In this document: positions 1-34,457 of the stretch, piece by piece
How positions within the stretch are numbered: position 1 is the stretch's first letter
Layout of the letters: every line of letters begins with the position of its first letter
Source: an uncultured Saprospiraceae bacterium
Lineage (GTDB): Bacteria; Bacteroidota; Bacteroidia; Chitinophagales; Saprospiraceae
Assembly: GCA_964513525.1 (NCBI GenBank)
Contig: CAZEOC010000001.1
Location: 1,048 to 35,504 of the forward strand
Direction: 5' to 3'
DNA length: 34,457 nucleotides
Notes under the pieces: model-generated
Database searches by the model: none
Seen by the model: only the letters and a program-made list of their open reading frames with translations
What the model was told of the DNA's origin: nothing
Position numbers and translations under genes: made by a program

Positions 1-1044
1 AATCGGTTGACTTTGTGCTGTACTATTTTGTACAATCGAATAAGTTTGCAAATCTGCGTTTTCGTCCCAATTCCAAAAAACTTCTAAATCCCCATCATTA
101 TTAATACTAACATTAGATAAATAGATATAATCTTGAGGCTCTACAATGTCTACAGTTACACAAACTTCATTGGTTGTAGAAGCGTTTCCTGTAAATAATT
201 CTACGGCTTGAGCCGTTAAACAAACATAATCGCCATCTTCATAATCACTTAACGAAACTGCAAAATCTTGTCCACTGACGGTTTTTACCAAAGTTCGATT
301 TCCGCCATTGACACTTGCTCTAATTTGATGAGCTGTAATTGGATTATCCCAATTTTCATACATATCCCAAGTCAAATCTAAAGTTTGAGCACATCTATTT
401 ATACCAATATCTAATAAAATAGTTTTATGTGGATTATCATATAATAAACCAATATTTCCACAAGCATCAATTGCTGCAATCGTATAAGTTTGAGCTGTTG
501 TCGCATCGACGCCAATATGTTCAAAAGTCGTCGTTCCATCTGTAACCGTATCAATCGCAACAAAACCACTTGTCGTTTCTTGATAAATAACATAACCTGC
601 AGTTTCAGGTGAAGTACTCGTAACCCAATCTAATTCGATATTTCCATTATTGTTAATAGAAACCGAAGTAATTGGCGGCGTTTCTGGCGATAAATTATCT
701 AAAGTAGCAGATTGACCAACTTGAAAAGTTGGACATTGTAAATCCGTCGTTAGGTAATAATACCAAGTTTGTACACCTCCATTTGCATTAACATGCGTAT
801 ACGTTGTTTCCGTTTGGTCTGTAATCGTTGTTAATAAAAAATATGGTGCGGAAGGATTTGGTGTCGCATAAATTCGATAACCTAAAAATACACCACAACT
901 TTGTGGCGGCGGTAATTCCCATTCTAAAGTTACATTTCCATCAAATAGGGTCGTAACACAAATCAAATTTGGTGGTTCGATAGTTTGTGCTATTGCCGAA
1001 AAACTAAGAAATAAAGCGACGAATATTGTTATAATTTTCTGCAT
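1..1044 (-). CDS. Secreted Fn3-like repeat protein, N-terminal 348 codons (runs off the left edge of the window)
   Basis: Missing from the supplied track because it is open to the window edge. Reverse-strand ATG at 1042-1044 reads MQKIITIFVALFLSFSAIAQ (signal peptide). Repeated ~90-aa units follow (NVTLEWE, NIELDWV...GYVIYQ, TLDLTWD, LEVFWNWD), with no stop down to position 1. Confidence 0.6.
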   Translation of the reverse strand, partial: MQKIITIFVALFLSFSAIAQTIEPPNLICVTTLFDGNVTLEWELPPPQSCGVFLGYRIYATPNPSAPYFLLTTITDQTETTYTHVNANGGVQTWYYYLTTDLQCPTFQVGQSATLDNLSPETPPITSVSINNNGNIELDWVTSTSPETAGYVIYQETTSGFVAIDTVTDGTTTFEHIGVDATTAQTYTIAAIDACGNIGLLYDNPHKTILLDIGINRCAQTLDLTWDMYENWDNPITAHQIRASVNGGNRTLVKTVSGQDFAVSLSDYEDGDYVCLTAQAVELFTGNASTTNEVCVTVDIVEPQDYIYLSNVSINNDGDLEVFWNWDENADLQTYSIVQNSTAQSQPI

Positions 1045-1060
1045 TTTGAACTTGAGTTGC

Positions 1061-1183
1061 GAGTTGCGGATTACGAGTTTACAGGTTGAAAAACTAAAGT
1101 AATCTATCATATTGTAGAATGTAAAGCTTGTTCAAGTAGATTCAAGTATTTCATACGACTTATAAACTGGTAATCTGCAACTC
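1061..1183. repeat. Long imperfect inverted repeat (28-position stem, ~67-nt loop) with heptamer-periodic arm
   Basis: 1061-1088 pairs with 1156-1183 (hand count: 2 mismatches, 3 G-U). The left arm contains tgcgagt/tgcggat/tacgagt. The loop carries a tandem 10-mer, ttcaagtaga ttcaagtatt (1131-1150). It lies in the divergent intergenic region between 1044 and 1418. Confidence 0.6.
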
Positions 1184-1417
1184 TTAATATTAACGCAAAA
1201 TTGATTAATTATTGGATATTTCTCAAAGTAATAATGAAAAAAACTTAAAACAATCACTTGATTTATGAAGTTAGGGAGTTGAAAAGAAATTTTGATAAAG
1301 CAAACAGCGGAAGATTTTATTTTTTTATCAGATAAAAAATATTTTTTCTCGAAGCTGTAACTACTATGTACGGATTAAAAGCCGTAATTTTGTTATTGAA
1401 TAATTAATCAAAGCAGC

Positions 1418-1873
1418 ATGAAAACTTATAATTTGTCCTCAAACTGGACGGTAGTTTTAAAATACTTCCTACCATTAGTTTGGACAATTTTTTTTGGAGC
1501 GTTATGTATTATCTTTTGGGTATCGGATAATTTAGAAATCGGAACTTGGAATTTATCTTATTTTCGTATAGGTTGGACTGCCTTTTTCCTAATCGGAACG
1601 GGCTTTCTATTCTTTACTTTTATGAAATTAATGAGAGTCGAGTATGATGGAGAATTTTTTTATGTAACGAATTATTTCAAAATTTTTAAGTATCCGATTA
1701 CAAATGTGGAGAAAATTACGATTAAGAATTTTCCGTTGCTTAAAATTGGAATTGTAAAATTCAAAAAGGCGGGTTACTTTGGTAAAACGGTTCCTTTTTT
1801 AGTGAGTAAAACCAATTTTGATGAAGTTATTACTGCTTTTGATAATATTCAAGCAGTAACTAATGAACTGTAA
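1418..1873 (+). CDS. Small membrane protein, unknown function
   Basis: 151-aa ORF with two hydrophobic segments (LPLVWTIFFGALCIIFWV, WTAFFLIGTGFLFFTF) followed by a soluble C-terminal part. Confidence 0.55.
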   Translation: MKTYNLSSNWTVVLKYFLPLVWTIFFGALCIIFWVSDNLEIGTWNLSYFRIGWTAFFLIGTGFLFFTFMKLMRVEYDGEFFYVTNYFKIFKYPITNVEKITIKNFPLLKIGIVKFKKAGYFGKTVPFLVSKTNFDEVITAFDNIQAVTNEL

Positions 1874-2060
1874 ACCATAATTTATTCACGCTATACTTTC
1901 AAAGTAATTAGTAAGAATATTCATAATTTATAATTATCATAGTTCATAAACTATGTTGTGTACTAAAAAAAATGCAAAAGTGAAATCACCAAAATTTTAA
2001 AACACTTAGTGTATCATTAAACCATAAATGCACTAAAAGAAGATTAAAAAAATTAAGATA

Positions 2061-2489
2061 ATGGCACAACACGAGTTAAACGAGTTATTTGATGAAAATG
2101 GTAATCTATTAAGTCCAAAATTACCTGATGGAATTAATAATTATTTGATTGATATTGATGGAACAGTAACGGAAGATGTTCCTAATGAAGCACCTGAAAG
2201 AATGGTAACATGCGAACCATTTCCTGATGCTTTAGACATTATCAATAAATGGTATGCTGAAGGTCATATCATTACTTTTTTCACTTCAAGATTAGAAGAA
2301 CACCGAGCAGTAACTGAAAAATGGTTGACTGACTCAGGTTTCAAATATCATGGCTTGTTAATGAATAAACCGAGAGGCGGCAACTATCATTGGATTGATA
2401 ATCACGTTGTAAGAGGTATTCGCTATAATGGCAAATTCACGGATTTAGTCAAAAAAGAGAAAACAATTCACGTTTTTGACGATGAGTAA
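2061..2489 (+). CDS. HAD-superfamily-like small phosphatase/hydrolase
   Basis: 142 aa. The motif LIDIDGTVTED matches the HAD motif I (DxDGT) nucleophile signature. A later FFTSR resembles motif II. Confidence 0.65.
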   Translation: MAQHELNELFDENGNLLSPKLPDGINNYLIDIDGTVTEDVPNEAPERMVTCEPFPDALDIINKWYAEGHIITFFTSRLEEHRAVTEKWLTDSGFKYHGLLMNKPRGGNYHWIDNHVVRGIRYNGKFTDLVKKEKTIHVFDDE

Positions 2490-2501
2490 TTAGGGTTTGA
2501 T

Positions 2502-2579
2502 TATGAAGTATTAAGTATTAAATATTTGATTAACTTCTTCAATAAGGTTGTTCAAATATTTAATATTTAATACTTAATA
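2502..2579 (+). repeat. 28-position AT-rich hairpin with heptamer-periodic arms, directly after the stop at 2489 (possible terminator)
   Basis: 2502-2529 pairs with 2552-2579 (hand count: 1 mismatch, 1 G-U), loop 22 nt. Arms are 7-nt repeats (gaagtat taagtat taaatat / caaatat ttaatat ttaatac ttaatat). A T-rich run follows. Confidence 0.6.
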
Positions 2580-2591
2580 TTTTAATATAAT

Positions 2592-3677
2592 TTGTTAGTT
2601 GAGCATCATTATTCACACAGTTATCGAGGCAATGATTTAGATTGGCTTTTGGAAAATGGTTTTTTCCGAAACAGTATTTCTATGTTCCGAACTGACTTAT
2701 TATGTTTTGATGCTAATTTAGAAACTGTTATTAATGTACGATTGCCTTTAGATGATTTTAAACCTAAAAAGCGGCATCGACGAATTATTAAAAAGGTAAA
2801 AGAACAATTTACAATTGAGATAAAACCTTTTGAAATAACAGACGAAAAAGACAAATTGTATCAACTCCATAAACATCGCTTCAAAGGTTATTTACAGCGA
2901 AGTTTATTTCAGTATGTAAATGGAGATGAAGCAGTTGAAGCTTACGACCTTTTTGATACTTATGAAGTTACAATCAGAGATGGCGAACGCTTGATAGCTT
3001 TCAGTATGTTTGACCTTGGAGATGAAGGACTGGCAAGTATTATGGGCGTTTTTCATGATGACTACAAACAGTATAGTTTAGGTACTTTTACAATGTTGCA
3101 AGAAGTTGAATTTGCACAATCAGAAGGTTTTGAATATTATTACCCAGGTTATATTTTACACGAAAGTCCTTTATTTGACTATAAGTTGAAGCTTAGTCGA
3201 GATATGCAATTTCGAGATGAAAATAATGTTTGGGTTCATATTGATAATTTACCCAGTTTCCCATTAATTACAGATTTTGTAAAAAGCAAAATCGAAGATT
3301 TAGAAGATTTGTTACATCTTTTCCAGTTACCCTTCCAACGAATTACATATCCTGCTTTTGGAGCAGCTTATTTTGAATATGACGATATTTATTGTGTTCG
3401 AACGCCAATGATGATTTTACTTTTTCAAGAGGAAATCACAGAAGATGCACTTATCATTGAATATTGGGTCGAACAAGAAAAATATGTTTTAAGTCGAGTT
3501 GAAATTTTATCAAAATTCTCTGATAAACACGAGATGAAAATTTCTGATAAAGAAACAGATTCTACAAATTGTTTAGATTTATTGAATTATACGCATTTGA
3601 TGATTGAAAATGACTCTGCTGAAAAATTAGTTATTCAATTAATTCAAATGATTAAAAATAAAGACACGACTGAATAA
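2592..3677 (+). CDS. Arginyl/leucyl-tRNA-protein transferase-like (ATE/Bpt family) protein with extra C-terminal region
   Basis: LLENGFFRNS ... RHRRIIKK ... YYYPGYILHESPLFDYKLKL resembles the ATE_N/ATE_C pattern (G-[FW]-RR-[SN], basic patch, Y-x-G-Y-x-I...YK). The ORF track start is TTG and the true start is uncertain. About 140 C-terminal residues have no recognisable motif. Confidence 0.6.
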   Translation: MLVEHHYSHSYRGNDLDWLLENGFFRNSISMFRTDLLCFDANLETVINVRLPLDDFKPKKRHRRIIKKVKEQFTIEIKPFEITDEKDKLYQLHKHRFKGYLQRSLFQYVNGDEAVEAYDLFDTYEVTIRDGERLIAFSMFDLGDEGLASIMGVFHDDYKQYSLGTFTMLQEVEFAQSEGFEYYYPGYILHESPLFDYKLKLSRDMQFRDENNVWVHIDNLPSFPLITDFVKSKIEDLEDLLHLFQLPFQRITYPAFGAAYFEYDDIYCVRTPMMILLFQEEITEDALIIEYWVEQEKYVLSRVEILSKFSDKHEMKISDKETDSTNCLDLLNYTHLMIENDSAEKLVIQLIQMIKNKDTTE

Positions 3678-3822
3678 ATTATATAGTTGATAATTATTCC
3701 GCAAGAAGTTAGAATTCAGACCGCTTCGCTGTCAAACCATCTTCGACTGTCAGAAAATACACTTCAAAACGTCTGTATTCTGAATAGTAATCTAAATTGT
3801 AAAAGAAATAAACCAAATCAAA

Positions 3823-4770
3823 ATGAAAAGTTCACTCTATCTATTACTATTTGTAATTGCCTTTGCTGCTTGTGATAATCCTAAAAATGAAATAATAGAA
3901 GAAGCTCAAGCTAATGTGGAAAATATTGAATCCGAACCAATCGAAGCAGCTTCAGAAGCTGTTACAAAGGTTTATAAAAATGTACCTGACAAGGAAAATT
4001 TTGAACTCAATGAAAATTTTCATGTTATGGCATTAAGCGGTTTGCGAATGAGAGCAACGCCTGAATTGAAAGGAAAAACGATATTGACAATTCCTTATGA
4101 CGCAGCTGTTGAACAGGTTGATAATGGCGATTATGGAATATTAGAAGTTGAAGAAATCAAGGATTTTGTGGTCAAAGGAAATTGGATGAAAGTCAGATAT
4201 GAAGGAAAAGAAGGTTATGTTTTTAATGGTTACTTGACACAGTTTCCAATGCCTAACGGCAGTGATTATTTAAAAAAAGAAGGTTATGTTTTTGATGGCT
4301 TTTTGACGAAATTTCCATTACCTGAGGTTCTAATAAATGGAGATTATGATTACAAAAAATATGAATCGTCATTTGATTATTATTTTAGGACAAAAGTTGG
4401 GAGTGCTTCTGAAAAGTATAATATAGAAAAATATAGAGATTGTGAACCTGTATCTGAAAACGACTGTATTTGTGGTTATACTCAAGATTTTGGTTCTATA
4501 GTTTTTTCGAAATCAAGTTGTTCAGAATCAAGTATGGATGAACTAATCAAGATTAAAAATATTTCCTTAACGGAAGCTTATTTTATTATAAAAGCAATGG
4601 ATTTGAATAATGTTACTTCTACAGACCCAAATTATCAAGCTTCGGAAGATGTTAATTACTATAAAGAAGAAGATAGCATTTATTTTGAAGCAGAAGGAGC
4701 AGGTTGTTATTCTACGTTGAAAGGAGTATCCGAGGATGAAATTGAAATTGAAATTTCGTGTGGTTGTTAG
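3823..4770 (+). CDS. Lipoprotein with SH3-like domain and Cys-rich C-terminus
   Basis: Lipobox MKSSLYLLLFVIAFAAC. The stretch LRMRATPELKGKTILTIPYDAAVE...NWMKVRYEGKEGYVFNGYL looks like bacterial SH3. An internal duplicated EGYVF(N/D)G(Y/F)LT(Q/K)FP(M/L)P is present. Confidence 0.7.
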   Translation: MKSSLYLLLFVIAFAACDNPKNEIIEEAQANVENIESEPIEAASEAVTKVYKNVPDKENFELNENFHVMALSGLRMRATPELKGKTILTIPYDAAVEQVDNGDYGILEVEEIKDFVVKGNWMKVRYEGKEGYVFNGYLTQFPMPNGSDYLKKEGYVFDGFLTKFPLPEVLINGDYDYKKYESSFDYYFRTKVGSASEKYNIEKYRDCEPVSENDCICGYTQDFGSIVFSKSSCSESSMDELIKIKNISLTEAYFIIKAMDLNNVTSTDPNYQASEDVNYYKEEDSIYFEAEGAGCYSTLKGVSEDEIEIEISCGC

Positions 4771-4842
4771 AAAAATAGATTATTATCTTCTTGTTCTTTA
4801 AGGATTAAAAGTGATTATTACAAACCAAAAAAAGTGATTTTT

Positions 4843-6069
4843 ATGAAAAGAGAGTTACAATTGATTAGTTTCTTTTTATTGATAAACCTATCACTTTTTG
4901 CACAGACTCAAAAAGCTCAATTAACCGACTTTCGATTTATTGTCAATGATACACAAGAGTTTCCAAATTACTTTGAAGACGAAGCATTAACGAAGAGAAT
5001 TTATGAAAAGGCGTTAGTGTATATTCGAGAAAAAGTAAATTTAGAAACTATTGTTTCTTACCAAGCTAAAGATATTGAATATCGTTTTTCTCCTCCTTTT
5101 CGAGATAATTTGAATTTAATAGAAAAGAAAAATTTTGATTATTATATTGCGATTACAAGCGTTGCTGGTGTGAATACCGATATTAATGATGCTAAAACGT
5201 ATACAATTCATTTGAAAACGAGAATAGAATCTATTGAAGATACAGTGTTTATTAATACAACTTCTGCAAGTTTTAAACTCACTTTTGAAGAAAGTGCTTT
5301 GTATGATGAAGCCGTTATTTCTAAAAAAGATTTTGAAAATTTATATCTCAATGTGCTTAAAAACACCTTTTCAAAAAAAGAGAAATTAGTAGAAAAAGAG
5401 TTTAAAAAGCCAGGAATTACGGCATATAATGGTTTTATGAAAAAGGCAAATCAATTTGTCTTAAAACAAGAGGATAGAATATTATCAAAACGTTTTTTTA
5501 TTAATCAATTAGAAGATAGTATCAAGTCTTTTCAAATAAAAGAACAAGCGACAACAATTAATGGAACAATCCGAGTACAAGATGTTGCGGATATTTTGCG
5601 ATTCCAAAAGATATTCAATTATCGAGATTTTTTGAATAAAAAACGATTATCAATTAGAGCAGATTATGAAGAAGCGACAGATTTTGAGACGAATGTTCGA
5701 TATATAAAAAGTACCAAACTACAAGTTAAAAATCGGCGAAAAAAGTACACTTTAGAATTTTACCCCGATAAAGAAACAAGCTGGGTTTATACTTTAGATT
5801 GGCAAACTCCTGACAGCGTGAATTATGCTTTAGTTGCGAATCGTTATACCAATTATGTAGAAATATTTTCAAAAAGTGGTTTGTTAACTATCGTTCAATT
5901 GCCTGCTTCTGGTGCAAAATTATTAGAAATTGAAAATCGAAAATATACTTTTTATAACAGGAAAAACTTAACACAGCAGCAAAAAGCAGAAATCAATCAA
6001 CTTTTCGCTTTTTTCTTAATGGCAAATGAATTCATGTCAGAAGTAAACTTGCTACGGCAAGGAAGTTGA
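4843..6069 (+). CDS. Secreted hypothetical protein
   Basis: The ORF track starts at GTG 4834. ATG at 4843 gives MKRELQLISFFLLINLSLFAQ, a clean signal peptide. No recognisable catalytic motif. Confidence 0.65.
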   Translation: MKRELQLISFFLLINLSLFAQTQKAQLTDFRFIVNDTQEFPNYFEDEALTKRIYEKALVYIREKVNLETIVSYQAKDIEYRFSPPFRDNLNLIEKKNFDYYIAITSVAGVNTDINDAKTYTIHLKTRIESIEDTVFINTTSASFKLTFEESALYDEAVISKKDFENLYLNVLKNTFSKKEKLVEKEFKKPGITAYNGFMKKANQFVLKQEDRILSKRFFINQLEDSIKSFQIKEQATTINGTIRVQDVADILRFQKIFNYRDFLNKKRLSIRADYEEATDFETNVRYIKSTKLQVKNRRKKYTLEFYPDKETSWVYTLDWQTPDSVNYALVANRYTNYVEIFSKSGLLTIVQLPASGAKLLEIENRKYTFYNRKNLTQQQKAEINQLFAFFLMANEFMSEVNLLRQGS

Positions 6070-6207
6070 CAGTTTGTACTGATGCTAAATCGTAACTTTT
6101 ATTATTATTATTTGTTTTTGATGATATAAATTACATTTATTAAAAAATCAAATGGAGTTGTCATGTGTAGTACAACATCAACACGATAACACGATAAGAC
6201 AAGAGAA

Positions 6208-6603
6208 ATGAATCCAATTATATTATTTGATGGCGTTTGTAACCTTTGTAATGGTGCGGTTCAGTTCATCATTGAAAGGGATAAAGAACAAGTTTTTCGT
6301 TTTGCATCTTTACAATCGGAAATTGGACAGAAATATATGTTAGATGCTGGACTTTCGTTAGATGAAATTGATACGATTTTATTGGTTGAAAATGATGAAA
6401 TCTATTCTAAATCAACCGCGGCTTTGCGTATCGCAAAACGGTTGAACGGTTTATGGTTTATAATGTATGGTTTTATTATTGTTCCGACATTTCTAAGAAA
6501 TGGCGTTTATGATTTTATTGCTCGAAATCGCTACAAATGGTATGGTAAACAAGATAGTTGTTGGATGCCGACACCAGATTTAAAGAAATTATTTTTAGAT
6601 TAA
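6208..6603 (+). CDS. Thiol-disulfide oxidoreductase DCC family (DUF393) protein
   Basis: The N-terminal ILFDGVCNLCNGAVQFI CxxC motif and the ~130-aa size are typical of DCC/DUF393. Confidence 0.8.
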   Translation: MNPIILFDGVCNLCNGAVQFIIERDKEQVFRFASLQSEIGQKYMLDAGLSLDEIDTILLVENDEIYSKSTAALRIAKRLNGLWFIMYGFIIVPTFLRNGVYDFIARNRYKWYGKQDSCWMPTPDLKKLFLD

Positions 6604-6613
6604 AAAAAGATAG

Positions 6614-6650
6614 AAAACGATAATGATTAATAAATTATCGTTTTTTTAAT
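6614..6650 (+). terminator. Rho-independent terminator candidate after the DCC gene
   Basis: aaaacgataat (6614-6624) pairs with attatcgtttt (6634-6644), loop 9 nt, followed by a T run. Confidence 0.55.
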
Positions 6651-6793
6651 TTGTTGAATATTTAAACGATTAATAAGTAAAAGTTTGATTTTAAGTAATT
6701 CAATATTTTATTTTAATTAAAATCTATTTAGTAGAATATTATAACTTTCAATTCATATAATCCAAATAATTGCAATTTAAAGAACCACGGAAT

Positions 6794-6817
6794 TAATTAT
6801 TGTTTTAACAATAATTA
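6794..6817. promoter_or_regulatory. Perfect 11+2+11 palindrome TAATTATTGTT-TT-AACAATAATTA upstream of the arg promoter (candidate operator)
   Basis: Exact reverse complementarity was read from the sequence. It sits ~40 nt upstream of the putative -33 element. The binding factor is unknown. Confidence 0.3.
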
Positions 6818-6858
6818 GATGGACAAATTAAAAATATCATTAAAAACGATATTAATAA

Positions 6859-6889
6859 TTGCAAAAAATAAAAAACACTTCTATATTTG
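6859..6889 (+). promoter_or_regulatory. Bacteroidetes-type promoter candidate for the arg leader/operon
   Basis: TATATTTG at 6882-6889 matches the -7 consensus TAnnTTTG exactly. TTG at 6859-6861 lies 20 nt upstream, as expected for a -33 element. Caveat: the leader ATG is only 5 nt downstream of the -7 box. Confidence 0.45.
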
Positions 6890-6894
6890 ACCCA

Positions 6895-6984
6895 ATGAAT
6901 TTAAGGACGACATATAACAACATATCTACAAACTTGAACAACTCTGTTGAAGCACCTCGTCGTCGCCGCACTCCACGCCCTTAG
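6895..6984 (+). CDS. Arg-codon-rich leader peptide (29 aa): MNLRTTYNNISTNLNNSVEAPRRRRTPRP
   Basis: ATG 6895, TAG 6982-6984. Codons CGT CGT CGC CGC (6958-6969) plus CGC (6976-6978) form a GC-rich patch in otherwise very AT-rich intergenic DNA, 175 nt upstream of the first arg operon gene. Too short for the 60-aa ORF track. Confidence 0.6.
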   Translation: MNLRTTYNNISTNLNNSVEAPRRRRTPRP

Positions 6985-7143
6985 GGCGAATAATCTACAT
7001 ATTATCCTTTGGGATAGCTTTTAGGCTATCATTTATCAAGCTAAATTGAATGCTTTCTCCTATTTCAATTATGGCAACTCTACTATATCAATCAAAAAAA
7101 TTGTATAACAAAACTAAAAGATTTTAAGCATCTCTTAGTTTTT
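6976..7143 (+). promoter_or_regulatory. Candidate attenuator region with several alternative hairpins between leader and GNAT gene
   Basis: Hairpins read by hand. CGCCC-tta-GGGCG (6976-6988) includes the leader stop codon. tatcc/ggata (7003-7016) is mutually exclusive with gatagc/gctatc (7013-7030). aactaaaag/ctcttagtt (7112-7140) is followed by ttt. All stems are short, so the assignment is tentative. Confidence 0.35.
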
Positions 7144-7158
7144 AGATACCAATATATC

Positions 7159-7734
7159 ATGAAATTTAAAATCATCATTGGTCAAGCGAAACATCAAGTT
7201 TATGCAGAGGCAATTTGCAAACTAATTGAAGAATCTGCAAAGGTTCGAGGAACGGGAATTGCTAAACGAGAACCAGAATATATCAATAAACGATTACGAA
7301 ATGGCAATGCGATTATAGCATTTCAAGGTGAAACTTTAGCGGGTTTTTGTTATATCGAAAAGTGGGAACATGGAAAATATGTTGCTAATTCAGGTTTAAT
7401 TGTAAATCCAGATTTTCGTGGAAATGGCTTGGCAAGAGCGATTAAAGCAAAAGCTGTAAAGTTGGCGCAAAGAAAATATCCGAATGCAAAAGTATTCGGA
7501 ATAACGACAAGTTCCGCTGTGATGAAAATCAATTCTGAACTCGGTTATAGACCAGTTACTTTTTCAGAATTAACACAAGACGAAACCTTTTGGAATGGGT
7601 GCAAAAGTTGTAAAAACTATGATATTCTACAACGTAACGATAAAAAATTATGCTTGTGTACAGGAATGTTAGCACCGTCAGGAAATGAATTGAAAAAAAT
7701 GAAAATAGATTTATCAAATATGATTTTGGTATAA
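7159..7734 (+). CDS. GNAT-family N-acyltransferase, first gene of the arg operon (putative N-acyl-glutamate synthase)
   Basis: RGNGLARAIKAKAV matches the acetyl-CoA-binding motif A (R/Q-x-x-G-x-G/A). Its position directly upstream of argG is typical of Bacteroidetes arg clusters. No canonical argA or argJ is in the window. Confidence 0.7.
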   Translation: MKFKIIIGQAKHQVYAEAICKLIEESAKVRGTGIAKREPEYINKRLRNGNAIIAFQGETLAGFCYIEKWEHGKYVANSGLIVNPDFRGNGLARAIKAKAVKLAQRKYPNAKVFGITTSSAVMKINSELGYRPVTFSELTQDETFWNGCKSCKNYDILQRNDKKLCLCTGMLAPSGNELKKMKIDLSNMILV

Positions 7735-7776
7735 ATTTGCAGGGCAATGCCTTTGCTAATTTAAAAAAATATAAAA

Positions 7777-8979
7777 ATGAACAACAAAGTAGTTTTAGCA
7801 TATAGTGGCGGATTAGATACGTCTTTTTGTGTGAAATATCTAACGCAAGAAAAAGGTTTGGAAGTTCATGCAGTTATTATTAATACTGGTGGATTCTCGG
7901 AAGAAGAATTGAAAAATATTGAAACAAAAGCCTATGAATTAGGGGCGAAATCTTTTGAAGCAATAGATGTTACTCGTAAATATTATGATGAATGTTTAAA
8001 GTATTTGATTTATGGAAATGTATTACGAAATAATACGTATCCACTTTCTGTAAGTGCGGAAAGAATGTTTCAGGCTTTGGAAATTGCGAATTATGCTAAT
8101 AGGGTAGGAGCGACAAAAGTTGCACACGGAAGTACTGGAGCTGGAAATGACCAAATTCGTTTTGATTTAACCTTTCAAGTATTAGGGAATAATTTGGAAA
8201 TCATTACGCCAATTCGTGATTTACAATTATCTCGTCAAGCAGAAATTGAGTATTTGCAACAGAATGGCGTGGATTGGAGTTGGGAAAAAGCAAAATACTC
8301 TGTGAATCAAGGACTTTGGGGAACTTCAGTTGGTGGTGTAGAAACATTGACTTCTGACAAGGCTTTACCTGAATCTGCTTACCCTTCACAATTAGAAAAA
8401 ACGGAACCATCTGAAATTACTTTACATTTTGAAAAAGGAGAATTGAAAGGTATTAATGAAGAAACCTTTGAACATACCGTTCAAGCGATTCAAGCATTAC
8501 AAAAATTAGCTACACCTTATGCAATCGGTCGAGATATTCATGTTGGCGATACGATTATTGGTATCAAAGGACGAGTTGGTTTTGAAGCTGCTGCTCCAAT
8601 GATGATAATTAAAGCACATCATTTATTAGAAAAACATACCTTAACTAAATGGCAACAACATTGGAAAGACCAATTATCAAATTGGTACGGAATGATGTTG
8701 CATGAAGGACAATTTTTAGAGCCAGTTGCTCGAAATATGGAAACATTCATGGAAGATACACAGCAACATGTAACTGGTCAAGTTCATGTAGTTTTATTAC
8801 CATATCGTTTTGAATTACAAGGAATTACCTCTGATAACGATTTAATGAAATCATCATTTGGCGTTTATGGTGAAATGAATAAAGGTTGGACAGCTGATGA
8901 GGCTAAAGGTTTTATTAAAATATTAGCAAATCCGCAGCAAATTTATTATTCGGTACATAAGAAAGATAATCCAGAATAA
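7777..8979 (+). CDS. argG: Argininosuccinate synthase
   Basis: VLAYSGGLDTS ATP-pyrophosphatase motif, AHGSTGAGNDQIRF, 400 aa. Confidence 0.95.
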   Translation: MNNKVVLAYSGGLDTSFCVKYLTQEKGLEVHAVIINTGGFSEEELKNIETKAYELGAKSFEAIDVTRKYYDECLKYLIYGNVLRNNTYPLSVSAERMFQALEIANYANRVGATKVAHGSTGAGNDQIRFDLTFQVLGNNLEIITPIRDLQLSRQAEIEYLQQNGVDWSWEKAKYSVNQGLWGTSVGGVETLTSDKALPESAYPSQLEKTEPSEITLHFEKGELKGINEETFEHTVQAIQALQKLATPYAIGRDIHVGDTIIGIKGRVGFEAAAPMMIIKAHHLLEKHTLTKWQQHWKDQLSNWYGMMLHEGQFLEPVARNMETFMEDTQQHVTGQVHVVLLPYRFELQGITSDNDLMKSSFGVYGEMNKGWTADEAKGFIKILANPQQIYYSVHKKDNPE

Positions 8980-8993
8980 ACTAAGTCAAAAAC

Positions 8994-9962
8994 ATGAATT
9001 ACAAGATAGGAATCATTGGTGGTGGAGGATATACCGCTGGAGAATTATTACGTTTACTCGTCCATCATCCGCAAGTCGATATTGATTTTGTATTGAGTAA
9101 TAGCCAAAATGGAAAAAAAGTTAGCTTGGTTCATCAAGATTTAGTTGGTGATATTGATTTGGTATTTACAAATGAAATGAACTTAGAAGTTGATGTGATT
9201 TTCATTTGTTCAGGTCATGGATTTTCTAAAACTTTTTTAGCTGAAAATGAAGTGCCTGATAATATTGCAATCATTGATTTGAGTCGTGATTTTAGATTAA
9301 AAGAAGAAGGTAATAACTTCGTTTATGCTTTACCAGAATTACAAAAATCGGCGATAAAAGCGACAAATCGAATTGCAAATCCTGGTTGTTTTGCGACTGC
9401 AATTCAATTAGCGTTATTGCCTTTAGCTGCAAATCAGGCTTTGAAAAATGATATTCATATCAATGCTTTAACGGGTTCTACTGGTGCAGGACAAAAACCA
9501 ACTCCAACGTCACATTTTAGTTGGAGATTAAATAATATTTCAGTTTATAAACCTTTTACGCATCAACATTTAGGCGAAATCACACAAAGTTTGACGCAAT
9601 TACAAGCTGATTTTAATAGTGAAATCAATTTCTTGCCTGTCCGTGGAAACTTTGCAAGAGGTATTTATGCCAGTGCTTATACCAAATTTGAAGGTACAAT
9701 AGAAACTGCTTATAAATGGTATGAGGAATTTTATAAAGATTCCGCTTTTACGGTTGTAACGCACGAAAATCCAAATTTGAAGCAAGTCGTGAATACGAAT
9801 AAATGTGTGATTCATTTATTAAAACATGGCGATAAATTATTGATAATCAGTATGATTGATAATTTATTAAAAGGTGCTTCTGGTCAAGCCGTTCAGAATA
9901 TGAATTTAGTTTTGGGCTTACCCGAAAAATTGGGCTTAGGATTGAAAGCAGTTTATTTTTAA
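8994..9962 (+). CDS. argC: N-acyl-gamma-glutamyl-phosphate reductase
   Basis: N-terminal GGGGYTAGELLRLL Rossmann motif and the catalytic-Cys motif ANPGCFATA. 322 aa. Confidence 0.93.
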   Translation: MNYKIGIIGGGGYTAGELLRLLVHHPQVDIDFVLSNSQNGKKVSLVHQDLVGDIDLVFTNEMNLEVDVIFICSGHGFSKTFLAENEVPDNIAIIDLSRDFRLKEEGNNFVYALPELQKSAIKATNRIANPGCFATAIQLALLPLAANQALKNDIHINALTGSTGAGQKPTPTSHFSWRLNNISVYKPFTHQHLGEITQSLTQLQADFNSEINFLPVRGNFARGIYASAYTKFEGTIETAYKWYEEFYKDSAFTVVTHENPNLKQVVNTNKCVIHLLKHGDKLLIISMIDNLLKGASGQAVQNMNLVLGLPEKLGLGLKAVYF

Positions 9963-9970
9963 TTAGTTAC

Positions 9971-10110
9971 TGGATACTTGATACTGGATGCTTGATACTG
10001 ATTACCTGAAGCATGATTCTAAATTGTTAAATAAATTAATAATTTTAGTTTTCAAGAAGAGGATATCAGCAACGAACTACCAGTATCCAGTATCCAGCAT
10101 CAAGTATCCA
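9971..10110 (+). repeat. Long stem (30 positions) made of inverted heptamer arrays, filling the argC-argD spacer
   Basis: 9971-10000 (tggatac ttgatac tggatgc ttgatac tg) pairs with 10081-10110 (ca gtatcca gtatcca gcatcaa gtatcca). Hand count: 2 mismatches, 1 G-U. Loop is 80 nt and AT-rich. The stem starts 9 nt after the argC stop and ends 2 nt before the argD ATG. Confidence 0.7.
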
Positions 10111-10112
10111 AA

Positions 10113-11243
10113 ATGAAATTATTTGATGTTTATCCCGTTTTCGATATAGAACCCGTAAAGGGTGAAGGTTGTTATATTTACGATAAATCGGGCACAAAAT
10201 ATTTAGATTTTTATGGTGGTCATGCAGTCATTTCGATTGGACATTCGCATCCACATTATGTTGATAAAGTCGGTACTCAATTAGCAAATTTAGGATTTTA
10301 TTCTAATTCAGTTGAGAATAGTTTGCAAGTAGAATTAGCTGCAAAAATGGGTAAACTATCGGGCTTAGAAGATTACCAATTATTCTTATGTAATTCAGGT
10401 GCAGAAGCGAATGAGAATGCTTTGAAAATGGTTTCTTTTGAAACAGGAAAAACCAAAATTATTGCCTTTGAAAATGCCTTTCACGGTCGTACTTCTTCGG
10501 CAGTAAACATTACACATAACCCAAAAATACAAGCACCAATAAATCAAACTTTTGACCGAGAATGGTTAAAACTAAACGAAATTGCCCCAGTAGAAAAAAC
10601 TTTAGCAAAAGGCGATGTTGCTGCGATTATCATCGAAGGAATTCAAGGGATTGGCGGAATTTATGTTCCCACTAAAGAGTTTTTAGAAGCAGTTGCTGAA
10701 TTATGTAAAACCTATAATGTTCCCTTAATTTTAGATGAAATACAATCTGGAAGTGGTCGAAGTGGGAAATATTTTGCTTTTCAATATGCAGATATTCAGC
10801 CAGATATTATTTCTATTGCAAAAGGAATTGGAAATGGTTTTCCTGTTGGTGGAATTTTATTGTCACCAAAATACGAAGCCAAATACGGACTTTTAGGAAC
10901 AACTTTCGGTGGAAATCATTTGGCTTGTGCTGCTGCAATTGCAGTGTTAGAAGTATTAGAAAAGGAAAATTTAATCGAAAATGCCAACTTAGTAGGCGAT
11001 TATCTACAAGAGCAATTAAAACAAATTCCTTCTGTAAAAGCAGTTCGTGGAAAAGGTTTAATGATAGGAATTGATTTTGATTTCCCTGTTAAAGCTTTCA
11101 GAAAAAAATTGGTAAAAGAATATCGACTTTTTACAGGTTCTGCTGCTAATCCAAATACTGTACGACTTTTACCTCCTTTAAATATTACAAAAGTAGAAGC
11201 CGATTTATTTTTAGAAATTTTTAAAAAAGCATTAAAATCGTAG
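10113..11243 (+). CDS. argD: Acetyl/succinyl-ornithine aminotransferase (class III PLP)
   Basis: LILDEIQSGSGRSGKYFAF and the PLP-lysine context SIAKGIGNGFPVG. 376 aa. Confidence 0.92.
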   Translation: MKLFDVYPVFDIEPVKGEGCYIYDKSGTKYLDFYGGHAVISIGHSHPHYVDKVGTQLANLGFYSNSVENSLQVELAAKMGKLSGLEDYQLFLCNSGAEANENALKMVSFETGKTKIIAFENAFHGRTSSAVNITHNPKIQAPINQTFDREWLKLNEIAPVEKTLAKGDVAAIIIEGIQGIGGIYVPTKEFLEAVAELCKTYNVPLILDEIQSGSGRSGKYFAFQYADIQPDIISIAKGIGNGFPVGGILLSPKYEAKYGLLGTTFGGNHLACAAAIAVLEVLEKENLIENANLVGDYLQEQLKQIPSVKAVRGKGLMIGIDFDFPVKAFRKKLVKEYRLFTGSAANPNTVRLLPPLNITKVEADLFLEIFKKALKS

Positions 11244-11318
11244 GACAAACGGCATTGCCGAAATAGGATAATAAAATAAAATTATTACGTATTGGTAAAG
11301 GTAATGCCGTTTGCCCTA
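11241..11318 (+). repeat. 19-position stem closing the argD-argF' spacer
   Basis: 11241-11259 (taggacaaacggcattgcc, includes the argD stop TAG) pairs with 11300-11318 (ggtaatgccgtttgcccta). Hand count: 1 mismatch, 1 G-U. Loop 40 nt. The argF' ATG lies 15 nt downstream. Confidence 0.65.
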
Positions 11319-11332
11319 TTGAAAATAAAATC

Positions 11333-12277
11333 ATGAATTTCATTACACAAAACGATATTAATAATATTCCTCAATTAGTACAAGAAGCACTTGAATTAAA
11401 AGCTGACCCTTTGAAATATAGACATTTAGGAATTGGTAAAACTTTAGGTTTACTTTTTTTTAATAATAGTTTAAGAACTCGAATTAGTACTCAAAAAGCG
11501 GCGCAAAACTTAGGCTTAGAAAGCATCGTTTTGAATACAAATGATGGTTGGAAGTTGGAGTTTGAAGATGGAGCTGTGATGAATATTGATAAAGCGGAAC
11601 ATATCAAAGAAGCCGCTGCGGTGATGAGTCAATATTTTGATATTTTAGGCATTCGAGCTTTTCCTGGTCTGAAAAATAGAGTGGAAGATTATAGTGAAAA
11701 ATTGATGGGTGCTTTTTTGAAAAACACGACTGTACCAATTTTAAATATGGAAAGTAGTACACAACATCCTTTACAGTCAGTTGCAGATTTATTAACGATA
11801 GCGGAACATAAAACGGTTAAGAAACCAAAAATTGTTTTGTCTTGGGCACCTCATCCGAGAGCCTTGCCACAAGCCGTTGCGAATTCATTTTCTATTTGGA
11901 CACAAGCGGCTGGTTACGACCTGACGATTACTCATCCGAAAGGCATGGAGTTATCTCCAGATTTTGTTGGTGCGGCAACGGTTGAATACAATCAAGATAA
12001 GGCATTTGAAGGAGCAGATTTTATCTATACTAAAAACTGGTCATCTTTCAATAATTATGGTAAACCGTTGGGAAATCATGAAGATTGGATGATTACACAG
12101 GAAAAAATGGCTTTGACTAATAATGGTTATTTTATGCATTGTTTACCTGTTCGTCGGAATATGGTTGTCGCAGATGCTGTTTTAGATAGTTCGCAATCCT
12201 TGACAATACAACAAGCAAATAATCGAACTTTTGCGGCTCAAGCGGTGCTTAAAAGAATGTTAGAAAAAATAGCATAA
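11333..12277 (+). CDS. argF: N-acyl-ornithine carbamoyltransferase (argF' type: N-succinyl- or N-acetyl-ornithine transcarbamylase)
   Basis: FFNNSLRTRISTQKAA (carbamoyl-phosphate STRTR-like motif), WAPHPRALPQAV and HCLPVRRN match the Bacteroides/Xanthomonas argF' family as I recall it, rather than classical OTCase (HCLP...E). Confidence 0.88.
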   Translation: MNFITQNDINNIPQLVQEALELKADPLKYRHLGIGKTLGLLFFNNSLRTRISTQKAAQNLGLESIVLNTNDGWKLEFEDGAVMNIDKAEHIKEAAAVMSQYFDILGIRAFPGLKNRVEDYSEKLMGAFLKNTTVPILNMESSTQHPLQSVADLLTIAEHKTVKKPKIVLSWAPHPRALPQAVANSFSIWTQAAGYDLTITHPKGMELSPDFVGAATVEYNQDKAFEGADFIYTKNWSSFNNYGKPLGNHEDWMITQEKMALTNNGYFMHCLPVRRNMVVADAVLDSSQSLTIQQANNRTFAAQAVLKRMLEKIA

Positions 12278-12290
12278 AACGTAATAAAGT

Positions 12291-12337
12291 CCGTCATATC
12301 GACCTTTGTCGGCATGACGGTTTCTATCTGTTTTTTT
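12291..12337 (+). terminator. GC-rich hairpin plus U tract between argF' and argB (internal terminator/attenuator or RNA stabiliser)
   Basis: ccgtcatatcgac (12291-12303) pairs with gtcggcatgacgg (12308-12320): 13 positions, 1 mismatch, 1 G-U, loop cttt. Followed by tttctatctgttttttt. Confidence 0.5.
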
Positions 12338-12357
12338 AATACTCGAATAGTTATATT

Positions 12358-13104
12358 ATGAAGTTGAAAATCATAAAAATTGGCGGAAACGTCATTAATA
12401 ATAAAGAAAAATTAGCAGAAGCTTTAGCGAATTTTGCAGCGATAAAATCACCAAAAATACTCGTTCATGGTGGAGGAAGAAAAGCATCGGAACTGAGTAA
12501 ACAAATGGGTATCGAACCACAAATGATTAAAGGCAGACGAGTAACGAATGAAGCCACTTTAGAAATTGTTACGATGGTCTATTCTGGTTTATTGAATACA
12601 CAAATTGTCGCCAATTTACAGGCGTTAGGTTGTAATGCTTTGGGATTAAATGGAGCGGATATCAATGCCATTCAAAGTCATAAACGCATCGTCAAAGAGA
12701 TTGATTATGGTTTTGCGGGTGATGTTGATTTTTGTAATGCAGACTTATTATCTAAATTAATTCAATTAGGAATTTCGCCTGTTTTTTGTGCTATTACACA
12801 TGATAAAAAAGGACAATTATTAAATACAAATGCAGATACAATTGCATCAACTTTAGCAGTTGCTTTAAGTAAATTCTTTGAAGTAGAATTGACTTATACT
12901 TTTGAAAAAGCTGGCGTTTTGTACGATGCTGAAGATGATAATTCCTTAATTCCATTGATTACCAAAAGTGATTATGTACAATTAAAAAAAGATAAAATCA
13001 TTTTTGATGGCATGATTCCGAAGATTGATAATGCGTTTGACGCTTTGGAAAATGGAGTTAGTTTGGTGGAGATTGGTGGAACGAAATTTTTGTTAAACAC
13101 ATAA
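12358..13104 (+). CDS. argB: Acetylglutamate kinase-family (N-acyl-glutamate kinase)
   Basis: IIKIGGNV...LVHGGG...NTNADT amino-acid-kinase motifs. 248 aa. Confidence 0.9.
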   Translation: MKLKIIKIGGNVINNKEKLAEALANFAAIKSPKILVHGGGRKASELSKQMGIEPQMIKGRRVTNEATLEIVTMVYSGLLNTQIVANLQALGCNALGLNGADINAIQSHKRIVKEIDYGFAGDVDFCNADLLSKLIQLGISPVFCAITHDKKGQLLNTNADTIASTLAVALSKFFEVELTYTFEKAGVLYDAEDDNSLIPLITKSDYVQLKKDKIIFDGMIPKIDNAFDALENGVSLVEIGGTKFLLNT

Positions 13105-13211
13105 ATACATAGAAAACAAAGTTTTGATTTTAGCAACGCTAAAATGTTTTTATAAAATATTTCAACAAGGTTGAAATCAAAAAATTATATTCTTTATGTA
13201 CCTATGTGTTT
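13095..13211 (+). repeat. 19-position stem closing the argB-argE spacer
   Basis: 13095-13113 (aaacacataaatacataga, contains the argB stop) pairs with 13193-13211 (tttatgtacctatgtgttt, contains the GTG at 13206). There is a 2-nt internal mismatch and 1 G-U. Two small local hairpins lie inside the loop: ttttagc/gctaaaa at 13128-13144 and atttcaa/ttgaaat at 13159-13177. Confidence 0.5.
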
Positions 13212-14285
13212 CAAGATAAAAAAATGAAACAACAAGTAATAAACTTACTAAAGCAGCTCATATCCACACAATCGTTCTCAAGAGAAGAAGAGAATACAGC
13301 CGAAATTATCAATAATTTCCTACAAAAAAACGGCGTCGAAACGATACGAAGTGGCAATAATGTTTGGTGTAAATCAAAACATTTTGATGAAGCGAAACCA
13401 ACAATTTTATTGAATTCTCATCATGATACTGTGAAGCCAGTACAAGGTTGGACGAGAAATCCATTCGAACCGACGGTTGAAAATGGGAAATTATATGGAT
13501 TAGGCAGTAATGATGCTGGTGCTTCTTTGGTGAGTTTGATGGCTACTTTTTTGCATTTTCATGAACAAGAAATGCCATTTAATTTGATTTATGCCGCAAC
13601 GGCTGAAGAGGAAATTTCGGGTGTAAATGGAATTGCTTCTATTAAGGTTGATTTTGGTAAAATTGCTGGTGGAATTATCGGTGAACCAACTCAAATGAGA
13701 ATGGCAATTGCAGAAAAAGGTTTGATGGTTGTCGATGGAATTGCTCATGGAAAAGCTGGTCATGCTGCAAGAGAAGAAGGTGTGAATGCGATGTATATCG
13801 CTTTGGAGGATATTGATTTTATTAGAAATTATGAATTTACGGAAGTATCAGAATTGTTAGGAAAAACGAAACTTTCGGTGACACAAATCGAAGCTGGAAC
13901 GCAGCACAATGTCGTGCCTGACACTTGTAAATTTGTAATGGATATTCGGACAACGGAGAAACATACGAATCAAGGCGTTTTTGATTTTTTACAGAAAAAT
14001 ACACAATCCCAATTGAAGGCTCGTTCGTTTCGATTGAATTCTTCGGGTATTGATTTATCGCATCCGTTGGTGAAAAGTGGTTTGTCGTTGGGGCTAGAAT
14101 ATTTCGGTTCTTCGACACTTTCTGACCAAGCATTATTGGATTTTCCGACGGTAAAAATGGGTGTGGGAAAATCAAAACGCTCACATACTGCGAACGAGTT
14201 TATTTGTTTGAAAGAGATTGAGAAGGGAATCGATTTGTATGTTGAGTTTATTAAAAATATTGAGTTTGAAAACGCTAAAATTTAA
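13206..14285 (+). CDS. argE: M20-family N-acyl-ornithine deacylase (ArgE-like)
   Basis: LLNSHHDTV, SNDAGAS and EEE motifs of M20 metallopeptidases (ArgE/DapE). The track start is GTG 13206. An in-frame ATG at 13224 (MKQQVINLLKQLI) is an equally good or better start. Confidence 0.85.
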   Translation: MFQDKKMKQQVINLLKQLISTQSFSREEENTAEIINNFLQKNGVETIRSGNNVWCKSKHFDEAKPTILLNSHHDTVKPVQGWTRNPFEPTVENGKLYGLGSNDAGASLVSLMATFLHFHEQEMPFNLIYAATAEEEISGVNGIASIKVDFGKIAGGIIGEPTQMRMAIAEKGLMVVDGIAHGKAGHAAREEGVNAMYIALEDIDFIRNYEFTEVSELLGKTKLSVTQIEAGTQHNVVPDTCKFVMDIRTTEKHTNQGVFDFLQKNTQSQLKARSFRLNSSGIDLSHPLVKSGLSLGLEYFGSSTLSDQALLDFPTVKMGVGKSKRSHTANEFICLKEIEKGIDLYVEFIKNIEFENAKI

Positions 14286-14391
14286 CATAAATTCAAAAAA
14301 CATTTTAGAGTCGACAAGGTTTATATTGATGTAATAATTTGTTGAAAAACAATTAATTATTCAATTTCATAAATCTTAAAAACAGTCTAAT

Positions 14392-14838
14392 ATGAAAAAG
14401 GAATTTTGGAGGATATCTTTATTATTTTCATTATGTATTATCATTTTTTCTTCATGTTATCGAGATATTTCATTGCGTTTAGAAGATAGAATGATTAGTG
14501 GAAATTGGTCGTTTGAGAAAGTTCGTCATTTTGAAGCAATTGACCTTGTTGGAAAGTTAGTGACCGCAGAATACAATGACATAAAAGTGAATTTTGGTAA
14601 AGATAAAACCATGGAATATAATGAGAATGGACAATTATTTAGTGGTAAATGGGATTTAAAAATTGATCGTTCGGGAGAACAAATGGATTTAGAATTAATT
14701 GCTTCATTGGTAAATGATGAAGGCGAGATTAAAACTATTGTTTGGGAAAATATAATGTTTATCAACGGTCGAATACGAGCGATTGAATACTTTGATGATG
14801 GAAGAAGAATCCGTTATTTTTTGAAAAACGAATCGTAA
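14392..14838 (+). CDS. Small lipoprotein, unknown function
   Basis: Signal/lipobox LLFSLCIIIFSSC, 148 aa, a beta-rich-looking sequence. No catalytic motif. Confidence 0.6.
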   Translation: MKKEFWRISLLFSLCIIIFSSCYRDISLRLEDRMISGNWSFEKVRHFEAIDLVGKLVTAEYNDIKVNFGKDKTMEYNENGQLFSGKWDLKIDRSGEQMDLELIASLVNDEGEIKTIVWENIMFINGRIRAIEYFDDGRRIRYFLKNES

Positions 14839-14873
14839 AAGATGGGCAAAAGTGCTTTTTAAAAACTTAGTAG

Positions 14874-14900
14874 AAGGGAAATGATATTATCATTTCCCTT
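14874..14900. terminator. Bidirectional terminator between convergent genes
   Basis: Perfect palindrome aagggaaatgata-t-tatcatttccctt (13-nt arms), flanked by an A-rich run on the left and a T-rich run on the right. It lies between the stop at 14838 (+) and the stop at 14911 (-). Confidence 0.7.
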
Positions 14901-14910
14901 TATTTATTCC

Positions 14911-16848
14911 TTATTTTTTAATAAATCGTTTTGTCGTATTTCCTGTTTTAATAAAGTAAATTCCACTTTGTAAATCACTTACATTTATTGCCGTTATTCT
15001 TGTGTTTTCAATTGATTGAGCTTTTATGAAATTTCCTAATACATTATAAATTTGAACTTCAAATGTATGAGTATTTGAAAAGAAATGGAGTTTTAATGTC
15101 TCCTCTACTGGATTCGGATAAATCTGAAAATCAGAAGCTAATTTTGTTTGTTCACAATTGATGGTGATAATATTTGAATACGTAAATTTCCCATCAAAAT
15201 CGACTTGTTTTAATCGGTAAAAACCTTGTTTTGAAAAATCATGAAGAGTATTCAAAAAGTGATAATTCTGGGCTTCGATGGTTGTGCCTTTTCCTTTTAA
15301 TTGACCAATTTTATTGAAATCAAATCCATCGTTTGAATATTCGATTTCAAAATGCGAATTATTTTGTTCAGAAATGGTTTTCCAATTTAATTCTACGCTT
15401 CCATTAGCTAAGCAAGTTGTATTAAAATCTGTCAATTCAATTGGCAAAACATTATTACAATTACTGCTACAATTAACGGTTGGATTGTAAGATTGATTGT
15501 TTTTATCAAATCGATATACTCGAATTGCTGGGGCAATTCCATTTGTGAAATCACAAAATCTATATCCATAATAATACAAACCTCGAGCAACTTCTTCATA
15601 ATTTATTTCCTTACAAACGCCATTGTAAACTTCTTGACAACTACCAGTTCGGGTATTTCCGACAGTATCCACAAAACCTAAATTATCAACTCTATTTGCT
15701 TCCCAAATTGTGTTTTTTCGTAAAATGCAATCTAAGTTTGGATAAGGAAAACGCAAGGTATAATAATTCAATTCAAAAATTGACGTACCTTGATAACTCG
15801 TATCATAACCGCCTTTTTCGCAGAAAATACTATCTTTCATAATCTCTAAACCTTGTGCAATAAAGGTTCGAGAAATTGGTAAATAAGTCGTCGTATCATC
15901 AATTAATAAACCTGTCAAAGCAATTGCATTAGCATCGATAAAAAGTCGATTTGCGGCTTGTTTATCATATTGATTAAATAATAAATCTAACTCTACTGGA
16001 TTCGTAATGTAAGCTAAAGCATTTTGAATAAAGGGCAGATATTTCGTTAAACTATCTTGATAAGTTGCCAAATAAGGCGATTCTTTCAAGAGTAAAAGCG
16101 AATGACTACATTCATGTAACCAAAAAGCAGCATCTGATGAATTATCACCAAATCCACCATCAGCTTGTTGTTGCTCAAAAGTAACTCGAATCGTTTGCCA
16201 AGCATCTTCCATCATATCGGTATCATTATGAATCAAACCGCCTAACATTCTACGAACGCCGCCTCGCTGAAATTCTGCACCTTGCCAACCAGATTGATTT
16301 GTACCAATCATTCCATTTGCATCGGGTTCGCCTCCTGAACTTACATAATCAAAAAAATCCGTCGGCATATTTGATAAAAGCGCATATTCGTCATTTTCAC
16401 AAGCGGAAATACCACAATTATTATCAATCGGCGTATAAGTATTCAAAATTTGATATGCCATTGTTGATGGAGTTCCTGTTCCAACACAATTAAAACGCAT
16501 CATTAAGACTCGAAATGTTCCACTCGAAGTTGCTGTCCAAACCAAACGAGAAGAACGGTCGCAATAATCATCATCAAAAGCTAAGGCATTTCCACTATTA
16601 TCTAAAATCGTAATTTTAGTATCAAAAGCAGTCAAACCGCCATCGTCAGGATGCGTTGAAAAAAGAAATATTTGTCCTGCGGTTGCTGTAAATGTATAAT
16701 ATCGACCGCCTTTGATAGCAATTGTATTGACAGAACTACTCGGAACAGGAGATAAAACTCCTTCATCTGAACCGCCTGTACATTGTGCAATCAGTTGAAT
16801 AGTGCTTAAAAAGGATAAGCTTAAAAACAAAAGTAGGATGCGTTTCAT
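14911..16848 (-). CDS. T9SS-secreted protein: PPC-like N-domain, helical central domain of unknown function, Fn3-like domain, T9SS C-terminal sorting domain
   Basis: Signal peptide MKRILLLFLSLSFLSTIQLIAQ. YYTFTATAGQIF...FDDDYCDRSSRLVWTATSSGTFRV resembles the pre-peptidase C-terminal domain. The C-terminus LPIELTDF...YRLKQVDFDGKFTYSN...IYPNPVEETLKLHF...GIYFIK is a type-A T9SS sorting signal. Confidence 0.8.
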   Translation of the reverse strand: MKRILLLFLSLSFLSTIQLIAQCTGGSDEGVLSPVPSSSVNTIAIKGGRYYTFTATAGQIFLFSTHPDDGGLTAFDTKITILDNSGNALAFDDDYCDRSSRLVWTATSSGTFRVLMMRFNCVGTGTPSTMAYQILNTYTPIDNNCGISACENDEYALLSNMPTDFFDYVSSGGEPDANGMIGTNQSGWQGAEFQRGGVRRMLGGLIHNDTDMMEDAWQTIRVTFEQQQADGGFGDNSSDAAFWLHECSHSLLLLKESPYLATYQDSLTKYLPFIQNALAYITNPVELDLLFNQYDKQAANRLFIDANAIALTGLLIDDTTTYLPISRTFIAQGLEIMKDSIFCEKGGYDTSYQGTSIFELNYYTLRFPYPNLDCILRKNTIWEANRVDNLGFVDTVGNTRTGSCQEVYNGVCKEINYEEVARGLYYYGYRFCDFTNGIAPAIRVYRFDKNNQSYNPTVNCSSNCNNVLPIELTDFNTTCLANGSVELNWKTISEQNNSHFEIEYSNDGFDFNKIGQLKGKGTTIEAQNYHFLNTLHDFSKQGFYRLKQVDFDGKFTYSNIITINCEQTKLASDFQIYPNPVEETLKLHFFSNTHTFEVQIYNVLGNFIKAQSIENTRITAINVSDLQSGIYFIKTGNTTKRFIKK

Positions 16849-16887
16849 TTCAGTTATTGAAAATTTTTAGTGGAAAATAAATAAGTT

Positions 16888-19800
16888 TTACCTGATGATT
16901 ATTCGTTCTATTGATTCTCCAATCTTTAAAAAATAAATACCTGAGTTTAGTTTTAAATTCAATTCAATATCTTTTTTATTTTCAATAGTATCTTCAAATA
17001 CGATTCTTCCTAAGACATCATAAATTAAAATTGAATTAGTAACGGCTTTATCAAACTGTAAGACAATTTGTCCATTTGTTGGATTTGGAAATACAGTAAA
17101 TCCATGCTTTTTAACAAAGCAATCTATTGAAATTACATTAGAATATTCAAAACTTCCGTCAAAATCAACTTGCTTTAAACGATAATAAACCGTTTCGGAA
17201 TATTCATTTTTATCTTGAAAAATATAATTTGAAATGGTAGGATTTATTCCTTTTCCTTTGACGAATTCAATTTCTTTCCATTCGATTATTCCTAATTCGT
17301 CATTTGTAATTCCTACTTCTACAAAAAAACCGTGATTATTTTTTTCAGTAGCCGTTTGCCAATTCAAAAAAATTCGTTCATTTTCGCATGTCGCTTGAAA
17401 ATTTATTAATTCAACAGGTAAAGGATTTGTGACGGTAATACCATTTGCTGTGAAGCTATCAAAAGTCAAAAAGTTCCCATAAGTACTTCGAGGACTTTCA
17501 CAAATGAAACCAACTGCTGTAATATTGGTGAAATCCACTGCTTGAAACGTTGGTAAAATATTCGGAATAGAAAAATCATTCGCTGTTGGTGTAATAATTC
17601 CCCAACGTTTTCCTACTGTTGAGTTATTATTAAAATCATTAAGTGTAATTAAACCAACCATGTTTTCTGAAAATTCAGACATATAATAAACGCCATTCTG
17701 TCTAATTACAAAACGCATATCTAAATTTTCTCGCTTTCCTGTAACATTAATATTCAAAGAACTATTTGATGAATTATTATCAAAACCAATATCAAATAAA
17801 TGCAAATTATTTAAAAACTGGTCTTTTCGCCACAAGTAAAACAGTTCAATATTTGTTGCTTCTCCATCACCTCCAGCCACTTGACACCAAAATTGGTTCG
17901 CCGAAAATCCAACATCGTTTCTCCGCATTTCGTGATTGATAGAAGTGCCTATATTAGTAAAAGAATATTTCACGCCACCATATATCTCAACTTGATTATA
18001 ATTAGGTGCCGTAAATAAATTATCGCTATCAGCTGTTCCAAAACTAATTGATTGTGATAAACTATTTGCGGATAATTGAGGACTTCTATTAATGGAGAAA
18101 TCTGTATCAGGTACATCAATACCTTGAAAATTTATCAGTTGACCAGAAGTCGGTATATTATAAACAAACTCAACTTGATTATCTGTACTACTTGCTACTT
18201 CATTACCTTGACTATATAGTGGTGTTATTGCTTTATCCGCAGCTAATTCGACAATTACCAAACCATCAGCAGACATTCCACTAACAGAAATTTGAAAAGT
18301 TGTCCCATCATTCGGTGTAATCTCTGTAATTATAACAGTTGTAGGATTAGCTGATCCACTTAATGTAATATCATTAGCATCAAAATTTATAATTGATTCA
18401 CTAAAAACAGCAGTAAATAGAATAGGCGTATTTAAAGTCGGATCAACTTGTGTTGTTGCTTGATTTAAAGTCACCGTTGGACGATTTGCACCATTAAAAG
18501 CAACAATATTGTCGGTCGATGTTGAATGATAATTAGTATGATTGGTACTATTATGTGCCGTTAAACTATCAATGTTTAAGATGACAAAACCATTTTGTGC
18601 CAAGTCCGTAATACTGATTTCATAAGTTGTTCCATCGTTGGGTGCGAGTGATGTAATAGTTGCCGTTGTTCCATTGTCTGTTGCTGTTCCAGAAATTGTT
18701 ATATCATTTGCAGTAAAATCACTGGTTGGTTCGCTAAAAGTAGCTTTATATATGATAGGTTCTATTGCTGTTACATCAGCTTGTGTTATTGCTTGATTAA
18801 GCGTTACTGTGAATTCAGAATTTGATTTAGTGAAGACTTGAAACTGATCAAATGAAAAAGTTGCACCATAACCAGTTCTATAATTATCTACTACAAAACC
18901 AACGGCTTCTACATCATCAAATGTCATTGCAAAAGGACTTGACAATGGAGTGGGAATAGAAAAATTAATTGCTGTCGGATTATAATGATACCAACGTTTG
19001 GCAGGTTGTTCTGAATTATTGAATGCATCTAATTCATAAAAACCATTGTTATACGCCATAAAATCCGAAATGTAATAATTCCCATTTTGTTTAATAACAA
19101 ATCGAAAGTCTGAACCTGCACCGCTATTTTTATTGGTTCCAATATTAATGGCTAATTTCCCAATATTGACATTTGTAGCTACATCATAATTATTTAAAAA
19201 TTGATCTTTCTTCCATAAAAATAATAGTTCTAAATCTGCTTCATCTGTACCTCCAGTGTGTAAATCTGCAATAAATATATCCTGTGGACCATAATTACTC
19301 AAATTGTAAGTATAACTACCAACAACTTGATTCTTGTAATCCAGCTTAACACCACCATAAAACTCTGATTGATTTTGCCCAGTTGTAAACAAATTATCAC
19401 CATTTGCTACACTAAAAGGAATCAAAATATCATTGGTATTTAAGGTGAAATTTCGATTCTGTGTTACTGTTAGCGCAGGTAAATCATCACCATCAAAATT
19501 GATTAATGTGTCGCCTATTGCAGGTACTGCGGTTGTAGCAGTTGAAAGCCACCATGCAGGCGAATTTGCCGCCGTAAACTCCTGTGTAGCCGCATATTTT
19601 GGTGTTGTCCAATAATCTTGATTATAATTTTCTAAAATCCCCCAACTTCCCCATTTAGAGGGAACACCCATTGAAGAAAAAACAGCAAATAGTTCACCGC
19701 CTGCTATTTTCCATCGTTCATAATACTCTTGATATAATACTTTCATTTTATCTGAGCGATTAGCAGCAATGAGCTTAGCCGTCAAAGCATCATTGTTTTC

Positions 19801-21093
19801 TGCACCTAAATATCCCGATAAATGTTGTCCCCCTTCATAAGCAATCAGTGAAACACCACGACTTTTAGTTATTTCCGCTTGTAATCTGCAACCTTCCATT
19901 ACATCAGATAAAGCATCTTCACACCAAATTAAAATAGAATCAACTGACATATTTGCTATGCTATCTGCAGTAGTAGGATCGCCTAAAAAATTACCAAAAT
20001 AAGGAGCAATAGAAAAGGCATCCGTAGATTGATATGTGTTGTTATAATCTAAAATTTGCTGGCTCCACGAAGTATTAAAATTTTGCCATGCTATGACTCT
20101 TTCTAATTGAGATAAACCACCAAAAACAGTTTCGAAAATATTGAAAATTTCTACCGAACGTTTTGCATGAAAATAGGCTTGTGCCTCATAACTGTTTGTA
20201 CTTAAGTTTTGTGCTAAACCTTGTGCAGAAGCATAGGGTGCTTGCGCAAATAAACCATTCCAAACCTCGTTGGAATATTCGACATAAATATCTAAATTAC
20301 TATCGAGGTTATCTCTGAATAAGGTTGCTAACTGGGTTATATAATTATCATCCGCTTGATGCGGAATACAAATCCAAACATTTTTTTGTAGTAGATTTGC
20401 CAAAGCGATCATATATTCTGGGGCAACACCATTGATGCCGCCTTGCGTTTGTGAAGTCGTTAGGGTTCGATCTGTCCAAGTTTGTACATTACTATTATTC
20501 GTTCTGCCCCAATCCATAAAACGAAGGGTAGAAAAATCTGTCCAAGTATTTAAGAAGTTAGGATGAAAAGGTTCGGTTTGATAAGTGTTTTCAAAGCCAG
20601 GCATTATTAATCGAATATTTTTCAAGTAATCGCCTGTACCATTTGGATCCGTTTCCCAAATGTGCACCCAAATACCACTTGTCCCATCGGCTACTTCCAA
20701 TTGAATATGTCCAGGCGCAACATGTATTGTATCCGTTACATCACCATTAAAATCAAAACTTCCTTCGCCTTCATAATATAAATTATAAGTCCCAATAGGT
20801 TTTGTTGTTACATTATCCAACATAACAGTTGCGGCAAAATGATTAGCAGGCAAACTCGTTACCCAACCTAAATTATCTGTAGGTAAAGGATTTCCTGTTC
20901 CAAATGTGCAACCAACACATTGCGAAATCCATCCTCTGGAACATTTCATCGCATCTACAAAAACATATTCTTCGCTCCATGAAGTAATTCCAGCGAGGTT
21001 GATACCTAAAGGTGTATTTTGATTATTTTGTGCTTCTGTATTAAAGAATATTAGAAAAAATATTATCGTAAAACTTAGTTTTTTAAACATCAT
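16888..21093 (-). CDS. Giant T9SS-secreted protein: GH-A-like (beta/alpha)8 domain, two copies of an unknown ~230-aa module, two Ig-like domains, Fn3-like domain and T9SS CTD
   Basis: Signal peptide MMFKKLSFTIIFFLIFFNTEAQ. LRFMDWGRTNN...IYVEYSNEVWN...LIAYEGGQH resembles clan GH-A acid/base (NE) and nucleophile (E) strands; this is inference. The repeated module spans ~19512-18825 and ~18140-17445, and the Ig-like pair ~18820-18145. The C-terminal FPNPTNGQIVLQF...GIYFLKI is the T9SS CTD. Confidence 0.8.
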   Translation of the reverse strand: MMFKKLSFTIIFFLIFFNTEAQNNQNTPLGINLAGITSWSEEYVFVDAMKCSRGWISQCVGCTFGTGNPLPTDNLGWVTSLPANHFAATVMLDNVTTKPIGTYNLYYEGEGSFDFNGDVTDTIHVAPGHIQLEVADGTSGIWVHIWETDPNGTGDYLKNIRLIMPGFENTYQTEPFHPNFLNTWTDFSTLRFMDWGRTNNSNVQTWTDRTLTTSQTQGGINGVAPEYMIALANLLQKNVWICIPHQADDNYITQLATLFRDNLDSNLDIYVEYSNEVWNGLFAQAPYASAQGLAQNLSTNSYEAQAYFHAKRSVEIFNIFETVFGGLSQLERVIAWQNFNTSWSQQILDYNNTYQSTDAFSIAPYFGNFLGDPTTADSIANMSVDSILIWCEDALSDVMEGCRLQAEITKSRGVSLIAYEGGQHLSGYLGAENNDALTAKLIAANRSDKMKVLYQEYYERWKIAGGELFAVFSSMGVPSKWGSWGILENYNQDYWTTPKYAATQEFTAANSPAWWLSTATTAVPAIGDTLINFDGDDLPALTVTQNRNFTLNTNDILIPFSVANGDNLFTTGQNQSEFYGGVKLDYKNQVVGSYTYNLSNYGPQDIFIADLHTGGTDEADLELLFLWKKDQFLNNYDVATNVNIGKLAINIGTNKNSGAGSDFRFVIKQNGNYYISDFMAYNNGFYELDAFNNSEQPAKRWYHYNPTAINFSIPTPLSSPFAMTFDDVEAVGFVVDNYRTGYGATFSFDQFQVFTKSNSEFTVTLNQAITQADVTAIEPIIYKATFSEPTSDFTANDITISGTATDNGTTATITSLAPNDGTTYEISITDLAQNGFVILNIDSLTAHNSTNHTNYHSTSTDNIVAFNGANRPTVTLNQATTQVDPTLNTPILFTAVFSESIINFDANDITLSGSANPTTVIITEITPNDGTTFQISVSGMSADGLVIVELAADKAITPLYSQGNEVASSTDNQVEFVYNIPTSGQLINFQGIDVPDTDFSINRSPQLSANSLSQSISFGTADSDNLFTAPNYNQVEIYGGVKYSFTNIGTSINHEMRRNDVGFSANQFWCQVAGGDGEATNIELFYLWRKDQFLNNLHLFDIGFDNNSSNSSLNINVTGKRENLDMRFVIRQNGVYYMSEFSENMVGLITLNDFNNNSTVGKRWGIITPTANDFSIPNILPTFQAVDFTNITAVGFICESPRSTYGNFLTFDSFTANGITVTNPLPVELINFQATCENERIFLNWQTATEKNNHGFFVEVGITNDELGIIEWKEIEFVKGKGINPTISNYIFQDKNEYSETVYYRLKQVDFDGSFEYSNVISIDCFVKKHGFTVFPNPTNGQIVLQFDKAVTNSILIYDVLGRIVFEDTIENKKDIELNLKLNSGIYFLKIGESIERIIIR

Positions 21094-21136
21094 TGCTTTT
21101 ATTAATCAGAGGTGAAAGTCTTGTAAACTATTTGTT

Positions 21137-24100
21137 TTATTGTATTAAAATGCGTTCCATCTTATTATTAATTTTTATAAAATAAACACCATTATTTAAT
21201 TTCAAATCTAATTGTATTTCCTTTTTATTGTCAATAAAATCTTCAAACACGATACGTCCTAAGGCATCGATAATTAGAATTGAATTAGAAACAGTCTTAT
21301 CAAACTGTAAGGTGATTTGTCCGTTTGTTGGATTTGGGAATATTGTAAATCGATGCTTTTTATCAAAGCAATTTGCTGAAATCGTATTAGAATATTCAAA
21401 ATTTTCATTAAAATCAACTTGCTTTAAACGATAATAAACTGTTTCGGAATATTCATTTTTATCTTGAAAAAGATAATTTGAAATGGTATAAGTAGTTCCT
21501 TTTCCTGATATAATTTCAAATTCATTCCATTCAATGGTTTTCAATTCATTATTCATAATACCTAATTCGACAACAAAATGTGAATTATTAAATTCAGCAG
21601 TTGTTTGCCATATCAATTCTATATTTCCATTATTACAAATTGCTTGAAACTTCGTTAATTCTACTGGTAAAACTGCTTGATTGAATTCATAAGCGCCGAT
21701 ATCAAAACTATTATGAAATGGTCGAGCTGTACCAATAAAATCGGAAGTAATTCCATAGACAGTTAAGTCTTGTCCAGCGTCAATTGTTGGGGAATTTGAT
21801 TGTAATGAAAAGTCGTTATTTGTTGTATCTGTGAAATGTACAGGTAATGCCCAACGATTAAAATAATTATTTTGTATCGTTCCATTTACACCCGAAGCTA
21901 ATCGAATGAAAGCATCTTGTCCTGTTAGATAAGTCGCATCATTTTCATAGGTTTCATAAGATTGTGGCTTAATGATTAGGTTATTAATAAATATATTTTC
22001 AAGCGTTTCATCACTGTAGATTCGCATTCCATCATCACCTGGATTATAAATCGTATTATTAAAATAATAGAAACGAGTATTGGCTAAAGTTGCCCGATCA
22101 TCTGCAAAAATTCCGATACCATCTACATTTGAAATTACATTATTGTAAATCTTATTGTTACCGCTACCAAAGAGATTTATTCCGGAGCCTTTTCCTTTTA
22201 GAATGTAATTATTATAACAATCTCCCGAAGTACCTGCACCAATTACTAAACCTACATTTTGATAAATCTCTTCCTCTATTGCAAAATTGGTAATCTGATT
22301 ATTATAGATTTTACAATCTTCAACTGCACAACCAACTTGTATTCCGTCCCAACCTGTGCTATCAATAATATTATTATAAATTTCGATATGCTTAATATCG
22401 TGTGGATAAAGTGTTGTTGATTGACCGCTACAATAAGTATTGTAACCAGTGTAGTAAGTATGTCCAATATATAAACCTTCTCCACCTGTATGATGAATAT
22501 AATTATCGTGGATTTTGACGTTTTGCATCAAGAAACTATCTCTATTTGTGGATAAATCACAGACAGGATCGGATTTACACATAATTCCTGCAAAATCCGT
22601 ATTGGTTATTTCAATTTTTTCAATTTCAAAATCAGTTGTTTTATTGGTTAATACCAATCCACTATTTGAGAGTGTTCCGTCTAATTTGATTCCATAATTA
22701 ATATTAACATCGCCTGTGCCTGTTAACTTGAAATATTTAGAATTTTCAAATTGAATATCGAATTTATAGAAATTATTTCCGATAACGGCTTGACCGCCAC
22801 AATTGATAAAGGTGATATAATTTAAAGAATCGCCTACAAAGTTTTCTAATCTCAAATATGGTCGTTTACCTCCTTCGATGCATACTGTATCACCACCTTG
22901 TACACCCAATGTACTTCCGTCTGCTCGAACTATTTGATTCCCCAAAGTAAAATGACAGCCACAATCTAATACTGCACAAGGAGAACAATCTCCACCGCAA
23001 TCAATTCGTGTTTCGTTGCCATTCTGAATACCATCGAAACAAGTTTCACAAGTTCCATCATCTATAGTTGCTGTCGAGGTATAATTATATGCTGCTAAAT
23101 CTGTACAACCCGCGGCACAAGGAGAACAACTTCCGCCACAATCTATACTTGTTTCATCACCATTTTGAATTCCATCAGAGCAAGTCAAACAAGTTGTACT
23201 AATAGTTGCTTTTGCATTATAATTATGTGCATTTATGAGCATACAACCCATGATATCAGTAGTAGTAGGTGTTTCATAAGCACCAATATCATAAGCAATA
23301 CCATAAGCACGGGCAGAATCTCGAAAATCATTTAAAATGCTAAATTGATCAACATTCAAACCACTATCAATAGCAGGGGAATTTGGTAATAATGAATAAT
23401 CATCATTAGCAATATCGGTGAATTGAATATTGGTTAAACTCGTATCAAAATAATTATTGCTTACTACATAGTCCACCTCATCCCAAGCAAAAATATAAGC
23501 ATCATTACCAACTGCACTTGTATTATCATTTTCATAAATGTCATAAGCACCAGGGTTAACGATTATATTATTGAATATTTTATTGTCGGTAGAACGAGTA
23601 CTGTAGGTACGAATTCCATCAGTTTTTGGACTTACGATTGTATTATTAATAAAATCAAATCCTTTTCCAGGAATCGTATTATTATCATTACAAAAAATAC
23701 CATAGACTCGTTGATTTGGATCTGTGGGATAATAGTTTTGACCAGCATTAATAATTACATTATTATATAAAATATTACCACCTAAACCAAATACGGCCAT
23801 TCCATTACCCATTCCATCTTTTATAAAGTTATTATAACAAAGTCCAGTTGTACCGCCTCCGATTTGAATACCCGAAGTTTGTCCACCAACTTTTTCTAAA
23901 CCGTAATGCGTAATTTTATTATCATAAATTTCAATATCATTTGTACCGCAGCCAACTTGGATTCCATCCCAACCTGTACTATCAATGATATTATCATAAA
24001 TTCTTAGGTTTTCAATATTATGTGGATTAACCAGAATTGTTTCACCATTGCAAGTGAGTTCTCGACCATTGTAGAAGCTATAGCCTAAATACATTCCTTC

Positions 24101-24649
24101 TCCTTCCGTATGATGAATATAGGTATCGTGAATAGATATATTTTTCATTACAAAATTTTCACGCCAAGTATCGCTATTACAACTTGGATCTGTCTTACAA
24201 AAAATACCTGCAAAATCGCTTCCGCTTATTTCTACCTGCTCTATTTCAAAATCAGAACTTGTACCGCCTATTCCAAAAGCACTACCAGAACCTGTTCCAG
24301 TAAGTTCTATTCCATATTTGATATTAAGATTGCCTGCTCCAGTAAATTTAAAATAGGTACAATTAACTAAGGTTAAACCATAGTAGAAATTATCATTTCC
24401 AATTTCTACTTGTCCACCACAATTCATGAAAACGATTGGATTTCCTTCCGAGCCTGACCAATCTCTAAGTTGCAAATGATTTCGCCAACCATTTCCCAGA
24501 CAAATCGTATCTCCTGCAGTATAGGTATAACTAGAACCATTCGCAAAAGTGACGGTAGAATCTAAAGTCACGGTACAATTGCAGTTTTGTGCAATTGCCG
24601 GTATAGTTGTTAAGAGTATAACAATTAAGTTAATTAATGTATTTCTCAT
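21137..24649 (-). CDS. T9SS-secreted protein with two tandem right-handed beta-helix modules separated by two Cys-rich repeats
   Basis: The ORF is open to 24682, but ATG at 24647-24649 gives MRNTLINLIVILLTTIPAIAQ (signal peptide). Two homologous ~450-aa modules share IHD(T/N)YIHHT(E/G)GEG(M/L)Y(L/I)G...NIIDSTGWDGIQVGC...IYNN repeats (pectate-lyase-fold flavour). The linker carries C(L/E)TC(S/F)DGIQNG(D/N)ET.IDCGG.CSPCA twice. The C-terminal Fn3-like domain and T9SS CTD are nearly identical to those of the 16888-21093 protein. Confidence 0.8.
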   Translation of the reverse strand: MRNTLINLIVILLTTIPAIAQNCNCTVTLDSTVTFANGSSYTYTAGDTICLGNGWRNHLQLRDWSGSEGNPIVFMNCGGQVEIGNDNFYYGLTLVNCTYFKFTGAGNLNIKYGIELTGTGSGSAFGIGGTSSDFEIEQVEISGSDFAGIFCKTDPSCNSDTWRENFVMKNISIHDTYIHHTEGEGMYLGYSFYNGRELTCNGETILVNPHNIENLRIYDNIIDSTGWDGIQVGCGTNDIEIYDNKITHYGLEKVGGQTSGIQIGGGTTGLCYNNFIKDGMGNGMAVFGLGGNILYNNVIINAGQNYYPTDPNQRVYGIFCNDNNTIPGKGFDFINNTIVSPKTDGIRTYSTRSTDNKIFNNIIVNPGAYDIYENDNTSAVGNDAYIFAWDEVDYVVSNNYFDTSLTNIQFTDIANDDYSLLPNSPAIDSGLNVDQFSILNDFRDSARAYGIAYDIGAYETPTTTDIMGCMLINAHNYNAKATISTTCLTCSDGIQNGDETSIDCGGSCSPCAAGCTDLAAYNYTSTATIDDGTCETCFDGIQNGNETRIDCGGDCSPCAVLDCGCHFTLGNQIVRADGSTLGVQGGDTVCIEGGKRPYLRLENFVGDSLNYITFINCGGQAVIGNNFYKFDIQFENSKYFKLTGTGDVNINYGIKLDGTLSNSGLVLTNKTTDFEIEKIEITNTDFAGIMCKSDPVCDLSTNRDSFLMQNVKIHDNYIHHTGGEGLYIGHTYYTGYNTYCSGQSTTLYPHDIKHIEIYNNIIDSTGWDGIQVGCAVEDCKIYNNQITNFAIEEEIYQNVGLVIGAGTSGDCYNNYILKGKGSGINLFGSGNNKIYNNVISNVDGIGIFADDRATLANTRFYYFNNTIYNPGDDGMRIYSDETLENIFINNLIIKPQSYETYENDATYLTGQDAFIRLASGVNGTIQNNYFNRWALPVHFTDTTNNDFSLQSNSPTIDAGQDLTVYGITSDFIGTARPFHNSFDIGAYEFNQAVLPVELTKFQAICNNGNIELIWQTTAEFNNSHFVVELGIMNNELKTIEWNEFEIISGKGTTYTISNYLFQDKNEYSETVYYRLKQVDFNENFEYSNTISANCFDKKHRFTIFPNPTNGQITLQFDKTVSNSILIIDALGRIVFEDFIDNKKEIQLDLKLNNGVYFIKINNKMERILIQ

Positions 24650-24723
24650 ATTTGTATTACTAAAAGATGTAGATAAAGACATTGATAATGTCGTATTTTG
24701 TGTAACAAAAATAATATATCAAT

Positions 24724-26013
24724 ATGAAACTTTGGCAAAAAGATTTTTCGATTAATAAATTAGTAGAAGAATTTACAATCGGACAAGATAATGTACTGGA
24801 TTTGCAGCTGGCGAAATATGATGTGATTGGTACAATGGCGCATATTAAAATGCTACAAAAAATTGGTTTATTAAGAACAGAAGAATTGGAAATATTGACT
24901 TTGGAATTGAATACAATTCTGAAAGATATTGAAAATGGTAATTTCACCATTGATAAAAATGTGGAAGATATTCATTCACAAGTAGAATTTTTATTGATTG
25001 ATAAATTAGGCGATATTGGTAAAAAAGTTCATGCTGGACGCTCAAGAAATGACCAAGTTTTAGTGGATTTGCGTTTGTTCTTCCGAGCAGAATTGAAAGA
25101 AGTCGTGGAATTAGTTGCTGCCTTATTTGAAGGTTTACAAACGCAAAGTGAAGCGTATAAAAATGTTTTGATACCTGGTTATACACATACACAGATTGCG
25201 ATGGTTTCGTCTTTTGGTTTATGGTTTGGTGCTTATGCGGAATCTTTGGCGGATGATTTACAGCAACTTTTGGCGACTTACAAAACCGTGAATCAAAACC
25301 CGTTAGGTTCTGGTGCTGGTTACGGAAGTTCCTTTCCATTAGATAGAAAACACACGACCGAAACTTTGGAATTTGATGATTTGAGTTACAATGTCATTTA
25401 TGCTCAAATGGGCAGAGGGAAAACAGAATTATCATTTGCTTTTGCTTTGTCGATGTTGGGAAATACGTTGAATAAATTCGCTGCGGATGTTTGTTTGTAC
25501 AATTCTCAAAACTTCGGATTTTTAAAATTACCAAAAGAATATACAACGGGTTCGAGCATAATGCCGCACAAGAAAAACCCTGATGTTTTTGAGTTAATTC
25601 GCTCAAAAACGAATCAATTACTGACCCTGCCAACGAATGTGGCGATGATGACAAGTAATTTGACTTCAGGTTATCACCGTGATTTTCAGCTATTGAAAGA
25701 AGCCATTTTTCCTGCGATTCAAACGGCAAAACAATGTTTAGAATTGACTGCATTTGTGATTCCAAAAATTACAGTAACGGAAGGACTGTTGGATGATGCG
25801 AAGTATAAATATTTGTACAGTGTAGAGGAAGTAAATAAAAAAGTATTAGCTGGAACGCCATTTAGAACGGCTTATCAAGAAGTCGGTGCAGCGATTGAAA
25901 GTGGGCGTTTTGACCCTGAAACAGAAATTAATCATACGCATGAAGGAAGTGTTGGCAATCTTTGTAATGCGGAAATTAAACAGAAATTTGATAAGATTCT
26001 GAAACAGTTTTGA
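24724..26013 (+). CDS. argH: Argininosuccinate lyase
   Basis: MKLWQK start, GYTHTQIAMV, and the fumarate-lyase signature GSSIMPHKKNPD. 429 aa. Confidence 0.95.
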   Translation: MKLWQKDFSINKLVEEFTIGQDNVLDLQLAKYDVIGTMAHIKMLQKIGLLRTEELEILTLELNTILKDIENGNFTIDKNVEDIHSQVEFLLIDKLGDIGKKVHAGRSRNDQVLVDLRLFFRAELKEVVELVAALFEGLQTQSEAYKNVLIPGYTHTQIAMVSSFGLWFGAYAESLADDLQQLLATYKTVNQNPLGSGAGYGSSFPLDRKHTTETLEFDDLSYNVIYAQMGRGKTELSFAFALSMLGNTLNKFAADVCLYNSQNFGFLKLPKEYTTGSSIMPHKKNPDVFELIRSKTNQLLTLPTNVAMMTSNLTSGYHRDFQLLKEAIFPAIQTAKQCLELTAFVIPKITVTEGLLDDAKYKYLYSVEEVNKKVLAGTPFRTAYQEVGAAIESGRFDPETEINHTHEGSVGNLCNAEIKQKFDKILKQF

Positions 26014-26130
26014 TTTGTAAAAGTGAGGATTTGACTTAAATTTGTTTTTAATTTAAAACCAATATGCTGATTATTGAGTTTAAACGGGACCTTATTAATA
26101 AGGAATTAAAAAATCCCTTACCTTTACCAC

Positions 26131-29100
26131 GTGAAGAACTTAGAACAACTTTTAGAATTATACAAAAAGGACGAAAGAACGTCGAAGATTGCCAAAGCAA
26201 TAGAACAAACGAAAGCAAATCCGACTGTGCCTGCACGTTTTTTATTGCAGAATATGAAAGGTGGAATTGAGCCATTTGCGATTGCGGGAACGTATCAAGC
26301 AACGCCTTCTTTTCACTTGATTGTAGCAATTGATAAAGAAGAAGCGGCATATTTTCAAAATACTTTAAATAATATTTTTGGAAAAAAAACAATTCATTTT
26401 TTCCCAGACTCTTTTAAACGACCTGCGGAGTTTAAAGATGTTGAAAATCATAACGTTCTACTAAGAACCGAAACGGTTAATAAAGTCAATAATTCAAAAT
26501 CAAGAGGTGAAATTATTGTTACTTACCCAGAAGCATTATTCGAAAAAGTTGTTGCACCGAAGGTTTTGAACGAAACCAAAATCGAGATAAAGAAAGGCGA
26601 AAGTTTAGATGTTGATACAATTTTGGAAGTCTTGATTGAATATGGTTTTGAGCGAGTGGATTTTGTCTATGAACCAGGACAGTTTTCGATTCGAGGTGGC
26701 ATCGTTGATATTTTCTCTTACGGAAACGATATGCCGTATCGAGTAGAATTATTCGATGAAGAAATTGAAAGTATTCGAGTTTTTAATCCTTTAGACCAAT
26801 TGTCTTTGAGGAATATTAGTGAAGTGACGATAATTCCAAATATTCAGACAGAATTTAAGCAAAGTCAGAAAATTTCGTTGTTTAAAATATTACCAACTAA
26901 TACAGCCATTTGGATTAAAAATGTTCAAAATCTGATTGATAGATTACAAATTTGTTTTGATAATGCAGCAGATTTTGCAGCAAATTTGACGGAAGCAGAC
27001 ACAACTGAATCCGCTAAAATTATGCACGAAAGAGCGTTTATCTTACCAAATGTGGTGATGGATGAAGTGACAAATTATGCTGTTTTTGAGATTGCAAAGT
27101 CTTCTTATTTTGAATTTAAAGGCGATGTTGGTGTAACGAATCTTGAATATGAGTCGAAGCCGCAACCGAGTTTTAATAAGAATTTTGCCTTATTAATAAA
27201 TGACTTGAATGAGAATACAAAAAACAACATTACGAATTATCTCTTTACCGAAAATCCTCGTCAGATTGAGCGATTCTATCGCATTTTTGAAGACTTAGAT
27301 GCAAATGTTGTTTTTCATCCAATTAATCAAGCGATTCACAAAGGATTTATTGATTTAGATTTGAAAGTTGCTTGTTATACCGACCATCAAATTTTTGACC
27401 GTTTCCATAAGTATAAATTAAAATCTGGATTTACTAAATCACAAGCTTTAAATATAAAGTTGTTGCGAGAGCTTCAACCTGGCGATTATGTTACGCATAT
27501 TGACCACGGAGTTGGGAAGTATTCTGGTTTAGAAAAAATCAATATTAATGGACATAAACAGGAAGCAGTTCGCTTGATTTATAAAGACAATGATTTGCTT
27601 TATGTAAGTATTAATTCCTTACATAAAATTTCCAAATACGTCGGGAAAGAAGGTAAAACGCCAAAGGTTTATAAATTAGGAACAGACGCTTGGACGAACC
27701 TAAAAACTCGTACGAAGAAGAAAGTTAAAGATATTGCTGGTGAATTAATCAAATTATACGCCAAACGAAAAGCGGCAAAAGGTCATGCTTTTCCACCAGA
27801 TAATTGGTTACAATATGAATTAGAATCTTCTTTTATTTATGAAGATACACCAGACCAAGCAACGGCAACTCAAGCCGTAAAAGAGGATATGGAAAAACAA
27901 TATCCGATGGATAGATTGGTTTGTGGTGATGTTGGTTTTGGAAAGACAGAAGTAGCAATTCGTGCCGCATTCAAAGCAGTTACAGATAATAAACAAGTCG
28001 CAATTTTAGTCCCAACTACGATTTTAGCATTGCAACACGCAAAAACGTTTAAAGAACGTTTATCAGAATTTCCGGTAACGGTAGATTTTGTAAATCGTTT
28101 CAGAACAACAAAGGAAAAAAATGCGATTTATAAACGTTTGGAAGCAGGCGAAATTGATATTTTAATTGGAACGCATGCTATTTTAAATAAAAAGGTCAAG
28201 TTCAAAGATTTAGGTTTATTGGTTATTGATGAAGAACAGAAATTTGGTGTTGCTGCTAAAGAAAAACTACGAGGTTTCAAAGTCAATGTAGATACTTTGA
28301 CGCTTACTGCGACACCGATTCCGAGAACTTTACAGTTCTCTTTAATGGCTGCTCGTGACCTTTCGGTTATTAATACTGCTCCACCAAATAGACAACCGAT
28401 TCATACTGAAGTTCGAGTATTTGATGGCGATTTGATTCGAGATGCGATTTATTACGAAACTATGCGAGGCGGACAAGTTTATTTCTTGCACAATCGAGTG
28501 AAATCGTTACCCGAAATGCGAGGAATGATTCAGCGACTTTGTCCAGATATTGATATCGGAATGGCACACGGACAAATGACACCGAAGGATTTGGAATCAA
28601 CTTTGGTAGATTTTATTGATAGAAAATATGATGTTTTGGTTTGTACGAATATTATTGAAACTGGTTTGGATATTCCAAATGCCAATACGATTATGATTAA
28701 TAATGCACATCATTTTGGATTAAGTGATTTGCATCAATTACGTGGTCGAGTTGGTCGTTCTAATAAGAAAGCATTTTGTTATTTGTTAGCACCACCAATT
28801 TCAGTTTTGCCGCCAGATTCTCGTCGTCGTTTAGTTGCGATTGAAGAATTTTCTGACTTAGGAAGTGGATTGAATATCGCCATGAAAGATTTAGATATTC
28901 GTGGTGCTGGAAATATTTTAGGTGGCGAACAAAGTGGTTTTATTTCGGATATTGGTTACGAAACGTATCAAAAAATCTTAGATGAAGCGATTCAAGAATT
29001 GAAAGAAAGTAAATTCAAAGATTTATTCAAAGAAGAAGTTCAAAAGGAAGGGAAATTTGTGCGTGATGTACAAATTGATACTGATATTGAAATGTTAGTG

Positions 29101-29523
29101 CCTGATAATTATATCAATTCGATTCAAGAACGATTGCGTTTTTATACGGAATTGGATAATTTGAAAACAGACGAAGAAGTCAAAGTATTTGCTCAAAAAA
29201 TTATTGACCGTTTTGGTCCTTTACCTCGTGCTGTGAAGGAATTGTTTAATGGATTGAAGCTACGTTGGTTATGTAAGGATTTAGGCTTTGAACGCCTGAT
29301 TCTGAAAAGTAATAAACTCCGTTGTTACTTTGTCTCTAATCCACAATCGCCATTTTACGAAAGTGAATTATTCCAGAAAGTAATTATGTATGTCAACGGA
29401 AAAGGCGATAGCAAAATGGGGTTCAAAAAATCTGGAAATTACTTTATGTTAATTAGAGAAGGCGTTCGAGATATGACAGAAGCGAAAAAAGTATTGAAAG
29501 ATATTTTAGAAGGCGTGAAGTAA
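26131..29523 (+). CDS. mfd: Transcription-repair coupling factor
   Basis: 1130 aa. CarD-like segment (GDYVTHIDHGVGKY), DEAD/DEAH helicase motifs (GDVGFGKTEVA, VIDEEQKFG) and a TRCF C-terminal domain. GTG start in the track. Confidence 0.93.
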   Translation: MKNLEQLLELYKKDERTSKIAKAIEQTKANPTVPARFLLQNMKGGIEPFAIAGTYQATPSFHLIVAIDKEEAAYFQNTLNNIFGKKTIHFFPDSFKRPAEFKDVENHNVLLRTETVNKVNNSKSRGEIIVTYPEALFEKVVAPKVLNETKIEIKKGESLDVDTILEVLIEYGFERVDFVYEPGQFSIRGGIVDIFSYGNDMPYRVELFDEEIESIRVFNPLDQLSLRNISEVTIIPNIQTEFKQSQKISLFKILPTNTAIWIKNVQNLIDRLQICFDNAADFAANLTEADTTESAKIMHERAFILPNVVMDEVTNYAVFEIAKSSYFEFKGDVGVTNLEYESKPQPSFNKNFALLINDLNENTKNNITNYLFTENPRQIERFYRIFEDLDANVVFHPINQAIHKGFIDLDLKVACYTDHQIFDRFHKYKLKSGFTKSQALNIKLLRELQPGDYVTHIDHGVGKYSGLEKININGHKQEAVRLIYKDNDLLYVSINSLHKISKYVGKEGKTPKVYKLGTDAWTNLKTRTKKKVKDIAGELIKLYAKRKAAKGHAFPPDNWLQYELESSFIYEDTPDQATATQAVKEDMEKQYPMDRLVCGDVGFGKTEVAIRAAFKAVTDNKQVAILVPTTILALQHAKTFKERLSEFPVTVDFVNRFRTTKEKNAIYKRLEAGEIDILIGTHAILNKKVKFKDLGLLVIDEEQKFGVAAKEKLRGFKVNVDTLTLTATPIPRTLQFSLMAARDLSVINTAPPNRQPIHTEVRVFDGDLIRDAIYYETMRGGQVYFLHNRVKSLPEMRGMIQRLCPDIDIGMAHGQMTPKDLESTLVDFIDRKYDVLVCTNIIETGLDIPNANTIMINNAHHFGLSDLHQLRGRVGRSNKKAFCYLLAPPISVLPPDSRRRLVAIEEFSDLGSGLNIAMKDLDIRGAGNILGGEQSGFISDIGYETYQKILDEAIQELKESKFKDLFKEEVQKEGKFVRDVQIDTDIEMLVPDNYINSIQERLRFYTELDNLKTDEEVKVFAQKIIDRFGPLPRAVKELFNGLKLRWLCKDLGFERLILKSNKLRCYFVSNPQSPFYESELFQKVIMYVNGKGDSKMGFKKSGNYFMLIREGVRDMTEAKKVLKDILEGVK

Positions 29524-29543
29524 TTTTTAGAGTTATGGTTTAA

Positions 29544-29574
29544 GTTATCGGACACCTTAAAGGTGTCCGATAAC
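29544..29574. repeat. REP-like palindrome, variant copy (gttatcggacacctt-a-aaggtgtccgataac); probable mfd terminator
   Basis: Perfect 15+1+15 palindrome, 20 nt after the mfd stop. It differs from the other copies at one arm position, with the matching change in the other arm. Confidence 0.8.
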
Positions 29575-29591
29575 TCAGTATTATTGAAAAT

Positions 29592-30593
29592 ATGGAAAAA
29601 TTAGATAAAAGAACGTTCAGAGAATTAATGAAATTAGCATTAATTACGTCTCCTTTTATGGCGATTTACGGACTTTCGCCTGTTTATATTTTTACAAATA
29701 TTCCGACTACCTTATTTTTGAAAGGAATCATGTTTGTAACAATTGGAGCTTTTACAATTTGGTCTTTCAATATTTTTCTACTTAACTCAGGAAGATTCAA
29801 ATTAAAACAACGCTATGCAATTAGTTATCTGCTAACAATTACTATGATTGCATTCATGTCCGTTATGCCTGAAACCATAATTAAAAGACCTTATGAGATT
29901 AATAATTTTCATCCATTCTTAGCAAGTTTTGCAATCAATACTTTGGTGCTAATTATTATTCAAGGTCGAATTGTGAAATTGGCGAAAGATAAGGCAGAGC
30001 AAGAAATTCAAGCTTTGAAGATTAAAAATATGGAAGCACAGCAAAACTTGCTGATGCGACAATTTCAACCTCATTTTTTGTTTAATGCTTTGAGTACCTT
30101 GAAATCATTAATGAATTCTAATATAGAAGAAGCAGAAGAATATTTATTAAAACTATCCAGTTTTTTAAGGTTTTCAGTGGAAGTGAATAATGAAACCGTT
30201 GTTGCATTAGAAAAAGAATTAGAGTTTACGCAGTATTATTTAGATATGCAGCAAATTCGTTTTGAAGGTGCTTTATTCTGTGATATTAAAGTAGATAAAT
30301 CATTATTGAAAATGAAAATCCCTGTTTTTGCTTTACAATCTTTAGTGGAAAATGCAATTAAACATAATGGTTTTTCGGTTGAAAGTCCTCTTTATATAAC
30401 TATTAAAGGTATCGGACACCTTGAAGGTGTCCGATACCTATACATTCAAAATAATAAAATTCCAAAAACACAATTCAACTCTACTAAAACAGGTCTAAAA
30501 GCTTTGAATAAGCGGCATGAAATGATAACCAATGAATCAATTGAAATTATTGATACAGAAAATGAATTTAAAGTTATTTTGAAATTAACCTAA
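29592..30593 (+). CDS. LytS/YehU-type sensor histidine kinase (membrane), carrying an in-frame REP insertion
   Basis: Several N-terminal TM segments, His_kinase box QFQPHFLFNALSTLKSL and N-box LVENAIKHN. Residues GIGHLEGVRYL are encoded by the palindrome at 30407-30439. Confidence 0.85.
   Translation: MEKLDKRTFRELMKLALITSPFMAIYGLSPVYIFTNIPTTLFLKGIMFVTIGAFTIWSFNIFLLNSGRFKLKQRYAISYLLTITMIAFMSVMPETIIKRPYEINNFHPFLASFAINTLVLIIIQGRIVKLAKDKAEQEIQALKIKNMEAQQNLLMRQFQPHFLFNALSTLKSLMNSNIEEAEEYLLKLSSFLRFSVEVNNETVVALEKELEFTQYYLDMQQIRFEGALFCDIKVDKSLLKMKIPVFALQSLVENAIKHNGFSVESPLYITIKGIGHLEGVRYLYIQNNKIPKTQFNSTKTGLKALNKRHEMITNESIEIIDTENEFKVILKLT
30407..30439. repeat. REP-like palindrome inside the histidine kinase CDS (aggtatcggacacctt-g-aaggtgtccgatacct)
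   Basis: Perfect 16+1+16 palindrome, same family as 29544, 31381 and 32171. It is 33 bp long, so it spans 11 codons' worth of sequence and keeps the frame. Read in frame it gives K-GIGHLEGVRYL with no stop. Confidence 0.85.
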
Positions 30594-30603
30594 GTTAAAG
30601 GAA

Positions 30604-31374
30604 ATGAAAATAATTATTATTGAGGACGAAAAACATATTGCAACCGATTTGGTGAATACATTGAAAGCAGTTGGTTCTGATATTGAAATTGTTGAAGTAT
30701 TAAATTCGGTCGCAACCGCTGTTTCTTTTTTTAATAATAAAATTGAAGCAGATTTAATTTTTTCAGATATTCAATTGGGTGATGGTTTGAGTTTTGAAAT
30801 CTATGAACAATTGAATATTAATATTCCAATTATATTTTGTACTGCTTATAATGAGTACGCTTTAGAAGCTTTCAAAACAAATGGGATTGATTATGTTTTG
30901 AAACCTTTCAGTCGAAAAACGATTCGTTTAGCTTTAGAGAAATACGAACAACTTAAAACACAATTTGAAACGCCTAAAAATGATTATGCGGCACTAATGC
31001 AACTTATTACGCAGCAAAATCAAAATACTCCACCTACAAAACCAAAGTCAATCATTGTCAAAAAAGGCGAACACTATATACCAATTGATTTTAATCAAAT
31101 TGCGTTGTTCTATGTAGAAGACAGCTACACTTTTGCCCATACTTTTGAAAAAAAACGATATTTGGTAAGTCAAAAATTAGAGCAATTAGAAACTGATACT
31201 GGAAACAATTTTTATCGAGCAAATCGCCAATTTTTAGTTAATAGAAAAGCTATTAAAGACGCTGTTCAATATTTTAATCGAAAATTATTAATCAATTTGA
31301 CTTTCCCGTTTAAAGAACAAATTACAGTGGGGAAATTAAAAGTGACGGATTTTTTGAGTTGGTTAGCGAAATAG
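30604..31374 (+). CDS. LytTR-family response regulator
   Basis: Receiver domain (IIIIEDE...FSDIQLGDG...KP) plus a C-terminal LytTR DNA-binding domain (YFYRANRQFLVN). 256 aa, 10 nt after the kinase gene. Confidence 0.88.
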   Translation: MKIIIIEDEKHIATDLVNTLKAVGSDIEIVEVLNSVATAVSFFNNKIEADLIFSDIQLGDGLSFEIYEQLNINIPIIFCTAYNEYALEAFKTNGIDYVLKPFSRKTIRLALEKYEQLKTQFETPKNDYAALMQLITQQNQNTPPTKPKSIIVKKGEHYIPIDFNQIALFYVEDSYTFAHTFEKKRYLVSQKLEQLETDTGNNFYRANRQFLVNRKAIKDAVQYFNRKLLINLTFPFKEQITVGKLKVTDFLSWLAK

Positions 31375-31380
31375 GTATAA

Positions 31381-31415
31381 AAGGTATCGGACACCTTCAA
31401 GGTGTCCGATACCTT
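31381..31415. repeat. REP-like palindrome (aaggtatcggacacctt-c-aaggtgtccgatacctt)
   Basis: Perfect 17+1+17 palindrome, 6 nt after the response regulator stop and 78 nt upstream of the RAYT-like gene. Confidence 0.85.
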
Positions 31416-31493
31416 GCGGCGTACGTTAACCCACGAAATCTCAAAATTTATTAATATATTTGGTTATAGATTAATAAAACAATCCCAATTCCT

Positions 31494-32141
31494 ATGTCTA
31501 AAATCGATTATCATGCAAAGCTACTCCCAAATCAATGTTATCATATTTATAACCATGCTGTTGGAACAGAAGATTTATTCAAAGAATTAAGAAATTTCAA
31601 CTACTTTTTAGAGAAATGGCATCAGTATATTTCACCTTATTTTGCTAATTATGCTTACTGTCTAATGCCAAATCATTTTCACTTTTTATCTAAAACAAGA
31701 CCACTTGATGATAGAATTCTTGATAAGATTGCCAAAGAAAATACTAAGAAAGCAAGTGCTTTTTTAGAAGGAGATATTCCAATAAAAGTATTTTACGAAA
31801 GTCAATTTCAAAGATTATTTTCTACTTACTCCAAAGCAATTAACAAACAAGAAAAAAATCGTTACGGTAGCCTTTTTAAAGCAAAATTCAAACGGACTTT
31901 AGTTAAAACAGAACCTGATTTTTTATATTATCTACAATATATTCACCACAATCCTATTCATCATGGGTTTGCAGAAGATTATTTAGATTGGGATTATTCT
32001 ACTTATTTTCTTTATCACGATAATATTGATGTTGAAAATTTATCTAAAGAACCTGTTTTAAAATTGTTTAAAAACGGCAACAATTTAGAAGAATTTATCG
32101 ATTCTCATAAAGATTTTAAAGACAATTTTCGAGCGAAGTAA
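31494..32141 (+). CDS. REP-associated tyrosine transposase-like protein (IS200/IS605 TnpA-like, Transposase_17 family)
   Basis: HUH motif in CLMPNHFHFL. C-terminal catalytic Tyr context YLQYIHHNPIHHGF...W.YST. 215 aa. A TATATTTG (-7-like) box lies at 31455-31462. Confidence 0.8.
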   Translation: MSKIDYHAKLLPNQCYHIYNHAVGTEDLFKELRNFNYFLEKWHQYISPYFANYAYCLMPNHFHFLSKTRPLDDRILDKIAKENTKKASAFLEGDIPIKVFYESQFQRLFSTYSKAINKQEKNRYGSLFKAKFKRTLVKTEPDFLYYLQYIHHNPIHHGFAEDYLDWDYSTYFLYHDNIDVENLSKEPVLKLFKNGNNLEEFIDSHKDFKDNFRAK

Positions 32142-32170
32142 TTTTATAAAATGTATTACGTATTTGTATT

Positions 32171-32203
32171 AGGTATCGGACACCTTGAAGGTGTCCGATA
32201 CCT
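32171..32203. repeat. REP-like palindrome (aggtatcggacacctt-g-aaggtgtccgatacct), probable terminator of the RAYT gene
   Basis: Perfect 16+1+16 palindrome, 29 nt after the RAYT stop, followed by tttatatttttt. Confidence 0.85.
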
Positions 32204-32318
32204 TTTATATTTTTTGTCCACTTCATCTATCTTTTTGTCCATTTCACCATTTTTCTCATTTTTTCCATTTCAATTATCCTCCATATTTACATCATAATTA
32301 ATCAATCAAAAAATTGTG

Positions 32319-32711
32319 ATGAAAGTATTATTAGTAACAATATTGGTTTTAGGTGTAATCGCGATTAATGCTTCAAGCGATTACGAATTATCAGATAATC
32401 AAGTCGATTGGTTTAAAGGAGAATGGTTAGCATCCGACTTTGACAATAGTACTATCAAAATTTATAAAGCTAAAAATGGATTTTGGTATGGAAAAATATT
32501 GACCTCTGACAATCCTGAATTTGTCGATAAATTGATACTTAAAAAGGCAACTTATGATACCAAAAAAGCGGCTTTAGTTGGTACAATTTATCATCCTGAA
32601 TTATTGGTTTCTATCCATGCAACTTTAACAAAAGAAAAAGAAAAAAAATTGAAATTGGTTGGAACGAGATTTCTAATGACAAAGACTTTCTATTGGACAA
32701 GAAAGAATTAA
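32319..32711 (+). CDS. DUF2147-like secreted protein
   Basis: The track starts at GTG 32316. ATG at 32319 gives MKVLLVTILVLGVIAINA (signal peptide). GEWLASD...IKIYKAKNGFWYGKIL resembles the DUF2147 pattern (G.W...I.I....G.yyGki). Confidence 0.65.
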   Translation: MKVLLVTILVLGVIAINASSDYELSDNQVDWFKGEWLASDFDNSTIKIYKAKNGFWYGKILTSDNPEFVDKLILKKATYDTKKAALVGTIYHPELLVSIHATLTKEKEKKLKLVGTRFLMTKTFYWTRKN

Positions 32712-32752
32712 GTAAGTGGACAAATTAAGCACTCAATCAAAATTATAAATAA

Positions 32753-34084
32753 ATGAAATATAGAATTTTTTCAGTTTTAATAATGACCATTTTTATGGTG
32801 GAATTATCTGCTCAAGAAGCACAAAGTTATAGTTTGGAACAAGCCGTTTCAACAGCTATAACGAATAATAAATCTATCAAATCTGCTTTGTTAGATAGAG
32901 AAATAAATAAATATAAAAAGGGCGAATTAAATGCTGCTTTGTATCCAACAATTAATGGAAGTGCAGGAATTAATCACTTTATAGATATGCCACAGCAGTT
33001 TTTACCAGCAAGTTTTTTGAATCCTCAAGCTCCCGAAGGTGATTTAGTTGGTTTGGAGTTTGGTGTTCCAAATTCAGCAAATGTAGCGGTTTCTGCTCAA
33101 TGGTTGATTTATAATCAAGCGGTATTTACAGGTTATAAATTATTAAAAACACAATCGGAAATGACAGAAATTTCGATTGAGAAACAAAAAGATGAAGTTG
33201 CTTATTCGGTAACTCAATTATACTACGGAATTGCTTTTGCAAAAGAACAAAAAAAGCTATTGAGTGAAAACGTGATGAGTTTGGACAAACTATTAAAAAT
33301 AGTGGAAAGCAATTATAAAAATGGTTTGATTACAAAGGTAAATGTCGATAAAGTAAAAGTAAATAAAACGAATTTAAAAAGTCAAGTTGACAACTTATCA
33401 ATGGTAATTCAAACACAAGAAAATTTCTTGAAAATGTTGATGGGTTTTCCAATTGAAACAGTCATTGTCTTGACAGATGAGTTTGAAGGGAATTCTATGG
33501 AACGTATTGTGAAAATGGATATTCAGCCAAGTAAGACAACGGATTATCAGTTGATGTTGAAACAATTGGAAATGTCAGAATTGGAGCGAGAAACAATCAA
33601 AGCAAATTATTTACCGAGTGTTGGCTTAGCCTACAATTATCAATACAATTGGCAAAGTAATGAATTGAGCGAATTGTTTAGTACTGATTTGAAATATCCG
33701 CAGCAGTCAATTGGATTACAAGTAAATGTTCCAATTTTTGATGGTCGAAAAAATGAGTTTAAACTTCATCAGAACAAAGTTAAAACCCTGCAATTACAGC
33801 AAAAAACAGATTATTTATCGGATAAAATAACAGTTGACGTAACTAATGCTCAATTGAAATACAATCAAAATATTGAAGCAATTAAAGTACGCGCAGAAAA
33901 TTCAAAAGTGGCTCAATCAGTTCTTGACCAAACAACTTTTGAATACCAACAAGGCATCATTTCTTTAACAGAAGTTATCAATAGCGAAACAGCATTAAGA
34001 GAAGCACAAACGCAGTATTTATCAGCAGTTTCTAATGCTTTGAATGCTTTATTAGATTATAAAAAAGTAACAAACGAATTATAA
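32753..34084 (+). CDS. TolC-family outer membrane efflux protein
   Basis: Signal peptide, then two coiled-coil/beta repeats typical of OEP (SLEQAVSTAITNN...; LPSVGLAYNYQY...; TEVINSETALREAQTQYLSA). Followed by an adaptor subunit gene. Confidence 0.85.
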   Translation: MKYRIFSVLIMTIFMVELSAQEAQSYSLEQAVSTAITNNKSIKSALLDREINKYKKGELNAALYPTINGSAGINHFIDMPQQFLPASFLNPQAPEGDLVGLEFGVPNSANVAVSAQWLIYNQAVFTGYKLLKTQSEMTEISIEKQKDEVAYSVTQLYYGIAFAKEQKKLLSENVMSLDKLLKIVESNYKNGLITKVNVDKVKVNKTNLKSQVDNLSMVIQTQENFLKMLMGFPIETVIVLTDEFEGNSMERIVKMDIQPSKTTDYQLMLKQLEMSELERETIKANYLPSVGLAYNYQYNWQSNELSELFSTDLKYPQQSIGLQVNVPIFDGRKNEFKLHQNKVKTLQLQQKTDYLSDKITVDVTNAQLKYNQNIEAIKVRAENSKVAQSVLDQTTFEYQQGIISLTEVINSETALREAQTQYLSAVSNALNALLDYKKVTNEL

Positions 34085-34094
34085 AATAAAAATC

Positions 34095-34457
34095 ATGATT
34101 AAAAAAATAATATTTTCAGTAATTGGAGTTGGATTAGTTGCTTTAGCAGCAATACAATTATATGGTAATAAACAAGAAATCAACGAAGCAGCAACTTATA
34201 AAGAAGAGATTGGGAATATTCCTGTAGAAATCATGGAAGTAACTGCTGAAAAAGTAAACCAAAAATTAAAATTCACAGGAACTTTTCAACCATTCAAAGA
34301 GGTGAACTTTGGAGCAGAAACACAAGGTAAAATTGTTCAAGTGTATGTGAATGAAGGAGATTATCTAACAGCAGGAAGAACAATTGCTAAGATTGATGAC
34401 GGAATGTTACAGTTACAATTGCAAAGTCAAGCCAATCAAAAATCAGTTTCACAAGTA
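34095..34457 (+). CDS. Efflux RND/ABC periplasmic adaptor (HlyD/MFP family), N-terminal 121 codons (runs off the right edge)
   Basis: ATG at 34095, TM anchor IIFSVIGVGLVALAAI, then the lipoyl-like hairpin motif GKIVQVYVNEGDYLTAGRTIAKIDD. The frame stays open to the window end. Confidence 0.75.
   Translation, partial: MIKKIIFSVIGVGLVALAAIQLYGNKQEINEAATYKEEIGNIPVEIMEVTAEKVNQKLKFTGTFQPFKEVNFGAETQGKIVQVYVNEGDYLTAGRTIAKIDDGMLQLQLQSQANQKSVSQV

Follow-up and report, generated by a model that had tools for sequence, protein, structure and literature searches.

A candidate arginine-specific leader-peptide attenuator upstream of an arginine biosynthesis operon in Bacteroidota

The arginine biosynthesis operon in the DNA analyzed here (a stretch of 34,457 nucleotides, hereafter the window) is preceded by a short, arginine-rich open reading frame (ORF) that probably belongs to an Arg-specific, cis-acting leader-peptide attenuator, which would be new for arginine. 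Attenuation itself is a candidate function: we infer that the ORF is translated, that stalling on it derepresses the operon, and that transcription otherwise ends at hairpin B, hairpin T, or both (Table 1). Arginine is the textbook case of ArgR repression, and leader-peptide attenuation is the textbook mode for Trp, His, Leu, Thr, Phe, and Ile/Val, not for Arg. As judged by sequence comparison, the leader ORF and its hairpins are conserved across the phylum Bacteroidota.

Table 1. Features of the arginine leader region and operon (positions in the window)
Feature	Position	Strand	Basis
-33-like TTG, Bacteroidota-type promoter	6859-6861	+	T-T-G invariant in close-relative alignment (columns 40-42)
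-7 promoter box TAtaTTTG (TATATTTG)	6882-6889	+	TA..TTTG invariant in alignment of close relatives
Leader ORF, 29 codons, MNLRTTYNNISTNLNNSVEAPRRRRTPRP-stop, predicted leaderless; ATG at 6895, stop codon TAG at 6982-6984	6895-6984	+	sequence, relatives, indel pattern
P1 helix, GACGAC (6906-6911) with GUCGUC (6959-6964; Arg codons 22-24)	6906-6964	+	folding, covariation
ACAUAU motif	6910-6915; copies at 6920-6925 and 6997-7002	+	nucleotide-level conservation
P2 inner hairpin, enclosed by P1	6933-6940:6945-6952	+	folding
Regulatory Arg codons, CGU CGU CGC CGC plus CGC	6958-6969, 6976-6978	+	sequence
Hairpin S, CGCCC-UUA-GGGCG, stem 6976-6980:6984-6988	6976-6988	+	-7.0 kcal/mol, covariation
Hairpin A, UAUCC-UUUG-GGAUA, candidate antiterminator, stem 7003-7007:7012-7016	7002-7017	+	-4.9 kcal/mol
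Hairpin B, GAUAGCU-UUUA-GGCUAUC with A/U-rich tail, candidate terminator or pause, stem 7013-7019:7024-7030	7012-7037	+	-8.4 kcal/mol
Hairpin C	7040-7075	+	folding; compensatory U-A to C-G change in L086
Hairpin T, A-tract, stem, and U5, AAAA-CUAAAAGAU...AUCUCUUAG-UUUUU, stem 7110-7122:7130-7142	7110-7143	+	folding
Operon: GNAT acetyltransferase, argG, argC, argD, acetylornithine-type carbamoyltransferase, argB, argE-like	7159-14285	+	NCBIfam, Pfam

The 29-codon ORF had been proposed in a first-pass annotation of this DNA, and its coordinates ahead of the first arg gene were confirmed when we reread them in the sequence. With the -7 box on one side and the first gene of the operon on the other, the ORF is placed as in a ribosome-mediated attenuator, and its stop codon is separated from the GNAT ATG (7159) by 174 nt. 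Gene callers left it unannotated in all eight related contigs examined. The -33-like TTG is positioned 20 nt 5' of the -7 box, which in turn ends 5 nt before the leader ATG. Transcription in F. johnsoniae starts 4 to 5 nt downstream of the -7 element (PMC6847099), and a start at 6894 or 6895 is predicted here. Because its ATG is only 5 nt past the -7 box, the leader ORF would be effectively leaderless.

Arginine accounts for 5 of the 29 leader codons, compared to 2.9% of the codons in the 18 long ORFs of the window. We found the described run of CGT CGT CGC CGC, with a fifth CGC, in place, and across the six frames of the 34.5-kb window RRRR occurs just once, its minus-strand match being the reverse complement of the same site. 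The run was also correctly described as part of a GC-rich patch within AT-rich DNA: the GC content is 0.72 in positions 6953 to 6988, an island in surroundings of about 25% GC (0.24 and 0.26 in the two flanks). CGC was said to be rare here, and it is scarce in the window (15 of 264 Arg codons, 5.7%), but rarity does not account well for the choice of CGC and CGT. Given that CGU and CGC are normally decoded by one tRNA, and that these G+C-rich codons build helices P1 and S, we set aside the idea that CGC rarity is the sensor. A requirement for the G+C-rich helices P1 and S accounts better than codon rarity for both the CGC/CGT preference and the terminal Pro.

The whole leader folds better than shuffled sequences (z = -2.4), and P1 is the sole long-range duplex that beats shuffles, 3.7% of which equal it. 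Judged by eye, P1 varies in a compensatory manner, as ACGAC:GUCGU, GCGAC:GUCGC (L037 and L021), AUGCAC:GUGCAU (L029), and GACGAA:UUCGUC (L022). The stop codon is embedded in hairpin S, as the first-pass annotation had it: the 5' arm consists of the last Arg codon and the Pro codon, with UAG occupying the loop and the first stem pair. Covarying forms of S include CGCCG:CGGCG (L024), CGCCU:AGGCG (Lewinella type), and CGCAC:GUGCG (L048 and L050), the last in leaders whose peptides end in Pro-Arg-Thr-stop, so that the 3' arm is altered in step. S is also retained where the ORF reads through it (L021, L025, L028, L011, and L024).

To compare relatives, we took 143 non-redundant loci upstream of homologous GNAT-argG operons among the matches listed (GNAT loci number roughly at least 600), covering Saprospiraceae, Lewinella, Flavobacteriaceae, and Balneolaceae. 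Carriers that can be grown in culture include Maribacter, Arenibacter, Gelidibacter, Gracilimonas, and Neolewinella (loci L035 to L080). ORFs were picked solely by the sequence TAnnTTTG followed after 3 to 10 nt by ATG, within 400 nt upstream of the GNAT homologues, and their conservation is therefore not circular. Among the matches listed, this selection returned 65 ORFs in 63 of the 143 loci, against 4 matches on the reverse strand. The perfect TAnnTTTG box so close to the ATG, once listed as an oddity, is thus real but not odd, since relatives share its geometry. Arg makes up 17% of the residues in the 65 ORFs and 37.5% of their last 8 residues (GNAT genes, 4.2%), and 44 of the 65 have at least three Arg in those last 8; the 4 reverse-strand ORFs contain zero Arg. 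By a separate count, at least four Arg codons occurred in the 8 codons preceding a stop in 40 of 80 loci, versus 7 of 80 reverse complements. All six Arg codons are used (CGC, 92; CGT, 64; AGG, 27; CGA, 17; CGG, 15; AGA, 6), and one run reads AGG-AUU-AGG-AUA-AGG-AGG (L071), indicating selection on the amino acid or its tRNA beyond mere G+C content.

Close relatives, with 74 to 90% GNAT identity, retain the promoter, the ATG, the frame, and the Arg run. Four indels fall within their ORFs, all of them multiples of 3, while downstream indels are of any length. In L081 to L083 and L089, a 1-nt deletion shifts the stop to the foot of B, and the ORF then spans both S and A. Close relatives show hardly any variation at the third codon positions of GUUGAAGCACCUCGUCGU, implying that much of the conservation acts at the RNA level. 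Between clades, no peptide feature other than the Arg run is shared and the rest of the peptide drifts. The frame of the ACAUAU motif differs as well, ACA-UAU encoding Thr-Tyr here and A-CAU-AU encoding His-Ile in Flavobacteriaceae. The comparison with related GNAT-argG upstream regions that the first-pass annotation had proposed thus revealed a short ORF with an Arg run conserved phylum-wide, the Arg codons varying both synonymously and between codon families. Its assignment of the relatives to Flavobacteriia was right only in part: Flavobacteriaceae also carry the element, but the nearest relatives are Saprospiraceae-like, and the source genome itself looks Saprospiraceae-like rather than flavobacterial.

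Downstream of S, hairpins A and B are mutually exclusive as had been reported (7003 to 7016 versus 7013 to 7030), because positions 7013 to 7016 belong to both the 3' arm of A and the 5' arm of B; A is the candidate antiterminator. The overlapping pair is conserved in 18 loci, with a mean z of -3.6 relative to shuffles, and across these loci the arms of A covary (UACCC:GGGUA, CAUCC:GGAUG, CCUAC:GUAGG, and CCUU:AAGG). These counts come from per-sequence hairpin tables, as a MAFFT alignment of the region from S to B misregistered the arms of S. Covariation of the hairpins in relatives was accordingly borne out by compensatory stem changes in P1, S, and A. The tail of B in the window is merely AUUUAUC, a poor U-tail; in other loci B is followed by canonical U-tracts, namely, GUUUUUU (L081 and L090), UUUUUU (L099), and GUUUUCC (L003). 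The hairpin with a T run previously placed at 7112 to 7143 corresponds to T, whose U run reaches 7143 and which ends 16 nt upstream of the GNAT ATG. By its modeled fold, T is the best candidate for an intrinsic terminator in the window. A simple consensus terminator scan between the leader ORF and the first gene gave no match; the scan demands at least three G-C pairs and therefore misses T, whose stems are A/U-rich. T is conserved by position, with compensatory stems: a hairpin and U-run with another stem sequence, CCUGACAG...CUGUGAGG-UUUU, stands in its place in L086 to L088, and a hairpin with a U-run is found there also in L005, L016, L021, L022, and L084.

These elements suggest how the leader might work. 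The first transcribed nucleotide would be the A of the ATG at 6895 or the one preceding it, and the ORF would be translated leaderless while the leader is being synthesized. When charged tRNA-Arg is scarce, a ribosome would stall on the five CGY codons (6958 to 6978) and, together with any queue behind it, would cover the 5' part of the RNA and keep P1 and S open, since the Arg codons form the 3' arm of P1 and the 5' arm of S. The stall would shift the folding of A/B and T, and RNA polymerase would read into the GNAT gene, argG, argC, argD, argF', argB, and argE. With ample arginine, the ribosome would reach the stop codon in the loop of S and depart, the leader would adopt its most stable fold (P1, S, B, C, and T), and transcription would end at B and/or T.

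The relay from the stalled ribosome to A, B, and T is the step we can only presume, as the sequence did not yield it and the polarity obtained from the simplest pairing chain is wrong. In that chain (S, then the 3' arm of S with the 5' arm of A, then A, then B), a ribosome on the middle Arg codons favors B, which would mean termination upon starvation, the wrong response for a biosynthetic operon. Minimum free energy and partition-function folding of 15 loci, with ribosome masks at each Arg codon or at the stop and with or without a queue, produced no change in B that was consistent among the loci. Of the alternative structures anticipated in the first-pass annotation, folding therefore recovered the mutually exclusive A and B but not a ribosome-dependent switch of the expected polarity. 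The 5' arm of A is located 20 nt beyond the stop codon, out of reach of a terminating ribosome, and the role of B as the regulated terminator does not sit easily with the extension of the ORF through S and A in L081 to L083 and L089. An RNAduplex search of the window for an antiterminator of T (B with T, C with T, and the 5' region with downstream sequence) found nothing better than shuffles. We also rejected an A-like pairing of the U/C-rich tail after S with the second hairpin in Flavobacteriaceae, which was unsupported (-1.55 versus -1.20 kcal/mol for shuffles), and, as a general relay, a helix in which the 5'-terminal AUG would pair with the ACAUAU box located past S; by eye, this helix is convincing in some lineages only (8 bp in each of L005 and L006, 6 bp in L099, but 3 to 4 bp in the window).

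Two related types of leader appear, in our structural models, to display the expected attenuator logic directly, and the geometry fits in these types only. Leaders of the L107 type pair AUGAAU at their 5' terminus with AUUCAU, which is followed by UUUUUCAUUUU, so that the terminator stem would require a ribosome-free start codon. In the two-part leaders of Flavobacteriaceae, an A-rich 5' arm containing an Arg codon pairs with a U-rich arm and U-run past the stop.

The same Arg-codon sensor could act through a different output, with the stalled or absent ribosome controlling Rho-dependent termination or initiation of GNAT translation instead of intrinsic termination; we consider this unlikely. 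The spacer at 7025 to 7142 is G-poor (6 G versus 12 to 15 C per 78 nt), Lewinella-type spacers contain 42 to 49% C and 15 to 23% G, and many Flavobacteriaceae lack a canonical U-tract behind the second hairpin, all of which would suit such an output. Yet T is a textbook A-tract, hairpin, and U5, and B bears U6 in sister lineages. In the free RNA, P1 and S sequester the C-rich patch, which makes it poor for Rho loading, and the G-rich CGG codons of Balneolaceae argue that a C-rich rut site is not a general feature. With respect to translation, the leaderless mycobacterial analogue that has been studied by experiment affects how the gene behind it is translated (bioRxiv 10.1101/834739). Hairpin C, through its 5' arm (7042 to 7052), is complementary at 9 of 11 positions to the GNAT start and likewise to the leader start, but the A/U-rich pairing with the GNAT start is no better than shuffles.

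Quite improbable, in our assessment, is an arrest peptide that detects free arginine from within the ribosomal tunnel and arrests translation at the junction of Pro and stop. Arrest peptides of this kind sense tryptophan (TnaC), ornithine (SpeFL), or arginine (the fungal arginine attenuator peptide) and need conserved tunnel residues as well as the free ligand. The leader recalls the fungal peptide in its presumed sensing of arginine and TnaC, which ends in His-Arg-Pro-stop, in its Arg-Pro-stop ending; 30 of 80 relatives share that ending, and the stop codon lies in a conserved hairpin loop. However, besides the Arg codons no residue is conserved between clades, the one N-terminal motif that clades have in common is conserved as nucleotides and read in differing frames, and the terminal Pro is dispensable, being replaced by Thr with a compensating hairpin change in L048 and L050. 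No C-terminal residue is invariant among the endings (Arg-Pro-stop, Arg-Thr-stop, Arg-Leu-stop, the Pro-Arg-Arg-Arg-stop of Balneolaceae, and ORFs that read through S). Moreover, a ribosome parked at the stop favored read-through in every structural model tried, which would mean induction by arginine. That the leader is instead an untranslated structured RNA binding a protein or ligand, its ORF and Arg codons a by-product of G+C-rich helix arms, is highly improbable: nucleotide-level conservation is strong even at third codon positions, the fold is stable, and a hairpin loop that is invariant in Flavobacteriaceae, UAGGUGAGUCC, points to a partner acting in trans, but the frame of the promoter-proximal ATG is the Arg frame in successive lineages despite differing codons (CGY, CGG, AGG, and CGA), indels come in threes, 63 of 143 loci have an ATG where transcription is predicted to start, and Rfam holds no match.

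Like trpL, hisL, leuL, thrL, pheL, and ilvL of Proteobacteria, the arg leader is a short upstream ORF rich in codons for the end product. As in the trp 1:2 hairpin, the regulatory codons occupy one arm and the stop lies between that arm and its partner, and as in classical attenuators, mutually exclusive hairpins are followed by a hairpin and U-run before the first gene; pheL, too, ends in Pro-stop. Unlike the classical attenuators, the arg leader would sense arginine, for which Rfam 15, Pfam-A, and NCBIfam contain no leader family, its mRNA is predicted to be leaderless, it has more helices (P1, P2, S, A, B, C, and T) than the four-region scheme, and it yields no derivable ribosome-to-terminator relay of the right polarity.

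Within Flavobacteriia, PMC9723704 and its supplement describe predicted leaders, namely, the Bacteroid-trp leader and those of Flavobacterium psychrophilum ilvE and hisG. These leaders share the phylum, promoter type, and principle of the arg leader, for example in the His-rich ORF MSLNQLHHHHFHICSQAKC with its downstream terminator. They differ in that the ilvE and hisG transcript sequences in the supplement's table begin ∼9 and ∼14 nt before the leader ATG, whereas the arg ORF begins at the predicted start. No leader for arginine is reported in this work, and the word "arginine" is absent from the leader-peptide files of its supplement. The polycysteine short ORFs of mycobacteria (Canestrari et al., bioRxiv 10.1101/834739) are likewise leaderless and unannotated first cistrons of biosynthetic operons with a run of end-product codons, at which stalled ribosomes block an inhibitory mRNA structure; they sense Cys, however, belong to another phylum, and act by releasing a downstream ribosome-binding site. 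In the arg leader, by contrast, the Arg tract is not complementary to the region around the GNAT start, and the RNA contains terminator-like hairpins. Another small leader peptide with Arg codons, ribosome pausing, and arginine limitation is rbfL of Staphylococcus aureus, but rbfL is 8 codons long, uses the rare codons AGA/AGG, and lies across the ribosome-binding site of a biofilm regulator, which it represses upon starvation; it has no link to arginine biosynthesis and is not homologous to the arg leader (PMC13009471).

We also looked for signs of other arginine control. A scan for ARG boxes (TGAATWWWWATTCA, up to 3 mismatches) gave 114 matches in the window versus 113 expected, a chance level that holds for this motif, from which a divergent Bacteroidota ArgR motif may differ; no box with up to 2 mismatches was found in 6760 to 7160. 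Rfam 15 gave no match in the window region (only noise at E values up to 10) or, at the gathering score, in 16 related loci, and Pfam-A and NCBIfam gave none for six leader peptides at E values up to 10. ArgR acting at ARG boxes and, in some Firmicutes, Arg-specific T-box leaders serve the same physiological purpose, and T-boxes, like the proposed attenuator, sense the charging of tRNA-Arg; the arg leader lacks a T-box or other Rfam match. A full-text literature search found no Arg leader for arg genes in Bacteroidota or other bacteria.

More tentatively, and with less confidence than in attenuation at this operon, we suggest that these loci form a phylum-wide family, not described before, of Arg-codon leader ORFs that are leaderless. 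In this family a stall may be passed to the 5' end by ribosome occupancy or queuing instead of the classical four-region scheme, and the terminator or a closing helix may use the mRNA 5' end, in some lineages the start codon, as one of its arms. In these bacteria the operon would then respond chiefly to tRNA-Arg charging and not to ArgR. Finding a conserved Arg leader in a phylum this large and ecologically dominant would close a gap among the amino acid attenuators. Such a leader would provide a natural system for leaderless translation coupled to transcription, in a phylum that, to our knowledge, does without Shine-Dalgarno-led initiation, as well as a ready-made arginine-responsive genetic part for Bacteroidota. 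Annotation would gain, given that the ORF went uncalled in every related contig examined, and the polarity of the structural relay would pose a concrete, testable mechanistic problem.

Re-reading the sequence upstream of the GNAT acetyltransferase-arg operon (7159-14285, + strand) recovered exactly the Arg-rich ORF (MNLRTTYNNISTNLNNSVEAPRRRRTPRP) and Arg run that the first-pass annotation had proposed as a leader peptide. The ORF stops 174 nt before the ATG of the GNAT gene, which is followed by argG, argC, argD, an acetylornithine-type carbamoyltransferase gene, argB, and an argE-like deacylase gene. There are gaps of 150 nt between argC and argD (9963-10112) and of 106 nt between the argE-like gene and an unassigned 148-aa ORF (14286-14391), and no argH was seen adjoining the operon. 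RRRR occurs at a single site in all six frames of the 34.5-kb window, inside a 36-nt island of 72% G+C whose flanking DNA has 24 to 26% G+C. In the long ORFs of the window, 2.9% of codons encode arginine; only 5.7% of these Arg codons are CGC, which was already suspected of being rare there. Because transcription starts 4 to 5 nt past the -7 element in Flavobacterium johnsoniae (PMC6847099), the transcript is predicted to begin at 6894 or 6895, which would make the leader ORF leaderless. Directly 3' of a DCC1-like thiol-disulfide oxidoreductase gene (6208-6603), a hairpin (AAAACGATAAT...ATTATCGTTTT) and T run (6612-6650) are probably the terminator of that gene, insulating the arg promoter.

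Features of the arg leader (window positions; P1 to T are predicted RNA helices)
Feature	Position	Strand	Remark
-7 box	ends 6889	+	Bacteroidota type, TAtaTTTG
Leader ORF	ATG 6895, TAG 6982-6984	+	29 codons
Arg codons	6958-6969; 6976-6978	+	CGT CGT CGC CGC; CGC
P1	6906-6911:6959-6964	+	GACGAC:GUCGUC (Arg codons 22-24)
S	6976-6980:6984-6988	+	5' arm is last Arg codon plus Pro codon; stop codon in loop
A	7003-7007:7012-7016	+	mutually exclusive with B
B	7013-7019:7024-7030	+	mutually exclusive with A
C	7040-7075	+	compensatory change in relative L086
T	7110-7143	+	A-tract/hairpin/U5 element, 16 nt before GNAT ATG

Downstream of the operon, the minus strand (14911-21093) encodes two large proteins, of 645 and 1401 aa, with C-terminal sorting domains for type IX secretion, which confirms a Bacteroidota origin. 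The Flavobacteriia affiliation assumed at first pass gave way to a Saprospiraceae-like lineage, as the GNAT protein, among the matches listed, has its nearest named relatives in Saprospiraceae, Lewinella, and Haliscomenobacter.

We compared homologous loci upstream of GNAT (L-numbers) from species-representative genomes (80, among the matches listed), metagenomes (67), and close relatives found by exact protein look-up (8). As the first-pass reading would predict, a short ORF with an Arg-run ending was found in almost every lineage fetched (for example, ...RRVRRRP*, ...RRFPRRP*, ...PTRRRP*, ...IPRRR*, and ...LLRRRI*). To avoid selecting on Arg content, we also defined ORFs only by a strict TAnnTTTG box with an ATG 3 to 10 nt on, no more than 400 nt 5' of GNAT. 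These criteria yielded 65 ORFs in 63 of 143 nonredundant loci, with an Arg share of 17% overall and 37.5% over the last eight residues, compared to 4.2% in GNAT genes; on the reverse strand, the same definition gave four ORFs and zero Arg. All six Arg codons were in use (CGC, 92; CGT, 64; AGG, 27; CGA, 17; CGG, 15; AGA, 6), implying that arginine is conserved and not a mere CG-rich string. Close relatives (74 to 90% GNAT identity) retain promoter, ATG, and frame, and all four indels that fall within the ORF are 3 nt long, while those downstream are of any length. Gene callers left the ORF uncalled in all eight close-relative contigs fetched.

The free leader RNA folds better than shuffles (z = -2.4), and P1 is the sole long-range duplex of the window that beats shuffled controls. 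Read by eye, relatives carry compensatory P1 variants (GCGAC:GUCGC, AUGCAC:GUGCAU, and GACGAA:UUCGUC). Hairpin S is found in essentially all families and is kept even where the ORF reads through it. Where the peptide ends in PRT* instead of PRP* (L048 and L050), the S 3' arm is GUGCG in place of GGGUG, so the leader's terminal proline appears to be a side effect of the hairpin. We likewise attribute the CGY codon bias, despite an A+T-rich genome, to the sequence demands of helices P1 and S. The mutually exclusive downstream hairpins proposed earlier recur as an overlapping A/B pair with varying arm sequences in 18 Saprospiraceae-type loci (mean z = -3.6 against shuffles; no shuffle equals the pair in 11). 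Canonical U-tracts follow B in several lineages (GUUUUUU in L081 and L090, UUUUUU in L099, and GUUUUCC in L003), but its tail in the window is just AUUUAUC. At the position of T, L086 and further relatives have a hairpin and U-run of other sequence.

The 5' arm of C (UAAAUUGAAUG, 7042-7052) is complementary at 9 of 11 positions to the start regions of the leader (6893-6903) and GNAT (7158-7168), which are themselves alike (AUGAAUUUA and AUGAAAUUUA); in this A/U-rich context, the match is no better than in shuffles. The motif ACAUAU, which includes the start-codon complement CAU, occurs three times in the window's leader (6910-6915, 6920-6925, and 6997-7002) and is conserved in many clades near codons 5 to 8 and again past S, in differing reading frames.

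Other leader types precede GNAT elsewhere. Ten loci (L107:404-535, L113, L117, L118, L120, L122, L123, L124, L130, and L148) share a different arg-leader family, MNKTSVHITSLSRINRPTTSPEVRIL, with just 2 or 3 Arg codons, of which those at positions 13 and 24 are separated by 11 codons, or about one ribosome footprint. Its 5'-terminal AUGAAU pairs with AUUCAU ∼30 nt past the stop, just before UUUUUCAUUUU, so the start codon forms one arm of a terminator-like stem, which would need that codon to be unoccupied. Two-part leaders lie ∼230 nt upstream of GNAT in L032, L035, L043, L045, L048, L050, L058, and L074. They begin with a leaderless ORF (e.g., MILMKNKIRPSSPAMVLRRRCAF) having its own A/U-rich long-range stem and U-run; in the two-part leaders of Flavobacteriaceae, the pairing is between an A-rich arm that includes an Arg codon and, after the stop, a U-rich arm with a U-run. 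An 8- to 9-codon mini-ORF with hairpin S follows in L045, L048, L050, and L058 (MCRIFPRRP* and MRCRFPRRT*), and all the two-part leaders have S and a conserved-loop hairpin. Balneolaceae have a covarying long-range helix between codons 7 to 10 and a site just 5' of a small hairpin and U-run. Together these types show a clear logic and suggest, as a common signal, the presence of ribosomes on the 5' portion of a very short leaderless ORF, and by analogy this signal may also hold for the window.

The conserved-loop hairpin occurs exactly once per locus, ∼60 to 70 nt before GNAT, in 28 Flavobacteriaceae-type loci (e.g., L041:2437-2459). Its loop, UAGGUG(A/U)GUCC, is invariant; it is similar to the S 3' arm and could in part base-pair with the 3' end of 16S rRNA (CACCU). 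The stem covaries freely (GGAAAU:AUUUCC, GGAGCC:GGCUCC, and UGAACU:AGUUCA).

The leader has the anatomy of a leader-peptide attenuator: hairpin arms made of cognate codons, a stop codon enclosed by S, alternative hairpins further downstream, and terminator-like elements ahead of the first gene. In the model we favor, arginine starvation would stall a ribosome in the leader ORF, and this stalling probably blocks premature termination of the arg operon. Imposing ribosome footprints at each Arg codon or the stop produced no consistent change in B (minimum free energy and base-pair probabilities), and among long-range duplexes in the window compared to shuffles, no antiterminator for T stood out. 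The most obvious chain, in which the freed S 3' arm pairs with the A 5' arm and releases B, predicts termination upon stalling, the wrong polarity. The A 5' arm lies 20 nt past the stop, out of a terminating ribosome's reach. In four independent assemblies of one sister lineage (L081:1222-1341, L082, L083, and L089), a 1-nt deletion before the usual stop extends the ORF to ...PRRRRTPRLRATYLHIIR*, with its UAG stop now at the base of hairpin B; sister locus L090 retains the normal stop.

Given a G-poor spacer and a mycobacterial analogue, the leaderless polycysteine ORFs, that works on translation (bioRxiv 10.1101/834739), it is possible that the leader instead acts through Rho-dependent termination or on the translation of GNAT. 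An arrest peptide sensing free arginine is unlikely, since conservation is limited to the Arg run, the frame of the shared ACAUAU differs from clade to clade, and the peptides do not share one C-terminal residue. The retained frame, the spread of Arg codon families, and the 3-nt indels likewise make a purely noncoding RNA unlikely. As for ArgR control, ARG-box-like sequences are no commoner than chance.

Rfam 15 returned no family match for the window and 16 related loci, nor did Pfam or NCBIfam for the leader peptides. The full-text literature searched, with incomplete journal coverage, described no bacterium whose arg genes have an arginine leader. Among the nearest published cases are the predicted ilv, his, and trp leaders of F. 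psychrophilum (PMC9723704), the mycobacterial attenuator ORFs (bioRxiv 10.1101/834739), and the rbfL peptide of Staphylococcus aureus, which senses Arg but governs a biofilm regulator (PMC13009471). On comparative sequence evidence, we regard the leader ORF as a real, conserved, unannotated regulatory ORF, best filed as a new candidate arginine-specific leader-peptide attenuator of leaderless architecture.

Follow-up and report, generated by a model that had tools for sequence, protein, structure and literature searches.

How does a short palindromic repeat come to be translated inside the catalytic domain of a sensor kinase, and what happens afterwards to the gene and to the repeat? This question is raised by a 34,457-bp stretch of DNA from an uncultured Saprospiraceae bacterium (referred to below as the window). 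In it, a kinase ORF (29592..30593, plus strand, 333 aa) contains a 33-bp palindrome at 30407-30439, which is in frame and has no stop codon. The original prediction had left three options for this copy: a very recent insertion in a gene heading to decay, a tolerated loop insertion, or an mRNA hairpin that modulates the kinase translation. The explanation favoured here with moderate confidence is that of an old, tolerated and translated REP copy in an intact kinase, probably renewed in the window lineage.

The palindrome, its copies and the REP family

The palindrome has two perfectly complementary 16-nt arms with one base in the centre, AGGTATCGGACACCTT-G-AAGGTGTCCGATACCT. The ORF and its translation agree with the claim that the element is read in frame within a LytS/YesM-type kinase, and also with the position predicted for its product: the peptide GIGHLEGVRYL (G273-L283) is preceded by the N-box LVENAIKHN and followed by YIQNN. 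The GC content of the palindrome is 52% vs 29% for the kinase gene, whose GC3 is 0.24. As an RNA hairpin, the intragenic copy reaches -27 kcal/mol (z = -8.4).

The 31-mer core of the element is present in four copies in the 34.5-kb window, all of them within 2.7 kb between 29.5 and 32.2 kb, while the chance expectation for the core in the window is 0.00 (100 shuffles). Three of the four copies are extragenic and lie 8-30 bp past stop codons. The first one (core 29544-29574, 3 mismatches; whole element 29543..29575) is the variant AGTTATCGGACACCTTAAAGGTGTCCGATAACT, which lies 20 bp past the mfd stop, ahead of the kinase start, and resembles a terminator with a T-rich tail. The second one (core 30408-30438) is the intragenic copy. 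The third one (core 31383-31413; whole element 31382..31414, centre base C) lies 8 bp past the stop of the cognate response regulator (30604..31374, plus strand), a protein with Response_reg and LytTR domains. The fourth one (core 32172-32202; whole element 32171..32203, centre base G) is terminator-like and is found 30 bp past the stop of a RAYT-like ORF (31494..32141, plus strand). Copies 3 and 4 thus border the RAYT-like gene on its left and right, and the intragenic copy is identical to both of them apart from the centre base. The terminator role was rejected for the intragenic copy itself: its tail ATACATTC contains no T-run, and the terminator scan lists copies 1 and 4 only.

The JGI metagenome contig L037 (3300001269 BBAY87_10009581, 3914 bp) is 99.6% identical to the window at 28306-32216. 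An assembly artefact is unlikely because this independent contig carries all four copies; the intragenic one is unchanged in it, which confirms the sequence as originally read. Exact look-ups of the response-regulator and RAYT-like proteins returned L037 as the only match.

Scanning one genome per GTDB species with TATCGGACAYNTTNAANRTGTYCGATA yielded 35 loci. The family core is TATCGGACAC..GTGTCCGATA and the family consensus is A-GGTATCGGACACC...GGTGTCCGATACC-T; both the GTAG and the CGTC tag are missing from the element and its immediate flanks. The window-type element, 33/33 identical with the centre base left aside, was found in the Saprospiraceae MAGs L003, L013, L018, L023 and L036. The number of exact copies was 1-3 per Saprospiraceae MAG among those scanned, and about 22 copies of the sub-type TTATCGGACACTTTNAAAGTGTCCGATAA were present in one Cytophagales MAG. 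In 23 distinct copies, 97% of the stem cells are paired, both sides are changed in 6 of the 15 pairs, and the covariation score was reached by none of 500 shuffles. In the genomes of Saprospiraceae and Cytophagales, compensatory changes have preserved the family hairpin. The possibility that the family was born from the kinase gene was rejected, since its members are spread over the genomes of both groups.

With its 33 bp and 16-bp arms, the element falls within the size range of REPs (stem-loop palindromes of 20-40 bp). A cognate RAYT gene lies between two copies in the window (31382-32203), and a homologous RAYT gene has the same layout in L036 (4378-5173). The 33-bp element behaves as a REP family with its REPtron. 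The link proposed originally between a REP-type palindrome and the neighbouring RAYT-like gene is borne out by the flanking copies, the similarity of the encoded protein to REP transposases and the layout of L036.

The RAYT-like gene encodes a 215-aa protein of the class-2 Y1 HUH transposase type, in which the HUH motif NHFH (region LMPNHFHFL) and the Tyr motif YIHHNP (region YIHHNPIHHGF) can be recognized. Against NCBIfam REP_Tyr_transpos (NF047646) it scores 59.3 bits (E 3.7e-16), below the cut-off of 80; the protein is a relative and not an equivalog of that family. The comparison with TnpA_REP (PDB 4ER8) gives E 2.3e-4 and aligns the Tyr region. The Pfam search of the 215-aa ORF returned no match, even at E <= 10.

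The kinase and its predicted hairpin tip

The kinase ORF scores 73.7 bits against PF06580 (cut-off 25.2). The His_kinase (DHp) domain, the N-box, the GHKL-like ATPase fold and the adjacent LytTR regulator assign it to the PF06580/LytS/YesM sensor histidine kinases; the homologues indicate ATG at 29628 as a possible alternative start. The AlphaFold model has a pLDDT of 88 overall and 75 for residues 271-280, and its best Foldseek match is the GanS kinase domain 6swk (E 1e-9). The model contains a strand at 267-277, a turn at 278-279 (E278-G279) and a strand at 280-288. According to this model, the palindrome codes for the tip of a beta-hairpin in the ATPase domain, probably at the surface and flanked by the N-box helix and the 'NNK' strand. 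Strand 1 is predicted to end on residues from the left arm and strand 2 to begin on residues from the right arm, with the centre coding for the beta-turn between them. Among the options considered at the beginning, the tolerated loop insertion is supported by this position.

Of the 120 homologues, about 113 have a spacing of 22 aa between KHN and NN; the window kinase has 27 aa, P0002 as its closest relative 24 aa, and two others have 26-27 aa. When the 11 palindrome-coded residues are taken out, the hairpin becomes 6 residues short, so that the 33 bp stand for about 18 bp of the original tip. The element was described initially as an 11-residue insertion. The segment is indeed extra compared with the homologues, but the spacing (27 vs 22 aa) indicates that it replaced a 6-residue hairpin tip (about 18 bp), with a net gain of 5 aa.

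Another in-frame copy was found on the Saprospiraceae MAG contig L003. The 33-bp element is read there in a different reading frame (YRTPSRCPI), within a 499-aa GT87-like membrane glycosyltransferase. Its site is a hypervariable loop with a conserved membrane segment on either side, and this loop has about the same length as in the 64-66% identical homologues without the palindrome. In the GT87 loop of P0122 (L039), a weak inverted repeat of 8 bp and a match to ACACC could be traces of a decayed REP. The apparent ORF overlaps in L013 and L010 were rejected as intragenic copies, being only 5' leaders.

Age of the translated copy and asymmetry between lineages

Only two close relatives of the kinase were found among 5.8 billion proteins. 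The sister orthologue P0002 is located on the ENA contig L001 (9.8 kb), which is syntenic with the window from the kinase on (kinase, response regulator, DUF2147, OEP). The outgroup P0091/P0242 is located on L038. The amino acid identity is 73% between the window and L001 kinases and 59-61% between each of them and L038. In the metagenome scan for close kinase relatives, none was confirmed by tblastn, and no intermediate lineages were found. A search for fragmentary orthologues with the last 109 aa of the kinase yielded no usable match. The kinase ORFs are intact in three assemblies. Between the window and L001 kinases, dS is about 1.2, and dN/dS is 0.22 for the whole gene and 0.11-0.13 for its catalytic part. 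The window kinase has every column that is invariant in alignment A1 (32 sequences), although by construction, being the reference row.

At the matching codon and in the matching frame, the L001 kinase contains AGATATCGGACATATTGAAGATGTTCGATATCT, a 33-bp segment coding for GH[I]E[D]VRYL, with the centre base G and the right junction as in the window. The two palindromes are identical at 27 of 33 positions (18% divergence) vs 79% nucleotide identity in the flanks (about 21% divergence). In all six differences, the window has GC and L001 has AT. The only indel between the two kinases in this region is found at the left junction of the palindrome. It consists of 9 bp, ACT ATT AAA (T-I-K; 30398..30406, plus strand), which abut the left side of the element in the window and in L037 and are missing from L001. 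This difference would move the palindrome-coded Ile of L001 onto the conserved Ile of the IxI strand, and codons of the repeat may in this way have been recruited into a core strand.

The outgroup L038 has the canonical short hairpin (ENEADKLSIS). Alignment with orthologues, which had been suggested as a check on the insertion, shows that the segment is extra relative to L038 and to about 113 of the 120 homologues and is common to the window and L001. Since L001 has the element and the L038 outgroup does not, parsimony places one entry on the branch shared by the window and L001 lineages, with long retention under purifying selection afterwards. Family membership, position, frame, retention in the orthologue, purifying selection and the predicted place at the hairpin tip are established; we infer a single ancestral entry of the element and its neutrality at the protein level. 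The sampling behind the single-entry reading consists of one sister orthologue and one outgroup. In L038, the codons ATC CAC ATT GAA resemble the left arm and the loop (11/12 nt with a 3-nt gap). This likeness, considered as microhomology or a homing site, is probably a coincidence because the family consensus IxIE predicts most of those bases.

The two lineages differ in the neighbourhood of the kinase. The homology with L001 ends at the response-regulator stop codon and restarts exactly at 32203; in between, L001 has 26 bp containing an unrelated palindrome. The REP-RAYT-REP unit (REPtron, 31375..32202, plus strand) represents a clean 828-bp indel and is present only in the window lineage. 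On the 9.8-kb contig L001, neither a RAYT-like gene nor an extragenic copy of the repeat was found. The copies differ as well. The intragenic copy of the window is identical to the family consensus of other species. Equal drift after a single ancient entry should have left about 3 changes in it, and 0 are seen. An undecayed copy under equal drift has P of about 0.02-0.03: ~0.03 when calculated from the flank divergence of 20.5%, and 0.016 for the location of 6/6 changes on one branch. As the window copy is undecayed where changes are predicted, either a further process or an insertion of younger date has to be assumed. This asymmetry suggests that the window copy was renewed after the split from L001.

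The following sequence of events could produce such a pattern. One REP copy would have become part of the kinase gene before the window and L001 organisms diverged from their common ancestor, and would have displaced the tip of the beta-hairpin described above. The copy is translated because 33 bp keep the frame and this frame contains no stop. The kinase has remained under purifying selection, and the element would be an old, tolerated, near-neutral decoration of the protein. In L001, which has no REP-RAYT-REP unit, the copy would have drifted by GC -> AT changes in the same way as the surrounding gene. In the window, where the unit is adjacent, it would have been renewed after the split via gene conversion from the neighbouring copies, RAYT-mediated exchange or re-insertion.

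In a rival reading, the hairpin tip is a hot spot that took up the element recurrently or independently. The window copy would then be young and the L001 copy older, acquired separately from a GATATC-type variant, and the site would have been struck twice or the relic overwritten by a new copy. An undecayed element with 52% GC in a gene with GC3 of 0.24 is expected from such a history, which also accommodates the 9-bp difference between the left junctions, the REP-RAYT-REP unit adjoining the window copy only, and the local activity suggested by four copies within 2.7 kb. However, the right junction, the frame and the centre base G are alike in both genes, and two strikes on one nucleotide position are hardly to be expected unless targeting is strong; no motif that could serve as a target was found. 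The palindrome divergence is close to that of the flanks (18% and 21%), as well. The outer pair of the element is A-T in L001 and G-C in the window. The A-T form is a natural extragenic variant in L005, which makes different sources possible, but the L001-type variant as such (ATATCGGACATNTTNAANATGTYCGATAT) gave 0 matches in the JGI metagenomes scanned and was also absent from the GTDB species genomes scanned. It is no detectable active sub-family. Independent insertion is considered to be a rather unlikely origin of the two copies.

The hairpin could also be functional as a nucleic acid, in mRNA pausing or processing or as a DNA-level site for RAYT or a host factor, with the peptide being incidental. 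This is compatible with the main explanation and takes up the option of an mRNA hairpin. The high stability of the window copy (-27 kcal/mol, z = -8.4) and its persistence at consensus point in this direction. The L001 site still folds, reaching -25.4 kcal/mol with flanks in a 21-bp stem, although the 33-mer alone reaches -15 kcal/mol, which is ordinary among simulated decays (17%). L001 keeps 15 of the 16 pairs with two double-sided changes, which has P = 0.008 if the 6 changes are placed without bias. Under a model allowing only GC -> AT changes, the probability is higher: 0.05-0.17 for at least two compensatory pairs and 0.11-0.38 for at least 15/16 paired positions. Template-switch correction in quasi-palindromes can yield paired changes without selection, and the paired changes of L001 could also come from this source. 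The intragenic copy has no T-tail. The Rfam search gave only chance-level matches, of which the Wolbachia sRNA mel02 had 18.6 bits vs a gathering score of 290.8. A function of the hairpin as nucleic acid is judged improbable.

The idea of a very recent insertion in a gene heading to pseudogenisation draws on the identity of the copy to its neighbours and on its location in the catalytic domain, but it is highly improbable: the element is shared with a sister orthologue at dS of about 1.2, the ORFs are intact in three assemblies with dN/dS of 0.11-0.22, and the A1-invariant columns are all retained in the window kinase (by construction). This option of the original prediction is not supported. 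An ancestral coding sequence merely resembling the repeat, which had been named as the finding that would overturn the insertion, has in its favour that L001 codes for the segment on a contig without other copies and that the L038 codons resemble the left arm; yet this reading, like the assembly artefact, is scarcely credible given the 33/33 identity to a repeat family of many genomes, the lack of the segment in the outgroup and in about 113 of the 120 homologues, the 52% GC of the element inside a 29% GC gene, the L001 DNA, which is itself a decayed 33-bp palindrome, and the confirmation of the assembly by the independent contig L037.

The old, translated REP copy in an intact kinase may be given a stronger form, in which a coding REP is rewritten to the family consensus where a REPtron adjoins it and decays where the REPtron is absent, so that it is kept in concert with the REP population. 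This extension is speculative and of low confidence. If true, a selfish-element system would dictate part of an essential-looking enzyme domain over long periods, and the arms and the centre of a DNA hairpin would correspond directly to the strands and the turn of a beta-hairpin in the protein.

Relation to known in-frame repeats

In-frame intragenic ('codogenic') REPs and REP-decorated proteins have been described in Opitutus terrae, Rickettsia conorii, Thauera and others (Di Nocera et al. 2013, PMC3733652). As in the window, an in-frame REP lengthens the product of a normal gene by a few residues, and RAYT genes are flanked by REPs (REPtrons). The other members of those families are extragenic and follow stop codons, as do three of the four copies in the window. 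Unlike the two superfamilies of that paper, which are defined by a GTAG or a CGTC terminal tag, the family described here has neither. The host belongs to Bacteroidota, and the gene is a sensor kinase rather than a DNA-repair or replication gene. Here, one monomer appears to have taken the place of a hairpin tip, which makes the hairpin 5 aa longer, and a decayed orthologous copy is available.

Rickettsia palindromic elements (RPE) have been presented as 'selfish DNA in protein-coding genes' (PMC3733652, PMC10969869). They are likewise in-frame palindromic repeats in functional genes, kept in orthologues and thought to be compatible with the fold. The RPE-1 type has about 100-150 bp, codes for 30-50 aa and lacks a flanking RAYT, whereas the element of the window has 33 bp and 11 codons and lies beside a putative transposase. 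It is unrelated in sequence to the Rickettsia-specific families and is alike in behaviour only.

Among TnpA_Y1 proteins, subclasses 2.4 and 2.6 are frequent in Bacteroidetes, and REP insertions inside genes have been noted for subclass 2.4 (Quentin et al. 2018, PMC6006769). The motifs of the RAYT-like protein (NHFH, YIHHNP) are intermediate between subclass 2.4 (NH[IFV]H, YIxNNP) and subclass 2.6 (NH[LIV]H, YIH[QN]NP) of that classification (PMC6006769). Similar to the system of E. coli TnpA_REP (4ER8) and to class-2 TnpA_Y1, the window has a single Y1 HUH gene between copies of a hairpin repeat that occurs elsewhere too, and the hairpin is conserved through covariation. It differs from the REP/RAYT systems in the low copy number (1-3 exact copies per Saprospiraceae MAG scanned), and its transposase is a putative one.

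In-frame REPs and RPEs are thus already described, and for this reason the surprise to a specialist is moderate. Particular to this case are an untagged REP family of Bacteroidota, the replacement of a hairpin tip in the ATPase domain of a kinase, an orthologous relic that has been dated, and the contrast between a fresh copy where the REPtron is present and a decayed copy where it is absent. The locus offers a clean, datable case from beyond Rickettsia and the Proteobacteria in which a selfish palindromic repeat has turned into permanent protein sequence, with one element fresh in the window lineage and decayed in L001 at a defined site, the predicted beta-hairpin tip of the GHKL ATPase domain. 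An undecayed copy beside a transposase, set against a drifting orphan, allows testing whether RAYT systems homogenise repeats in place. For annotation, a REP within a CDS is by itself no ground for calling a pseudogene or an assembly error.

The 33-bp palindrome in a second coding sequence and related hairpins

A second case of the 33-bp palindrome lying in frame within a gene is found in the Saprospiraceae MAG contig CALJIQ010000529.1 (L003, 2042-2074), where it is hosted by a minus-strand ORF (1451-2947) for a GT87-like membrane glycosyltransferase. There it is translated as YRTPSRCPI, a frame other than that used in the kinase of the window, and it is located in a hypervariable loop of the enzyme. 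This loop has approximately the same length in palindrome-free homologues that are 64-66% identical.

In L036, a Saprospiraceae MAG contig carrying a homologous RAYT gene between two REP copies, the stretch from the left REP to the start of RAYT contains a second, related hairpin, AGTGTCGGACACCTCTGAGGTGTCCGACACT (5066-5096). Its outer stem shows a compensatory replacement of A-T by G-C. The window also contains an AT-rich 33-nt inverted repeat (2502-2582; 88% complementary, 12-nt spacer), which is unrelated to the REP family.

Differences between two near-identical assemblies

The window and the independent JGI metagenome contig L037 are 99.6% identical, and some of their differences are clustered immediately left of REP copy 3 (window 31377-31381, L037 3072-3079). 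Three substitutions and a TTT insertion abut the repeat here, so that its left border reads ATAAA in the window vs CGAGATTT in L037, which suggests local instability or turnover at the repeat boundary. The remaining differences are clustered in mfd, with three SNPs in 52 bp (28383-28434) and five in 41 bp (28803-28843); this pattern resembles short tracts of recombination and not dispersed mutation.

Contigs of the sister and outgroup kinases

The genome of L001, the 9.8-kb contig with the sister kinase, harbors a different palindrome family, (C)ACAGAnATTnnTnTCTGT(G), with short copies directly 3' of stop codons (351-368, 2212-2229, 2743-2762 and 5428-5447). One copy occupies the exact intergenic position of the REP-RAYT-REP unit of the window; the window itself has no copies of this family. 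Upstream synteny in L001 is unlike that of the window, where mfd stands. Both ends of L001 (3-188 and 8580-9785) encode nearly identical C-termini of NAD-dependent DNA ligase, differing by two amino acids, and these ends have no exact terminal overlap. The pairing could be a duplication, the result of strain variants having been collapsed, or a quirk of the assembly.

In the outgroup contig L038 (about 760-970), a frameshift in the kinase gene falls in an A-run (CCG AAA AAG) seven codons past the hairpin, and the true C-terminus runs on in another frame. Since a second Logan contig, P0242, has the same shifted C-terminus, the frameshift may be a real pseudogene or a slippery site.

Flanks of the Cytophagales sub-type

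The Cytophagales sub-type of the palindrome (L002-L035, MAG JAAFKA01; for example, L017 4302-4353) is bordered by conserved sequences that differ between its two sides, TTGAAAATCAAT to the left and AAATTTGTCCACT to the right, indicating that the mobile unit exceeds the hairpin in length. A TTTGTCCACT motif is present 16 bp past copy 4 in the window (32219-32228) and also in L001 (about 2255). The Bacteroidetes -7 promoter motif is TAnnTTTG, and the right end of the Cytophagales sub-type, TAAATTTG, fits it.
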